From Acidobacteriota bacterium (lineage in GTDB: Bacteria; Acidobacteriota; UBA6911): a stretch of DNA of 64,000 nt. The notes below the pieces were generated by a model. The model saw only the letters and a program-made list of their open reading frames with translations. It did no database searches and had not been told where the DNA came from. The DNA lies in contig OY761556.1 in NCBI GenBank assembly GCA_963664705.1, positions 4,800,001 to 4,864,000 on the forward strand, written 5' to 3'. Below, one piece after another: positions 1 through 64,000 of this stretch; position 1 is the stretch's first letter, and the number at the start of each line of letters is the position of its first letter. Both the position numbers and the translations under genes were made by a program.

Positions 1-2
1 AA

Positions 3-239
3 AAGTTGCTGCCGGATGTAATACTTATGGATATGAGTATGCCGGTTCTTAACGGGATTGAGGCCACGCGTACCATTAGCAGGGATTATCCCGAAATCAG
101 AATTATTGGACTGTCGATGTTTGAAGACTCTGAACGGGCACAAGCCATGCGGGATGCGGGCGCTTCCGATTATTTGATGAAAAGCGGACCCGCGGAAGAG
201 CTACTGCGTGCCATACGGGACGTTATTCATCATCGGTAA
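3..239 (+). CDS. Response regulator receiver domain, 3' part (truncated by window start)
   Basis: PDVILMDMSMPVLNGIEAT...IIGLS...YLMK REC motifs; the frame is open from the window edge. Confidence 0.85.
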   Translation, partial: KLLPDVILMDMSMPVLNGIEATRTISRDYPEIRIIGLSMFEDSERAQAMRDAGASDYLMKSGPAEELLRAIRDVIHHR

Positions 240-527
240 ATCTCGGATCCGTTGCACTGGGAGCGCCATCGCTCGCCGCAGCAAATTAAAAGCACCCCAC
301 ACCCGCACCATTCGTTTTGCAATACTGCCCAAAGTGTGATAATTAGAGCTCACTAACACGTTAACTATTGCAAGGCCCACTGCACATCATTCTGCGGTCT
401 ATGCTTTTGCGCTGAAGTCCGGATAGTCGATGCGTACGAATAGTCGAAAGTCAGTAATCATCCGGCAGTTCGAAAAATCTATTTGAGTTATTTGTCTGAA
501 TCGCTGTGCAAGGGTTGGAGCGGGATT

Positions 528-3500
528 ATGCGAATGAACAGCTATTCGAGAACGATTGCGGCGGTAGCACTTCCCTTTCTGGCATGCGGAGTTCAATGGT
601 CTCTTTGGCAAACCCTAAGCCCCTTCGTCTGGTTCCTGTTTTTTCCCACGGTATTTTTCAGCGCATGGCTTGGCGGCATGGTGGGAGGACTTCTTTCCAC
701 AATTATCTCGGCAACACTTGTCTGGTACGTCTTCATTCCGTCCCAATTCTCATGGACTCTAAAAAATTACAGCAATGCCTATTCGGTAATCATGTTCCTT
801 GGCATGGGCTGGCTATTCAGTTGGGTGTTCACAAGGCTCAGCCGAACAACCCGGCAACTCATGAATTCGAATGAGCAGATTACGCAGCTCTATGAGAAGA
901 CCAAGGAAATCGACACACTCAAAACTCAATTCTTTGCCAATATCAGTCACGAGTTGAGAACTCCGCTTGCCCTCATCCTGGGGCCGACCTCGAAATGGCT
1001 CCGCGAAAAGGCCCTGGATGAGAACCTACGGAATGATATCGAGATCATCAATCGAAATGCGCAACTGCTTCATCATCATGTGGATGAGCTGCTCGACTTT
1101 GCGAAGCTGGAAGATGGCAAGATGGGCTTATTGTACGCGAAGACTGATCTGGCCCACCAGATACGAATGCTGGCCTCCTACTTTGCACTGCTTGCTGATG
1201 AGCAACGCATAAATTTTTCAGTGCATGCGGATGACCCCGTGGATGCAGAGGTCGATCTGGAAAAATTCCATCGGATCGTATTAAACGTTCTTTCCAATGC
1301 CTTCAAGTTCACGCCGGAAGGCGGAGCGATATCGGTGGATCTGCGGAGCATGACGGATCTGGTGCTTATCCGTATCAGCGATACGGGACCGGGTATTCCG
1401 GAGGGGAGACAGGAATCGATCTTCGAAGCATTCAGGCAATTGGAGGAAACATCGACGCGCACTCACGGCGGGACGGGACTTGGCCTGTCCATAGCGAAGG
1501 AGTTCGTCAAGTTGCATGGAGGGACCATATCGGTCAAAAACCGGGAAACCGGTGGTTCGGAGTTTTCCATCGTCCTTCCTAACAAGGCACCTCTGGGAAC
1601 CAAGATATCGAGCCTGACACCGGAAAAAGCCACGCAGATGGAGGATCTGGGCAATCATCTTTCGGCAGAATTGCGGCATGCGCTGAAACCTGCACCTTCT
1701 GATCTGCCCTCAGACGCCGAAAGACCACTCATCCTGGTCGTTGAAGATAACGTGGATATGAATCAGTTCATCTGTTCTGTTCTGCAGCCCGGCTTTCGTG
1801 TGGTTGTCGCCTATGATGGAAAAGAAGGCGTAGCCAAGGCACTGGCAAACAAGCCGGACCTTATCGTTACCGACATTATGATGCCGGGTACGAGCGGCGA
1901 AATGATGCTCCAGGAAATTCAGTGTCATCCAGAACTTGAACATACTCCCATTATCATCCTCACTGCAAAAGCAGATGATTCACTGCAACTCAGGATGTTG
2001 CAGGAAGGCATCCGCGATTACATCCAGAAGCCTTTTCTGCCGGAGGTCCTGTTAGCCAAAGTTTCTACCATCGTGAATGAACACCAGGACACCGTCCGGA
2101 AATTGCGGGAAGGAGACCTCAAGCTCGAAAAGGCATTCCAGAATGCACCCGTCATGCTGGCGATCATGGATCAGGAAACCGGCAGGTACCTTGAGGTAAA
2201 TGACGAAGTCCTGCGAGCTTCGGGATATGAGCGTAAAGAGATCCTGGGGCGATCCGACACTGAAATTGGCTGGAGTTACCCGGAGAACCAGCTGCGGATG
2301 CTTTCAGAAATACATGAAAAGGGCCGGATACGCAGAATGGAACTGCAGCTCAGAACGAAAGACGGCCATACAATCATTGGGCGCGTGAATGGTGAAATCA
2401 TTTCTATTTCCGGGAAAGATGCGCTGCTGACCGTAACAGAGGACATTACAGATCAGGTTAAGATCGCCGAAAAGCTTACGGAATCAAACCGCCGCCTGTC
2501 GCTCGCCCTGGATTCCGCGGAGCTGGCTGTCTGGGATTGGGATGTGCGCAATAATACGATGTATTGGGATAACCGGATGTTTGAATTATATGGAGTGACC
2601 AGAACTGCATTCTCTTCCAATATTGATGCATGGCATGGTGGACTTCATCCGGAGGACAAGGATTGCGCCATTGCGGAATGTAATGCGGCTCTCGCAGGGA
2701 CGCGGACTTTTGATACCACGTTTCGGGTCAAGCCTCCTAATGGAACGACCAAATACATAAAGGCGAATGGCACTGTTGTTCGAGACATGGACGGCAAAGC
2801 GATTCGGATGCTGGGAGTCAATCGGGACATTACCGCGGCCACCCTGGCAGCAGCCGAAAAGGCGCAGCTCGAAGCAAGGCTTCAACATGCGCAAAAAATG
2901 GAAGCTATCGGTACGCTCGCGGGCGGCATTGCTCATGACTTCAATAATCTGCTCGGCGCCATCATGGGAAATACGGAGCTTTGCCTCATGAGTCTGCCTG
3001 AAGAGGGCGAAATCACAGAGAACCTTCGGGATGTCATGGCTGCATCCGAACGGGCCAAAGCGCTTGTACAGCAGATCCTGGCATTCAGCAGAAAAAGAGA
3101 GAGGCGAATCTCGCCGGTAGACATTAACCAAATCGTTACTGAAGCCATGAAGCTTCTGATTTCCGTAATACCCAAAACAATTGATATACAGCTGGAACTC
3201 AACGCGGATGGAGGCACTGTCCTGGCGGATGCGACGGAGCTTCACCAGGTGGTTATGAATCTGTGCACAAATGCCTATCAGGCTATGGCGGAAACCGGCG
3301 GTGTTTTAAAAGTGACGCTATCGAAATTGCGCGTGGACAATCGCGAAACGGATGCGGTTCCGAATCTCACCCAGGGGAGTTATATACGCCTCACCGTTAC
3401 CGATTCAGGGCCCGGCATGGATGAACAGACTTTGGCCAGAATTTTTGAACCTTACTTTACAACCAAAGTGCACGGGAAAGGGACGGGACTCGGGCTTGCC

Positions 3501-4016
3501 CTCGTTCATGGCATTGTCTATGCGCTAAAGGGAACGATTCAGGTCTTTAGCACCCCGGGGCAGGGGACTTCCTTTGCTGTCTATCTTCCTCAGCAGGAGG
3601 AGCCTTCGTGCGAAGCGGATTCGCAGGATAGAGCGGCTTCGAGCGGCAATGGCCGCATCCTTCTTGTGGACGATGAACCGTCACTCGCCCGGCTGGGCAG
3701 AAAGATACTCGAGGGTCTTGGTTATGCTGTCCAGGAATGCACTGACCCGATGGAGGCAATCCACCTTTTTGAGAGCGGTCCCTTCAGCTTCGACGCAATT
3801 GTTACAGACCAAACCATGCCTGGTTTAACGGGATCGGACCTCATTCAAAAGATCAAGGATATCAGGCCCGAAATGGCTGCGGTTCTGTGTACGGGATTCA
3901 GTGAGTTGATGGACGCGACCCGGGCAACGGAGCAAGGCATAAAATTCGTTCAAAAGCCTTATACCCGGGACAGCCTTGGCATTGCCCTTGCGGAAGCCAT
4001 TTCAGGTCGTGAATGA
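528..4016 (+). CDS. Membrane hybrid histidine kinase with two kinase-receiver modules (TM/DUF4118-like, HisKA, HATPase, REC, PAS, PAS, HisKA, HATPase, REC)
   Basis: N-terminal TM helices; H-boxes ISHELRTPL and IAHDFNNLL; G-boxes GTGLGL twice; two REC domains. ATG 528 follows GGAG (ORF track start 483). Confidence 0.9.
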   Translation: MRMNSYSRTIAAVALPFLACGVQWSLWQTLSPFVWFLFFPTVFFSAWLGGMVGGLLSTIISATLVWYVFIPSQFSWTLKNYSNAYSVIMFLGMGWLFSWVFTRLSRTTRQLMNSNEQITQLYEKTKEIDTLKTQFFANISHELRTPLALILGPTSKWLREKALDENLRNDIEIINRNAQLLHHHVDELLDFAKLEDGKMGLLYAKTDLAHQIRMLASYFALLADEQRINFSVHADDPVDAEVDLEKFHRIVLNVLSNAFKFTPEGGAISVDLRSMTDLVLIRISDTGPGIPEGRQESIFEAFRQLEETSTRTHGGTGLGLSIAKEFVKLHGGTISVKNRETGGSEFSIVLPNKAPLGTKISSLTPEKATQMEDLGNHLSAELRHALKPAPSDLPSDAERPLILVVEDNVDMNQFICSVLQPGFRVVVAYDGKEGVAKALANKPDLIVTDIMMPGTSGEMMLQEIQCHPELEHTPIIILTAKADDSLQLRMLQEGIRDYIQKPFLPEVLLAKVSTIVNEHQDTVRKLREGDLKLEKAFQNAPVMLAIMDQETGRYLEVNDEVLRASGYERKEILGRSDTEIGWSYPENQLRMLSEIHEKGRIRRMELQLRTKDGHTIIGRVNGEIISISGKDALLTVTEDITDQVKIAEKLTESNRRLSLALDSAELAVWDWDVRNNTMYWDNRMFELYGVTRTAFSSNIDAWHGGLHPEDKDCAIAECNAALAGTRTFDTTFRVKPPNGTTKYIKANGTVVRDMDGKAIRMLGVNRDITAATLAAAEKAQLEARLQHAQKMEAIGTLAGGIAHDFNNLLGAIMGNTELCLMSLPEEGEITENLRDVMAASERAKALVQQILAFSRKRERRISPVDINQIVTEAMKLLISVIPKTIDIQLELNADGGTVLADATELHQVVMNLCTNAYQAMAETGGVLKVTLSKLRVDNRETDAVPNLTQGSYIRLTVTDSGPGMDEQTLARIFEPYFTTKVHGKGTGLGLALVHGIVYALKGTIQVFSTPGQGTSFAVYLPQQEEPSCEADSQDRAASSGNGRILLVDDEPSLARLGRKILEGLGYAVQECTDPMEAIHLFESGPFSFDAIVTDQTMPGLTGSDLIQKIKDIRPEMAAVLCTGFSELMDATRATEQGIKFVQKPYTRDSLGIALAEAISGRE

Positions 4017-4020
4017 TTTC

Positions 4021-4345
4021 CCGGGAGCGCCGGCGTTTCGCCTAAGGTCATTTGCCTTTTTTCGGGCGTTTTTCTTTCGCCCCTTCAGGGCTCCTATTTT
4101 TTCATTATTCTACCAGGGGTTCGCTCCGCTCACCCCTGGCTACAATCTGCCGCGCCTCCGGCGCTTAGTGTAGATGGAACAAAGTTCCAGCGCCGGAGGC
4201 GCGAAAGATAGTAGCCCCGGGCGAGCTTGCGAGCCCGGGGTTATATTCCGGGCTCAAAGAGCCCTGAAGGGGCGAAAGAACGGCAATTGCAAAAAAGGCC
4301 ATTGGCATTAGGCATCTCGCCGGCAAGAGCCGCAGTGGGCCCCGG
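4021..4345. repeat. Composite REP/REPIN-like palindrome cluster
   Basis: Contains CCAGGGGTTCGCTCCGCTCACCCCTGGCTAC, GTAGCCCCGGGCGAGCTTGCGAGCCCGGGG, GCCC(T)GAAGGG hairpins and GGGAGCGCCGGCG; about 4150-4272 recurs inverted at about 14321-14443. Confidence 0.8.
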
Positions 4346-4538
4346 CTTCATTTCGTTATTCAACCTGCAAAAAGTATCCGTCACCCGGCTGGACGCGAAC
4401 GCTCCCAACAGTTTTGCTCCCAATAAAGACAGGTATGGAGTAAAATCACCCTTCATCGAAAACCTTCATAATCGCCTCATACGACGAGCCAGTACTGTTG
4501 GCGCTGAGTCGGGTGAAGTTTGTCCGAAAGGAAGCAGT

Positions 4539-7500
4539 ATGCAGTCCGGCAGTGGTAACGATCGGCAAGGTCAGAAGGATGCCAGAGAAAATTCATCGGA
4601 GCGGCAATCACCGATTGCTATCGATGTGTTCATCCAGGCTTTCCGATCCAACCCCGCTGCCATTGTGATTACTCGCGCCCGGGATGGTTTAATCCTGGAA
4701 ATAAACGAATCCTGTGAATCCCTTTTCGGGTTTAGTCGTGATGAAGTCATCGGGCGCACTACCCAGGATTTGAATCTTTGGCCCGACAAAGATAAGCGCC
4801 GTCACCTTGAAGAAGCCCTGCGCAAAACCGGAAGCCTGCGGAGCCAGGAGGTAACGATACGAAATGCTTCGGGCCTCCCCTTTACTGCATTGGTCTCGGC
4901 GGAATTGATGACGATCTCGGGAGAGGATGTCCTGATCACGACATGGCAGGACATAACCGCCAAAAAGCAGACCGAGAATGCCCTTTTGGAGAGCAACAAA
5001 AAACTGGAAATGGCATTGCGCTCAGCAGGGATGGGGGTTTGGCGGCTGGACTTGCCCGAGCGCAAACCCTTCTTCGATGATCAGACCTGTCGGCTCCTCG
5101 GAATCAACCCGGCCGATTTCAATAACACCTCGGCAGAGTTCTTTGCGGCGGTTCATCCGGAGGATCGAAACAATCTGGCTTCCGCCATCACTCAGGCAAT
5201 CCGGACAAATTCTGCGTACAAAGCGGATTACCGGGCAGTGTGGCCGGACGGGAGCATTCATTTCCTGACTTCAAGAGGACAACTGTTTTTGAAGGAGGAT
5301 GGGCAACAATGGATCAATGGACTGGTCTGGGACGTCTCCGAAAGAAAGAGAGGCGAGGACCAGTTATCGCGCAGTGAAAACCTGCTGCGCGCCGTTACAG
5401 ATAACTCACCGGAAGCGATCTATGTCAAAGACCGAGACAGTCGATGGTTGATGGCAAATCCCACGGTCCTGCATATCGTGGGAAGAGATGCTTCGGAGGC
5501 TCTGGGCAAAACCGATCTGGAATTATACGACGATCAGAAGATCGGCCAGGCAATCCTGGAAAATGACCGCCGCATCATGGAGTGCGGCGCATCGGAAGCA
5601 TTCGAGGAACTCGCGGACACGCCTGAAGGCAGGCGTACATTTCTATCGATCAAGGCTCCCTGGCGCGATGGTGCAGGAAAAGTCATCGGAGTAGTCGGGA
5701 TATCCCACGATATCACCGAGCGCAAGAGAGCAGAAAAAGCCCTGCGGGACCAGGATGAGAGGATGCAGGCTCTATTCAAGCATCCCAACATCGGCATCGT
5801 AATCACTTCTCCTCAGAAGGGATGGCTGGAGGTCAATGACGCATGGTGCCAGATGATCGGGTACTCCAGGGATGAGCTGAAAGAAATCGACTGGCCCGCC
5901 GTTACGCACCCGGAAGATCTTCAAGAGGATTTGAATCAATTCGAACGCCTGCTTTCCGGGGCAATCGACGGGTATCTGCTTCAAAAACGATTCATTCGCA
6001 AGGACGGGACAATTCTGTATACGGAGATTTCGGTCGCCTGCGTACGGCGGGCGGACAGATATCCAGAATACATGGTGACCCTTATTCGCGATATAACCGC
6101 CAGGAAAGAAGCAGAAGAGGCGCTGCGGGTTTCCGAGGAAAAATTTTCACTGGCCTTCTCCGGAAACCCTGCTGCCATTGCTCTGACGCGAATGAGTGAT
6201 GGCGCATTCCTTGAAGTCAACGACACGTGGCTGCGACTGAGCGGCTACGATCGTGAAGAACTGATCGGCGGCTCCATCCGACTCATGGATCTCTGGCCGG
6301 ACTCCAGTGTCAGCGATCTGTTTCACGGTGAGTTGAAGCGAAAAGGGTCCCTGCATGGCTGGGAACAGGAATTCCGAAAAAGATCGGGAGAACTATCTCA
6401 TGGCCAGCTCTCTTCAAACGTGCTGAGCGTTCGAGGAGAACCGGTCATCCTGACTACCCTGATTGACATCACCAAGCGAAAGCTCGCGGAAAAAGAACTG
6501 ACCGAAACCACACAACGCCTTCACCTTGCAACCGCGGCCGCCAAGGCAGGGGTTTGGGACTGGCATCTCAGGACCAATGAAATGATTTGGGACGCCCGGA
6601 TGCTCGAGCTTTACGGGTTGACGCCGGACACCTTTCCTGGCGGAGTGGAAGCATGGGAGCACCAGTTGCACCCGGACGATTTGGTCAATGCCCTTGAGGA
6701 TTGCCAGTCCGCCTTGCGGGGAGAAAGAGATTTCGATACCGAATTTCGCGTCAAGCATCCCGACGGCTCTGTGGTACATATCCAGGCGAACGGACTCGTT
6801 CTTCGTGACGGACAAGGCGAGCCTTTTCGCATGATTGGATTGAACACAGACATCACGGAAATACGCAGGACAGAAGCGGAGAAGGCAAAGCTCGAAAGCC
6901 AGTTGCAGCAAGCCCAGAAAATGGAATCCGTCGGCCGGCTGGCGGGCGGAGTCGCCCATGACTATAACAATATGCTGGGAGTGATTCTCGGACATACAGA
7001 GCTGGCATTGGAACAGGTGCTGCCTTCGCAGCCTTTATACGACGACCTGATTGAGATTCAGAAAGCCGCGCAGCGATCCGCAGACCTGACCAGGCAACTG
7101 TTGGCTTTCGCCAGAAAACAGCCCGTTGCCCCGCAGATGCTGAATCTGAATGAAAGTTTGTCGGTAATGGCACGAATGCTGCAGCGCCTTATCGGCGAAG
7201 CGATTCGAATCGACTGGAAACCGGGCAATGATCTGTGGTCGATCCAGATCGATCCATCGCAGATAGACCAGATTATGGCAAACCTTGCAATCAATGCGCG
7301 GGATGCCATTCAGGGAGTCGGCGTCCTGACAATTGAGACCGCTAATGTCACGCTTTCCGAAGAATACTGCGTCACCCACAAAAATTTCAGGCCGGGAGAC
7401 TACGTGCTTCTCACCGTAGGGGATACGGGAAGCGGCATGAACGAGGAAACGCTGCAGCACATCTTTGAACCATTCTTTACTACCAAGGAAATCGGCAAGG

Positions 7501-8033
7501 GCACTGGATTGGGGCTATCAACCGTATACGGAATTATAAGACAAAACAGCGGGCATATTACGGTGGAAAGCCGGCCAGGGATGGGAACAGCGTTCAGAAT
7601 CTACCTGCCCCGATTCCGGGGCAGCATCATGGAAACATCGGAGAAGCTTCGCGCGGTAGCAAAGGGCCAGGGGATTGTTCTGCTGGTGGAAGATGAAGGA
7701 TCCATTCTGAGGCTGACCACCAGAATGCTGGAGGGGCTGGGGTATACGGTTCTGCCCGCATCCACACCGGATGAAGCCATCTACCTTGCGCAGGAATATG
7801 GCGGAGTCATTAATATATTGCTGACGGATATCGTGATGCCGAACATGAATGGCCGGGATCTGGCGAATCGGCTGTTATCTCTCCATCCCAGGATATCAAC
7901 CGTTTTCATGTCCGGGTGGACGGCCGATATCATCGCGCACCAGGGCATCATGGAACCGGGGATTCATTTCCTTCAGAAGCCCTTCTCGAGACAACAGCTA
8001 GCGGAAACACTGCAACGAGCGTCCCAGCACTGA
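4539..8033 (+). CDS. Cytoplasmic multi-PAS hybrid histidine kinase (about 6 PAS, HisKA, HATPase, REC)
   Basis: Repeated PAS/PAC ends (DIT.RK); H-box VAHDYNNML; GTGLGL; C-terminal REC. The upstream ORF extension from 4227 runs through REP DNA, so ATG 4539 is preferred. Confidence 0.9.
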   Translation: MQSGSGNDRQGQKDARENSSERQSPIAIDVFIQAFRSNPAAIVITRARDGLILEINESCESLFGFSRDEVIGRTTQDLNLWPDKDKRRHLEEALRKTGSLRSQEVTIRNASGLPFTALVSAELMTISGEDVLITTWQDITAKKQTENALLESNKKLEMALRSAGMGVWRLDLPERKPFFDDQTCRLLGINPADFNNTSAEFFAAVHPEDRNNLASAITQAIRTNSAYKADYRAVWPDGSIHFLTSRGQLFLKEDGQQWINGLVWDVSERKRGEDQLSRSENLLRAVTDNSPEAIYVKDRDSRWLMANPTVLHIVGRDASEALGKTDLELYDDQKIGQAILENDRRIMECGASEAFEELADTPEGRRTFLSIKAPWRDGAGKVIGVVGISHDITERKRAEKALRDQDERMQALFKHPNIGIVITSPQKGWLEVNDAWCQMIGYSRDELKEIDWPAVTHPEDLQEDLNQFERLLSGAIDGYLLQKRFIRKDGTILYTEISVACVRRADRYPEYMVTLIRDITARKEAEEALRVSEEKFSLAFSGNPAAIALTRMSDGAFLEVNDTWLRLSGYDREELIGGSIRLMDLWPDSSVSDLFHGELKRKGSLHGWEQEFRKRSGELSHGQLSSNVLSVRGEPVILTTLIDITKRKLAEKELTETTQRLHLATAAAKAGVWDWHLRTNEMIWDARMLELYGLTPDTFPGGVEAWEHQLHPDDLVNALEDCQSALRGERDFDTEFRVKHPDGSVVHIQANGLVLRDGQGEPFRMIGLNTDITEIRRTEAEKAKLESQLQQAQKMESVGRLAGGVAHDYNNMLGVILGHTELALEQVLPSQPLYDDLIEIQKAAQRSADLTRQLLAFARKQPVAPQMLNLNESLSVMARMLQRLIGEAIRIDWKPGNDLWSIQIDPSQIDQIMANLAINARDAIQGVGVLTIETANVTLSEEYCVTHKNFRPGDYVLLTVGDTGSGMNEETLQHIFEPFFTTKEIGKGTGLGLSTVYGIIRQNSGHITVESRPGMGTAFRIYLPRFRGSIMETSEKLRAVAKGQGIVLLVEDEGSILRLTTRMLEGLGYTVLPASTPDEAIYLAQEYGGVINILLTDIVMPNMNGRDLANRLLSLHPRISTVFMSGWTADIIAHQGIMEPGIHFLQKPFSRQQLAETLQRASQH

Positions 8034-8043
8034 ACTGAGGATT

Positions 8044-8275
8044 GACGCCGGCGCCCACTGAGAGACCGCGTCTCGCCCAATGCTATTTACTTTTTCGGGC
8101 GCTTTGCTTTCGCCCTTAGGAGGGCTCTTTCTCGCGCATATCTCTACCGGGGGTTCGCTGCGCTTCACCCCTGGCCATTTTCTGACCGCGCCTCTGGGGC
8201 TGATTTGATTGCGATTCCAAGTTTTCTGGGCAAATAGTAAGCGGCATCGGCCGCGACCGCTAGGCTCCCGGTGAA
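8044..8275. repeat. REP-like composite element, partial, between convergent genes
   Basis: TACCGGGGGTTCGCTGCGCTTCACCCCTGGC at about 8145-8175; the 8196-8248 flank is the reverse complement of the flank at about 41860-41908. Confidence 0.75.
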
Positions 8276-8285
8276 TCGGTAATCC

Positions 8286-9407
8286 TTATGCGCAGCGCAG
8301 GACGCCCCTGGCCCAGAGGCAGTCGCCGCAGACGGGGAAGGGATTTCCCTGACAATCCTTTTCGTTTTTCTCGGAGTCTTCACAACCGCCGCAATCGACG
8401 CAAGGAGAAAACTCAAACTTTCTCACCCGCTCACGAAAGGCCGCATAATCAGGCTGAAGCCAAATCGACCTCAGGGATTGTTCTTTCAGACTGCCATATT
8501 CGCAATGCCGGAAAAACTTCTTCCAGCCTCTGACATAGCAGGTGTACGAATGGAGCAAGGGCGGACACGGGCTCACACTGCCGTGACAGGACAGAGCCAG
8601 GCTGCCAGGCCGGATGAACGGACAGTAATTGTTTCTCTGATTCAGATCGATGTCGAGATAGCTCAGATTGGATCGCTCACTTGCGATTGCACCGATCGAT
8701 TTCATGATCTCCGGGTCCCAATCCATTTTGGGGATATGCCAGCGCGGGTTGCGATCATTCCCCTGGCCTTCGTAGCTGGTTGGTTCCAGGTTGTAGAGAA
8801 TCTCATTCTGAAGCTCGGCGGTATACGGCAATACATTCGAGACAATAACGAAAGAAGCGCGAATATTTTCGGCAATCTTCTGCAGGGCGGGCAACTCATG
8901 AATGTTGCTCTTCATCGCCACAAATTCAATTCCGACTCTGAGCGGCGTTGGCCGCGTCCTCTCGCTCAGTTGAAGTAATTTGCTCACATTGTCGCTAATC
9001 TCTTCCAACGTGGCGCCTGGCCTTACGGCGCCGAGCGATTCGTTGGACGTCCCGTCAATGGAGACGGTGTACTGGTCAAGACCCGCGCGAATCAACCGTT
9101 CGCTCAGCGACGGGGTGAGCAATAAAGCATTGCTCGTCATCTCGGTGCGCAGTCCATGAGCATGGGCGAGCCGGATCATATCGGGAAAACGCGGATGCAG
9201 CAGCGACTCCCCAAAACCGGCAAAGGCGATGGTTTTTGCTTCCGGGAAATCAACCAGTCCGTCGATCAGAGCCTGGTACACGGGCCAGGCGAGATCTTCA
9301 AATGATTCATCCCAGGAATGGCGGATACAGGTTACGCAGCTCAGATTGCAGCGGTTGGTCGGCTCCACGTAGATCTTTGTCAGCGGATCGGCGGATTGGT
9401 CCTGCAT
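8286..9407 (-). CDS. Radical SAM/SPASM protein, probable tungsten-cofactor oxidoreductase maturase (TIGR04317-like)
   Basis: CNLSCVTC radical SAM motif; Cys-rich C-terminus CVDCGGC...DC.GN.FPVCGDCLWA; directly downstream of AOR and MoaD. Confidence 0.8.
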   Translation of the reverse strand: MQDQSADPLTKIYVEPTNRCNLSCVTCIRHSWDESFEDLAWPVYQALIDGLVDFPEAKTIAFAGFGESLLHPRFPDMIRLAHAHGLRTEMTSNALLLTPSLSERLIRAGLDQYTVSIDGTSNESLGAVRPGATLEEISDNVSKLLQLSERTRPTPLRVGIEFVAMKSNIHELPALQKIAENIRASFVIVSNVLPYTAELQNEILYNLEPTSYEGQGNDRNPRWHIPKMDWDPEIMKSIGAIASERSNLSYLDIDLNQRNNYCPFIRPGSLALSCHGSVSPCPPLLHSYTCYVRGWKKFFRHCEYGSLKEQSLRSIWLQPDYAAFRERVRKFEFSPCVDCGGCEDSEKNEKDCQGNPFPVCGDCLWARGVLRCA

Positions 9408-9434
9408 TCTCTCTTTCTCTTCCCACGAAAACAA

Positions 9435-9486
9435 CGAAGACCGCGGAAAACACAGATATGATCTCCGTGCCTTCCGCGGTCTTCCG
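9435..9486. terminator. Stem-loop between moaD-like and radical SAM genes
   Basis: GAAGACCGCGGAA...TTCCGCGGTCTTC inverted repeat; no clear U-tract. Confidence 0.4.
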
Positions 9487-9498
9487 TGTTTTCAGCGG

Positions 9499-9723
9499 CT
9501 ACCCACCCTCTAAAAAGGGATAGAGCTTGATGGAGTCGCCGTCTTTAATGACGCTGTTCAGCGGAGCCCATGCATCATTGATGAGCAGCATGCCGACATC
9601 GTCATCGGTAAGCCCGAGTCTGGCTTCAAGCTGCGCCAGGCTGAGAGACTCACCGATATCCAGCGTGTCATGCCTTTTGCCCATCCGCTCTACCAGATTC
9701 AACCCGAACTCAATTTCAATCAT
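9499..9723 (-). CDS. MoaD/ThiS family sulfur carrier protein
   Basis: 74 aa, ubiquitin-like size, C-terminal LEGG di-glycine; adjacent to AOR. Confidence 0.9.
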   Translation of the reverse strand: MIEIEFGLNLVERMGKRHDTLDIGESLSLAQLEARLGLTDDDVGMLLINDAWAPLNSVIKDGDSIKLYPFLEGG

Positions 9724-9741
9724 ACCGTTCCCTTGGGCCTT

Positions 9742-11457
9742 TTAGCGCAGGAGGCCTTTTTGCATCTCTTCGTCGGAAAGATCGAAGACATGATTCGTAG
9801 GCGGCAGGGGAATTCTGTACATATATTCCGGCAGCTTATCCTGGGCCGGGGAAACACCGGATTTGACATTGTATTCATACTCGAGGCGCGCGGTCTGGTG
9901 GCCTTGTTCCCAGAATTCGTCCACCGTCATCTTATCGCCGCAAATACCATAGGCAAACTTGGTGAAGAGCTCCGGTTTCTTGAACAGGTACGCACGGGCA
10001 AAGATGCAGAATCCCATGTTTTCCAAGGCAGCCACCTGCAACTGCGTTTTGCGGGACAGGTCTCCCTGGCCCTCGCAGGACAGAGGAGGAACCGTGGCAC
10101 GGGCGCCGTAGCAATTACCCGTAGTATGATCGCCGCCTTGCGACGTCATCGCGAAGGTAACGCCGTTGCCCTTCAGGGCTCGCGGATCATATCCCGGAAA
10201 TGCCTGGCCCTTTGACATCGGCAGATCATTGATTCCGAAAACTTCACCGGTGGTCTTGACGCCATTGCCGATCACGCGGCCAAGCGGCGTGGCCGCCTCA
10301 ATCTCGTTGAGGAGTTTCATGAAGCTCTCTTCATTGCCGAACTCGGCTATCCCCGCTTCCGCAGCAACGCCGAGCGCGGCGCCAGTCTCGATCGCATCCA
10401 ATCCCAGGTCGTTTACCCTGTCATTCAGATGCGCAATGCTGTCCAGGGTACCCAGGCACAGATTGGAGCCCAGCAGCGACAGGTTTTCATACTGAACCGT
10501 GGAGCAGATCGATTTCCCGCCTTCGTCGGGGAAGATGGACAGGCACTTGATCATGCAGCCGTTCATACAAGCCTGACCGGTTTTGCCATCACCGCCACGA
10601 GCATTAATGAGCTCGACCAATTTTTCGCCGCCGATTTCGGCGAACTTGTCAAAAGCTCCCAGCGTGAAGTTACGGGTGGGACACAGCCCCAGCTCGTTGA
10701 CGATTTTGAACATGCCGGTCGTGCCATAGAGCTGATTCGTCTTTTTGATCGTTGGCATGGCCTCGACAAGCATCTGGTGGTATTCCTTTGCCGCCTCGGT
10801 AAAGACGGCTTTGTCGAAGTATTCCACCTTCGAAGTGCTGGCCGGAACGATCACCACCGCTTTGACCTGCTTGCTCCCCAGCACGGCACCCATGCCGCCG
10901 CGGGCCGCAAAGCGCATTTCGCCTTTGGGAGCGGCGCACACAACGCCCGCGCCTCGCATCAGATATTCGCCGGCAGGGCCGTTGCAGATAATGCCGCACT
11001 TCTCGCCAAACTTGTGCCGCAATGTCTGGATGGTATTCCGCGCGCCCATGTGGAGCAGCTCGTTCATAACCTCGAGCTTAATGCCCTCTTCCGAAACAAC
11101 GAGGACGTAGGTGTTCTTGTCATCGGCGGCAGGCAGGCGCTCGATGATGATGGCGCGGATGCCATGCCTTGCCAGGTCGTTGGCAGCGGTGCCTCCGGAG
11201 CTGGCTTCCTTGATGCCGTTGGTGAGCGGGCTCTTCCCGCCGATGGAAAGCCTGCCGGAACTGGAAACCGCGGTGCCTCCCAGCAGACCTGTGCAAATGA
11301 TGAGCTTATTCTTGATGCCAAGAGGCTCGCAGGTCGCGTCAACCTCATCGTTCATGAAACGGGCGATAAAACCTCTGGAACCGTAGCCGTTATATTTCCC
11401 GGCATCCTCCTGGGTGATCCCCTTGGTCTCCATGTTTACTCTAACAATTCTTGCCAT
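9742..11457 (-). CDS. aor: Aldehyde:ferredoxin oxidoreductase (tungstopterin AOR family)
   Basis: KSPLT.GIKEA, GPAGE, AARGGMGAV.GSK, CMNGCMIKC Fe-S cysteines, DLGLDAIETG, YDPR, GGDH. Confidence 0.92.
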   Translation of the reverse strand: MARIVRVNMETKGITQEDAGKYNGYGSRGFIARFMNDEVDATCEPLGIKNKLIICTGLLGGTAVSSSGRLSIGGKSPLTNGIKEASSGGTAANDLARHGIRAIIIERLPAADDKNTYVLVVSEEGIKLEVMNELLHMGARNTIQTLRHKFGEKCGIICNGPAGEYLMRGAGVVCAAPKGEMRFAARGGMGAVLGSKQVKAVVIVPASTSKVEYFDKAVFTEAAKEYHQMLVEAMPTIKKTNQLYGTTGMFKIVNELGLCPTRNFTLGAFDKFAEIGGEKLVELINARGGDGKTGQACMNGCMIKCLSIFPDEGGKSICSTVQYENLSLLGSNLCLGTLDSIAHLNDRVNDLGLDAIETGAALGVAAEAGIAEFGNEESFMKLLNEIEAATPLGRVIGNGVKTTGEVFGINDLPMSKGQAFPGYDPRALKGNGVTFAMTSQGGDHTTGNCYGARATVPPLSCEGQGDLSRKTQLQVAALENMGFCIFARAYLFKKPELFTKFAYGICGDKMTVDEFWEQGHQTARLEYEYNVKSGVSPAQDKLPEYMYRIPLPPTNHVFDLSDEEMQKGLLR

Positions 11458-11633
11458 ACACCTATGTCTCCTACTTTATTATTCCGGCATCCAAAGATCT
11501 ATCAGCCTGCCTACGGTGACTATGCGCAGACCAAGCAGTCAGACGATCGCCCGTCAGTACGGGTCAACCATCCACACACTTATAATCGTAATAAATAGAT
11601 TTTCAGCTGAGTTTAATTTTCGGGTGCCATCCT

Positions 11634-12356
11634 CTAAGCCATTGTTCCGCATACGGGACAGTCCGGTCTGCGACCGATCCCGAGCGGCGAAAAAGTCCAT
11701 TCAGAACCATTGAAAAGCAGCATTTTTCCTGCCGGTCCTGTTCGTCCCAGCAGATTCTCGACTACCGCCAAAGCCTCCATGGAACCGATAATACCGGCCA
11801 TGGGGCCAAGAGACACTGTTACATGCCCGCCGGTCCGTCTGTTTTCAAACCAGCACGAGAGGCAGGGCGTCTGGCGCGGGGCCACCGTCGTCACATAGCC
11901 GCTCCATCCATCGATCCCGCCATCCACGAGCGGCTTGCCCTGCGCAACACACAAGCGATTGGCCAGCAGACGCGTTTCCCGATTGTCCAGCGCCAGCGCC
12001 ACAAGATCGCTTCCGGCTACCATCGACGGGCCGTTCTGCTCCGTAAACCTCGCCGTTACAGGCGTCACCCGAACCGTGCCGTTCAGCGCCCGCAGGCACT
12101 CCGCCGCCCGTTCAGCCTTCCAGTAGCCTAAATCCGCTTCCGTATAGAGGATCTGACGATTCAGGTTGCTTTCCGATACCCTGTCATCGTCCACAACCGT
12201 GAGGTTTCCTACACCGGCCGCAACCAGATAATATAGCAGCGGAGAACCCAGACCTCCAGCGCCGAGCACGAGTACACGAGCACACGAGAGCTTCTTCTGA
12301 CCTTCTTCGCCAAACAGCGCCGCCTGCCGCGCATAGCGCTCGTTCGTCTCGCTCAT
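11634..12356 (-). CDS. HesA/MoeB/ThiF family adenylyltransferase
   Basis: RYARQ, GAGGLGS, SNLNRQ, CLSC and CPVC zinc motifs. Confidence 0.92.
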   Translation of the reverse strand: MSETNERYARQAALFGEEGQKKLSCARVLVLGAGGLGSPLLYYLVAAGVGNLTVVDDDRVSESNLNRQILYTEADLGYWKAERAAECLRALNGTVRVTPVTARFTEQNGPSMVAGSDLVALALDNRETRLLANRLCVAQGKPLVDGGIDGWSGYVTTVAPRQTPCLSCWFENRRTGGHVTVSLGPMAGIIGSMEALAVVENLLGRTGPAGKMLLFNGSEWTFSPLGIGRRPDCPVCGTMA

Positions 12357-12553
12357 ATTCTTTCATCCTTTTGGCGCGGGCGAAAGAAATTTCTGAAATT
12401 GAATTGCGTCGGCGCGATCAATCTTTTGGCTCGATCATCCTCCGTTACCCGCACAGCGGAAATGGTACCGCCATGTTCCTGAAGCGATACTCTCTCCGAT
12501 TATGATGATAGCCCCGGCATGCATTGATGTAAAATATTAAAAAGCTATGCAAC

Positions 12554-12570
12554 CATACGGTTTGTCTATG
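12554..12570. promoter_or_regulatory. Putative LysR operator (T-N11-A dyad)
   Basis: CATACGGTTTGTCTATG dyad in the divergent moeB/lysR intergenic region. Confidence 0.45.
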
Positions 12571-12586
12571 ATAGGAGGCACGGCCC

Positions 12587-13471
12587 ATGGAACTGCGTCA
12601 GATGGAATACTTTCAAAAGGCGGGACTGCTGCGGAGTATCACCAAGGCGGCGGGGGAGTTGCACGTCTCCCAGCCCTCAGTTACGGTGGCCATTCAAAAG
12701 CTCGAGGAGGAGCTTGGAGTGCCCCTCCTCGATCGGAGTCAGAAGCAGATTGCACTCACACCGGAAGGGCACGTGTGCCTGCGGCGAACGGACGACATTC
12801 TTGCACGCATACGCGATCTGGTCTCTGAGATGAATGATTACCGCTTCGCACAAAAGGGAATCATCAAAATCGGTATCACGCCGGTGATTGGAGCCTATTT
12901 CTTTCCTGCGGCTCTCGCGAGATTTCAGAAGACTCACCCCCGTGTGCAGGTTGCGGTTATTGAAGAAGGTTCTTTGTCGCTCCGAAAGAGACTCGCACGC
13001 GGCGAACTGGATCTCACGATGATGATTACCTCCAAGACGTCCTCCCATCTCGAAACTGTGCCGGTGGCCAAGGGGCAATTGCTTGCCTGCTTCTCGCGCC
13101 ACAATCCCCTGGGCAAACTGAACGAAATCCCCTTTTCCAAACTCCGGGATCAACCTTTCATTATGTTTCGCGAAGATACCTACAGCCGGAAGATGATCCT
13201 GGACGAATGCGCCCGGAACAAATTCACACCCCGGATTGTGTTTTCCTCAAGCCAAATCGAAACTGTCATGGGGATGGTCGGACATGGAGTGGGCATCTCG
13301 TTTCTGTTGGATACCATCGTCACCAAATATCCTGAAGTGATTGGAAGACCCCTGTCCAAACCGTTATTGCTCGAAGCTGGATTAGCCTGGAGCAAGGACC
13401 GATACCTTTCAAAAGCGGCCAAACTTCTTATGGATTCGTTTCTGGAAGCGCCCAAGGAAATCGAGCCTTAG
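12587..13471 (+). CDS. LysR family transcriptional regulator
   Basis: MELRQMEYF...SITKAAGELHVSQPSVTVAIQKLEEELG HTH plus substrate-binding domain; divergent from the AOR cluster. Confidence 0.95.
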   Translation: MELRQMEYFQKAGLLRSITKAAGELHVSQPSVTVAIQKLEEELGVPLLDRSQKQIALTPEGHVCLRRTDDILARIRDLVSEMNDYRFAQKGIIKIGITPVIGAYFFPAALARFQKTHPRVQVAVIEEGSLSLRKRLARGELDLTMMITSKTSSHLETVPVAKGQLLACFSRHNPLGKLNEIPFSKLRDQPFIMFREDTYSRKMILDECARNKFTPRIVFSSSQIETVMGMVGHGVGISFLLDTIVTKYPEVIGRPLSKPLLLEAGLAWSKDRYLSKAAKLLMDSFLEAPKEIEP

Positions 13472-13609
13472 CTCTCGGAGCCGTCCCGAATGGCGGGCAA
13501 AAGTTTTACACCCCATTAACATCATTGATGAAAAGGCGCGCAGCCGCTGCACCGATAGAGCGGCAAGACTCTCAGTACTCCATGCGAGAGCCGGAAAAGA
13601 GGATCATCT

Positions 13610-14278
13610 ATGGTGAGCGGTATCGACAGCAACCTGGCATCAACAATGGCAAGCAGCCTGTTCTCCAAACTCGACACCAACAATCGAGGCTATCTTCAGA
13701 AATCCGATCTTGAATCTGCTTTCAGCTCCATCTCCAGCGATTCCGATTCAAGCAGTGCGGACGATGTTTTTGACACATTGGATATCAACAGCGATGGCAA
13801 GGTCACGCAGGACGAAATGGCCACAGCCTTGAAGAATATTCTCGGCAGCCAGCCCAATGGCGCCAGCATGCCGGAAGGAGGGCCTGGCGGACCGGGCGGC
13901 ACGCCTCCTCCACCACCACCGGAGGGATCGGACAAAGGATTTACGAAAGATGAATTGAGCACGCAGCTCGAGGAGATCGGCAGTTCCGACAGCAAGCGTT
14001 CTTCGTTGATCTCCAATATCGTGGAAAATTTCGATGAAGCGGATACGGATAAGGACGGCAAGGTGAGCATGCAGGAGGCCATGGCCTTTGATAAAGCTCA
14101 CCAGACATCATCATCCATATCCACCCAAGCCGCTTCGGATGGATCTACGTCCAGCACCGATAGCAAGAACAGCGAGGATCTTTTCATGAAGCAGATCATG
14201 AAATTACTGAGCGCCTATCAGGTAGCCCAAAGCGGGTCGAGCAGTTCTGATAGTTCCAGCCTCTCGATTTCGGCTTGA
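13610..14278 (+). CDS. EF-hand calcium-binding protein, Ser/Pro-rich
   Basis: EF loops DTNNRGYLQKSD, DINSDGKVTQDE and DTDKDGKVSMQE; GPGGTPPPPPP linker. Confidence 0.85.
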   Translation: MVSGIDSNLASTMASSLFSKLDTNNRGYLQKSDLESAFSSISSDSDSSSADDVFDTLDINSDGKVTQDEMATALKNILGSQPNGASMPEGGPGGPGGTPPPPPPEGSDKGFTKDELSTQLEEIGSSDSKRSSLISNIVENFDEADTDKDGKVSMQEAMAFDKAHQTSSSISTQAASDGSTSSTDSKNSEDLFMKQIMKLLSAYQVAQSGSSSSDSSSLSISA

Positions 14279-14284
14279 CCCCAC

Positions 14285-14505
14285 CGGGAGCGCCATGAAA
14301 GCAGCAGCTGCCGGCAAGCAGGCCCTTTCAGAGTTCTTTGAGCTCCGAATATACTCCCGGGCTCGCAAACTCGCCCGGGGCGACTATCTTCCGCGTCTCC
14401 GGCACCGGATCTTTGTTCCACCTATACGAAGCGCCGGAGGCGCGAAAGAACGGCAAGTGCAAAAAGAGTAATTTTCATTAGGCGAGACGCCGGCGATCCC
14501 CCGTG
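14285..14505. repeat. REP-like composite element (inverted relative of 4150-4312)
   Basis: CCCGGGCTCGCAAACTCGCCCGGGG hairpin, CGCCGGAGGCGCG, and GCGAAAGAACGGCAA.TGCAAAAA shared with the 4.2 kb copy. Confidence 0.75.
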
Positions 14506-14516
14506 GTCCTTGCTGA

Positions 14517-15392
14517 TCAGTATGCGGCGCTCCCGGTAGAAATGACGTCGCGCGTGTCTATCGTAAATCTCTTATAGCTCGAAAACTGGTGAACATTGCG
14601 CCAGTGCTGTCGTTCGGTAGCGATGTCCACCGTGGCTGATGACGGAAGCCATTCCGCACGCTCCTGAGCCGGGAACTTATGGGGGTCATACAGCACCTCC
14701 ATTTCCATGGATTTGAGGTTATGATCGCTGCGCGACGACTCCAGCCCGGCGATTATTCTGTGAATGGCGCCGGAATCCGGGTCAATCCAGGCGCTTCCTT
14801 TGATGTCCAGCGGATAATCTATTCCGCGCAACCGCAGCGCGGTAGTCGATTTTGTGCCGGCAATGTGCTTGAATTGAATCTTAGCCAGACGGTGACCGTC
14901 GGCTGTCTCATACCCCGCGATCTGATATTCGAAATCGCTCTGATAATAAGGATGAAATACGAGCAGGAGCGTGGGGATGCCATTGGTTATCAGCAGGGGG
15001 ATATTCTTGTCTTTATTCTTTTTCCCTTGCAGCAGCCTGGATTCCTCCACAGAGAAACCCTCATCATCCACGTTCAGCAAGACCAGGTAATCAAAAGTTG
15101 ATTTCTGGATATACTCAGGTTTCCCCTCTTTTCCCAGCTTGGCCTGGGTCACTTTCTCCACGCATGTCACGGATTTGAACTGTGTCCAGAATTCCCCGAC
15201 CGACCTTCTCGCCTGCCCGAGGATAACCTTCAGGCTTGGGCCGTCATCCGGAACGTCACTTTCCGCGGCCTTCGCTGAACTCCCGGCGATGCACAGGCAG
15301 AAACACAGAACCATTCTATGGATCCAATGGTGCATTGTCTTTGGCAGATTCATAAATGAACCTCCGGATCGGCAAAGTGTGGATCTATTCAC
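14517..15392 (-). CDS. Exported hypothetical protein, last gene of the cytochrome operon
   Basis: GTGA overlap with the upstream stop; hydrophobic signal-like segment ending SAKA; beta-rich body. Confidence 0.8.
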   Translation of the reverse strand: MNRSTLCRSGGSFMNLPKTMHHWIHRMVLCFCLCIAGSSAKAAESDVPDDGPSLKVILGQARRSVGEFWTQFKSVTCVEKVTQAKLGKEGKPEYIQKSTFDYLVLLNVDDEGFSVEESRLLQGKKNKDKNIPLLITNGIPTLLLVFHPYYQSDFEYQIAGYETADGHRLAKIQFKHIAGTKSTTALRLRGIDYPLDIKGSAWIDPDSGAIHRIIAGLESSRSDHNLKSMEMEVLYDPHKFPAQERAEWLPSSATVDIATERQHWRNVHQFSSYKRFTIDTRDVISTGSAAY

Positions 15393-17197
15393 TGAAGTCC
15401 CTTTTCACGCCGCGGCCTCCGATTGTCGAAACGGTAGCCGATAGTCAGAAAGGATTGACGGTAATTCTCGGTGTTGCCGCGGTACACGGTCATTCCTGCG
15501 CCCAGATAATAGTGCGGCCCAAACATCCAGTTCAGATTCCCGGTGACAAAGCGGGAACGGCTTTGGCTGGTGAGGTTGGAAAATACATTTTGCTCGCCGA
15601 TCTGCACATCAAACTGAAGGTTCTCGCCGAGTTCTCGCGACACCATCAACGCCTGATAAGTCCCGCGACCGAAGGAGCTGTCGAACCGGGAATATCGCAC
15701 ATCCGCGCGAATCCCTGTGTGCAGGATATCGGCAGCGGTCACTCCGACCAGGTAATCCCAGGAAGGTCTTGCATCCCCTGATCGGCTGCTGCGGCCGACC
15801 GTTGAATAGAATCCGATTTTGCGAGGCAATTCCAGGTGGAATCCACCGCTCAACCCCTGGAAAAGATATTTATCCAGGAGCCCCGTGCTCAGAAGCCGCT
15901 CATCAAAAGTCGGAATATTTCGGAAGTAGTTCTCGCTGAGATCAAAGCTCAATATCTTCCAGGGTTGCAGCCGGATCGTGAGATAGCTTCGGCTGAGTGC
16001 CAGTCCGGATTGTGCCGGGCTCTGAACGGAATCTCCGGATGCGGTATTCCCCGTCGAGGCGTAGGAATTGTTGAGCAGGTCGTACTGCACATCACTGTAT
16101 ATGGAAAGATATCGTTTATAGAAGATTCCATTTTGAAAAAAGGCAAATTGGCGATCGGGACGCCAGTTGACGCGGGTCAGCGCAACTCCTCCGGTGGTGG
16201 TAAAGCGGAATGAGTCAAAGCTGCCCGCCTCATAATTCACAAATCCGCCGCCCATCTGACGGTGAGGATCGTAATCCCACGAGGTCGGATCCGGAGCTGA
16301 TCCACCGAAAATACCGATCGTTGCCTTGCCATAGCGTCGGCCCAGGTAAAAGCCATCCATGGTGTCCAGGCTGCTGGCCCACGGGACAAACAGCCGGCCA
16401 ACGCCGGCAACCCAGCGCGAATTGGGGTTATCATAGGAAAGGCTCAGATGGTAGGTTCTATTGACCAGGTCGACAAACGTGGGAGTCTGGGAAACACCTC
16501 CCGCTGTATGCCGATATCCGCGGTAATAGCCTCTGAGATTCCAGTAGCTTCCTCCCAGCCGCGTGGCATCGAGTTGAACCGAAAGTCCGGTCAGGGTAGA
16601 GGCCGTTGACCCGGGCTGCTGCAGATAACCAAAATCAAACCCGATCCGACCGCGAGTCCGGTTCACTTCGGGAGAAGGCGGCTTCGGCAAACTTTCCCGC
16701 ACCTCCTGATCCAGTGGATCCTCCTGTGTGAAGCTGATGACCTGCGGGTATCTCCCAACATTGGTCGCGGCCGGCTTTTGCTTGAGCTTTTCGATTTCCT
16801 CGGGCGGCACGCACGCAACGTCTCCGGGATTTATATTTCCGGATCCGGAAATTATCCTGGCTACCGCGGAAGAGGCGGTAACCGATTCAATTTCGATTTG
16901 TGCGACTTCGGTATCTGATGCCCCCCTGCGCCGTATTACAAGTTTCTGGCCCTGAACCAGTCCGGCATCACTTCCGCCTTCCAGGTATACAGCCTCGGCG
17001 GATACATATTTAACTCCATATTGCGAGCCGACTTTGACGTCGGCCAAACACAGAGAGTGAATCAGTGGAAACAGCAGAATCAATGCCGTCATCGCAGTCC
17101 GGATCCGAGCGGATCGCGGCCACAGAGTGCGAAAGCGCGACCGCTGTATTCGCCTACCGGCAGGCATTGGCGATATCGTCATCAAAGGAAGAAACAT
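15389..17197 (-). CDS. Putative outer-membrane beta-barrel (porin) with an N-terminal soluble domain
   Basis: ATG overlaps the cytochrome stop (TGATG); signal-like h-region; many amphipathic aromatic-rich strands; terminal strand SFLTIGYRF followed by a short basic tail. Confidence 0.7.
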   Translation of the reverse strand: MFLPLMTISPMPAGRRIQRSRFRTLWPRSARIRTAMTALILLFPLIHSLCLADVKVGSQYGVKYVSAEAVYLEGGSDAGLVQGQKLVIRRRGASDTEVAQIEIESVTASSAVARIISGSGNINPGDVACVPPEEIEKLKQKPAATNVGRYPQVISFTQEDPLDQEVRESLPKPPSPEVNRTRGRIGFDFGYLQQPGSTASTLTGLSVQLDATRLGGSYWNLRGYYRGYRHTAGGVSQTPTFVDLVNRTYHLSLSYDNPNSRWVAGVGRLFVPWASSLDTMDGFYLGRRYGKATIGIFGGSAPDPTSWDYDPHRQMGGGFVNYEAGSFDSFRFTTTGGVALTRVNWRPDRQFAFFQNGIFYKRYLSIYSDVQYDLLNNSYASTGNTASGDSVQSPAQSGLALSRSYLTIRLQPWKILSFDLSENYFRNIPTFDERLLSTGLLDKYLFQGLSGGFHLELPRKIGFYSTVGRSSRSGDARPSWDYLVGVTAADILHTGIRADVRYSRFDSSFGRGTYQALMVSRELGENLQFDVQIGEQNVFSNLTSQSRSRFVTGNLNWMFGPHYYLGAGMTVYRGNTENYRQSFLTIGYRFDNRRPRREKGLQ

Positions 17198-20100
17198 CAA
17201 TTCCCCCCTGAGCGATGGCATTGATAGCAGTTGGCGCTGTTGTACACGTAGCCGCTCCTTCCTGCATGCTTGGAATCGGTCTGCGCTTTGGTGTGGCAAG
17301 ACGTGCAGGTGAAAACAGAATAGTTTGATGGATTTGTATGACAGTCACTGCACGTTTTGGCATTGCCGTGACTCGTTTTCCACCATGTGTGATTAAAGGT
17401 CGCTCCCGCCCACGAGGTCGTGCTGTGACAGGTGGCACAAGTGGTTGGGAAGCCGGCGGACTGATGGCCCGGATTCGTTGTCGTCTTGTACTCGGAGGAA
17501 TGGCACGCATAACAGTCGGTCGGCGTTCCGGCGTACTTGCCGCTGATATGACATTGATTGCATTGCACACTGGTATGTGCCCCGCTCAGCGGAAATGGCG
17601 TCGTGCCGTGATTAAAGGTTGCACCGGCCCAGGAAGTCGTACTGTGGCATGTGGCGCACTGCTGCGGGAACCCCGCAGACGCATGGTTCGGATTCGTCGT
17701 ACCATTGTAGTTATTCAGGTGGCACGAGACGCAGTTGGTTGCCAGCCCGGCATAGACTCCGTTCTTATGGCAGGAGGTACACGTAACACTGACGTGAGCC
17801 CCAGTCAGCGGAAACGCCGTCTTCGTATGGCTGAAAGCCGCTCCCGTGAAGCTTGTGGTGGAATGGCAGAGCGAGCAGTCCTGCGGATACCCCGACTGTG
17901 CATGATTCGGGCTCGTCGTACCGTTGTAGTTGCTCAGGTGGCACGAGGCACAGGCCGTCGGAAGCCCGGCGTAGACATTGTTTTTGTGGCAAGTGGCGCA
18001 CTGCACAGCCGTGTGGGCACCGGTGAGCGGAAATGGCGTCGTCGCATGATTGAAAGTCGCGCTGGCCCACGATTTCGTGTCGTGGCAGCTCGAACATTGC
18101 TGCGGAAATCCCGCCTGTGAATGATTAGGATTTGCCGTCCCACTGTAATCATTCAGATGGCACGACACGCAAGCCGTCGGAAGCCCGGCGTAGACGTTGT
18201 TCTTGTGACATGTCGCGCACTGTACAGCCGTGTGGGCGCCGGTCAGCGGAAATGGCGTTGTTGCATGATTGAAAGTCGCTCCGGCCCAGGCCGCCGTATT
18301 GTGGCAGGTCGTGCACTGCTGCGGAAACCCGCCCTGCGTATGGCTGGGGCTTGTGGTGCCGTTGTAGTCATTCAGATGGCAGGATACACAGGCCGTGGCA
18401 AGGCCGGCATAAACATTGTTTTTGTGACACGTCGCGCAGGGCACGCCTGTGTGCCCACCGCTCAATGGGAAGGCTGTTGCGGCGTGGTTGAAGGTTGCAC
18501 CCGCCCAGGTGGTCGTACCGTGACAGGCTGAGCACTGCTGCGAGAACCCGGCAGATCCGTGGTTCGGATTCATCGTACCCTTGTAGTTATTCAAGTGGCA
18601 GGACACGCAGTCCGTGGCAAGGCCCGCATAGACATTATTTTTATGGCATGTGGCGCATGGGACATTCGTATGCGCGCCGGTCAATGGGAACTTCGTCTGC
18701 GTGTTGTGATTGATCGAAACACCGCCCTGCCAGGAGGAGGTGCTGTGGCACTGACTGCAGTTCTGTGGATAGCCGGCAGCCGCATGGTTCGGATTCGTCG
18801 TACCCTTGTAGTTATTCAGGTGGCAGGACGCACAGTCGGTGGCAAGGCCTGCATAAACATTGTTTTTGTGGCACGTGGCGCACTGCACGCCTGTGTGCGC
18901 GCCGGTCAACGGAAACTTCGTCTGCGTACTGTGATTGATCGAAACGCCGCCCTGCCAGGAAGAGGTGCCGTGGCACTGGCTGCAATTCTGCGGGAACCCG
19001 GCCGCGGCATGATTCGGATTACTTGTACTCTTGTAGTTATTCAGGTGACACGATGCGCAGTCCATGGCAAGGCCCGCATAGACATTGTTTTGGTGGCACG
19101 CGGTGCATTGCGTATTTGCATGAGCGCCGCTTAGCGGGAATGCCGTTGTGCTGTGGCTGAAAGCCGCGCCCGCCCAGGACGTTGCACTATGGCAGCTGGT
19201 GCACTGCTGTGGAAAGCCGGCTGCTGCATGGTTCGGCTTTGCCGCACTCTTATAATCCGCCAGATGGCAGGACACGCAGGAGGTTGACAGGCCCGCATAG
19301 GCGTTGTTTTGGTGACACGAAGCGCATTGTACGCCGACATGGGCGCCGCTCAGCGGGAACTGCGTGGAAGCGCTGTGATTGAAAACAGCGCCGGCCCAGC
19401 CCGCGGGCGTGTGGCAGCTTACACAGTTACCGGAGAACCCCGCAGCCGCATGATTCGGGTTGTTCGTCGCTGAGTAATCCTTGGCATGGCAACTGATGCA
19501 GTCCGGCGAGGTGCCTGAAAACTTGCGGTTCGCGTGACAGGAGGTGCATTCGAGCTGGCCATGCCCGCCCGTCAGGACGAAGCCGGCGTAGCGGCCATGG
19601 TCGAACTTGTTACCCATCCAGCTGTCCATGCCGGCATGACACGACAGGCAGTCGGAGGGGAATTGGGCCGCGACATGATCCGGGGACTTCGCTGCTTTAA
19701 AATCGCCCGTGTGGCAGGACGCACAATCGGTGCTCAATCCCTTGAATTGCCCGACGGCGGCGCTTTTGTGACACGATATACAATCCGATGCAGCATGGGC
19801 ACCCATGAGCGGAAAACGATTCGTATGGTTTTTTGCGCTTGTCAGCGTCACACGCCAACCTCGGACGGAGTGACACTGCTCGCAATTGCTCCCCATCTGG
19901 CGGCGGTGAAAATCGGCGTGGCAATCCGCGCACTGCCGGCCCACATTGCTGAACACAAGCTTGGAGTGACACTGTCTGCAGCCTACACCGGTGTGCATCC
20001 CGCGCAATGGATAAGGTGTTTCCGAATGTTTGAAGTCGGGGAAAGGCCTGATCGGCTTGTAGCTCGTAGAGGCATGGCAGTTCGCGCATGGAATTGTAAT

Positions 20101-20448
20101 CGCCCCGTGCGGGCTGCCTTTCATGCCGGCTTTCGCATCCGCCTTCGCGGATGCAGCGCCGCCGGACTGGTGCATGGAGTGACATCCGGCGCAGGCACCG
20201 TTTTCAACGTTTCCCCCCAACGAAGGGTGCTTCCCGCTCTTCTGATCTTCCCGGATGCCGTCATGACAGCCGAGACACCGGAATTCAGGCTTCCCTTTTG
20301 AAAGATCGTGACAATCCGCGCAATGCTCCGAACCGCCAAGCATTTCGTGCCTGGCGGCAAGAGCGCCGGCAGATGTCTGCGCCGCATACCCCGTCGCGGC
20401 GCAAAACAGTACCCACACCAAGCCGAACTTTTTCACTGACAGTCGCAT
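17197..20448 (-). CDS. Giant multiheme cytochrome c, 43 CxxCH motifs, 12 tandem tri-heme modules
   Basis: Sec-type signal peptide; 43 CxxCH counted by hand; repeat FPL.GAH...CxxCH-x11-CxxCH-x20-CxxCH...W....FNH of mostly 73-75 aa. Confidence 0.95.
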   Translation of the reverse strand: MRLSVKKFGLVWVLFCAATGYAAQTSAGALAARHEMLGGSEHCADCHDLSKGKPEFRCLGCHDGIREDQKSGKHPSLGGNVENGACAGCHSMHQSGGAASAKADAKAGMKGSPHGAITIPCANCHASTSYKPIRPFPDFKHSETPYPLRGMHTGVGCRQCHSKLVFSNVGRQCADCHADFHRRQMGSNCEQCHSVRGWRVTLTSAKNHTNRFPLMGAHAASDCISCHKSAAVGQFKGLSTDCASCHTGDFKAAKSPDHVAAQFPSDCLSCHAGMDSWMGNKFDHGRYAGFVLTGGHGQLECTSCHANRKFSGTSPDCISCHAKDYSATNNPNHAAAGFSGNCVSCHTPAGWAGAVFNHSASTQFPLSGAHVGVQCASCHQNNAYAGLSTSCVSCHLADYKSAAKPNHAAAGFPQQCTSCHSATSWAGAAFSHSTTAFPLSGAHANTQCTACHQNNVYAGLAMDCASCHLNNYKSTSNPNHAAAGFPQNCSQCHGTSSWQGGVSINHSTQTKFPLTGAHTGVQCATCHKNNVYAGLATDCASCHLNNYKGTTNPNHAAAGYPQNCSQCHSTSSWQGGVSINHNTQTKFPLTGAHTNVPCATCHKNNVYAGLATDCVSCHLNNYKGTMNPNHGSAGFSQQCSACHGTTTWAGATFNHAATAFPLSGGHTGVPCATCHKNNVYAGLATACVSCHLNDYNGTTSPSHTQGGFPQQCTTCHNTAAWAGATFNHATTPFPLTGAHTAVQCATCHKNNVYAGLPTACVSCHLNDYSGTANPNHSQAGFPQQCSSCHDTKSWASATFNHATTPFPLTGAHTAVQCATCHKNNVYAGLPTACASCHLSNYNGTTSPNHAQSGYPQDCSLCHSTTSFTGAAFSHTKTAFPLTGAHVSVTCTSCHKNGVYAGLATNCVSCHLNNYNGTTNPNHASAGFPQQCATCHSTTSWAGATFNHGTTPFPLSGAHTSVQCNQCHISGKYAGTPTDCYACHSSEYKTTTNPGHQSAGFPTTCATCHSTTSWAGATFNHTWWKTSHGNAKTCSDCHTNPSNYSVFTCTSCHTKAQTDSKHAGRSGYVYNSANCYQCHRSGGN

Positions 20449-20456
20449 CCGATATC

Positions 20457-21041
20457 CTATCGAGTGGTCACAAGAAGGCTCATCATCTGCCGGGCCTTTT
20501 GTGCGCTTTCTGAATTCGAGTGCTGGGCTGTCAGGCGCGTCCAGTAGTCTCTCGCGCGATTCCCGTCACCGATATTGGCGTAAATGGCGCCAAGGTTATA
20601 GAGAGCATCCTCATAGGCGGGCTGCGTCTTTAGTATTCCTTCCGTATGCCGGATCGCCCCGTGGATGTCTCCGAGCTGAAACAGCACTTTCCCAAGTTCA
20701 AGATTTGCCTCCGGATTCTCCGGCTCCATGTCGAGGATCCTGCGCAAATCCGCCGCCGCTTCCTGGGCATGTCCGCTTTCCGATTCAATTTTAGCGAGCC
20801 TGAGAAGCACCGGTAAATGCCCCGGCCTCTTCTTCAGCGCAGTTCTGAGCATCTCCTGCTCATGCGGATTCTTCTCCCTGGATCCATCTGCAAACGCAGG
20901 CGAACCCGTGCCGGAATGTCCGGACGGTTCTTCCTTCACCGACCTCTTCGCATGTGTCGCCAGGTAGAATCCCGCCGCAATTACCGCGATTCCCAAAATC
21001 ACTATCGCTACAGCTCGTCGAAGCTTCACAAGCCTCCCCAT
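20457..21041 (-). CDS. Membrane-anchored TPR protein
   Basis: N-terminal TM AVAIVILGIAVIAAGFYLA; TPR signatures (EANLELGKVLFQLGD, DALYNLGAIYANIGD); start placed downstream of the sigma-54 promoter. Confidence 0.85.
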   Translation of the reverse strand: MGRLVKLRRAVAIVILGIAVIAAGFYLATHAKRSVKEEPSGHSGTGSPAFADGSREKNPHEQEMLRTALKKRPGHLPVLLRLAKIESESGHAQEAAADLRRILDMEPENPEANLELGKVLFQLGDIHGAIRHTEGILKTQPAYEDALYNLGAIYANIGDGNRARDYWTRLTAQHSNSESAQKARQMMSLLVTTR

Positions 21042-21117
21042 TCCGCAAAGCTGGCACTCTGCCCGCCGCATAATGCAAAAATATTTTCCCTTGGTTTCTG
21101 CGAACCGGGATTGCGGT

Positions 21118-21133
21118 TGCAATCCGCGTGCCA
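21118..21133 (-). promoter_or_regulatory. Sigma-54 (-24/-12) promoter of the TPR-cytochrome-porin operon
   Basis: Minus strand TGGCACGCGGATTGCA is an exact match to TGGCACG-N4-TTGCW, about 75 bp upstream of ATG 21041. Confidence 0.8.
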
Positions 21134-21408
21134 TTGCTACCACATTGTGGCATTTCCGGCATCTTCCGCCTCAAACGAGGGGGCTGCCCGATGCCGCCAT
21201 GGATTTAGATAACATTTTTATTATGTGTGTTTTAGTTGATGTCCGGGCGCCGGGTTCTTGGCCATTCCAGGCTTATTGCGCATGCAGTCCTAATGTCCTC
21301 GGCGTTTGACACCGGATCGATGGCCGGCACCGGAACTAGCGGAGAATTTTCCAGGCATGGGGGAAGAACTCCCCGATTACGCCATATTGCTTACCCACGA
21401 GACCAGAA

Positions 21409-21423
21409 GTGCATTTTTTGCAC
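21409..21423. promoter_or_regulatory. Candidate activator site TGCA-N5-TGCA
   Basis: GTGCATTTTTTGCAC dyad; the same geometry occurs at 22139-22153. Confidence 0.45.
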
Positions 21424-21583
21424 TCCATGTGAAGTTTTTGCATTTGGTGGATTATTCGCAAAAGGCGTTGACTCCATGGTGCTCCAAGTCGTCTGATATT
21501 TTCATCCTACGTACAGTGCAATATTCCTGCATTGCCTGATGCAATTTCCCCATTTGGAATTTCAGTCGCAGATTCCTCTTCTT

Positions 21584-21600
21584 TGGCACATTTCGTGCCA
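21584..21600. promoter_or_regulatory. Palindromic site with sigma-54-like GG-N10-GC on both strands
   Basis: TGGCACATTTCGTGCCA. Confidence 0.45.
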
Positions 21601-21683
21601 GCAGAAACGCATGGAGGAGAGTTGTGCCTTCAAATGATAGCTCTTCCCTTCATTGTCTTTACCCGTGAATCAAACAACCAAAA

Positions 21684-22097
21684 GTGAGGGTGCGGATGCA
21701 AGGCTATTCCAATGACTCACATGATTCCAAATCTCAGGAATCTCTTCTCCTGGCGGCTGATTTCTTCCTTTTTCTTTCAGATTCTACTGTTCTGATGATC
21801 CTGAGCGCCATTCGCAGAAAGGAAATGACCTATCTGGAACTGGCCGGAGAACTTGGGATCCCTCCCCTGGTTGTTTTCACCAAGCTTCGGGCGATGGAAC
21901 GGGAGGGACTTCTTGTTTCGCACTTCCGCCCCAGGGGACTTTTCTTCCGCGTGGTGGATAACGAGGTTGCGCAGGCGCTTGAGCAGATACTGGCCATCCC
22001 GAAGAAACAGCTGCAGAGAGTTTACGATCGCAAGGCGGTTGCGGCGGGAACGAACGAAAACCGGCGGGAATCGCCGTTTCGAGACACTGCAAAATGA
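21684..22097 (+). CDS. ArsR/SmtB-like winged-HTH regulator
   Basis: ADFF..LSD...L.IL..I...EMT..ELA.ELG pattern; no metal-binding Cys. Confidence 0.7.
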   Translation: MRVRMQGYSNDSHDSKSQESLLLAADFFLFLSDSTVLMILSAIRRKEMTYLELAGELGIPPLVVFTKLRAMEREGLLVSHFRPRGLFFRVVDNEVAQALEQILAIPKKQLQRVYDRKAVAAGTNENRRESPFRDTAK

Positions 22098-22138
22098 GGA
22101 CAGAAACATGAACATTGCGGTCGGGATTTGCACGCGGC

Positions 22139-22153
22139 CTGCAAAATTTGCAG
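22139..22153. promoter_or_regulatory. Candidate activator site TGCA-N5-TGCA
   Basis: CTGCAAAATTTGCAG, about 80 bp upstream of a GG-N10-GC element (GGGACCTCTCTTTGC, 22230-22244). Confidence 0.5.
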
Positions 22154-22284
22154 CAGATCCAACGACAGCCACCACAGGCTGAACTCCTAACTCAAACAGA
22201 GCGAATGAAATACGCCTCAACGAGCCATTGGGACCTCTCTTTGCCTGTCAAAAGGGTCTTCCTGACATTGCAGGAGAAGCAAAA

Positions 22285-23001
22285 ATGAAAAGATATCGAC
22301 GAACTCCATTGTTGGGATTGATGTTGCTGTTGGCAATTTCTGTCCAGGCTCAGGGAAGGCGGGCGAGAGGCCCTGCCAGGCAGGCGGATAGGCCGGCCCC
22401 TGCCGACGCCGCCCAATGTCTTGCCTTGGTCCAGTCCACTCCAAAACAGGCGCTGAACTCGATGGAGGCCGCCGGCCTCCTGTACATGCGGGAGGAAGAA
22501 AAGCTTGCGCACGATGTCACCCTGAAGTTGCAGGCAAAATGGGGGTCGCGTACATTCGGAAATATTACGCAAGCCGAGAACCGGCATATCGAAATGATCA
22601 AGCTGCTGTTGGATCGCTATCAACTGCAGGACATCGCTGCCCGAAACCCGGCCGGCACATTCCGCAATGAGGGGATCGCGGATTTGTACCATTCCTTTGT
22701 AGCGGAAGGCGAGCAGTCCTTGAAGGCCGCATGGAAAGTGGCGGCCGCAATCGAAGAGCTCGATATCCGCGACCTTGAAAAAGCCGCTCAGTCCACCGAC
22801 AATAGTGATCTGAAATTCGTTTACGATCATCTCCGAACCGCTTCGGAAAACCATATGCGCGTGTTTGTACAGCAGTTGAGCAGGGCGGGAGACTCCTATA
22901 TTCCGCAGCACATGAATCAAGGAGAATTCTCCCAGATCATCGCACGCGCCCAATCAGTTGGTCGCGGCAGCAAAAGGTCTTGCCCCTGGAATCAGCCCTG
23001 A
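22285..23001 (+). CDS. Exported DUF2202 ferritin-like protein
   Basis: Signal peptide; MREEEKLAHDV, AENRH, IEELDIRDL, SENH; RBS AGGAG. Confidence 0.9.
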   Translation: MKRYRRTPLLGLMLLLAISVQAQGRRARGPARQADRPAPADAAQCLALVQSTPKQALNSMEAAGLLYMREEEKLAHDVTLKLQAKWGSRTFGNITQAENRHIEMIKLLLDRYQLQDIAARNPAGTFRNEGIADLYHSFVAEGEQSLKAAWKVAAAIEELDIRDLEKAAQSTDNSDLKFVYDHLRTASENHMRVFVQQLSRAGDSYIPQHMNQGEFSQIIARAQSVGRGSKRSCPWNQP

Positions 23002-23031
23002 TACGCTATAACCACTTTTTACGGAATCACA

Positions 23032-24297
23032 ATGGCGGTCTCCTTGTCGAACCAGACTCGATTCCACCCGGCTCGCTGGATAGCTATTGCCGTGGTTGTT
23101 CTATGCATTGCGCTCCTCGCCAGTGCAGTCTTTAATTTCGTTACGCTATCGCGTCTGAGCAAATCCTATCTCTCGAATCGCGGCCATGAGATTGCCGCTG
23201 CGCTCGAAGGAATGGCACGCGGTCCCGGCAGGCGAAATAACCCGATATTCTGGCAATCAGTGCTGGAATCAAATTACACGCGCTACTCTGGTTCGGTAGC
23301 GTTTCTGTCCCTGGTGGATCAAAAAGGGAGCGTGCTCGCTTACAAAGGAAGCACAGCGGAGGTTCCGAGCGTCATCCCAACCACGCTGCGCGACGTGTAT
23401 ATCTTCAACCAGCCCCTTGCGTTGCCTCGTTTTGAGCATCAGGGAAATGGCGTTGTCAGCAGCTGGAGCATCCGCATCGGGCTTTACACAACCGAGACAG
23501 TCTCTATTCAAAGGCAGGCTCTTCTGCAGCTGGCAATAACCGGGATGACGGTTTTCACCCTGGTTCTCTTGGCCGTAAGTCTGATCCGCACGCTGAATCG
23601 CTTCCTTGAAATGAAGGCGCGGGAAGGAGCCGAAGCACAGCTCAAATCCCTGGGCATTATGTCGGCTTCGCTGGCCCATGAAATCAGAAACCCTCTGGGC
23701 GCCATGAAAGGGCTGACGCAACTGGCGCAGGAAGATCTGCCGGAAGATCATGCGGCGCAGGAAAAGTTGAAAACAGTCGTAAATGAAGCCGAGCGACTCG
23801 AACGATTGGTCAACGATCTGCTGGATTTTGCCCGTTCTAAAGAACCGAAAATCAGCAGTTTTGATCTTGTTGAACTTCTGACCGATATCAAGGCAATCCT
23901 CGGACCAAAGCTCGCTTCTTCGAAGGTAGACCTCCGGCTGACAAACAAAGGCGTACCCATGTTGGTTCGCTCGGATCCGGCGGGGCTAAGGCAAATACTG
24001 CTGAATGTATTGATCAACGCCATCGATGCCACATCCGAATCCCAAACCGTTGAATTGAAGGCATGCCTCTCCGAAGACGGAAAGACGATCCTGATCCAGG
24101 TTGATGATTCGGGAAAAGGGCTTGGCAAGGAAAACCCCGAAGAACTGTTTCTTCCTTTCGTAACCAAAAAGGTACGTGGGACAGGGTTGGGACTCGCAAT
24201 CTCGAGACAAATCGCCGAGAGCCTCGGCGGAACATTGACACTGGAGAGTTTGCCGGGAACCGGAGCCCGCTGTTCCATCACGTTACCCATTGTCTAA
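23032..24297 (+). CDS. Membrane sensor histidine kinase (ZraS/NtrB-like)
   Basis: Two TM segments; LAHEIRNPL; N-box NVLINAIDA; GTGLGL. Confidence 0.93.
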   Translation: MAVSLSNQTRFHPARWIAIAVVVLCIALLASAVFNFVTLSRLSKSYLSNRGHEIAAALEGMARGPGRRNNPIFWQSVLESNYTRYSGSVAFLSLVDQKGSVLAYKGSTAEVPSVIPTTLRDVYIFNQPLALPRFEHQGNGVVSSWSIRIGLYTTETVSIQRQALLQLAITGMTVFTLVLLAVSLIRTLNRFLEMKAREGAEAQLKSLGIMSASLAHEIRNPLGAMKGLTQLAQEDLPEDHAAQEKLKTVVNEAERLERLVNDLLDFARSKEPKISSFDLVELLTDIKAILGPKLASSKVDLRLTNKGVPMLVRSDPAGLRQILLNVLINAIDATSESQTVELKACLSEDGKTILIQVDDSGKGLGKENPEELFLPFVTKKVRGTGLGLAISRQIAESLGGTLTLESLPGTGARCSITLPIV

Positions 24298-24310
24298 AGC
24301 AGGCGGATTC

Positions 24311-25654
24311 ATGAAACTGAAGATACTTGTTGTCGACGATGAGGCGGGCCAACGACAGTTCATCAGCGGCGCTCTGGCTAAGGAGTACGATGTCACGGCC
24401 GCATCGAACGGCGTTGAAGCCTGCCAACTGCTGTCTCACTCCAGCTTCAGCCTCGTCATCACAGATGAGCGCATGCCGGACATGGGCGGGATAGAGCTGA
24501 TTCGATGGATGCGTGAAAACGCTCCGGAAACGCCGGTTATTGTACTCACGGCCTATGGCTCCGTGGAAACAGCCGTCGAAGCAATCAAGCTGGGCGCAGA
24601 AGAATACCTCACAAAGCCACTGAAGAGTCCGGAAGAGCTTCGGCTTATAGTCGGCAAAGTTTTGCGCAGCCGGGCAATGCGCGATCGCAGCCAGCTGCAT
24701 CAGGAGGAAACGGCCGCGGCTCTCCCGGCAGATGTTGTCGCTGAAAGCGAGAGCATGAAGCATGTCTTCCGGCTGGCAACGCAGGTGGCACAGCAGCCGA
24801 CCACAGTGCTCCTGACCGGAGAATCCGGAACAGGCAAGGAAGTGGTTGCCCGATTCATACACAGCCGAAGCCCGCGTTACGATCATACGTTTGTTGCGGT
24901 CAACTGCGCCGCCATCACCGAGACCTTGCTCGAATCGGAACTGTTCGGCCACGAAAAAGGCGCTTTTACCGGGGCGACACAAAACCGGCGCGGCCGGTTT
25001 GAATTGGCAGATGGCGGCACCCTGTTTCTGGACGAAATCGCTGAAATGGGTGTGGGCCTTCAGGCCAAATTGCTGCGCGTTCTCCAGGAACAGCAGTTCG
25101 AACGTATCGGCAGCGACCGGACCATGACGGTTGACGTCCGGGTCATTGCCGCAACAAATAAAGATCTAAACCTCAGCATTGCGGATAAATCCTTTCGAGA
25201 AGACCTCTATTACCGGTTAAACGTGTTTCCAATCCATATTCCCCCGCTGCGCGAGCGGCGGGACGATATTCTGCCACTGGCCAAATCCTTTGCTCAAAAA
25301 ATCTCGAGCCGTCTTGGCAGAGCGGCAGCCCCGATCAGCGCAGAAGCGTCAGAATTGATGAAGAGCTATGACTGGCCGGGAAATGTACGGGAATTGGCAA
25401 ATGCCATTGAGCGCGCCCTGATCGTCTCACGCACCGATTCTATCGAATCCGACGACTTGCCCGTGAAACGGGAACCGGCATCAACCGCGCAATCCTCACG
25501 CCCTGGTTTACTGGCCCAGGTTGAAAGAACCTCAATCCTGGATGTACTGGCCCGGAACAAAGGAGACCGGCGCGCGACGGCGGAGGAATTGGGCATCAGT
25601 CTGCGCACACTTCAATATCGCCTGAAAGAATACGGGATTACCGGGCGCGAATAG
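24311..25654 (+). CDS. Sigma-54-dependent response regulator (NtrC family)
   Basis: REC; GESGTGKE; GAFTGA; FREDLYYRLNV; WPGNVREL; Fis-type HTH. Confidence 0.96.
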   Translation: MKLKILVVDDEAGQRQFISGALAKEYDVTAASNGVEACQLLSHSSFSLVITDERMPDMGGIELIRWMRENAPETPVIVLTAYGSVETAVEAIKLGAEEYLTKPLKSPEELRLIVGKVLRSRAMRDRSQLHQEETAAALPADVVAESESMKHVFRLATQVAQQPTTVLLTGESGTGKEVVARFIHSRSPRYDHTFVAVNCAAITETLLESELFGHEKGAFTGATQNRRGRFELADGGTLFLDEIAEMGVGLQAKLLRVLQEQQFERIGSDRTMTVDVRVIAATNKDLNLSIADKSFREDLYYRLNVFPIHIPPLRERRDDILPLAKSFAQKISSRLGRAAAPISAEASELMKSYDWPGNVRELANAIERALIVSRTDSIESDDLPVKREPASTAQSSRPGLLAQVERTSILDVLARNKGDRRATAEELGISLRTLQYRLKEYGITGRE

Positions 25655-25812
25655 CTGGGAGCGCCGCCATCTCAACGCAATGCCGCATCCGATTTGTCGA
25701 GGGCGAAGCCCTTCGGAAGCCGGTGGCAAGCAGCCGCACTTCACGGTTTCCCATGCGGGCACGCCTTTTTGCAAATAATATGCGGGCATTAGTGTCGCGG
25801 CACTCCCAGTAG
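25655..25812. repeat. GGGAGCGCCG-type REP-like inverted ends between convergent genes
   Basis: CTGGGAGCGCCGC immediately after the stop, and GCGGCACTCCCAG at about 25797-25809. Confidence 0.55.
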
Positions 25813-25821
25813 GACTCGATT

Positions 25822-26415
25822 TTATTGAATGCCAAGCAACTCCAAATGACTTTCGAAGGCATCCAGGTGCCTAATGGATCCGGCAAGCAAGTTCGTATAT
25901 ACAGCTTTGATGTCCGTATTGTCGGTTAACGCTATCGCAGCCTCCAGGTCTTTTATATCCTTCTTTTCGATGGCAACCCCCACCTGCAAAGCGTCAAAAA
26001 GCGATAATTGCCCCTGGGCAATCAGTTCGTTATATAACGCCTGCAGATCCTGATTAACAAAAACGCCGGGTTCCTTTGCCGGATCCGCCAAGCCATACCG
26101 CTCCAGGAGATTTCCAATGGCATCAAAATGTTTCTGCTCGCTTGCCGCAATGTTGGCATAAATGCGGACACCCCATTTTGCATAAAGGACCTGGTACACT
26201 TCCAGCGCAAGTTTTTCCTCTTCTCGCATAAACAAAAGCGACGCCAGTTCTTCGTTGCTCAACGATTGAGCAGTAATCGGGACCGATGCTTTCTGTCCGT
26301 TGGCGCCAGATCCGGGCCCTCCTCCCTTCTGATTGCTGTAACCATTCTGCGCCGCTGCCGGCAGGGCAGTCATAAAAGCCAGGCAAAGCACAAGCAGTAA
26401 GCTGGATAGTTTCAT
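25822..26415 (-). CDS. Exported DUF2202 ferritin-like protein (paralogue)
   Basis: Signal peptide MKLSSLLLVLCLAFMTALPAAA; MREEEKLALEV, SEQKH, IEKKDIKDL, SIRH. Confidence 0.9.
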   Translation of the reverse strand: MKLSSLLLVLCLAFMTALPAAAQNGYSNQKGGGPGSGANGQKASVPITAQSLSNEELASLLFMREEEKLALEVYQVLYAKWGVRIYANIAASEQKHFDAIGNLLERYGLADPAKEPGVFVNQDLQALYNELIAQGQLSLFDALQVGVAIEKKDIKDLEAAIALTDNTDIKAVYTNLLAGSIRHLDAFESHLELLGIQ

Positions 26416-26480
26416 GTTTATATCTTCCTTTCCGTGCTGGTCTGTTTGAATTCCGAATTTACATACACGCAACGGATCTC

Positions 26481-26496
26481 TGCAATTCTCTGCCCA
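26481..26496 (-). promoter_or_regulatory. Putative sigma-54 promoter of the DUF2202 paralogue
   Basis: Minus strand TGGGCAGAGAATTGCA (GG-N10-GC, TTGCA). Confidence 0.55.
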
Positions 26497-26641
26497 AGAA
26501 CATGGAAGGAAGTTACTCATGTTAATCCAATGGTTTGCAGCCTACTGCACCCGTAAAGAATGCGAAAAAGAGCAGAATTTGCGGCAGAGCCTGGAAATTT
26601 TTGCATCGCGGAAACTGCATCCACGGCGGCTCGAGATATGC

Positions 26642-26657
26642 TGTGACGCCAGTCACA
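26642..26657. promoter_or_regulatory. CRP-family binding site
   Basis: TGTGACGCCAGTCACA, a perfect TGTGA-N6-TCACA in a divergent intergenic region. Confidence 0.6.
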
Positions 26658-26876
26658 TAAATCTCATTTAAAGGCATGAATAATCAACATTTAGCCAGCT
26701 ATCTCTCTATCGGGTATTGCCGCCTCTCCGTAGTTTTTACTGAGCGGACTTGCCCGAATCCATGTTTTCTACCGATTCGCTTAACCCCCTTAAGAAATAA
26801 TAATATAACCTCGGCTAATCAGTGTTGAACCGTAGTAAAGATTGATTAATGGACTTGGCTCCAAATAGAAGTTCCT

Positions 26877-28436
26877 GTGATTATGGAAAACGCGAATTGC
26901 TCGTTGAACTGTGTGCCCGGTGGACAGGAGATTCTCGACTCGCTCCCCTTCTATGCATTCCTCGTCAATTCCCAGCATCGCATCATCGCCGGCAACGACG
27001 CGGCCAGAAGACACCTGGGACTTGACGCGGAAAAACTGACGGGCATGCATTGCCCGATGACCATTCACGGGTGCAAAGATCCGGTGACCAATTGTCCGCT
27101 GGCGGAGGCTTTGAAAAGCGGGCGCGCCGCCGAGCGCGAAGTGTTCGATGCAAAATCGGGAAAATGGCTGAATGCAGCCATTTATCCTACGCCATTGCTG
27201 GCGGATGACGGGGAACCCGTCTACCTGCACTTCATACGCGACGTTACGGAATTCAAAAAGACCTCTCTCGATCTTTCCCAGACGCTCGAACACCAGTGGG
27301 CCATGTCCAGTCTGCTGCAAAAAATGCAATCCTGCCACGAAACCAGCGAGATCATCCGGGTACTGATCGATCAGATTCTTGCCCTGTCCTGGCTGGGCGC
27401 ATCCGCCAAGGCTGCCGGTTTTCTGAAGACCGATAATGGTTTGGAAATGGTGGTTCAGAAGAACCTCGATTCGACAATGATCGCGCGATGCCATCATCTG
27501 GCCCTGGGGGAGTGCTGCTGCGGGAGGGTCGCGGAAACCGGTCGCGTTCGGGTCTGCGTCAACGCCGAGGACAATCACACGAAATGCTCAACTCTGAATA
27601 ACCACCAGCACATCATTCTGCCGATCATTCACGAAGGCATGGTGCTCGGGGTCTATGCCTTGTACGTATACAATCTCGATAAGCTGGATAATACGAGGCT
27701 TAAATTTCTGGAATCGGCGGCAGATGTCTCGGCCGTTGCCATTGCAAGAGAACAGGCGCGCGAGAAGGAACAACAGATACAGAAAATGTATGTAGCGCAG
27801 CTCGTCTCTTCTCAGGAAGACGAGCGCAAAAGCGTTGCCCAGGAACTGCAGGAGCACGTTTGTCAATCGCTCTCAGCCATATTGCTGGAGACACAGATGC
27901 GTTCGGGCCAGGATTCGACCATCAACTATATCCGGGAACACTATGAAGCCCAGATCCGCGATCTGATTGACGAGGTTCGCACCATTGCCGGGAAATTAAG
28001 GCCGACCATCCTCGACGATTACGGATTCGAGTCTGCCCTGTCGCGCCTGCTAAAGGAATTGTCCGAACACACTCCGCTGCAGATTGACTATCAATTCATC
28101 AAATCCCCAACCTGGGCGGATAAACGTCTGCCGCCGCCGGTCGAAGTCGGGCTGTATCGCGTGGCCGTGGATGCCCTGAAAAATGTGATTTCCCATGCTT
28201 CAGCATCCAAGCTTTGCGTCATTGTCCTCCTGCAGAGTTCCAAACTCATCTTTCTGATCGAGGACGATGGATGCGGTTTTGATTACGCAGCGTTTCGCAA
28301 AAAACTCAATGGCTGTCGGGGTCTGATCGCCATGGAGGAAAGGGTAGCCTCGCTGGGTGGAAAACTCCGGATCACATCCCGGCCCCGGGAGGGAACCACC
28401 GTGCGGGTTGAACTGGACGTCACCGTGCCGGCATAG
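26877..28436 (+). CDS. PAS-GAF-HisKA_3-HATPase sensor, Cys-rich, lacking the canonical phosphoacceptor His
   Basis: EDERKSVAQELQE where ELHD is expected; LRPTILDD; IEDDGCGF; Cys clusters in PAS and GAF. Confidence 0.85.
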   Translation: MIMENANCSLNCVPGGQEILDSLPFYAFLVNSQHRIIAGNDAARRHLGLDAEKLTGMHCPMTIHGCKDPVTNCPLAEALKSGRAAEREVFDAKSGKWLNAAIYPTPLLADDGEPVYLHFIRDVTEFKKTSLDLSQTLEHQWAMSSLLQKMQSCHETSEIIRVLIDQILALSWLGASAKAAGFLKTDNGLEMVVQKNLDSTMIARCHHLALGECCCGRVAETGRVRVCVNAEDNHTKCSTLNNHQHIILPIIHEGMVLGVYALYVYNLDKLDNTRLKFLESAADVSAVAIAREQAREKEQQIQKMYVAQLVSSQEDERKSVAQELQEHVCQSLSAILLETQMRSGQDSTINYIREHYEAQIRDLIDEVRTIAGKLRPTILDDYGFESALSRLLKELSEHTPLQIDYQFIKSPTWADKRLPPPVEVGLYRVAVDALKNVISHASASKLCVIVLLQSSKLIFLIEDDGCGFDYAAFRKKLNGCRGLIAMEERVASLGGKLRITSRPREGTTVRVELDVTVPA

Positions 28437-28527
28437 TAGATGCAACTTTGCCTTGCCGGCAAGACGCTTAATGCTGCATGCTTTTTGCAGAATTCCAAAT
28501 TCTAGATTCCAGACTAGGCCCGGGGCC

Positions 28528-28985
28528 TGGGAGCGTCGGCGTCTCGCCGGCAAGAGCAAAGCTGCATCCGCCACAGCCGTTGCCGCCAGGACGGCTAATG
28601 ACGCATACTATTTGCCCGAGGAAGCCGGAAGCGCGATGCACCTCCGCCCCAGCGGGGCGGTCAGAACGTAGCCGGGGGTGAAGCGAAGCGAACCCCCGGA
28701 TAGCATGAAATTTAAAGGAGCCCCGGAGGGGGCGAAAGATATTTTCGTTCCTCTACATAACCTAAAGCTGAACATTGGATCGGGGCTCACCGTTTCTGCC
28801 GCCCTGCCAGGGCTCTTTCCCGCACTTATCTCTACCGGGGGTTCGCTGCGCTTCACCCCCGGCTACTTTCTGGCCGGCCCTCCGGGCCTTTTGCTTCACT
28901 CGCGTCGCAGGGCTTAGAACAAATAACAGGCAGCATTGGCCGTCTCGCCGGCAAGCGTGCGGCTACTTCCATGGCGCTGATGCCG
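28528..28985. repeat. Full composite REPIN/MITE-like element
   Basis: Inverted pair GTAGCCGGGGGTGAAGCGAAGCGAACCCCCGG (about 28668) and CCGGGGGTTCGCTGCGCTTCACCCCCGGCTAC (about 28835-28866), with flanks shared with 41860-42132. Confidence 0.85.
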
Positions 28986-28990
28986 GTTTG

Positions 28991-30676
28991 CTAATCCGCG
29001 AGCGCCGCAAGCTCCTGCGGGCTCAGTTGCCTCCGTATTTGAGCCTGACCATTCTTGGCCTTCGGGACTGCCAGGAACGATTCCTTGCTCAAAACCTCCT
29101 GCAAACGGCAGAAGTGCCAGTTCGGATCTGCCGGCGTCCAGCTCCCGCTCTTGTAGTTCGCACAACTGTCGGGCTTGGTCAGCGGATATTCTTCCAGCGG
29201 ATCATCCACCAGGTTGTAGAACGTACAGCTTGCCGTATCCGCGTTATCAATACAGAGAACCTTGTATTTCAAATTTCTTGCCCCGGCCTGACGCTGATTA
29301 TTCATAATGGGGTTTACCGTCTCGGTCAGCAGATACCCTTTATTGGGATCGCGCAGGCCTTTTGCATTCTTGAACAGTATGGGCGTAAGGGAGATGCCGT
29401 CGACCGCCACGGTGCCATCACCCGTCTTGTTGGGAACCATCTTGGGTACATCGAGGCGCGCCAGCTCCAGGATGGTGGAAAACAGATCCACGCCATGGAT
29501 GGGTTCATTGCTTTCCGATCCGGCCTTGATGCGCGGGCCGCGGATTGCCATGGAAACACGGGCTCCGCTTTCGTAGGCCGTGCCCTTGCTGCGTCCCCTC
29601 CGTGTAATATACATATTGTCGATGAACTCCCGCTTCTCGCCGAACATCCAGGTACCGTTGTCTCCAAGATAGATGACGTACGTATTCGGATCCTGCTTGT
29701 CGACCACATCGAGCACTTTGCTGATGATGGTATCCATCGAATTGGTCATCGCTCTCATGAGCGCTTCTGATGTGCACTTGCCGACGATCGCCGAACCGAA
29801 AGTACCACCGCAGGCTTTCATCTCCTTGATGGATATCTCATCCATCGTATCAATGTTCGGTACGACCATCGGATTCGGGAGCTGATTGCCCGTGATATGG
29901 GAAAGATTGAACGCCAGCCAGACGAACCATGGCTTGTCGGGGTTCTTCGATTTTTGGTCAGTGATCCATTTGATGGCATCCGCGGCATTCACCACGGGAG
30001 CATACGTAGTAGGCGCCACGCCGGGGATCGATCGAACCGGAGGTTTCTCGGTACGCCATTCGCTTGCCGGAGTCGTGCTATCCTGGCTCTGATAGTCCCA
30101 GTCCCAATAGGTGGCGACGCCACCGTGGAGGTTGCCCTGGAAGAGATCGAAGCCCGCCTCTTTGGGCTTCATGCCCGGATATTGACCCAGGCCTGCCATG
30201 TGATATTTGCCGAACAGCGCCGTGCTGTAGCCCCCTTTTTCCTTCAAGTCCTTAACGAAGGAATGGTGGTTCTGCGACAGCCAGTTGTTGTAGTCCAGCA
30301 CGCCTGTCTTGGCAGAATAGAGCCCGGTAAGAATAGAGGTGCGGGTGGGAGAGCAAAACGGGTTGACCCAGGCCTGGGTAAATCTCATGCCCGACCGCGC
30401 AAGGGAGTTGAGCGTTGGGGTAGATGCCGGGCGGCCCTTGATCATTTGATAATTGGGGTGATTACGCCCTGACGGCCCATATTGCTTGACCAGGCGGTCG
30501 ATCAAGCCCGGGTACATATCACTGGTCACATCGATGCCGATATCGTCACCGATGATCATCAGGATGTTGGGACGTGAGGCAGTACCGGTCTTCCCCTTTG
30601 TCTCCTTTGCAACGGACGGAGAAATACAGAGAAATACTGCCGCCAATATCAACACCGCTTTTGCCATTGATTTCAT
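28991..30676 (-). CDS. Exported formylglycine-type (S1) sulfatase
   Basis: Signal peptide; GDDIG, CSPTR, GKYH, DNG, KG.AYE. Confidence 0.9.
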   Translation of the reverse strand: MKSMAKAVLILAAVFLCISPSVAKETKGKTGTASRPNILMIIGDDIGIDVTSDMYPGLIDRLVKQYGPSGRNHPNYQMIKGRPASTPTLNSLARSGMRFTQAWVNPFCSPTRTSILTGLYSAKTGVLDYNNWLSQNHHSFVKDLKEKGGYSTALFGKYHMAGLGQYPGMKPKEAGFDLFQGNLHGGVATYWDWDYQSQDSTTPASEWRTEKPPVRSIPGVAPTTYAPVVNAADAIKWITDQKSKNPDKPWFVWLAFNLSHITGNQLPNPMVVPNIDTMDEISIKEMKACGGTFGSAIVGKCTSEALMRAMTNSMDTIISKVLDVVDKQDPNTYVIYLGDNGTWMFGEKREFIDNMYITRRGRSKGTAYESGARVSMAIRGPRIKAGSESNEPIHGVDLFSTILELARLDVPKMVPNKTGDGTVAVDGISLTPILFKNAKGLRDPNKGYLLTETVNPIMNNQRQAGARNLKYKVLCIDNADTASCTFYNLVDDPLEEYPLTKPDSCANYKSGSWTPADPNWHFCRLQEVLSKESFLAVPKAKNGQAQIRRQLSPQELAALAD

Positions 30677-30710
30677 AGGATCAACCCCTCCTCCTCTTGC
30701 CAGCCATCCA

Positions 30711-30732
30711 AGTGTCTCTATTTTGAAACACT
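30711..30732. promoter_or_regulatory. Palindromic operator upstream of sulfatase 1
   Basis: AGTGTCTC-TATTTT-GAAACACT; near-identical copy at 33590-33611. Confidence 0.65.
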
Positions 30733-30763
30733 GACTCGTATTTTATCCTCGATTTATCCAGCC

Positions 30764-31873
30764 TTATGCAAGACAAATCTGTGCGGCATCGACTTCGATT
30801 TCAAAAAAGAGATCCTGGCGGCAAACGTCGGCGTGCGATACGGCCATGGGGAAAGGCGGAATGCCAAGTTCGATGGCCACTCGACGGTAAATCGGCAGGT
30901 GATCCATATTTTTGAAATAGACGATCCCACGGCAGAGGTCGTTCCATCGCATTCCCCTTGAATCGAGAATAGCGCGCACCGCCTCCATCGTCAGCCGAAT
31001 CTGCTTTTCCGGTTCATTCGGATAAGCGCTTCTGCCATCGGGCGCGATGCTGGCCGTCCCCGAAATAAGCAGATTCCGATAGGTCGAGCCCCCCAATTCA
31101 ATGGCACGGCTGAATGAGCTCTTATATTCCAGCGCAGGTTTTTGCAGCGGCGAAGCGATGGTCTGCACCAGAAATTCGGAGTTCTTCGGCTGAACTGCAA
31201 AAATGCTCATGGTAATGGCGGCGCCGAACGGATTTCCGGCGCCAATTCCCGTGCTGGCGGGAACGATATGATTGAAGACCCCGATTTCATTGAAGAATGC
31301 GGTGCGAATAAAATTGAAGTCATCGTACCACTCGAGCAGATGGTCGAGGTATATCCACGTCCGCACCGTATCCGCGAAGCTGAAGCCGTTCTGTTTCAGA
31401 ATGGCGGCGGCGCTTTCAAAAACAGATCGCGCCTGCGCACCACGCGAAGCCATCAGATCCGTGGGAAGCAATCCGCATAAATGGCAATAGCGGGCGCCGT
31501 CGTCCTCATAGATGAACCCGAGGGTACGTCGGGCGGACTGAATAGGAAAAGGAATGATGCCGGAGAGTGCCACGGCCTGCATGGAATGAAAATCCCCATC
31601 CCTGCAGGCGTCTCCCTGCAGCCAGGCTATCGGCCACGCGGAAGCATCCTCCACAATCGGGTCGGAATACAACGGGTTTCCGGCAAAAGCAAAGCTACTG
31701 AGAACCACCGCATTCCGCTTCTGCGCCACAGCATGAATCACGTGGCTCGGGTTCTCCGCCGACTTCGCATTCACGGTAATATAATGTACGGAATGAGTCG
31801 GGAGCCGCAGCGTAGCAATCTCCGCCGCCTCTGCTGTTTTGACAACCTCCGCTTTCAATAACGATCCTTCCAA
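30764..31873 (-). CDS. RidA/YjgF (Rid family) protein with tandem domains
   Basis: VRTWIYL, PASTGIG, SSFSRA, ISGTASI, DVCRQDLFFEIEVDA. Confidence 0.82.
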   Translation of the reverse strand: MEGSLLKAEVVKTAEAAEIATLRLPTHSVHYITVNAKSAENPSHVIHAVAQKRNAVVLSSFAFAGNPLYSDPIVEDASAWPIAWLQGDACRDGDFHSMQAVALSGIIPFPIQSARRTLGFIYEDDGARYCHLCGLLPTDLMASRGAQARSVFESAAAILKQNGFSFADTVRTWIYLDHLLEWYDDFNFIRTAFFNEIGVFNHIVPASTGIGAGNPFGAAITMSIFAVQPKNSEFLVQTIASPLQKPALEYKSSFSRAIELGGSTYRNLLISGTASIAPDGRSAYPNEPEKQIRLTMEAVRAILDSRGMRWNDLCRGIVYFKNMDHLPIYRRVAIELGIPPFPMAVSHADVCRQDLFFEIEVDAAQICLA

Positions 31874-31924
31874 ACCTGTTCGTCTGGTCTACCAGGTAAC
31901 AAAATCCGCAGCCATTGGATCGAT

Positions 31925-33556
31925 CTATTTCTTGTCTACTGCAAGAAACGAATCCTTGGCTACAACCTCCGTCAGCCGGCAGTAGTGCCATCGCGGATCC
32001 GCGGGCGTCCACTTCCCGTTCGTGTAATCCGCACAGCTTTCAGGTTTGGCGAGCGGATACTCCTCCAGCGGATCGCTGGCAAGATTGAAGAACGTACAGT
32101 TATTTACACTGTCGACACAAACGACCTTGTAGGTGGCATTTTGCGCACCAATCCATCGTGTACCCCCGGTCATGAGATTCTTGTTCTCATTCAGGATATA
32201 TCCCATGTTCGGGTCGCGTGTGGCCTTCGCCTTGTTAAAAAGAATCGAAGTAAGCGATACGGCGTCTACTGGCACTTTTCCAGTCCCTTCACCATTGGAG
32301 ACACTCTTCGGAGCAGGAATCTTCGCCAACTCCAGAATTGTAGAGAACAGATCCACCACGTGGGCATAGGCGTTGTTCTGGGAATTGGCCGCGATCCGGG
32401 GACCACGGATGAGCAGGGGAACCAGAGCGCCGCTTTCGTAGGCCGTGCCCTTTCCGCGGCCCTTCCGGGTGATGTACATGTTGTCGATGAAGTCCAGGTT
32501 TGGTCGGCCGTACATCGGCGTACCGTTGTCACTGACAAAAATGATATAGGTGTTGGGATCCGTGGCATCGACCGCATCGATCACCTTGCCGAGGATTGTA
32601 TCCATGGAGTTGGTCATGGCGCGCATGAGCGCTTCGCCGCTGCAGGATCCCACATTGTTCGATCCGAACGTGCCGCCGCATTCCTTCATCTCTTTATAGC
32701 TCACGGCATCCAGCGTGTCGGCATTCGGCACGCACATCGCGCTCGGCTGCTGGACGGCCGTCGCATGCGCCAGGTTGAAGGCCAGCCAGGCAAACCACGG
32801 TTTGTTGGGATTCTCCGCCTTTTTGGCTTTGATCCATTCAATGGCATCGGCAGCCTTGACCACCGGCGCATAGTTGGTCGGAGCAATGCCGGGAAGTGAT
32901 TTTGTCGGCATGGGCTCGGTGCGCCATTGATCCGCAGGCGTGTTGGCGTCCTGCACCTGGTAATCGTAGCTCCAGTATGAATTGATGGCGGCGTGCATGT
33001 TCCCTCTGAAAAGGTCAAATCCCGCCTGCTTCGGTTTCATGCCGGGGTAATCCACCGGTTTTCCGGGCAACCCGGCCATGTGCCATTTGCCGAATATTGC
33101 GGTGCTGTATCCGCCTTCGTCTCTCAGTTTCTGGACGAAGCTCGTATGCTTGGAGGAGAGGGCATCCGCATAAGTGGTAACGTTGGTCTTTGCCGCAAAC
33201 AGTCCGGTGAGAATCGCTGCGCGCGTAGGCGAGCAGAATGGATGGGCCCAAATGTTGCCGAACCTCATGCCCTGGCTGGCAAACTTATCCAGAACCGGCG
33301 TGGAGGCCGGCTTGCCGGCGATCTTGCGATAGTCCGCATGATTGCGACCGGCAGGCCCATATTGCTTCACCAGGTTGTCGATCATGCCCGGATACATATT
33401 GCTCATCACATCCATGCCGATATCATCGGCGATGACGAACAGGATATTGGGACGACGGGATGGACTGGCCTCGGCCTTTTTTTCTTTCGCTATGGAAGAA
33501 CACACACAGAGGAAAATTGCAGCCATTATCAAAAGTGCTTTTGTCGTAGATTTCAT
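31925..33556 (-). CDS. Exported formylglycine-type (S1) sulfatase (paralogue)
   Basis: ADDIG, CSPTR, GKWH, DNG; colinear with 28991-30676; RBS GGAGGAGG. Confidence 0.9.
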   Translation of the reverse strand: MKSTTKALLIMAAIFLCVCSSIAKEKKAEASPSRRPNILFVIADDIGMDVMSNMYPGMIDNLVKQYGPAGRNHADYRKIAGKPASTPVLDKFASQGMRFGNIWAHPFCSPTRAAILTGLFAAKTNVTTYADALSSKHTSFVQKLRDEGGYSTAIFGKWHMAGLPGKPVDYPGMKPKQAGFDLFRGNMHAAINSYWSYDYQVQDANTPADQWRTEPMPTKSLPGIAPTNYAPVVKAADAIEWIKAKKAENPNKPWFAWLAFNLAHATAVQQPSAMCVPNADTLDAVSYKEMKECGGTFGSNNVGSCSGEALMRAMTNSMDTILGKVIDAVDATDPNTYIIFVSDNGTPMYGRPNLDFIDNMYITRKGRGKGTAYESGALVPLLIRGPRIAANSQNNAYAHVVDLFSTILELAKIPAPKSVSNGEGTGKVPVDAVSLTSILFNKAKATRDPNMGYILNENKNLMTGGTRWIGAQNATYKVVCVDSVNNCTFFNLASDPLEEYPLAKPESCADYTNGKWTPADPRWHYCRLTEVVAKDSFLAVDKK

Positions 33557-33589
33557 TCGATCGGTTCCTCCTCCCCTCACGATTGTGCG

Positions 33590-33611
33590 AGTGTTTCTAT
33601 TTTGAGACACT
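33590..33611. promoter_or_regulatory. Palindromic operator upstream of sulfatase 2
   Basis: AGTGTTTC-TATTTT-GAGACACT. Confidence 0.65.
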
Positions 33612-33772
33612 GAATGAATTTTATCCACGATTTATTTGGCCTTATGCAAGACAATTCGGTTAATAATGAGACGCGGAGTGAACAGAGCGAAAACGGAAAA
33701 GACGGAGGAAAAAAGCGGAAGACACGCAGGATGCTGCACCATTCCTGTGTGCATTCAGCGCTTTGAGCCTGT

Positions 33773-36142
33773 ATGAAAAAGACGCCATGGATCATTGTCA
33801 TCCCAGCGGCCATTCTGCTAATTGCGCTGGCCCTGCTCTTTTATTACCTCAAGCCGGCCAGCCCCAGGCCAGCGGATTCCGTCCAATATTCCGGCACACA
33901 GTCCTGCAGGGAATGCCATGAGAAGTTCTATAAGCTCTGGGCACCATCACATCATGGTTTGGCGATGCAGCCCTTTACCGCGGAACTGTTTCAGACCCGG
34001 CTGGCGCCCCAGGCTAAAGGCCTGACAATCGGCGACGCCAATTACCAGGTGGAATTTGACGGCAAAAATGGCTGGATCCAGGAAAACAACCGTGGAGGAA
34101 ATAAAAAGTATCCCATCGTCCATGCCCTGGGCGGGAAAAATGTCTTTTATTTTCTCACCCCTATGGATCGCGGCCGTCTGCAGGTTCTTCCCGTTGCCTA
34201 CGATGTTCAGAAGAAATCCTGGTTCGATACCGCCGCAAGCGGTATCCGTCACTTTCATGATGTCGAGGAACGTCCGGTGGGATGGAAGGATCCGGAGTAT
34301 ACCTTCAATACTTCCTGCTATGGATGCCACGTGAGCCAGTTTTCGCGCAACTACGACCTGAAAACCGATACCTACCATTCGGCCTGGCAGGAACCGGGCA
34401 TCAACTGCGAAGCCTGCCACGGGTCGGCATTGGAACATGTCCGTGTCTGTCGACAGGCTCCGAAAGGTCAGCCTCCCGCGGATCTGAAAATCACCACGAT
34501 CCGCCCGCCGAAATATTCCAGAAAAAGTGCCGGAGACGCCTGTTCATCCTGTCACGCCAAAGCATCTCCCCTGACAGTTTCGTACCCGCCCGGAGAGGAT
34601 CTCTTTGATCATTTTGATGTGGGAATTCTGGATCTGCCGGATTACTACCCGGACGGTAGAGATCTGGGCGAAAACTACACCTATACCCAGTGGCTGTTGA
34701 GCCCGTGCGCAAAGTCAGGTCAGATGGACTGCCTGCACTGTCATACATCGAGCGGACGGTTTCGATTTGCGGGAGACAGGAAAAACGAAGCCTGCCTGCC
34801 GTGTCATGCCGAGAGAGTGAAGAATGCTTCCGCGCATACGCACCATCCGGAAGGAAGCACGGGGAATCAGTGCATTGCCTGTCATATGCCGAAGACCGAG
34901 TTTGCCCGGATGCTGCGCAGCGACCATTCGATGCTGCCGCCGACGCCTTCGACGACGATTGTCTATAAATCTCCCAACGCCTGCAATGTATGCCATGCCG
35001 ACAAAGACGCCGCCTGGGCGGACAGATCGGTGCGTCAATGGCAAAAGAGAGATTACCAGGCTCCGGTTCTGCATCGGGCTTCCCTCATTGATGCCGCGCG
35101 CGCCCGGAACTGGCAGAAACTCGCCGCCATGCTCAAATATCTGGGAAGCAAAAATCATGACGCGGTTTTTGCCGCTTCGCTGATTCGCTTGATGCGCCCT
35201 TGTAGCGATGACCGGAAGTGGCCCGCCCTTATCCGCGCGCTGGAGGATCCTTCTCCGCTGGTTCGCGCCAGTGCCGCGGAATCTCTGGGCGACCGGATCG
35301 ATGCGGAAACAATCAAGGCCCTCGGCACCGCGATCCGGGATAAATCCCGCCTGGTGCGCGTCCGCGCGGCCTCGGCCATGGCAGCCGTTCCGAGGGATTT
35401 GCTCGATGCCGCGACGGCAGCAGTCTTCGACCAGGCTGTGGTTGAATTCAAAGCAACCCTGGACGCTCGCCCCGACAACTGGAGTTCCTATTATAATGTG
35501 GGGAGTCTCTACCTCTCCCAGCATGACTATGGTCAGGCAAAAACGTTTTTCGAAACCGCCATTCGTCTGCAACCGCGTGTGGTTCAGCCCTATGTCAACA
35601 TCTCATTTGCCTACAATGCCCTCGGCATGAATGACAAAGCCGAGCAGAGTCTGCGTAAAGCCTGCGAGCTTGAACCGAAAAGCCTGGAAGCACACATAAA
35701 CCTCGGGCTGCTGCTCGGAGAAATGGGACGCCTCGAAGAGGCCGGATCCCATTTTCTGAAAGCCGCGGAGCTGAATCCCCAATCGGCTGTCGCCGTTTAC
35801 AACCTGGGAGTGATCAACACAAAGTTGGGCCGAATGAGTTCGGCTCTCGACTATTTGCGCCGCGCCTGCACGATGCAGCCGGAGAACCTCCAATACGGCT
35901 ATTCGCTGGCCTTTTATCTTCACCAGAGCGGACAGGATGCAGATTCCGTCCGGATGCTGCAGCGGATTGTCCGGCAGGAAGCGTCCTACATGGACGCGAT
36001 TTCTCTGCTGGGAGAAATTTACCTCAAGCAGGGGAAGATTAAGGATGTGCGGGCTCTGTATGAGAATGCCTTGCGGAGCAATCGGCTCCCTGCCGAGGAT
36101 ATGGAGTTTCTGAAGAGCAGAATCGCAGCACTTCCCAAATGA
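33773..36142 (+). CDS. Membrane-anchored octaheme cytochrome c with HEAT and TPR repeats
   Basis: N-terminal TM; 8 CxxCH; HEAT (LEDPSPLVRASAAESL); C-terminal TPRs. Confidence 0.9.
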   Translation: MKKTPWIIVIPAAILLIALALLFYYLKPASPRPADSVQYSGTQSCRECHEKFYKLWAPSHHGLAMQPFTAELFQTRLAPQAKGLTIGDANYQVEFDGKNGWIQENNRGGNKKYPIVHALGGKNVFYFLTPMDRGRLQVLPVAYDVQKKSWFDTAASGIRHFHDVEERPVGWKDPEYTFNTSCYGCHVSQFSRNYDLKTDTYHSAWQEPGINCEACHGSALEHVRVCRQAPKGQPPADLKITTIRPPKYSRKSAGDACSSCHAKASPLTVSYPPGEDLFDHFDVGILDLPDYYPDGRDLGENYTYTQWLLSPCAKSGQMDCLHCHTSSGRFRFAGDRKNEACLPCHAERVKNASAHTHHPEGSTGNQCIACHMPKTEFARMLRSDHSMLPPTPSTTIVYKSPNACNVCHADKDAAWADRSVRQWQKRDYQAPVLHRASLIDAARARNWQKLAAMLKYLGSKNHDAVFAASLIRLMRPCSDDRKWPALIRALEDPSPLVRASAAESLGDRIDAETIKALGTAIRDKSRLVRVRAASAMAAVPRDLLDAATAAVFDQAVVEFKATLDARPDNWSSYYNVGSLYLSQHDYGQAKTFFETAIRLQPRVVQPYVNISFAYNALGMNDKAEQSLRKACELEPKSLEAHINLGLLLGEMGRLEEAGSHFLKAAELNPQSAVAVYNLGVINTKLGRMSSALDYLRRACTMQPENLQYGYSLAFYLHQSGQDADSVRMLQRIVRQEASYMDAISLLGEIYLKQGKIKDVRALYENALRSNRLPAEDMEFLKSRIAALPK

Positions 36143-36165
36143 CCGCCAATTCACAACGCTTAGGT

Positions 36166-36193
36166 TGGAATCTGAAATCTGGAATCTGAAATT
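36166..36193. repeat. 7-mer tandem repeat (TGRAATC)x4
   Basis: TGGAATC TGAAATC TGGAATC TGAAATT. Confidence 0.6.
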
Positions 36194-36318
36194 ATATGCG
36201 GCATTACTGGGACGTCAGCGCTCCTGGGGAACGCTCCCGTCTGATTAGAGTATTCTTAATCAGAGAAAGAGAGTAGACTTTATATACTTACTTCCGGGTC
36301 CCTTTCGGAGGCCATGGG

Positions 36319-37047
36319 ATGGCAACAGCACGATTATTGGTAGTGGATGACGACCCGGCCGTATTGCGCCTGACTTCCAAAATGCTGGGAAGCAGATATG
36401 AAGTCGTCGCCGCCTCCGGTCCTTTAAAGGCCATTGATTTTGCAAGAGCCGGCAGATTCGACCTGGTGCTTTCAGATTTTGAGATGCCGGAGATGCAAGG
36501 CCCCGAGCTTCTTGCCGCAATTCACGGGTTTTCCCCTTCAACCGCAGCGTTGCTCATGTCCGGTAACAGTGATCTATCCACCATTCCGGACGGCATCAAA
36601 CTCATTAAAAAACCATTTACCTCGGAGGAATTGCACGCCGCTGTCGAAGACGTTCTGGCCAGCTCTCATCAGCTCGGAGCAGATCTTGCTCGTAAAAGGG
36701 AGCACACGACGACGCTCCTGGAGAAAGCTCAGCGGATAAAATTGGATCTGGACAAGACGCTGCAGGAATCCATCCGAGCGCGGAACCATTCACTAAAGCT
36801 TCGCAATCCGGTACCGGACCATCCGGCACAAAAAGCTCCCGAATATCTCTGCATCTTCTGTGCGGAAGCTCTTCCGGCAGATTCGCAGCTCTGCCATCGC
36901 TGCGGCAAACCTGTCGGCCCCTATGTCATCGTTCGCGATGGCCAAAAGGTGGGTATTTTCTGCAATGGAGAGGTCAGAATACATGGCTTGTCCCTGGAGA
37001 GAGCTAAAGCGTTGGCATTCCTTCTGAACACCATTGCAGGTGTGTAG
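36319..37047 (+). CDS. Response regulator with coiled coil and C-terminal zinc ribbon
   Basis: REC (VVDDD, SDFEMP, KKPF); CIFC-x10-CHRC. Confidence 0.82.
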   Translation: MATARLLVVDDDPAVLRLTSKMLGSRYEVVAASGPLKAIDFARAGRFDLVLSDFEMPEMQGPELLAAIHGFSPSTAALLMSGNSDLSTIPDGIKLIKKPFTSEELHAAVEDVLASSHQLGADLARKREHTTTLLEKAQRIKLDLDKTLQESIRARNHSLKLRNPVPDHPAQKAPEYLCIFCAEALPADSQLCHRCGKPVGPYVIVRDGQKVGIFCNGEVRIHGLSLERAKALAFLLNTIAGV

Positions 37048-37222
37048 CAATATTTGTCCGCGTAATGACCCGGGATGATGCGCTTCACGCCCTCCGGTCC
37101 AAATATTGGCAAATTTCGGGGTTGAACTGGACTCCACATATGACAAGATAATTCCAACTGTTTTGCATCCCTCTAAAGGCTATAACAGTCCCCTTTCTCC
37201 ATAGCTTTAAGGAGAAGCCTCA

Positions 37223-38902
37223 ATGAGCGAATCTGCGGAAAACCAGACGAAAGAAGATATAACCACCATCAATTCCAATGAGTTGATAAAGCGCCTGAGA
37301 AAAGAGCAGGAGGGGCTTCGTCAGGTAAACGAGGAACTGGCTGTAGCCGAGGAAGAGTTGCGCGTACAGAACGAAGAGCTTCTCCAATGGCGCGAAGAAT
37401 TAGAACACCTGAAACAACGATACCTTAATCTATTCAATGAAGCGCCCGACGGATATCTCGTCACAGATACCCAGGGCAGGATCCAGGAAGCTAATGAGTC
37501 TGCAGCCCATCTTTTCGGATGTGCGACCGAAAAACTGACCGAATTCAGGATTACGGACCTGCTGCCTGTCCAGATAGAAAACTTCCTGGCTGAACTCTCC
37601 TCACAACCGAGATCTCCATCACGATGGGAAGGTTTTGTTCTGCCTATCAGCGGAAAGCCTTTCTGGTCTTCGATAACCTGCTCTGCTTCACGCAGTGGAA
37701 ACGGCAGAGTCGAGGGCCTGCGCTGGCTGATTCGCGACGTCACCGATCGCAAGAGAATTAATGATGCCCTGGCAGAAAGTGAATCCCGGGCAACAACGCT
37801 GGCCGGTCAATTGCGGGAACTGGCCTCCGAACTGACGTTGGCTGAGCAGCGCGAACGGCAGCGTATCGCCCAAATATTGCACGATCATATTCAGCAAATG
37901 CTGGTGGCCGCGAAAATGCAGGCGGGTGCATTGATGCACCATCAGTCCAGCGAAGACCGTGAATCCGCTATGCGTCTTATATGCGCGTTCCTGGATCAGG
38001 CACTTGCCGAATCCCGTTCGTTGACTGCTGAATTGAGCCCTCCCGTCCTGTTTGATCTGGGGCTCGCATCCGCACTCCAATGGCTGGCCAAAAATATGTT
38101 GGAGAACAATGGATTGCAGGTTGAAGTATCGGTTGGACCCTCCTTTGAGATGAAAACGGAGAACACGGCAATATTTCTGTTCGACGCGGTTCGTGAGATT
38201 CTTTTCAATGTTGTAAAGCATGCGGGAGTTCATAACGCCCGCGTGGTCTGTCTGCAACCAAATGACAGCCTGTTTCAGATAGTGATATCCGACGAGGGCA
38301 AGGGCTTTGACCCCACCAGTCTCAAAAGGGGGGAGCCGTCCAGAGGATTAGGATTGTTCAGCATTCAGCAGCGGCTCAAACACATGGGCGGGCTGATGGA
38401 AATCGATACGGCACCGGGTGATGGCACGCGCATCACACTGATAATGCCGCGGCCGTCCTCGGCTCAGAAAGAGCTTGCGCCGGAGGTTGCCGCCCCGTCT
38501 CCGGACTCAAAAACAGAATCCTCGAATAATGCCGCGAAGATACGCGTTATCCTGGCGGATGATCACCACATAATCCGGAATGGATTGGCTCGCATCCTGC
38601 AGGAGGAAGTAGATATTGAAGTGGTGGGGGAAGCCTCCAATGGGGCCCAGGCCATAAATCTGGCCCGCTCTCTCCGGCCCGACATTATCATCATGGATGC
38701 AAACATGCCGGTCCTGACCGGAATCGAGGCCACGGCTGAAATTCTGCGCGATATGCCCAACGTAAAAATTGTCGGGCTATCCATGTATGAGGATGGAGAG
38801 CTGTCGTCCTCCATGCGGCAGGCGGGAGCTGTTGCCTACGTGACCAAGGGAGGCTCGCCGGAAGCTCTCGTTAAAGCCATACGCAGGGCGGCAGCGATCT
38901 GA
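37223..38902 (+). CDS. Hybrid kinase: coiled coil, PAS, HisKA_3, HATPase, REC
   Basis: RERQRIAQILHD, NVVKHA, SDEGKGF, GLGL, NarL-type REC. Confidence 0.92.
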   Translation: MSESAENQTKEDITTINSNELIKRLRKEQEGLRQVNEELAVAEEELRVQNEELLQWREELEHLKQRYLNLFNEAPDGYLVTDTQGRIQEANESAAHLFGCATEKLTEFRITDLLPVQIENFLAELSSQPRSPSRWEGFVLPISGKPFWSSITCSASRSGNGRVEGLRWLIRDVTDRKRINDALAESESRATTLAGQLRELASELTLAEQRERQRIAQILHDHIQQMLVAAKMQAGALMHHQSSEDRESAMRLICAFLDQALAESRSLTAELSPPVLFDLGLASALQWLAKNMLENNGLQVEVSVGPSFEMKTENTAIFLFDAVREILFNVVKHAGVHNARVVCLQPNDSLFQIVISDEGKGFDPTSLKRGEPSRGLGLFSIQQRLKHMGGLMEIDTAPGDGTRITLIMPRPSSAQKELAPEVAAPSPDSKTESSNNAAKIRVILADDHHIIRNGLARILQEEVDIEVVGEASNGAQAINLARSLRPDIIIMDANMPVLTGIEATAEILRDMPNVKIVGLSMYEDGELSSSMRQAGAVAYVTKGGSPEALVKAIRRAAAI

Positions 38903-39046
38903 ACTGTTCTGCAATATCCTGCTGAATCCACGCAACCAGGCCGCTAAATTCGTTGAGGCTCGATTTCTGTAAGAGTATGATTCCGCTGTAACCCGATTCT
39001 TATTTTCAAGCGCATCTGTCATTCTTCGCCTTAATGGAGCCTCAGC

Positions 39047-41605
39047 ATGGCAAAAACGAGAGAAAACAGCGAAAAGCCTCATGTGCAGGGCGGCATCGAA
39101 CGGCAGGCTGCTGGTAGTAGCGAACCATTGCGGACGGATTTCCCAATCGTCGGAGTAGGCGCATCGGCTGGGGGGCTCGAAGCGATGTCGAGTCTTTTTG
39201 GCGCAATGCCCGAAAAGGCCGGAATCGCTTTTGTCGTTATCCAGCACCTGGATCCAACCCATCCCAGCACGCTTCACGAGCTGCTAAAGCGTTATACCAA
39301 GATGACTGTGCTGGAGGCCAGTAACGATGTGGTCGTGGAGCCGGATCACGTCTACATTATTCCTCCGACAAAGAATATTTTTTACGTAGACGGGTACCTG
39401 CAATTGCAGGAACAGGACCGGAAACCGGGCGATCCACATACGATCGATTACTTTTTCAAATCACTGGCGGAGCAGTTCCACGATAGGGCCACCTGCATCA
39501 TTCTCTCCGGGACCGGCAGCGATGGAGTTGCCGGAGCAAAAGCCATCAAAGCGGAATTGGGAACGGTGATTGCGCAGGATCCGGAAACAGCCCGATATGA
39601 TGGGATGCCGAAGGCGGTCATCTCCGCCGGCCTGGCCGATTTCGTGCTGCCCCCCGACAGCATTCTTCCCCGCCTGAGGCAAATTATTGCCGAGGCAAAG
39701 GAGCTGATCGGCTCGGATCGTCGCGAAACCGGACTTCTTCAGAAGGTCTTTGCCATTATCCGGGCCAGAACCAAACATGATTTCTCCGGCTATAAGCTCT
39801 CCACCATTCACCGGCGTATTGAAAGGCGCATGCACGTCAACCAGTTTGAAAACCTCGCCGACTACATTAAGTCGCTCGAGAAAAATGGAGAAGAGGTCGA
39901 CGCGCTTTTTAAGGACCTTCTGATCAATGTAACCAGTTTCTTCCGCAATCCGGAAGCATTTGACGCTCTGAAGCTTTATATCAAGGAATTGCTGAATAAT
40001 AAGTCTGAAGGCAGTACCGTACGGATCTGGACTACCGGATGCTCCACGGGAGAAGAAGCCTATTCGCTGGCCATCGTCGTTGAAGAGTGTCTGGAAGAAC
40101 TGGGAAAATACTTCGAGCTCCAGGTCTTCGGAACCGATATCGACCCCGATGCCATCAATACAGCCCGTGCCGGCGTATATCCGCCCTCGATTGCGGACGA
40201 CGTAGGGGAAGAACGCCTAAAAAAATATTTCGTAAAAAAAGACGGGCAATTTCAGGTCAAAAAGGAGCTGCGGGAAAAGCTCGTATTCGCCATTCAGGAT
40301 TTTGTAGAGGATCCACCGTTTTCACGCATTGATATCATATCGGCCCGCAATATCCTTATTTATCTGGATGCCGAACTGCAGAAGAAGGTCATCCCGGTCC
40401 TGCATTACGCGCTTTCCGAGAATGGGATTTTATTTCTGGGGACAGCGGAAACGATCGGAGATTTCGGAGATCTCTTCGAAATTCTCGACCGCAAATGGAA
40501 AATCCACAGGCGGAAGGGCATCCAGCGGGAAATGGGAAGATTTATGCTTCCCGCGCGCGCAATCTGGCAGGAAACAGCGGTTACGATCCCGCCCAATCTT
40601 CCTTTGCGCCCCAGTTATGCATCCGAGCGAGCGCTGCTGCAAGCGCTGGCCCCCTCGGTTCTGGTCGACCAGCACTACCGGATCGCCTTTGTCCAGGGAG
40701 AAACCGGCAAGTACCTGGAATTATCCCAAGGTGAGATGAGCTCCAATATCCTGGATATGGCTCGTCCCACGCTCAAAAATGAACTTTCGGCGGCTTTGCG
40801 CGAGGCTACAACGCAAAAGCGGGATGCCATCAGGGAAAGCGGACGCATGTCGATCGACGGGATCCTGACGGCGGTCCGCATTGCGGTCCGGTGCGTTTCA
40901 GGTATTCCGGAGCGGGCCGGGCATATGATCGTCACATTTCAGGACATCAAGGAGCCGTTGAGGAGAAGGAAACCGACCGGCAACGAAAACGACAGTCGGA
41001 TAAAAGAGCTGGAGCAAGAGCTGCAATTCACGCGCGAAAACCTGCGCAGCACCATTGAGGAACTGGAAACGGCCAACGAGGAACTGCGCTCCGCAAACGA
41101 GGAATATCAGTCAACCAATGAGGAACTGCAAAGCACCAACGAAGAACTGGAAACGTCCCGGGAGGAGCTGCAATCGCTCAATGAAGAGCTCATGACGATG
41201 AACACCGAGTGTCAGACCAAGATCGATCAGCTCTCCGTCATCAATGATGACATGAAGAATCTCCTGAACAGCACAAGCATCGCCACGGTTTTCCTCGATA
41301 ACGAAATGCGGATCAAACGTTTCACCCCGGCGGCTACCGCCATATTCAACCTCATCGAGGCAGACATCGGCAGGCCGATCGACCATGTAACCTCGCTCCT
41401 GCAATATGATTCGCTGCCCGAAACGGTGAAAAAGGTCCTGGAAACCCTCATCCCGGTCCGGGAGGATGTTCGAATCCGGGGAGATTACTGGTATTCAATG
41501 CGGATTCATCCCTATCGGACAACCAACAATACCATTGCGGGATTGGTCATTTCGTTCATCGATATCAACGATTATGTCAGTGAAAAGAGGAATGCCAAAT
41601 CCTAG
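39047..41605 (+). CDS. CheB methylesterase-CheR methyltransferase fusion with coiled coil and PAS
   Basis: GASAGG, IQHL, LSGTGSDG; NVTSFFRN, GCSTGEEAYS; NEELQSTNEELETS heptads. Confidence 0.95.
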   Translation: MAKTRENSEKPHVQGGIERQAAGSSEPLRTDFPIVGVGASAGGLEAMSSLFGAMPEKAGIAFVVIQHLDPTHPSTLHELLKRYTKMTVLEASNDVVVEPDHVYIIPPTKNIFYVDGYLQLQEQDRKPGDPHTIDYFFKSLAEQFHDRATCIILSGTGSDGVAGAKAIKAELGTVIAQDPETARYDGMPKAVISAGLADFVLPPDSILPRLRQIIAEAKELIGSDRRETGLLQKVFAIIRARTKHDFSGYKLSTIHRRIERRMHVNQFENLADYIKSLEKNGEEVDALFKDLLINVTSFFRNPEAFDALKLYIKELLNNKSEGSTVRIWTTGCSTGEEAYSLAIVVEECLEELGKYFELQVFGTDIDPDAINTARAGVYPPSIADDVGEERLKKYFVKKDGQFQVKKELREKLVFAIQDFVEDPPFSRIDIISARNILIYLDAELQKKVIPVLHYALSENGILFLGTAETIGDFGDLFEILDRKWKIHRRKGIQREMGRFMLPARAIWQETAVTIPPNLPLRPSYASERALLQALAPSVLVDQHYRIAFVQGETGKYLELSQGEMSSNILDMARPTLKNELSAALREATTQKRDAIRESGRMSIDGILTAVRIAVRCVSGIPERAGHMIVTFQDIKEPLRRRKPTGNENDSRIKELEQELQFTRENLRSTIEELETANEELRSANEEYQSTNEELQSTNEELETSREELQSLNEELMTMNTECQTKIDQLSVINDDMKNLLNSTSIATVFLDNEMRIKRFTPAATAIFNLIEADIGRPIDHVTSLLQYDSLPETVKKVLETLIPVREDVRIRGDYWYSMRIHPYRTTNNTIAGLVISFIDINDYVSEKRNAKS

Positions 41606-41609
41606 CTAT

Positions 41610-42300
41610 CGGGAGCGCCGCCGTCCCGGCTAAGACCGCATATTGTTTGCCAGGACCTGGAATCGCAAGGCAATCAGCCCTGGAAGGGCGGTCAGAACAG
41701 TCCGTATGCGGCATCAGCGCCATGCAAGCAGCTGTGAGCCCCGGCTTCATAGCAATGCGGCTAACTAGCGCTCCCAGTCGTAGCGCAATCCGCACCCTGA
41801 GCCCTCAATAGTCACGACTTTTTTTGGAAGCGCGCGTTGGAAGCACCGCCGGGACGGCTGATGCCGCTATTTGCCCAAGGAACTTGGAATCGCAATGCAA
41901 TCAGCCCTGGAGGGGCGGTCAGAAAGTAGCCAGGGGTGAAGCGCAGCGAACCCCTGGTAAAGATACGCACGAGAAAGAGCCCTGAAAGGGCGAAAGATCG
42001 GGCCTTCTGCCGCCCCTTCAGGGCTTGTTACTGCTCTATTCCAATCCAGGGGTTCGCTGCGCTTCACCCCTGGCTACTCGCTTTCGGCCCTCCGGGCCTG
42101 GTCCTCATTCGCGTCGCGGTGCTCAGAATAATCCGTATGCGGCATCAGCGCCATGCAAGCAGCAGTGAGCCCCGGCTTCATAGCAATGCGGCTAACTAGC
42201 GCTTCCAGTCGTAGCGCAATCCGCACCCTGAGCCCTCAACAGTCACGACTTTTTTTGGAAGCGCGCGCTGGGAGCGCCGGCGGGACGGCGGCGCTCCCGA
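41610..42300. repeat. Composite REPIN-like element flanked by a direct duplication of about 155 bp
   Basis: GTAGCCAGGGGTGAAGCGCAGCGAACCCCTGG (about 41926) and its inverse (about 42046-42077); about 41701-41858 is nearly identical to about 42131-42288. Confidence 0.88.
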
Positions 42301-42304
42301 TAGT

Positions 42305-43603
42305 CTAGCGCACTGCGTTGAGCGCATTGATACGCCCCTTGCCGGAATAGGCATCCGCGCCGGGCTTTAGAATATCGTCCGCTGTTTGCTGGATGATGGA
42401 CATCAACTGTGCCGGCTTCATCTTCCCGCGTTCCCCCACTATCAGAGCCGCCACGCCTGCAACATGGGGAGCGGCCATGGAAGTACCCGCAGCAAAGTAA
42501 TAGCCCTTATCGGATGCCGGGCTGAGAATCATGTCAAACGGGACATATGCCTCGTTGGCGAAGTCTCCCCCGGGAGCCGCAACATTAATTACGGACTGAC
42601 CGTAATTCGTATAGGATGCCGGTCGATCGAAATCCTGCAATCCATAGGGACCCGTGGCCGCCACGGCCAAACCATTCCCAAGTTGAGCCGGAATGGACCA
42701 GAGCCGGCTGTTGAGATCCACACCCTCATTCCCCGCTGACATCACGCACAGAACGCCTGCAGAGGTGGCATAGTTGAGGGCTCGATTAAGGGCTGCAATC
42801 AGCGTTCCGGCTCCGTCTCCGCCCGCATTAATGCGATCGAAGGTGGCGCCCAGACTCATATTGGCAACGTCCGCCCCGATCCCTGCGGCGTAGATCAATC
42901 CTTTAATGAGCCAGGAAAAAGATCCGCTGCCGGTATCGCTTTTCATTACCTTAATTGCCACGATTTCCGCCTGCGGCGCAACGCCCTGAATCCCTATCCC
43001 ATTGACGGGGGCGGCAATAATTCCGGCAACATGCGTACCATGGTTGAAGCCGGAGACAATAGGGTCGATACCTGGTTCGCCGGGAACGAAAGAGACGCTC
43101 AGCGTCGCGTTCAGATTGGCGGCGATATCGGGATGCTGGCTCCAGATTCCCGAATCAAGAACCGCCACGCGGGCTCGCTTTACAGTATTGCCCAGGTATC
43201 CCGCTGCCGCGGTCTGGTCAGCGCCAATCTGCCGTAGACTATATTGATAAGCCCAAAACGGCTCCGAGTTGATGCCTGCAGGCCCAGGGACCGGAAGGGC
43301 CGCCTGAACAACGCGCTCATTATTGACCCACTGCACCTGCACATCTTCCGCGACCCTTAACACACGCGCATCGGAGGCGATTTTCGCAAGAAAATCCGGA
43401 TTCTCCGACGAAGCCACAACAACACCCACTTCAGGGATTCTATTGACGATGACTCCACTCGCAGCTTGAACAGCGCTATCCAGATTCGTGCTATTCCGCC
43501 CCGTGTCCTTCGCTAAAATGAGATAATTATGAGGCGCACTGAACGCAAATGACGCACTCACCAACGCCATCAGTACTGCCAGCACTATAACGAGTTTTTT
43601 CAT
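42305..43603 (-). CDS. Secreted subtilisin-like serine peptidase (S8)
   Basis: Signal peptide; [29 protein letters not shown]. Confidence 0.95.
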
Positions 43604-43788
43604 TTCCGCCTCCTTGCGGTGCCGCTGAGATTGCGGCCGATCATTTGAAACCTAAATTGCTGTCGTTCTTCCCTGACGATACAGAATGAAAGCCGTGAGA
43701 ATGAGGAGTAACTAATAGTTCAGAGAGGATTTTTGATCGGTACGCGGAGCGAGTCAAGTGTTATTGGAAATAGCAAATACCCGCCTGC

Positions 43789-43826
43789 CCCACACTCTAT
43801 CGGGTAGTGCCCCGACCGAGTGTGGG
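43789..43826. terminator. Stem-loop downstream of the MATE gene
   Basis: CCCACACTC...GAGTGTGGG with inner TCGGG/CCCGA. Confidence 0.45.
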
Positions 43827-43865
43827 TTTATGGCGCAAGGCTGCTTTGGGTAAATTCACTTCGGG

Positions 43866-45275
43866 CTATATTTCCATGGCAGGCGCCTGCATAGGCCTGT
43901 CAAATCCGTGAATTTTCAGGGCCGACTTCCTCCATCTTCCCGAGAGGTAATACAGATAGCCGACCACTGCAGTCACGGCAAATCCCGCGGCCATCGCGAT
44001 CCAGATACCGGATGACTTGAGCGCAGTATGCTGGGATAAATACCACGCTACAGGAACACGGACGGCCCAGAGCGAAATCAGCGTGAAGATCATGGGGATC
44101 ACTGTCTGACCGGCCCCATTCACAACTCCCATGGAAACAAAAATCAGGGCAAAAAGGAAATAGCAGGGAACAACGATCCTTAAGTACTGGACTCCGATCA
44201 GCAGGACCGGCTCGGATTGTGTGAACATGGAGAGGATAAGTTTTGGAAAGGCAAAAGCAAAAACGGCCACAACTCCCGAAATCGCAGTCCCCAGCAGAAG
44301 GGCCCACTTGAATATCTCTTTGACGCGCTCCGGCTTGCCTGCCCCGAGGTTCTGACCCGTTAAGGCAGTGGCCGCCATCCCGATCGCAATGGCCGGCATC
44401 ATCGCCACCATGTCAATGCGGCTTCCAGCCCCAAACGCAGCGATCGCGGCGGGTCCAAAGAAGTTCACATACTTGGTGACAAAGGCCGACCCAACCGATA
44501 TGAGGCACTGTTCCACGGTCGACGGAATTCCTATCCGGATAATCAGCCACGCAATATGCCTCTCAAATTTCAGCTTTCCAAAATTGATGGCAACCAGGTG
44601 ACTTTTGCGGTTCAGGTAGGTCAACGCGATGGCCAGGCTGATTGCCTGCGAAATAACCGAGGCGAGCGCGGCTCCGTTCAGCCCCAGTTTCGGGAAGGGA
44701 TAAATGCCCATAATCAGGAAGGGATCCAGAATGGCATTCAGAATGACTCCGGTTCCCATGAACAGCAGCGGCCGCACCGTATCACCGAGTCCGCGCAGAA
44801 TCTGGCTGATGGTAAAGGACAAATACAGAAAAATGATGCCCGAGAGGGAAATTTTGAGATAGCTGGATGACATGGCAAAGATTTCCTGCGGCGTGTCCAT
44901 CAATCTCAACATAGGATTGGACAGGGCAATCATGCCGGTGATCAGAACCACGCTTAAGGCAAGCTGGAGACAGACGGAGTTGTCGACGACCATTTTCAGT
45001 TGATCGAGTCTCTTGGCGCCATAAAACTGCGCCACCAGCACCGCCGTTGCCATGGACACTCCGGCCGCTATGCCGATCAGGATAAACATGATCGGGAAGC
45101 TGACCGCGGTTGCGCCGAGACCGTCCGCGCCTACGATGTGTCCCACCCAGACCATGTTGATAATGCTGTATCCGCTCTGGAGCATGTTCCCGAACAACAT
45201 GGGGAGCGAAAAACTAATCAGGTGCTTTGGAATACTGCCGACCGTCAGATCTGTCCCGAACTTTTTATCTTCCAT
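43866..45275 (-). CDS. MATE family efflux transporter
   Basis: About 12 TM; DLT.GSI, LRGLGD, LNAILDP, GQNLGAG. Confidence 0.93.
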   Translation of the reverse strand: MEDKKFGTDLTVGSIPKHLISFSLPMLFGNMLQSGYSIINMVWVGHIVGADGLGATAVSFPIMFILIGIAAGVSMATAVLVAQFYGAKRLDQLKMVVDNSVCLQLALSVVLITGMIALSNPMLRLMDTPQEIFAMSSSYLKISLSGIIFLYLSFTISQILRGLGDTVRPLLFMGTGVILNAILDPFLIMGIYPFPKLGLNGAALASVISQAISLAIALTYLNRKSHLVAINFGKLKFERHIAWLIIRIGIPSTVEQCLISVGSAFVTKYVNFFGPAAIAAFGAGSRIDMVAMMPAIAIGMAATALTGQNLGAGKPERVKEIFKWALLLGTAISGVVAVFAFAFPKLILSMFTQSEPVLLIGVQYLRIVVPCYFLFALIFVSMGVVNGAGQTVIPMIFTLISLWAVRVPVAWYLSQHTALKSSGIWIAMAAGFAVTAVVGYLYYLSGRWRKSALKIHGFDRPMQAPAMEI

Positions 45276-45489
45276 ATCAATCGTCTAGATTCCCCAAAAT
45301 CGCTGGTTTGCGTGGAACTTGGCCCCATGAGTCATCGCAGGGAACTCCTGCGAGGTGCATCCCGATATTCGCCATTCAAAAAAATAGGGAATAAATCATG
45401 AATCGCGCCAATTAGAAAGCCAAAACTTCCCGATCGGACTATTCGACCAGAGCTACCAAACTCAGAGCTCTCCCTATTCAGCCATGCGG

Positions 45490-45517
45490 GCGGTCCGGCT
45501 CTCGAGAGCCGGACCGC
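45490..45517. terminator. Perfect 28-bp palindrome downstream of the nonaheme cytochrome gene
   Basis: GCGGTCCGGCTCTCGAGAGCCGGACCGC. Confidence 0.55.
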
Positions 45518-45539
45518 AGTAGCAGGTTTTCGCCGGGCT

Positions 45540-46991
45540 TTACCTTATTGCAGCTTTTGCCGCCTCGAGGTCTTTGCCGGCCTGATCCAAAATCTTTTTC
45601 GCATATTCAAAATTATGGGCTCCCCGGGAGCCATCGCGCGTCAAAAGCGTGAGATTGGTGCGCGCGCCATTGACTTTGGCTTTCAGATCGGCGGGAAATG
45701 CCTCCGGCTTCTCCTTCATGGCAGCGCTTATCGTCTTCAGATCCGCCTGCAGCAGATCCATGTTCTTCGCAAAAAGGCCCTGCCATTCCTGCAGTTTGGC
45801 ACTGCGGTCTTTTTTGCTGCTGTTTTTGTGGCAGGAGGTACATGTGTCTGGTCGCTTCTCCGCCAGGTCGGGCGCATCGGGCCGGATCACCTTCATCAGA
45901 TGATTGGCTTCCGTCATGTGGCACTGAACGCAGTTGAATCCCGAGTGGGCGCTGGCCGTTTCCTCGATCCCCTTGACCGCAGTTCCCTTGATCATGGCCG
46001 CTTGCGGTCCCTGGGAATGACAGGAAACACAAAGCTTATCCGGCGCCATTACAAGCTGATGGGGATTTTCGCTATCGTGCGGGTCATGGCAGACAACGCA
46101 GGTGATGGAGTTGAAGCTCCCCTTTTTGGAGATATCCACCTTGGCGCCCTTCAGTTTTGCGGCAAAACCCTCAGCGGAATGGCAGGCATAGCAATCGGCA
46201 TTGGCAAAGCTGCTGTTGGCGATCTGCCCCAGGGCTTTGTTATGTCCGGAAGCTGCCCACATATTGTAATTCCGCAGATGATTCGCCGACACATCGGAAT
46301 CGGGCGGAGTCTTTTTCGGATCGACCGGGGTCAGTTGAACATCTTTCATTTCCGACAGCTTCATTCCCGGCTTGTATCCGACAATCCACTTCGTGCCGTC
46401 GGCCATCAGTTTCCCGCCGGTCTTGACGTCATTGCCACCGTGACACTGGCCGCAGGTATCCGCATCCTTGCTGGAAACGATCTTGGTTTTATCTCCCTTG
46501 GATAAAGCGTGTTCGCGCCCGGGACCATGACACGCTTCGCAGCCGATCCCAGGTTCGCCCCAGGTTAATTTGGGCGTATTCATGTTAGTGGTATGGCATC
46601 CGGCGCATTGTGTGGACCAATCCAGGTTCAGCGCCGAAGGTTTATAAGCTTTCGCCACTTTGTCGTAGGTGACACTCAACATTTTGTAGTGCTCGGTCAC
46701 AGGATCCTTTGCCACGAAAAAGGACCCGGCTACTATGTAGGAGGCTTTTCGGAGCTCTGCCTGGAGCTTTTCGGGCGCGCCGGAAATATCCAATGGAAGA
46801 TCAGACGAATTAATGATCGGCACGACCATGTTGGCATGGTTGGACGGTTTCCATTGACCGTATTTTTCCGCGTGGCAACCCAGGCAAGCCCGGGAGCCTA
46901 TATATTCGGGAATCTTCTCGCCGGCAATTGCGGCAACAGAACCTGCTCCTGCCAGCAAAACAAACATGGCAGACGATAAGAATCTACTCAT
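45540..46991 (-). CDS. Periplasmic nonaheme cytochrome c with c552/NrfA-like C-terminal helices
   Basis: Signal peptide; 9 CxxCH; C-terminal DGSRGAHN..YA..IL. Confidence 0.9.
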   Translation of the reverse strand: MSRFLSSAMFVLLAGAGSVAAIAGEKIPEYIGSRACLGCHAEKYGQWKPSNHANMVVPIINSSDLPLDISGAPEKLQAELRKASYIVAGSFFVAKDPVTEHYKMLSVTYDKVAKAYKPSALNLDWSTQCAGCHTTNMNTPKLTWGEPGIGCEACHGPGREHALSKGDKTKIVSSKDADTCGQCHGGNDVKTGGKLMADGTKWIVGYKPGMKLSEMKDVQLTPVDPKKTPPDSDVSANHLRNYNMWAASGHNKALGQIANSSFANADCYACHSAEGFAAKLKGAKVDISKKGSFNSITCVVCHDPHDSENPHQLVMAPDKLCVSCHSQGPQAAMIKGTAVKGIEETASAHSGFNCVQCHMTEANHLMKVIRPDAPDLAEKRPDTCTSCHKNSSKKDRSAKLQEWQGLFAKNMDLLQADLKTISAAMKEKPEAFPADLKAKVNGARTNLTLLTRDGSRGAHNFEYAKKILDQAGKDLEAAKAAIR

Positions 46992-47140
46992 ACAATTACC
47001 TCCAAACTCACCAAAACTCGAAATACCATTACCGGTCTATAGCGGTGTGTACGCAGGTCGGGGCAAGCTGTTTCGGTCGTGCGGCAACTGTAGAGAGTAG
47101 AGGATTACCGGCGATAAGAGGATTCTTAGAATGCAGCCAC

Positions 47141-47185
47141 TACCGGGAGCGCCGGTCGTTTCGCCGGAGAGGCCGGCGCTCCCAG
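47141..47185. repeat. GGGAGCGCCG-type REP hairpin (possible terminator)
   Basis: GGGAGCGCCGG...CCGGCGCTCCC. Confidence 0.6.
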
Positions 47186-47196
47186 TTTAATAGGGT

Positions 47197-48654
47197 TTAC
47201 CAGCACGCATACTCGCGCAGTTTTTGAGAACGGGAAGGCATGCGAAGCTTCCGCAAGGCTTTTTCCTCGATCTGACGAATGCGTTCACGGGTAACCAGGA
47301 ATTTGTGACCGCATTCCTCCAAAGTGTGCTCCTTGCCGATTTCATTCAATCCATAGCGCATTCTCATGATTTCCTGCTCGCGCGGAGTCAGGGTGAGAAG
47401 CGCGGATTTGGTCAATTCGCCAAGGTCATAATCCATAATGCATACCTCGGGCGAAATCGCCTTCTGGTCTTTGATGAAATCGCCCAGAACCGCGTCGTCA
47501 TCCTCTCCGATGCCCTTATCGAGTGAGATGGGCTCCTGGGCAAATTCCAGAATCTCGGTCAATTTGGAGACGGAAATTCCGAGTTCGGTAGCAATATCCA
47601 GCTTGGAAGGCGGATGTTTCAGCCGCTTCTTGAGCTCACTCGTGGTCTTTGTGACGCGATTGATCGCCTCGACCATGTGGACCGGTACTCTGATGGTCCG
47701 CCCCTGGTCCGCCATCGCGCGGGTGATGCTCTGCCGGATCCACCAGGTGGCATAAGTGGAGAATTTGAAGCCCAGCCGATAATCGAACTTGTCCACGGCC
47801 CGCATGAGCCCGATGTTGCCTTCCTGCACCAAATCCAGAACTTCCATCCGCGGGTAGGAGTACTTTTTGGCAATACTGATGACCAGCCGCAGGTTGGCGT
47901 TCACGAACTGCTGTTTGACATCGGTGATCAGCGCTTGACTGCATTTGATGGAGGAAACGATCTTCCTCAACTCCTCGAGCGAGGTCAGGTGCTGGCCCTC
48001 GAGCTCGGCCAGAAGCGAAGGCGTTTGCCTGGCCGTCTTGCGTTTCGAAACAGGCTTGTCCGTCAGCTTCGCATCTTCCATCTGGCGCAGGACCTGCTCC
48101 AGGCCGGAAATCACTTCTTCGATCTGCTTCTCCGCAAATTTGATCTGTTGAAGACAGGCAAGAATCTTCTCCCGATCGGACGATTTGCCATGTCGCCGGG
48201 CCTCCCGATAGCGTGTCTCGAGCTTTTCCAGCCGTCCGATGATTTTGTGCACCAGTTGCAGACGAGCCGTGGCTGTTTCCTCAGAAGAGGCCTCGGTATT
48301 TTCCTCCTGCTTCCCCGATGCTCCGGCATTGGCAGGCTCCAGGTCTCCGGAGAGCGCCATAACCTTGGAGGAGGTTATGGGCGTTGCGGATAAAAACCGC
48401 AATACATCGAGTTTTGCGGCTTCGAGCTTTTTGGCCAGGAATATTTCCTGTTCTCGCGTCAGCAGCGGAAACCGACTCAGACTTCGGTAATAAAGATGAA
48501 GAGGATCTGAAACAGAGGGATCACGATCGGTCACAGTCCCGGATTCACCCGGGATCGGATCAAACTTGATCCCGGCAGCGCGGGCCTGCATAAACAGCGA
48601 TAATTCTGGGCTATCCAGCCTCTGACCCTCTAAGTCGTTATTTTCGAATGACAT
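47197..48654 (-). CDS. RpoD-like sigma-70 factor (paralogue lacking a full region 1.1)
   Basis: Region 1.2 DPLHLYY...LLTREQE; [24 protein letters not shown]; region 4 TLEE...[10 protein letters not shown]; RBS GGGGAG before ATG 48654. Confidence 0.92.
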
Positions 48655-48951
48655 TTCTCCCCCAATGTCCCTTGTTCTCAGTTCCATCATCATCATCCAT
48701 ACCTTCCAACTCAGCCATGAACGCCCGCATTCCGGTTTGCGAACCTAGTTTTCGCAGAGCCCCACTCTGGCCTCTGTATTGGCGCCGCTCTCCCCTTATC
48801 AAAACCTGTGATTGTGAGATGCTAGGAATGCAAACGGCAGTTCATAACGGAGCGAGGATTATACACATTTTTGTGTTTTTGGAAAGCAACAAATGCAAAT
48901 CATTTATTTTATTGGTTTCCCGACCGGCCAGTTTCCTGGCCTCGACTCCTG

Positions 48952-50130
48952 CTACATCGACTCCTTGCCAAACCGCGACCACGAGCTTTCAACAAAAAAC
49001 AAGTCTGCAGTTCCTGCATAGGATGTAACGTTCCTTATTTTGGCTATGATCGCGTCTGAAAGCTGACAGCCGGCGCCCACCAGCAAAAGCCCGTCAGCGC
49101 TGTGGAAATTCTTCGCCAAGACCATCCCTGGCTGCAGGTCTCCCGCCGAGACGGCTCGAATCGGTCCGGATATTTCTATTTCTGCAACAATCGGAATACA
49201 CTCGTCCAAGACCTCGAAAACTTCAGGATCATACCAGCCGGCCCGTTTTTTCATGATATGAAGGGCTTTACTCCTGGGAATGCCCAAATTCTCGATCTGG
49301 AGAAGGTCATTCACCGCCTTTAGAATGCGGGATCCGATCGGGATTTTTTGAGCGGCAATATCATCTTGAGGCAGGCCGGTGCCGTCAAAATGCTTGTTCT
49401 GGTACTCCACAATCCTGGCAATCAGCTCCATGCGTGGAATGTTGTTGAGAAGATCTCGACCGATTTCGGGAACGCGCGCGAGCATTTTCTGCTCCATGGG
49501 ATTCAGCGGCCGCCCCGACTTGGCATTTTCTATAACTGCCGAAGGAACCGTGACAAGCCCGATCTGGCATAGCATGGATGCGACATCGAGCTCCCAGGAT
49601 TCCTTTAAGCCCAATTTTGCAGCTACTTTCTTCGCCCCATTTCGGACCTTCTCGGCATGTCCAAACGACTGCGGGGCTGTGATCGAAAGCAGCTCGATCA
49701 GCATCCGGACCGAACCGTTCAGCGTTTTTTCCAGCAATTCGCGCTCAGCCATGATCAATCGATGCTGCTCAACGCTTGCATTCAGCGCTTGTTCCAGCGT
49801 CTCGGGGGGACAAGGCTTGGTCAGAAAGCGGAAGATGTTGCCTTCATTCACGGCCTCAATAGCGGTCTGTACGTCGCTGTTTCCGGTCAGCATGATTCGA
49901 ACGCTGTCAGGAGCGATCTCCCGGGCTTTTTGTAGAAATTGAATTCCATCCATACCCGGCATGCGCAAATCAGAAACGATGATGGTATAAGGACCGTTCG
50001 TCGTTAAGGATTGCAATGCGGCCTCGCCGCCGAGCTGCGTATCGACCTGAAACTGCTTATGGAACTGTCGCTTGAACCCTGACAGAAGATTTTCTTCATC
50101 ATCAACAAACAAAACCTTATCCAAGCTCAT
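48952..50130 (-). CDS. Response regulator with a degenerate HD-GYP-like domain
   Basis: REC; LCQIG in place of LHDIG; DGTGLP; IPIGSRIL. Confidence 0.85.
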   Translation of the reverse strand: MSLDKVLFVDDEENLLSGFKRQFHKQFQVDTQLGGEAALQSLTTNGPYTIIVSDLRMPGMDGIQFLQKAREIAPDSVRIMLTGNSDVQTAIEAVNEGNIFRFLTKPCPPETLEQALNASVEQHRLIMAERELLEKTLNGSVRMLIELLSITAPQSFGHAEKVRNGAKKVAAKLGLKESWELDVASMLCQIGLVTVPSAVIENAKSGRPLNPMEQKMLARVPEIGRDLLNNIPRMELIARIVEYQNKHFDGTGLPQDDIAAQKIPIGSRILKAVNDLLQIENLGIPRSKALHIMKKRAGWYDPEVFEVLDECIPIVAEIEISGPIRAVSAGDLQPGMVLAKNFHSADGLLLVGAGCQLSDAIIAKIRNVTSYAGTADLFFVESSWSRFGKESM

Positions 50131-50189
50131 ACGGTACCGCCCTCACCATCCGCGAAAAAACACACGACTCTTCCCATCCTTTATGCTAC

Positions 50190-50216
50190 TTATCGACCCC
50201 CGCAGAGCGCGGATGA
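50190..50216 (-). promoter_or_regulatory. Sigma-28-like promoter
   Basis: Minus strand TCAT-N15-GTCGATAA. Confidence 0.4.
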
Positions 50217-50369
50217 GCGAACTCTCGGAAAAATTTCCTAATGCCACATACTATTTGTCCCCGCAACTCGATTGAGACACCAGGCGCGGAGAGCCGAAAG
50301 CGAGCAGCCGGGGCTGATATGCATCGCACTTCCAGGTTCCTTGGACAAATAATATGGCGGTCTCAGTGA

Positions 50370-53231
50370 CTATAGGTCCGCCCCGGCAATTGGAAGCCTC
50401 ACAAAGAATGTCGTCCCTTTCCCCATTTCACTCGTAAATGTCAGCTTTCCTTTATGCCGGTCGACCACCACAGAGCGCGCAATCGCCAACCCTTGGCCGG
50501 TCCCTCGTCCAACCTCTTTGGTGGTGAAAAAGGGATCAAAGATCCGCTCATAAATGGCCTCGGGAATGCCGCCACCCGTATCCGAGATCGTAATCAGCGC
50601 CATCTTCTCCTCTGATTCGGTGTGCACCCGAATTTTGCCTTTTCCCCCTGTCTCGCGTACGACATCCGCGATGGCATGTGCGGCATTGACCAGCAGATTC
50701 AGGAAGACTTGATTCACGTCGCCGATGCTGCAAATCACGGGAGGCAGGTCTCCAAAATCGGTCTCGATATCCGCGACATACTTCAGCTCATTACGGGCGA
50801 CAGTAAGGGTATTGAACAAAGCCCGGTTAATGTCGGCAGCCACCATTTCCTTGGTATCCGGGTGGGCAAACTCTTTCATCGCGCGTACGATGGAGACAAC
50901 TCTCTCCACACCCTCCAGCGTCTGGGCAAGTGCCTTGGGAATCTCTTCCAGCAGATAGTCGCAGTCCAGTTGGGATTCCAGTTGACGCATCTCTGCGGAA
51001 ATCTCGGCCGTCGAGAGGGTACCGCCAGCCAGAAGCGCCTGGGATCTTCTGATCAGCGCCTGCAGGTCTCCAAACGAAGCCTGCATGAAACGTGTGTTGT
51101 CTCCCACGAATTGAATCGGTGTATTCATCTCATGAGCGATTCCGGAAGCCAGGCGCCCCACCGACTCCAGTTTTTGCGCCTGCCGCAACTCCATTTCCGC
51201 TACATCCCGCCCCGTGATATCTCGTGCAATCCCCTGGATTCCCACCGGCTTGCCGTCCTCATAAATCAACCGTGGATTCAGCTCCAGGGTCACCCGGCGG
51301 CCGTCTTTGGCCTTAATCTCCATTTCAAACTTGGTCGGAGGGCCGCCGGCAATCAATGGCTGGATGCTTGCTTCTATCTTCTTCCAATGCTCTGGATCGA
51401 CCAGTTCACTCACATTCATCCGAATCGCTTCCTCGCGACTGAATCCGATGGTCTTCTCCGCCAGCCGATTCAATGAGGTGATATGCATGTCGAGGGTAAA
51501 GGTATAGACGAGATCCCCGGCGTTTTCAAAAAGCTCCCGGTAGCGCTCTTCGGAGACCCGCAAATTTTCCTCTGTTCGTTTTCGCTCGGAAACATCCTGC
51601 TTGATGGCCACAAAGTGACTCACCCGGTTATCCGCGTCCAGCACAGGCGTTATTGTCAGCTCTTCGGTGTACAAAGTCCCGTCCTTGCGACGGTTTGTCA
51701 TCTCTCCCTTCCACACATTGCCGGAAAGTATGGTCTTCCATAAGTCCTGGTAATAGGATGCCGGGTGCGTCCCCGATTTCAGAATCCGCGGGTTCCGGCC
51801 GATCGCTTCTTGCGCTGAATAGCCCGTAAGCAGCGTGAAAGCCGGATTTACCCAGTTGATGCATCCGTGGCGGTCTGCAATGACAATAGCGTTCGCCGCA
51901 GCCTCCAGCGCAGCCGTCTGCAGCCGCGTCTGTTCCTCCTCCCGTTTCCTCTGGGTGACATCGCGAGCAATGGTTGCAGCCCCGGTGACTTTCCCGCTGC
52001 TGTCAAAAACAGGCGAAACGGTCAACGATGCATCCACAAGTTTGCCGTCCTTGCGGATCCGGACCGATTCACTTCGGTGCACCTTTTCACCACTGGCAAT
52101 TTTTTCCAGAAGCGACTGGAGCTGATCCTCCTGGCCCGGCGGAATCAGGACAGATACCGATTTCCCAATCATCTCCTCCGCGCTGTACCCGTAGAGTTCC
52201 TCGGCCCCCCGATTCCAGCTTATAACTGTGCCATCCAGGGTTTTGCCAATGATCGCATCCTGCGAGGATTCCACCAGCGATGCCAAAAATGCCTGCGCCT
52301 CACCCGCGCACTCGCGCTGGATGAACTGGGCGATACTGTAGGCAACCGATGCGAAGGCTTGAAGCGCGGTATCGGTCAAGGGATGATATGCAAAGGCCGC
52401 GGCTACACCCACGATGCGATCTCCCACTTTCAGTGGATATCCGGCGAATGCAACCATTCCTTCTCGACGCGCCCAATCGATGTCACTCAACAGGGGATCC
52501 CGAAGGAGATCGTTTGTCAAATGGGGCTCACCGCTTTGGGCAATGCCCCCGATCTTATATTTGCCCACCAAAACACGGGAATGGGGCCCATCCAGGTGAG
52601 TGTAGATTCCCGCACTTGCCTGCAGTTCAAGGACCCGTTCGCTCTCATTGAGTGTCCAGATCCGCGCAAAAGCGACATCCATATCATTGACGAGAATTTC
52701 CGCGCATGTCTGCAAACCGGCACGGAGGCTGTGCGCTCCTGTGAGCGCAACGCCCACATCCGCCGAAAGCTTGGCCATCCGATGGCGTTCCGCCATTTCG
52801 GCTTCTATCAGCATGCGGCTGGTAATATCCTGATAGAGCGCCAGTATTCCTTTGACCTTGCCCTCGAGAACCAGCGGAGTCGCATAGATATGAACGTCCA
52901 GGATCGTGCCATCCTTGCGTCTGCGTTGACTAATGAACTGCAGCTTTTTCCCGTCCAGGCACTTTCGCGTAAGACTGTGTGCTTCCTCAAAAAGATCTGG
53001 GGGTATGATCAGATCGTTCAAACGGAAACCCTGGGTTTCGGCGTCCGAATAAAGGAACATCTCGCGGAACGCGAGATTGGACATCAGGATGCGTTCCTCG
53101 CTATCCAGCACCACAATTGCCAGGGGACTGGCTTCGATGAGGGTGCTGGGCCCCAGAGCAAATCCCAATAGACTTAATTGCTGCTCGGCCGTCTGTAAGT
53201 CTTTCTGTCGCAACAAAAAACCCTCTTCCAT
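50370..53231 (-). CDS. Cytoplasmic PAS-GAF-PAS-PAS-PAS histidine kinase
   Basis: IAHEMNTP, NLLVNAAHA, GTGQGL; multiple PAS domains and one GAF. Confidence 0.93.
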   Translation of the reverse strand: MEEGFLLRQKDLQTAEQQLSLLGFALGPSTLIEASPLAIVVLDSEERILMSNLAFREMFLYSDAETQGFRLNDLIIPPDLFEEAHSLTRKCLDGKKLQFISQRRRKDGTILDVHIYATPLVLEGKVKGILALYQDITSRMLIEAEMAERHRMAKLSADVGVALTGAHSLRAGLQTCAEILVNDMDVAFARIWTLNESERVLELQASAGIYTHLDGPHSRVLVGKYKIGGIAQSGEPHLTNDLLRDPLLSDIDWARREGMVAFAGYPLKVGDRIVGVAAAFAYHPLTDTALQAFASVAYSIAQFIQRECAGEAQAFLASLVESSQDAIIGKTLDGTVISWNRGAEELYGYSAEEMIGKSVSVLIPPGQEDQLQSLLEKIASGEKVHRSESVRIRKDGKLVDASLTVSPVFDSSGKVTGAATIARDVTQRKREEEQTRLQTAALEAAANAIVIADRHGCINWVNPAFTLLTGYSAQEAIGRNPRILKSGTHPASYYQDLWKTILSGNVWKGEMTNRRKDGTLYTEELTITPVLDADNRVSHFVAIKQDVSERKRTEENLRVSEERYRELFENAGDLVYTFTLDMHITSLNRLAEKTIGFSREEAIRMNVSELVDPEHWKKIEASIQPLIAGGPPTKFEMEIKAKDGRRVTLELNPRLIYEDGKPVGIQGIARDITGRDVAEMELRQAQKLESVGRLASGIAHEMNTPIQFVGDNTRFMQASFGDLQALIRRSQALLAGGTLSTAEISAEMRQLESQLDCDYLLEEIPKALAQTLEGVERVVSIVRAMKEFAHPDTKEMVAADINRALFNTLTVARNELKYVADIETDFGDLPPVICSIGDVNQVFLNLLVNAAHAIADVVRETGGKGKIRVHTESEEKMALITISDTGGGIPEAIYERIFDPFFTTKEVGRGTGQGLAIARSVVVDRHKGKLTFTSEMGKGTTFFVRLPIAGADL

Positions 53232-53282
53232 CCTTTAACTCTGCACCGAACGTCAGACGCCCGTTGCATCAGCTCCCGAAAT

Positions 53283-53327
53283 AAAAAAAGGCGCATTCAC
53301 TCCAGAGTCGGAGCGATCATGCGCCTT
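53283..53327 (-). terminator. Intrinsic terminator in the leader of the kinase gene
   Basis: AAGGCGCAT...ATGCGCC followed by a T7 run, about 50 nt before ATG 53231. Confidence 0.65.
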
Positions 53328-53541
53328 CAACTTGCAAACCCAATGCTTACACGCTAAGACGATACGATAGATTCCTTTATCCTTATCGGAGACAGGGGAC
53401 GTTTTTTATACTTCAAAATGGGCGGGTTTATCGTGAGGGAAATTACAGCGCATTGCCGCGCGTTTTTGCCGCTGACTTCGCAAATTGGGCCGGGAGCACC
53501 GGTAGGTCGACAGCGCTCCCGGTTTAATCACTCAGGAGAGA

Positions 53542-54987
53542 TCAGGAATAGGAGGTGCAGATAAATTTCAAATCCGTGAATTCCTCCATCCCACACACGG
53601 AATCTGACTTGCCGATCCCGCTCCCCTTGACGTTCCCGCCCCATGGGAATTCGGGAGTCATCATTCTCGGCATATTGATGAAAACGCTGTCGACGCGAAG
53701 CTCATTGGTGATTTTCAGGGCCTTGCTTCCGTCTTTTGTCCACACGCCCGCGCACAGCCCATAACTGGAGTCGTTGGCAAGTCGTATCGCTTCCTCTTCC
53801 GAGGAGAATTTGAGAATGGGCGCAGCCGGTCCGAATATCTCTTCCTGCACGATCGTCATATCGTGTCTGCAGTCCGCTACAACGGTGGGCATCAGGAAGT
53901 AGCCCTTATTGAGCGGAGCGGTTGTCGGCCTGGCACCGCCACACACAATCCGGGCTCCCTGTTCCCTGGCGGTCTGGATGAAATACTCCACTCTTTCAAG
54001 CTGCCCGAGATTGGCCATGGGTCCCATCATGGTCGAATCTTCCCAGGGCAACCCGACCTTGATCTTGTTTACTTCTTCCACGAATACCTCTACAAACTTA
54101 TCGTAGACTTTTTCATGCACATAGTACCGTCCGGGAGTCGAACAGTTCTGTGCACTGTTGCCATAATGTCTGCCCGCCTGCATCCTGGCGGCCTTCTCGA
54201 CTTCGGCATCTTCGCAAACAATAACCGGATTATTGCCGCCAAGCTCCATCACGCACTTCTTGACCGTCTGACTTGCGGCTTTGAGAATAACCTGCCCTGT
54301 ATCGGTCGCACCCGTAAAGCGAATCATATCTATGCCCGGGTGAGTGGCAAGCGCATCTCCCACGCTTCCGCCCGGACCCGTAACCAGATTCACCACTCCC
54401 TTGGGAATATCCGCCTTCTCGAGTATTTCGGTAAATTTGACGCCAAGGATGGAATTGACGCTTGCAGGTTTGAGAATGCAGGTGTTTCCCATGACAATGG
54501 CCGGGCCAACCATGCTCAGCATCATCATCAGGGGAACATTCCATGGCGTGATTACCGCGCATACGCCGATCGGCACTCTCTGAAGATATCCAACAGTGTT
54601 CGGCATGGACCGTGGAAGGACCTGTCCCATAATGCCGCGGCTTATCGATGCTATATATTCGAGCTGATCCACGGCAGCCATTGCAAAACCTCTCGCCAGC
54701 ATAACAGGCGTGCCGTGTTCATTCACTTCAAGGTCCACCAGTTCCTTTGAATGCTCCTTGACCGCCGCCGCAAATCGCAGAATGGCTTTCGCCCTGTCCG
54801 ACTGCGACATCCTGGACCAGCCCGGCAGCGCTTCATTTGCAGCCTTTACCGCTTCATCAACATCTTCTTTCCCCGCGAAAGGAACGCGCCCAAGCTCTTC
54901 TCCGGTGCTGGGATTAACAGTCGCGAATGTCCTGCCTGACAAAGCGTCTACCCACTTGCCATTGATATACATTTTATAATTCTGCAT
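53542..54987 (-). CDS. NAD(P)-dependent aldehyde dehydrogenase
   Basis: ITPWN, FTG, MELGG, QNCS catalytic Cys, EEIFGP. Confidence 0.95.
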   Translation of the reverse strand: MQNYKMYINGKWVDALSGRTFATVNPSTGEELGRVPFAGKEDVDEAVKAANEALPGWSRMSQSDRAKAILRFAAAVKEHSKELVDLEVNEHGTPVMLARGFAMAAVDQLEYIASISRGIMGQVLPRSMPNTVGYLQRVPIGVCAVITPWNVPLMMMLSMVGPAIVMGNTCILKPASVNSILGVKFTEILEKADIPKGVVNLVTGPGGSVGDALATHPGIDMIRFTGATDTGQVILKAASQTVKKCVMELGGNNPVIVCEDAEVEKAARMQAGRHYGNSAQNCSTPGRYYVHEKVYDKFVEVFVEEVNKIKVGLPWEDSTMMGPMANLGQLERVEYFIQTAREQGARIVCGGARPTTAPLNKGYFLMPTVVADCRHDMTIVQEEIFGPAAPILKFSSEEEAIRLANDSSYGLCAGVWTKDGSKALKITNELRVDSVFINMPRMMTPEFPWGGNVKGSGIGKSDSVCGMEEFTDLKFICTSYS

Positions 54988-55393
54988 CGTGCTCTCCGAA
55001 TGTTTGCTTTTTATGTTCATCCCCAGCAGTTATGCCCTGACAGGGAATGTCTCCTGCCGATGCCGAACATCTTCAACTTCGCCGGCTTTTAAACACTTGT
55101 TTGAATATGGATGGCACTATAGCACATCTTTATTTCGTCATTAGCGATTATTGGAAATTCGTGTCAACCGAAGAGTCCGGCAACTCCGCCGCGATTCACC
55201 GCGACATATAGTGGTAATCAAAACTTTCCATACACCTAATAGTTTGTTTTCCTCATTTTGGTGGTAGAATCGATTCGGCGTTGGCCATAGATCAAAAATC
55301 AATTGTGGACACCCATTATTTGGGGATTGCATACGATGCCAATCGCCGCTGATTCAAACCCTTTTTTGCGCTGAGGCGCTTGGTCTCAATACC

Positions 55394-56035
55394 GTGGACC
55401 TGCATCGAAAAGAAATGGCAGAGGTCTCTTCCGAAGAGAGCCGACGGGCCGACAAGCGGTCTTCCCGAGGTTTGGAAGATGTTTCGCATCTATTCCTGTC
55501 GCAATCGCTCAACAAGCCCACAGAAAAAGCGGTAACTCCCGGCACTGCACCCGCATCGGCTCCGTCCGAACGGGCGCAAAACGAAGTCCCTTTTTTGCTG
55601 CACGATTCCCCAACTGTGAACCGGGAATCGCTTCTGAGCCTTTTGAACGGAACCGCCGCAGTCCTGGAAGAGGGCTTGCGTGTCATTGATTCCAATATTC
55701 CCTGCGATCCATTTGGCTCGATCGATCTGGTCGCGGTCGACAGCGAAAACCGTTTTTGTATCATCAATATCGATGTGTCCCAGAAGGACGAGTCGCTTCT
55801 CCGCGGAATCGCCTGTTTTGACTGGGTCGTTCGCAATATCCCGATTGTGCGGCGCATGTATCAGGGACGCGTCGTCAATTTTTCGGCTCAGCCCAGGCTG
55901 TTTCTTGTCGCACCCGGATTTTCCCCCTTAGCCCAATGCGTGGCTCAACGCAGCACCAGCCCCAAGGTCTGCTGCCTTTCCTATCGCACCGTGACCATGC
56001 CGGGCGGGGTGGGCATCCTGTTCAATCGCACCTGA
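55394..56035 (+). CDS. Hypothetical protein with a PD-(D/E)XK/NucS-like fold segment
   Basis: LEEGLRVID...GSIDLVAVD...PRLFLVAPGF; alternative ATG at 55415. Confidence 0.6.
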   Translation: MDLHRKEMAEVSSEESRRADKRSSRGLEDVSHLFLSQSLNKPTEKAVTPGTAPASAPSERAQNEVPFLLHDSPTVNRESLLSLLNGTAAVLEEGLRVIDSNIPCDPFGSIDLVAVDSENRFCIINIDVSQKDESLLRGIACFDWVVRNIPIVRRMYQGRVVNFSAQPRLFLVAPGFSPLAQCVAQRSTSPKVCCLSYRTVTMPGGVGILFNRT

Positions 56036-56308
56036 GATAATCCGTTCATTCCACGCTGGCTTTCGCTGTCTGAAATCAAGACCGCTGGAATGAGACTCTC
56101 CTGCCGCAAGATGAGATTCCTCTAAATTTCTACCTCAAACTTGCCCCAGCCAACGCCTGTGAACACCGGGAACGGCACAATATATTGGGGGTCAGCGAAA
56201 AAAACTTCCAGATATTGTATTTTTTCCTTGACTCCGACTCGCTCCCTCCGGATATTGGCCCATTAGGAATTTTGTTTTGCATAAAGTGGAAAGCGAAAGG
56301 GAGAGCAG

Positions 56309-57310
56309 ATGAGAATTATAGCAATTGCGAATCAAAAGGGAGGGTGCGGGAAGACCACTACGGCTATCAATCTGTCGTCTTGTCTGGCATTGAAAGGGCA
56401 AAGAGTATTGCTGATCGACCTGGACCCTCAATCCCATGCAACGATGGGGCTCAACATAGATTGCGACCCGGAAAAGAACATATACCATGTGATCGCTCCG
56501 ACGCAGACGGCGTCGATCGGGCTCGATGATGTCATCGTCCCGGTTAAGGAAAACTTTGACATTGCGCCGTCCGATACGATGCTGTGCGCCGTGGAACAGG
56601 AATTGGCCTGCGTCGATGGCCGAGAAAAGAGGCTGTTGGAAGCGCTCGAGGCGATGAAGAAATCCTATGATTTTGTAATCATCGATTGCCCTCCCAGCAT
56701 CGGCCACCTGTGTTTCAATGCACTTCGTGCCAGTTCAGAGGCTATTATTCCCATCGACATGAGCCTGTTTTCGCTGCGTGGAATTGCAAAGCTGACGGAC
56801 ATGATGGTCACGATCGAAAACGCATACGGTCATGTAATTTCGCCGCGGGCCCTCGTAACCATGTTTGATGCCCGGACACGCTATTCTCAGGAAGTGCTGG
56901 AAAGGGTCCAGGAGAAGTTTGAGGAAAAAGTATTCGATACGGTTATCCGCTACAACATCCGGCTCAGAGAAACCGTGGATCACGGATTGCCTATTGGCGA
57001 TTACGACAAGCATGCCATCGGCCAGAAAGATTACGAGGCACTGTCCAAGGAAGTGCTTGCCGGAGTGGAAGACAGTTCGTTCGATGAAATCGAAGCATCT
57101 TCCGGGGCTGAGGAAGTGCTGCGGACCACAAAGGAATATCTCGATACCATGGAGCCGGTCCCCATGTCGGATGTGGATTCGGAACTGGAGACGGAAATTG
57201 CGGACAGCTTCCCCTACCCAGCCCAGTCCTCCTATTCGGCAATGATCAAGGCGATCGCCGGTGGCGCCATGCCGGAATGGTCGGATGAAAGCGACGAACC
57301 GGACAAATAG
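56309..57310 (+). CDS. ParA/Soj family ATPase with an acidic C-terminal extension
   Basis: NQKGGCGKTT, IDLDPQ, IIDCPP; about 80-aa D/E-rich tail. Confidence 0.93.
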   Translation: MRIIAIANQKGGCGKTTTAINLSSCLALKGQRVLLIDLDPQSHATMGLNIDCDPEKNIYHVIAPTQTASIGLDDVIVPVKENFDIAPSDTMLCAVEQELACVDGREKRLLEALEAMKKSYDFVIIDCPPSIGHLCFNALRASSEAIIPIDMSLFSLRGIAKLTDMMVTIENAYGHVISPRALVTMFDARTRYSQEVLERVQEKFEEKVFDTVIRYNIRLRETVDHGLPIGDYDKHAIGQKDYEALSKEVLAGVEDSSFDEIEASSGAEEVLRTTKEYLDTMEPVPMSDVDSELETEIADSFPYPAQSSYSAMIKAIAGGAMPEWSDESDEPDK

Positions 57311-57313
57311 ACC

Positions 57314-57540
57314 TACTGGGAGCGCCGCCGTCCGGCGGCATCAGCGCCCGGCAAGCAGCCACGCCCCTTGCCGGCGAGACGCCTGATGCCGCATGTGATT
57401 TGTTCTGAGCCCTGCGACGCGAGTGAAGCACCAGAGGCCCGGGGGGCCGAAAGCGAGTAGTCAGGGGTTCGCTGCGCTTCACTCCTGGCTGCTTTCTGAT
57501 CGCTCCTCCGGGGCTGGCGAGACGCGGACGCTCCCGGTGT
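57314..57540. repeat. REP-like composite element overlapping the 3' end of the dehydratase-activase gene
   Basis: CTGGGAGCGCCGCCG, GCCGGCGAGACGCC, CAGGGGTTCGCTGCGCTTCACTCCTGG; 57398-57442 is the reverse of the flank at 28882-28924. Confidence 0.78.
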
Positions 57541-59572
57541 CCCGCGCGATGAGCGCGGCTCCGAGAGCACCGATGATCTGGGGATTATCCGACATTTCCA
57601 GGCGCGCACCCAGGGCACGCTCGATGGCGCTGACCACGCCGGTATTTTTGGCAACGCCGCCGCTCATCGCAAACTTGCCCTGACGCCCCACTCTTTCCAG
57701 CAAAGCCGCCGTGCGTGCGGCAATGGCGTCGCACACGCCGCGCGCAATTTCCGTCACCGGCGTTCCTTCGGCGATGAGCGACACGACTTCGCTCTCCGCA
57801 AATACGGTACACATCGAGGATATGGAGGCCGATTTCCCGGCTGCAAGGGCATGGGGCCCCAGATCGTCGATGTCGATTTCGAGCGTGCGGGCCATCATCT
57901 CCAGAAAGCGACCGGTGCCAGCTGCGCATTTATCATTCATTGCGAAAGCCCTTACCTGGCCGTCATCCTCAATGGCAATCACTTTTGTATCCTGCCCGCC
58001 GATATCAATGATTGTATGAACGCCTCTGGCCAAATGTGCCACCCCGCGGGCATGGCAGGTGATTTCCGTGACCTGCTTGTCTGCAAAATCCACGACGCCA
58101 CGGCCATAGCCGGTGGCTACACATTGAGCAATCTTCCCGTCTAATCCCTGATCCGTGAAAATCAACTGACGCAGTTTTGCGACAGATTTGCGGCTGCTGG
58201 CCCCGGTCAGGATCACGGTGTCGAAAATGATTTCTCCCCGGCTGTTGATGATGACAGCCTTGGCGGAAAGCGATCCGATATCGATGCCCAGATAGAGGTG
58301 CTCATTATTCACCATCCCAGTATTCACCACCTTCTTTCCATCCATCAGCTCCACAAAACCCTGCAATCGCGTCAGCGTCTGGCCTTTTGAATAATTTCGA
58401 CTATCCACGCAATCGCCATCGAGATCCAAAAAGGGAATCTTCATCGCCTTGAGCGCGTCGGCAATCGGCCGTACGCCACCGCACCCCTGGCGGCATCCCA
58501 GGTGCGAATAATGCAGTACTCCATCCAGCTGATAATCCCGCACCATCTTCTCGACAATCCGAACGCGGTTACTCACCGGGCCGAGATTGGGATTTTGCAG
58601 CATTTTGCGCGCGAGGCTCCTCATGGGCTGGCTCGCATCGAGCGGATCCCAGAATACCTGGGAGAATTCCTCCGTTACCACACGGATACCCATTGTTGTC
58701 TCGATCATTGGAATGAAATTGTCGGGGAAATAGGGATAAGCAAGCAGCCATGCGATACGGAATTTCTCTTCATCCGGATTCTCAGTCTTCCCGCACTCCA
58801 CTTCCTTGAGCAAATCCCGATAGCATTCGGCGAAGGATGGAGTTCCCATCATGAGCACGGACTGAAATGCCAGCGAGAATGCGGTTCTGCCGTAAAGAAG
58901 GCAAGGCCTGCTGCGGCGGAGTTCCAGCAGTCGCAGCATCATATCGCGGGTCTGGTTGCTGCAGCCAAAAACTCTCTCCCAATCCCGCATCGCTGCGCGG
59001 CGGCCGGTCAGTTCAACCAGTTTGTCTTCCACCTCTTCCAGTTGGGCGGCAAGGTAATCCACCGAGGCAGGGCTGCAATCGCCGGGAGTGTCGAGCAGCC
59101 TGTAGGCAGCTCCTGTCCGCGCTGCCAGCTCCTCGAGAGCCTTGTTTTGACCATCACAGAGATGGGAGGTGGCAATGATCAGATCGAATTCGGGCAAAAC
59201 TCCTGAAAGCCCGGCCCCCAGAGTAGCCCGGTGAAAGGAGCAACCATCGCGGCTGAATCCCAGGCGCTCGGCATACTCCAGGGTCCGTCTGGCATACCCC
59301 GCCGCCGCAATGGTTGCCGCAAGGTTTTCCGTATACATCGGCGAAGTACCGTAGACATGAAGCAGTTCAGCGGGAACCAAAAAGCCCGAAAGGACATTTG
59401 CGGTGCCTCGATGCCGGTAAATATCCAACAGCATGCGTGCATTCAGAAGATTAATGCGCTGTCGAGCCGGCAGCGTCGCTCCCGATCCGGGGCGGTTCTT
59501 CAGGATGTATCTCGCCAAAAGGCCGCGAATGATCAGGCGCTGAAGCAGACCCTTCGCACGATCGAGGCTCAT
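57479..59572 (-). CDS. 2-hydroxyacyl-CoA dehydratase subunit fused to an ATP-dependent activase (HgdC/BcrAD-type)
   Basis: N-terminal DGCSFH, CDG, GC Fe-S cysteines; C-terminal GIDIGS, TEITCH, DIGGQD, NDKCAAGTG, CTVFAESE. Confidence 0.92.
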   Translation of the reverse strand: MSLDRAKGLLQRLIIRGLLARYILKNRPGSGATLPARQRINLLNARMLLDIYRHRGTANVLSGFLVPAELLHVYGTSPMYTENLAATIAAAGYARRTLEYAERLGFSRDGCSFHRATLGAGLSGVLPEFDLIIATSHLCDGQNKALEELAARTGAAYRLLDTPGDCSPASVDYLAAQLEEVEDKLVELTGRRAAMRDWERVFGCSNQTRDMMLRLLELRRSRPCLLYGRTAFSLAFQSVLMMGTPSFAECYRDLLKEVECGKTENPDEEKFRIAWLLAYPYFPDNFIPMIETTMGIRVVTEEFSQVFWDPLDASQPMRSLARKMLQNPNLGPVSNRVRIVEKMVRDYQLDGVLHYSHLGCRQGCGGVRPIADALKAMKIPFLDLDGDCVDSRNYSKGQTLTRLQGFVELMDGKKVVNTGMVNNEHLYLGIDIGSLSAKAVIINSRGEIIFDTVILTGASSRKSVAKLRQLIFTDQGLDGKIAQCVATGYGRGVVDFADKQVTEITCHARGVAHLARGVHTIIDIGGQDTKVIAIEDDGQVRAFAMNDKCAAGTGRFLEMMARTLEIDIDDLGPHALAAGKSASISSMCTVFAESEVVSLIAEGTPVTEIARGVCDAIAARTAALLERVGRQGKFAMSGGVAKNTGVVSAIERALGARLEMSDNPQIIGALGAALIARDTGSVRVSPAPEERSESSQE

Positions 59573-60675
59573 CTTCGGTTCCCCAGCAGTTCCGCAAACG
59601 CTTCGATACGCGTCCGCATTTGACCCAAAGTGCCGTCGAGACTGTCCCGCTCAATATGAAGGAAAGGAATCCCTCGATCCTGGGCCGTCTTTGCGAGACG
59701 GGGAAGATCCGATTGCACAAGATCGCAAAATTTGAGAGATAGAAAAATGATGCCTTTGACTTCGAATTCGCCGGCAAGATCGATGAGGTTGCCGGTTCGC
59801 GTCAGCGCTCCCTTCATTCGCGCGCATGCCCTGCGACGCAGATAGCGCCGGGCAATCCCTCGCAAAGGATCCAGGGTCGTGTCGACCAGGCCGTCAAAGT
59901 GCCGTTCCCCGGTGCACAGGTCATCACCTGCAACCCGAACGCCACAACTCTCAATCAACTCGTGCATCTCCCTCCCGATCACCGCACAACCGCAAAGGAG
60001 CACACCTGGCACTTTGGATTCATCCCGCTCGGCCGGCACGCGCGATGTCAGGAAGCGCCGGGCTTCCGTGTTGAATCGACGTTTGTCTGCTTGCATGTAG
60101 CAGCGGACAATGTCCGCAAAATCAGCGCTCGCCAGCGAAGCTCCCGGTAATCTGCGCAGCTCGGCGATTCTGCACATCAACCGGCGGGATTCATTCATGG
60201 TTTCGACTGCATCTCGAATGTCGTCCGGATGGATGGCATGCCCGGATTGCTCTTCCAGAATTCCGACAAATTCACGATAGCGAGCCTCCAGATAATCTTC
60301 GGCAATGGCATCCTGCCTCCGCGGACAATCAAGCCTGTAAAGGACAGGGATACTGGAATATCTCTCCCAGGCATCCGCCAATCGCCGCATGGCATCACAG
60401 GAATTGACAAAAACCATTCCTCTCAGATTATCTATCCCGCCCGCCAGTCCTACCTCCAGAGTCGCTCGTGTATAGGGACACAGATTGGCGGGAAGGTGTG
60501 CTTCATTCCCTGCCGTATTGGCTTCAATGCGATAGGGGGTATAGCCGGCAGCCAGGATGAATTCCTCGGGCGTATACGAGCAAAGCCATCCCACCAGGAG
60601 ATTCGCCGGATCGGGACGGCAATTCTCGAACTGGAAAGGCCTATTCATCCGCGAAGTCTCCATCCTGGGTCTCAT
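59569..60675 (-). CDS. 2-hydroxyacyl-CoA dehydratase family subunit
   Basis: CSYTPEE, NLCPY, NSCDAMRR, DDLCTG, KFCD, GQMRTRIEAF; ATGA overlap with the next gene. Confidence 0.92.
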   Translation of the reverse strand: MRPRMETSRMNRPFQFENCRPDPANLLVGWLCSYTPEEFILAAGYTPYRIEANTAGNEAHLPANLCPYTRATLEVGLAGGIDNLRGMVFVNSCDAMRRLADAWERYSSIPVLYRLDCPRRQDAIAEDYLEARYREFVGILEEQSGHAIHPDDIRDAVETMNESRRLMCRIAELRRLPGASLASADFADIVRCYMQADKRRFNTEARRFLTSRVPAERDESKVPGVLLCGCAVIGREMHELIESCGVRVAGDDLCTGERHFDGLVDTTLDPLRGIARRYLRRRACARMKGALTRTGNLIDLAGEFEVKGIIFLSLKFCDLVQSDLPRLAKTAQDRGIPFLHIERDSLDGTLGQMRTRIEAFAELLGNRR

Positions 60676-60696
60676 GGTAACAATTCACTTATGGAA

Positions 60697-60738
60697 GATT
60701 TCAGATTCCGGATTTCAGATTTCAGATTTCAGATTCCA
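60697..60738. repeat. 7-mer tandem repeat (GATTYCR)x6
   Basis: GATTTCA GATTCCG GATTTCA GATTTCA GATTTCA GATTCCA. Confidence 0.7.
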
Positions 60739-60783
60739 GCCCCAATCAGAAAGTAGCCGGAAAAGCGGCGCTCCCATTATCCA

Positions 60784-62067
60784 TCAATCCATCAGCGCCT
60801 GATAAACCATGGTGATGAATTCATTATAAAAAACCCGATCATCCGGAAATTTCTGCGTCAGGAATATTGCAACGATTCCTTTTTCAGGATCGATGATGAG
60901 ATGTGTAGAAGCGGCTCCGGACCAACCGAACTCCCCTTTGGAACCAAGATTGCCGCGACGAACCGGATCAACGAGCACGGAGACTCCAAGCCCATAGCCG
61001 GTCCCTGTGTTGAGGCTGGAATCCCCCATCCCCATCCACACTCCATCAGGAAGATGATTGGAACTCATCAGCCGGACAGTCCCCGGAGCCAGCAGGCGGG
61101 CACCATCAAGCTGACCGCCATTCGCCAGCATCTGTGCAAACCGCAGATAGTCCCGTGCACTGGAGGTGAGGCTCGAGCCTCCTCCGACTCCTTTATAGGA
61201 ACTGGTAGCCGGCTTGTCGGAAGCAGCGAGCTTCCCATCCTTGACGCCATAGCTTGTTGTCAGACGGGAAATATCCAGCGCAGGCACGCCCAATGTGCTG
61301 TCCTTCATATCGAGCAGCTTGAAGATGCGCGAACTCACGAACGCGTCGAACTTCATTCCGGAAAGCCTTTCGACCAGCGCTGCCTGCAAATCATGCGATA
61401 CGCTATACACCCAGCGCGTGCCCGGCTGATATAGCAATGGGATCTTCGCAAGTCTGGATACCATCTCCTGCAGGCTGCCCTGCGTCACCTTGGCATCCTG
61501 ATACATTTTGTCGACGGGTGTTTGACCAAACCCGTAGCCAAAACCCGCGGTATGCCGAAAAATATCGCGCACCGTGGGTTTGCGCTTTGGCGGTTCGACT
61601 TTCATCTGGTCCCCGCTGCCTGAAACATAAACCTGCAAATCCTTAAACTCAGGGAAGTATTTATCCAGCGGGTCGTCAAGCTGGAACTTGCCTTCTTCAA
61701 AGAGCATGAGAAGGGCTGTGCTGGTCACAGGTTTTGTCATGGAATACATGCGGAACAGGCTGTCGGTTTTCATAGGCGTGCCCGCCTCCAGATCCGCCTT
61801 TCCGTAGGCATCGAAATGAACAATCTTGCCGTGGCGTGCGATCAGCGTAATCACGCCTGCGGTACTGCCCTGATCGACATAGCCGTGCATCCTGGCGTTG
61901 AGCCGGACAAGGCGCTCGGCTGAAAAGCTCTCCTTCTCAGGCGCCACGCTTGATATCTCTGCGGCATTTACCGTCTGAAAGGCAAGAATGCCAACTAATC
62001 CGAGCGCAACGACAAGATGGAATCCGCTTGAAACAGCTTTGAAGAAATTACTCTTCCGGTCTCGCAT
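60784..62067 (-). CDS. Exported serine hydrolase (beta-lactamase/EstB class C-like)
   Basis: YSMTK, HTAG, PGTRWVYS, WSGAA; RBS GGAGG before ATG 62067. Confidence 0.9.
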   Translation of the reverse strand: MRDRKSNFFKAVSSGFHLVVALGLVGILAFQTVNAAEISSVAPEKESFSAERLVRLNARMHGYVDQGSTAGVITLIARHGKIVHFDAYGKADLEAGTPMKTDSLFRMYSMTKPVTSTALLMLFEEGKFQLDDPLDKYFPEFKDLQVYVSGSGDQMKVEPPKRKPTVRDIFRHTAGFGYGFGQTPVDKMYQDAKVTQGSLQEMVSRLAKIPLLYQPGTRWVYSVSHDLQAALVERLSGMKFDAFVSSRIFKLLDMKDSTLGVPALDISRLTTSYGVKDGKLAASDKPATSSYKGVGGGSSLTSSARDYLRFAQMLANGGQLDGARLLAPGTVRLMSSNHLPDGVWMGMGDSSLNTGTGYGLGVSVLVDPVRRGNLGSKGEFGWSGAASTHLIIDPEKGIVAIFLTQKFPDDRVFYNEFITMVYQALMD

Positions 62068-62296
62068 GACTTCCTCCAGGGGATGTGTCATTTGGATTGA
62101 TAATAGAGAAATTGAATTTTCTATCATAAGCCAGCCTCTGAACCGGTAAAAACGAATAACCGCATCTGTGCTGGATAGTTTGCCGGTGCCGCATTGCTTG
62201 ATCGAAGCGAAGGCTTTGGAGTATAAGATCTGGAAAATCATGCAATTCAAATCGACCGCAGTATTACGTAACCAGACGGAAGCAAGGAGGCGTTTG

Positions 62297-63895
62297 ATGA
62301 AGCATCCCATGATGCCGGCTCACTGTTACATTTTGTTGGCAAGTTTAGTGCTCCTCTCCATTCCCGCGTCAGCCCAGCAGCCTTGCGCCGGCCTGGCGTC
62401 CGTTAGAATTCCGAACGTCACCATTACGTCCGCCAAAGACATGAGCCCGGATTGGGAAATACCGGCCACCGGGGGAATGTTCGCAACGCCTCCCGGGCAG
62501 AAGGTCCCGGTGCCGTTCTGTCGTGTTGAAGCCTATTCTGCTCCAACGAGCGACTCCCACATCGGCTTTGAAGTATGGCTCCCCAGGACACCAGGCTGGA
62601 ACGGGAAGTTTCTCGCCGTAGGCAATCCAGGATTCATCGGAGGGATTGCACGCGGCGCAATGTCCGGTATCGTGCAAAAAGGATATGTCGCGGCATCGAC
62701 CGATACCGGGCATACCGATGACGGCTACGATTGGGCAAAGGGGCATCCGGAAAAACTCGTGGACTGGGGATACCGTGCCGTTCATGAAACGGCCGTGGCG
62801 ACGAAGCAACTGATCCAAAGTTATTACGGCAAACCGGTTCAATACTCCTATTGGAATAGCTGCCACAATGGCGGTAACCAGGGACTAAACGAGGCACAGC
62901 GATACCCTGCGGACTTCAACGGCATTGTCGCCGGAGATCCGGCTTATTACGTATCCCGTTTGCAAGCCGGCTCACTGTATATCGGATGGGTTTCGCTCAA
63001 GGACGGAGTGAAGGCGCCGGGATACATACCTCCCGGCAAGTATCCGGCACTTCACAAAGCAGCGATGGCTGCCTGCGACGCCAAAGATGGGCTTGCAGAC
63101 GGCATCATTGAGGATCCGCCGCGCTGCGGCTTCGATCCCAGGAGCATCCAATGTCCGGAAGGCACGGATACCCAGTCCTGCCTCACTGCCGCCCAGGTCG
63201 AAACAGCAAGGAAGATCTACACTGGAGCCAGGTTCAACGATGGTTCAGCGCTATATAGCGGCTATGAACCGGGAAGCGAATTGGGTTGGGCGATGATGGC
63301 CGCCGGCCCCGACCCACTCAGCATTAATGCCAGTTATTTTTCGAGTATGGTTTTTGAGAATCCGAAATGGGATTTTCGCACATTCGATGTCGACCGGGAT
63401 ACGCGCCTGGCCGAAACCCGCACCGGCAAAGCCATCGATGCTTTCAACCCGGACCTAAAACCGTTCAGGAAAAATGGCGGGAAATTGATTATCTATCAAT
63501 CATGGAATGAGACCGTGGTACCGCCGCGGACGATTACGGACTATTACCGAAGCGTGGAAAAAGCCATGGGCGGCCCGGTACAAGCACAGGATTTCGCCCG
63601 GCTCTTCATGGCTCCAGGTCACAGTGGATGCCCGGGGTTCAGTAACGCTGAGGATTTCAATACTCTGAAAGCACTCGAACAGTGGGTTGAGAATGGCGTC
63701 GCTCCCGAGAAGATTGTTCTGACCCACAGAGAACAGGCGAAATTTGGGGAACAGGGCAAGGCGCTGCGCACTCGTCCGGTTTGTGCCTACCCCAAGGTGG
63801 CCAAATATAACGGCCAGGGCGATCCGGATAGCGCTGCCAGTTTTAGCTGTATTGCGCCAGGTAAAGAGGTAGTCTTCCCACCATCTTTGCCCTAA
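62297..63895 (+). CDS. Exported tannase/feruloyl-esterase-fold protein with a non-canonical active site
   Basis: IGFEVWLP, WNGKFL.VGN.GF, STDTGH, AQRYP.DF.GI.AG, RTRP.C.YP; RBS AGGAGG. Confidence 0.9.
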   Translation: MKHPMMPAHCYILLASLVLLSIPASAQQPCAGLASVRIPNVTITSAKDMSPDWEIPATGGMFATPPGQKVPVPFCRVEAYSAPTSDSHIGFEVWLPRTPGWNGKFLAVGNPGFIGGIARGAMSGIVQKGYVAASTDTGHTDDGYDWAKGHPEKLVDWGYRAVHETAVATKQLIQSYYGKPVQYSYWNSCHNGGNQGLNEAQRYPADFNGIVAGDPAYYVSRLQAGSLYIGWVSLKDGVKAPGYIPPGKYPALHKAAMAACDAKDGLADGIIEDPPRCGFDPRSIQCPEGTDTQSCLTAAQVETARKIYTGARFNDGSALYSGYEPGSELGWAMMAAGPDPLSINASYFSSMVFENPKWDFRTFDVDRDTRLAETRTGKAIDAFNPDLKPFRKNGGKLIIYQSWNETVVPPRTITDYYRSVEKAMGGPVQAQDFARLFMAPGHSGCPGFSNAEDFNTLKALEQWVENGVAPEKIVLTHREQAKFGEQGKALRTRPVCAYPKVAKYNGQGDPDSAASFSCIAPGKEVVFPPSLP

Positions 63896-64000
63896 AATCT
63901 CCATCCTGAAGCTTTGAGGAAAACCGGCACAATGACAGGGAGGTCCCGATGACTGTAATGCACAGCCTCTACCGCGAACCGAGTATCATCAGAATCGATG

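What the first reader, a model, noticed from the sequence alone, without database searches (positions are those of the whole stretch)
14517..21133. Candidate giant porin-cytochrome conduit: TPR, 43-heme cytochrome, beta-barrel and exported protein under sigma-54
Seen: four co-oriented genes with tight junctions (8-nt gap, TGATG overlap, GTGA overlap) behind an exact sigma-54 consensus. The cytochrome has a Sec signal and 43 CxxCH motifs in 1083 aa, about one heme per 25 aa. Established: porin-cytochrome complexes (MtrAB, PioAB, MtoAB, Geobacter Pcc) use an adjacent barrel to sheath a cytochrome of roughly 10 hemes. Inference: this repeat does not resemble MtrA as far as I can judge. If extended, at very roughly 0.8-1 nm per heme, one chain could span tens of nm and bridge periplasm, outer membrane and exterior. 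The TPR may anchor or chaperone it, and gene 4 may be an assembly factor. I know of no characterised system with this layout.
Basis: partly seen in the sequence, partly recalled or inferred. Interest (0 to 1): 0.9.

Follow-up and report, generated by a model that had tools for sequence, protein, structure and literature searches.

The report
One-chain 43-heme PCC3-type electron conduit
Four neighbouring genes encode a protein with 43 heme-binding motifs and a predicted outer-membrane barrel that likely form an electron wire through the cell surface; the set is a fused, slimmed-down relative of the 'PCC3' system that was predicted from genomes in 2017 and is still described as untested.

Summary
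In detail: 43 CxxCH motifs in 1083 aa with 44 spare histidines, a barrel that models as 22 strands, and an exact sigma-54 site. The layout is not without precedent: barrel, cytochrome cap, and (at a second copy in this genome) the inner-membrane protein are homologous to the predicted PCC3 porin-cytochrome cluster (He et al. 2017), and this scan has found PCC3-type clusters on other DNA many times. What is distinctive here is a derived form: the first three hemes of the periplasmic cytochrome are fused to the 40-heme outer cytochrome, the ~20-heme periplasmic arm is gone, and the heme-b membrane protein is not in the operon. The fusion recurs in five other sequences, its barrels form one clade, and it is under purifying selection. 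Gene 4 has a LolA-like fold; the TPR is membrane-anchored. Best reading: one polypeptide crosses its own barrel, a short charged end in the periplasm and about 30 neutral hemes outside, fed by other quinol-oxidising cytochromes. Binding, orientation and direction are inferred, not shown. New variant of a known, untested kind; interest 0.5.

The parts
21118..21133 (-). sigma-54 -24/-12 consensus site, 89 nt upstream of the TPR start
   Evidence: exact match; 16 strict sites genome-wide vs 3.4 expected; not conserved in 13 of 15 related loci
20457..21029 (-). TPR protein, 190 aa, N-terminal hydrophobic anchor; likely maturation/assembly helper
   Evidence: Pfam TPR_19 58.7 bits; CcmH/CycH TPR 28 bits, below cut-off 42; start by comparison with L076; in 10 of 38 loci, not upstream of the fused gene in G007
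17197..20448 (-). 43-heme c-type cytochrome, 1083 aa, fusion of periplasmic-cytochrome cap and outer cytochrome
20167..20373 (-). hemes 1-3 (aa 26-94): N-terminal cap of the PCC3-type periplasmic cytochrome
   Evidence: cap HMM from 23 unfused cytochromes scores 48 bits here and 51-59 bits on the N-termini of Sideroxydans, Gallionellaceae and Leptothrix ochracea periplasmic cytochromes; pN 0.16-0.33 vs pS 0.62-0.92
19606..20115 (-). hemes 4-10 (aa 112-281): conserved, charged N-terminal region of the outer cytochrome; likely periplasmic or barrel-facing
   Evidence: about 80% identity among fused orthologues over aa 112-187; 6-9 K+R per 73 aa up to aa 316
17398..19605 (-). hemes 11-40: ten tandem 73-75-aa three-heme repeats (motif spacing 16/25/32), poor in charged residues; likely the extracellular wire
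   Evidence: units 38-79% identical; 1-3 K+R per 73 aa from aa 317; composition like PCC3 extracellular cytochromes
17200..17397 (-). hemes 41-43: conserved C-terminal end module
   Evidence: shared with unfused outer cytochromes; weak cap-HMM score 11.5 bits
15389..17197 (-). outer-membrane beta-barrel, 22 predicted strands, no TonB-type plug, with a small N-terminal FlgT/TsaP-like beta domain; start 17197 or 17092
   Evidence: AlphaFold2 pLDDT 79; best folds are 22-strand barrels, Z 16-17, rmsd about 5; N-domain Z 11.5 to the LPHT ring and E 2e-5 to TsaP; family aligns to PCC3 porins, 97.5%
14517..15353 (-). exported protein with LolA/LolB-superfamily fold, 278 aa; likely carrier or assembly helper
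   Evidence: AlphaFold2 pLDDT 87; Foldseek E 7e-7 to NE2245, VIA Z 11.3, rmsd 4.0, 185 aa; follows the barrel in 24 of 38 loci; 7 matches in own genome

Best explanation
The operon encodes a 43-heme cytochrome, made by fusing the three-heme cap of the PCC3-type periplasmic cytochrome to the outer cytochrome, which likely passes through its own predicted 22-strand barrel as a single electron wire, with a short charged end likely in the periplasm and about 30 neutral hemes likely outside the cell. Shown: the motifs, the repeat, the fusion and its recurrence, the barrel model, the homology to PCC3 parts, the absence of the heme-b membrane protein from the operon. Inferred steps: (1) the apoprotein crosses by Sec and is loaded with heme by the Ccm system encoded elsewhere, helped by the membrane-anchored TPR; (2) all hemes are bis-His, low potential; (3) the chain is held in the barrel near its conserved N-terminal region, with the LolA-fold protein assisting assembly; (4) having lost the periplasm-spanning arm, it takes electrons from diffusible periplasmic cytochromes fed by NapC/NirT-type quinol dehydrogenases (or, in this genome, by the paralogous operon's membrane module); (5) electrons go outward to humics, metal oxides or partner cells, up to roughly 30 nm from the surface.
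For: Barrel model and fold. A repeat cytochrome directly precedes the barrel in 37 of 38 loci from 34 genomes; in at least five uncut loci (G023, G016, G067, G446b, G292b) it is the only cytochrome, so the outer-type cytochrome, not the periplasmic one, is the barrel's constant neighbour. The periplasmic cytochrome has a near-fixed length (23 hemes in 16 of 22 intact copies; 24 in most proteobacterial loci) while the outer one ranges from 10 to 76 hemes, as expected if one spans a fixed gap and the other is free. The window's repeats have the composition of PCC3 extracellular cytochromes (T+S+A+G 0.42, charged 0.09, against 0.40-0.47 and 0.09-0.11) and not of the periplasmic ones (0.21-0.28, 0.30-0.35). 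The fusion is in five other distinct sequences, five fused-form barrels form one clade, SH-aLRT 100 (quick tree), and all cap Cys/His ligands are kept. The membrane protein was not found in 7 of 7 other same-genus genomes that carry the barrel (71-98% complete, with G000, G034 and G446 ringing as controls), while 5 of 5 genomes tested carry NapC/NirT-family proteins. ccmE and a ccm cluster, and four secretins, are in the genome.
Against: No structure of the cytochrome or of the complex was obtained, so threading and orientation rest on gene order and composition. By BLAST the chain is closer to the periplasmic PCC3 cytochrome (E 5e-93) than to the extracellular one (E 2e-28), and its 16/25/32 repeat is the periplasmic type (17/18/33), not the mostly one-heme repeat of Sideroxydans extracellular cytochromes. 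A 22-strand lumen is narrower than MtrB's (predicted 28 strands in PMC7096707). In S. lithotrophicus the extracellular PCC3 cytochrome was not detected by proteomics (PMC11429942). No EET activity has been shown for any PCC3 in the papers read. The direction of flow is not constrained by any test here.
Confidence: 0.62

Rival explanations
1. The chain stays in the periplasm as a long wire or electron store and touches the barrel only with one end (for example the C-terminal module), as He et al. drew for the periplasmic PCC3 cytochrome; the TPR tethers the other end to the inner membrane.
For: Sec signal, no lipobox; the repeat is of the periplasmic three-heme type and BLAST favours the periplasmic homologue; the fused cap belongs to a periplasmic protein.
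Against: About 40 nm at up to 1 nm per heme exceeds the ca. 20-nm periplasm (PMC5566968, PMC7096707 passages); free length variation 10-76 hemes and neutral composition fit an outside location; the TPR is missing from most loci and from G007's fused gene.
Confidence: 0.17
2. The barrel is an export pore rather than a conductive sleeve: the finished holo-cytochrome is passed through it and released or displayed on the surface as a filament-like conductor or redox sponge.
For: Open barrel without a plug, with a periplasmic FlgT/TsaP-like domain of the kind found beside other outer-membrane rings; usher barrels lead the Foldseek list, though with TM-scores of only 0.3; a LolA-fold partner.
Against: Usher matches reflect barrel size only; the unfused operons carry a complete inner-membrane to barrel chain (20-22 of 38 loci), which argues for a continuous circuit; a periplasmic cap fused at the N-terminus would be expected to stay inside.
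Confidence: 0.1
3. Same architecture, opposite use: the wire takes up electrons from Fe(II) minerals, reduced humics or partner cells.
For: PCC3 was found in Fe(II) oxidisers and is transcribed or partly detected as protein there.
Against: Many PCC3 hosts are not known metal oxidisers; this genome looks like an anaerobic heterotroph with aldehyde oxidoreductase, hydroxyacyl-CoA dehydratase-family genes and many multiheme cytochromes.
Confidence: 0.08
4. The locus is a decaying remnant of a full PCC3-type operon, or an assembly collapse between two repetitive genes.
For: Loss of the arm and the membrane module; G074 shows an in-frame cap-to-barrel deletion, so such collapses occur.
Against: Six distinct sequences share the junction, synonymous sites are near saturation while the cap is conserved, and an orthologous locus at 64% identity also has exactly 43 hemes (L076).
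Confidence: 0.03

Closest known systems
PCC3 porin-cytochrome cluster (He, Barco, Emerson, Roden 2017, PMC5566968; Hoover et al. 2023, PMC10734462)
   Same: Homologous barrel (profile-profile 97.5%), homologous periplasmic-cytochrome cap, order periplasmic part - outer cytochrome - barrel, 25 aa per heme, T/S/A/G-rich repeats; the paralogous operon in this genome also has the membrane protein with two WX3HX13H and SGXXG motifs.
   Different: One fused chain instead of two cytochromes; periplasmic arm lost; no inner-membrane protein in the operon; extra TPR and LolA-fold genes; outer cytochrome built from three-heme repeats; barrel about 570-600 aa rather than about 720; host is Acidobacteriota, whereas the text names Alpha-, Beta- and Gammaproteobacteria.
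MtrCAB / MtoAB / PioAB
   Same: Works-like model: cytochrome in a barrel, fed by periplasmic shuttles from a NapC/NirT-type quinol dehydrogenase (PMC7096707 passages).
   Different: No MtrB family match for the barrel; decaheme model far below cut-off; here one chain would play both MtrA and MtrC and has no lipid anchor.
Giant porin-cytochrome clusters noted in Bacteroidota and Burkholderiales metagenomes (61+20 hemes in Lentimicrobium, PMC13013709; 24+49 hemes, PMC7399161)
   Same: Two giant repeat cytochromes beside a barrel; a homologous cluster lies on an Emticicia oligotrophica plasmid.
   Different: Those keep two cytochromes; their sequences were not compared here.
EET1/EET2 clusters of peat Acidobacteriota (bioRxiv 10.64898/2026.05.27.727921)
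   Same: Porin-multiheme clusters in the same phylum, transcribed in situ.
   Different: Representative cytochromes carry 8-13 hemes; PCC3 is not mentioned in the main text; supplements closed, so identity cannot be excluded.

Membership tests
PCC3 | outer-membrane beta-barrel of the PCC3 porin family | tested here: met
   22 strands (L. cholodnii porin 22 by PRED-TMBB). Broad family alignment vs 39 proteobacterial porins: 97.5%, E 7.8e-12, 396 columns; reversed controls 0.3%; but the narrow alignment scores only 1.4% and the PCC3-porin HMM does not hit the window protein itself, so the link runs through distant members. No unrelated-barrel control was run.
PCC3 | very heme-rich, repetitive, T/S/A/G-rich extracellular cytochrome at 22-39 aa per heme | tested here: met
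   43 hemes, 25 aa per heme, T+S+A+G 0.42; repeat spacing differs from Sideroxydans extracellular cytochromes
PCC3 | separate periplasmic cytochrome of about 21-27 hemes | tested here: not met
   only its 3-heme cap, fused; met at the paralogous operon (26 hemes)
PCC3 | conserved inner-membrane protein (two WX3HX13H, SGXXG) in the cluster | tested here: not met
   absent from the window; single copy in the genome, 2.3 Mb away in the paralogous operon
PCC3 | conserved gene order periplasmic cytochrome - extracellular cytochrome - porin | tested here: met
   kept within the fusion and in the paralogue
PCC3 | direct homology to the S. lithotrophicus ES-1 proteins Slit_1446-1449 themselves | not testable with these tools
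   ES-1 sequences were not fetched; stand-ins were loci of Sideroxydans sp., Gallionellaceae and Leptothrix ochracea with the published order and 24-heme count
PCC3 | trans-envelope electron transfer | not testable with these tools
   described as untested in the passages read
MtrAB/MtoAB/PioAB | decaheme DmsE/MtrA-family cytochrome | tested here: not met
   TIGR03508 51 bits vs cut-off 192; 43 hemes
MtrAB/MtoAB/PioAB | MtrB/PioB-family barrel | tested here: inconclusive
   no Pfam or NCBIfam family at E 0.01; model has 22 strands
Geobacter Pcc (OmbB-OmaB-OmcB) | OmbB-type porin with octaheme and lipoprotein dodecaheme | tested here: inconclusive
   no family hit; heme counts and lack of a lipobox differ; no OmbB sequence compared
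c7 polymer cytochromes | tandem c7 three-heme domains | tested here: inconclusive
   Pfam c7 173 bits over 13 stretches but TIGR04257 54 bits with no stretch passing alone; the order of spare His residues differs from PpcA (recalled, not from a call)
LolA/LolB superfamily (gene 4) | open beta half-barrel with helical lid | tested here: met
   top folds all LolA-like, Z 10-11; cargo unknown
CcmI/CycH/NrfG (TPR gene) | CcmH/CycH TPR domain above the curated cut-off | tested here: not met
   28 bits vs 42; works-like reading only

The most novel reading that the evidence does not exclude
A single 110-kDa polypeptide threads itself, hemes attached, through a dedicated 22-strand barrel and stays there as a self-contained nanowire some 30-40 nm long. 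That would be a new route for exporting a holo-cytochrome (no lipoprotein anchor, no separate surface cytochrome, no polymerisation) and the simplest long-range conduit known: two proteins, with reach set by the number of three-heme repeats.
Probability: 0.3. Interest if true: 0.8.

Novelty: new variant of a known kind. Interest (0 to 1): 0.5.

Why it matters
PCC3-type clusters are widespread (10 of 400 sampled genomes of this phylum with strong matches, 14 of 50 in the family; also Bacteroidota and Proteobacteria) and, in the papers read, untested. This natural reduction says which parts are dispensable (periplasmic arm, heme-b membrane module) and points to the outer-type cytochrome as the barrel's partner, against the published drawing. 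It offers a minimal two- to four-gene construct for testing how a 40-heme protein crosses an outer membrane, whether soil and sediment Acidobacteriota respire humics or minerals at a distance, and whether wire length can be set by repeat number. A cultured relative, Ca. Koribacter versatilis Ellin345, encodes an unfused homologue of the cytochrome.

Tried and rejected
Complex prediction of barrel with the cytochrome's N-terminal 307 aa: tool not available, no verdict. Cluster look-up for names of distant barrels: not available; taxonomy taken from name columns of other calls. Solved relatives by sequence: none meaningful for the cytochrome; MtrB was not listed among fold matches, which excludes nothing. 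Cytochrome-barrel fusions: suspected among long barrel homologues, rejected; their extensions carry no CxxCH (1 motif in 269 proteins) and are AMIN-like domains on Pro/Ala linkers. Conserved sigma-54 control: rejected. Viral carriage: one pattern scan for the membrane protein found nothing. Expression: no RNA holder listed. First cytochrome alignment A5 misplaced the caps and was discarded. 'AB' labels for G000b, G296, G186 and G437 are pattern artefacts, not fusions. Direct BLAST of the cap to the Sideroxydans protein was weak (E 0.001), hence the HMM test; the 78 of 78 cap hits among proteobacterial cytochromes are partly by construction and are not used as evidence. The careful tree did not finish; the quick tree is quoted. 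Literature searches found no paper on the fused or membrane-protein-less form; He 2017 Supplementary Tables 3-4 are pictures and the 2026 preprint's supplements are closed, so either may list acidobacterial copies.
Full report
OBSERVATION. The four minus-strand genes are there. The cytochrome has 43 CxxCH motifs, 87 Cys and 87 His in 1083 aa, so every heme can have a second His ligand. After a Sec-type signal come three hemes with spacing 15/28, a low-complexity linker, a charged region (hemes 4-10), ten tandem 73-75-aa three-heme repeats with spacing 16/25/32 that are 38-79% identical and almost free of charged residues, and a three-heme end module. The sigma-54 site is exact and unlikely by chance (16 strict sites in the genome, 3.4 expected; consensus recalled) and lies 89 nt before the likely TPR start at 21029; it was not found before 13 of 15 related loci, so it is a local feature. 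An NtrC-type two-component pair lies 2 kb away. Gene 4 probably starts at ATG 15353, not at the overlapping GTG.

THE BARREL AND GENE 4. Neither has a Pfam or NCBIfam family. The barrel has 1559 homologues among 7994 candidates scored. AlphaFold2 on 93 sequences gives pLDDT 79, a small N-terminal beta domain, a flexible linker and 22 strands ending in the usual aromatic strand. Best folds are 22-strand TonB-dependent barrels (Z 16-17, rmsd about 5) but there is no plug domain; the N-domain resembles a chain of the flagellar LPHT ring (Z 11.5, 81 aa) and TsaP (E 2e-5). Gene 4 folds with pLDDT 87 into a LolA/LolB-superfamily fold (Z 11.3, rmsd 4.0, 185 aa) and belongs to a multi-copy family (7 matches in this genome). 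The TPR has an N-terminal hydrophobic anchor and a sub-cut-off CcmH/CycH score. Named homologues and Atlas taxa place the host in Acidobacteriota.

RELATIVES. The barrel was found in 14 of 50 other genomes of the family and, at E below 1e-30, in 10 of 400 of the phylum. I tabulated 38 loci from 34 genomes, chosen for strong or barrel-spanning matches (most short N-domain-only matches were left out). A repeat cytochrome lies directly before the barrel in 37; gene 4 follows in 24; an inner-membrane protein is in 22 and a 4Fe-4S/FAD oxidoreductase in 20; the TPR in 10 (several loci end at contig ends). The common form is cytochrome A (23 hemes in 16 of 22 intact copies), cytochrome B (10-76 hemes), barrel, gene 4, membrane protein, flavoprotein. 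This genome holds such a full copy 2.3 Mb away (26 + 28 hemes), and so, without gene 4, does an Emticicia plasmid.

THE WINDOW GENE IS A FUSION. An HMM of 23 cytochrome-A N-termini matches aa 26-94 (48 bits), and the rest is cytochrome B. The same junction occurs in 3 of 62 proteins, 2 of 45 metagenome loci and 2 of 5 genomes; P0270, L076 and G005 appear to be one locus, which leaves five distinct sequences besides the window. L076 has the window's exact layout with 43 hemes. Five barrels of fused loci form one clade, SH-aLRT 100, nested among unfused operons (quick tree of 31 rows; two rows tied to their cytochrome only by equal contig length). In the cap pN is 0.16-0.33 against pS 0.62-0.92 and all ligands are kept. 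Other reductions exist: 13-heme cytochrome A without membrane protein (G017, G029) and cytochrome B alone. The membrane protein was not found in 7 of 7 other same-genus genomes that carry the barrel (71-98% complete; three control genomes rang), nor the flavoprotein in 4 of 4 with one query; 5 of 5 carry NapC/NirT-family proteins.

LINK TO PCC3. He et al. 2017 (PMC5566968; I read section 15, passages and two supplement legends) describe a porin, a periplasmic and an extracellular cytochrome (medians 21 and 34 hemes, up to 85; 22-39 aa per heme; T/S/A/G-rich repeats) and a membrane protein with two WX3HX13H and one SGXXG motif. The paralogue's membrane protein has all three motifs. Seeding from a proteobacterial homologue found, I fetched the best 80 of 528 named loci, among them Sideroxydans sp., a Gallionellaceae genome and Leptothrix ochracea, with the published order and a 24-heme periplasmic cytochrome; 74 of 80 have a membrane protein hit by my acidobacterial profile, at least 44 the flavoprotein, 54 a porin. 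Identities: membrane protein 24-29%, flavoprotein 42% over 428 aa, cap 51-59 bits. Barrel families align end to end at 97.5%, E 7.8e-12, reversed controls 0.3%; the narrow alignment gives only 1.4% and the PCC3-porin HMM misses the window protein, so this link is remote and transitive. The window locus fails two defining features (separate periplasmic cytochrome, membrane protein in the cluster), so I file it as a derived variant; its paralogue meets them.

MECHANISM. Cytochrome B, not A, is the barrel's constant neighbour; A has a fixed length and B a free one; B's repeats have the neutral composition of PCC3 extracellular cytochromes. I infer that A spans the periplasm, B crosses or docks in the barrel and extends outward, and that the fusion keeps A's cap as the periplasmic contact while dropping the arm together with the membrane module it served. 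At up to 1 nm per heme (MtrA about 100 A for ten hemes, PMC5566968) the chain could reach about 40 nm, twice the ca. 20-nm periplasm (PMC7096707, passages); AlphaFold2 models of PCC3 cytochromes are reported long and mostly linear (PMC10734462, passages). Against: the repeat itself is of the periplasmic three-heme type and BLAST prefers the periplasmic homologue (E 5e-93 vs 2e-28); I have no model of the cytochrome or the complex; the ES-1 extracellular cytochrome was not detected as protein (PMC11429942, passages); PCC3 is called functionally unverified (10.1101/2025.02.27.639646, passages). Outward flow is favoured only by the genome's anaerobic-heterotroph content.

NOVELTY. Giant cytochrome-porin clusters are in print (also PMC7399161, PMC13013709, PMC6344600, PMC8258643, PMC11475568, PMC3669403: passages only), and a 2026 preprint reports other, 8-13-heme architectures in peat Acidobacteriota (parts 1-4 of 8 read). 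Eight searches found no account of the fused or membrane-protein-less form; unreadable supplements may bear on this. Earlier notes of this scan, read after my own tests, reached PCC3 for other genomes, so the system is a repeat find; the single-chain reduction and the LolA fold are what this window adds. Verdict: real, new variant of a known but untested kind, interest 0.5.

Noticed in passing
G000:C1:2500035-2509363 (L014): Full PCC3-type paralogue: 26- and 28-heme cytochromes, barrel (53% identical), LolA-fold gene, heme-b membrane protein, membrane-anchored 4Fe-4S/FAD oxidoreductase; no TPR.
   Followed up: yes
G000:C1:1653814-1672012 (L240): Second, unrelated multiheme cluster: 16-, 4-, 11-, 5-, 13-, 12-, 11-heme cytochromes (doubled-CXXCH/DmsE-like), a 617-aa family-less protein ending in Phe (possible barrel) and a 5-heme NapC/NirT-type membrane protein with similar-sized hits in four relatives; might be the preprint's EET1 type and a feeder for the conduit.
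   Followed up: partly
G034:C1:213766-219558 (L018) and L196, L136, L137: Homologous outer cytochromes with 76 hemes (1930-aa ORF) in this family and 86-92 motifs in proteobacterial loci.
   Followed up: no
G074:C40:2131-3945 (L061): Two hemes of the periplasmic-cytochrome cap are fused in frame to the barrel, both cytochromes otherwise deleted; pseudogene, assembly collapse or a minimal form.
   Followed up: no
proteins P0122-P0142: Many barrel homologues carry an AMIN-like or duplicated FlgT-like domain on a 200-400-aa Pro/Ala linker; proteobacterial PCC3 porins also have an N-terminal extension.
   Followed up: partly
window 22228-25654 (+) and 25822-26520 (-): Sensor kinase and sigma-54 activator flanked by two DUF2202 exported proteins, divergent from the conduit; candidate regulator. 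A second, two-mismatch sigma-54-like site lies at 21600 (-).
   Followed up: no
window 13610-14278 (+): Ser-rich EF-hand protein convergent on gene 4.
   Followed up: no
window 33773-36142 (+) and 45540-46991 (-): 8-heme cytochrome with HEAT and TPR repeats, and a 9-heme doubled-CXXCH cytochrome; the genome has 34 ORFs with 3 or more motifs, 324 motifs in all.
   Followed up: no
window 8286-12356 (-): ThiF-family gene, aldehyde ferredoxin oxidoreductase and radical SAM/SPASM gene in a row behind a LysR-like regulator.
   Followed up: no
L146, L157, L170, L177, L023: Heme-maturation genes (ccm, ccsA) lie directly beside several proteobacterial and the Emticicia clusters, in line with a maturation role for accessory genes.
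   Followed up: no
alignment A6 (gene 4): An invariant Cys and an invariant His in the LolA-fold protein; ligand unknown.
   Followed up: no
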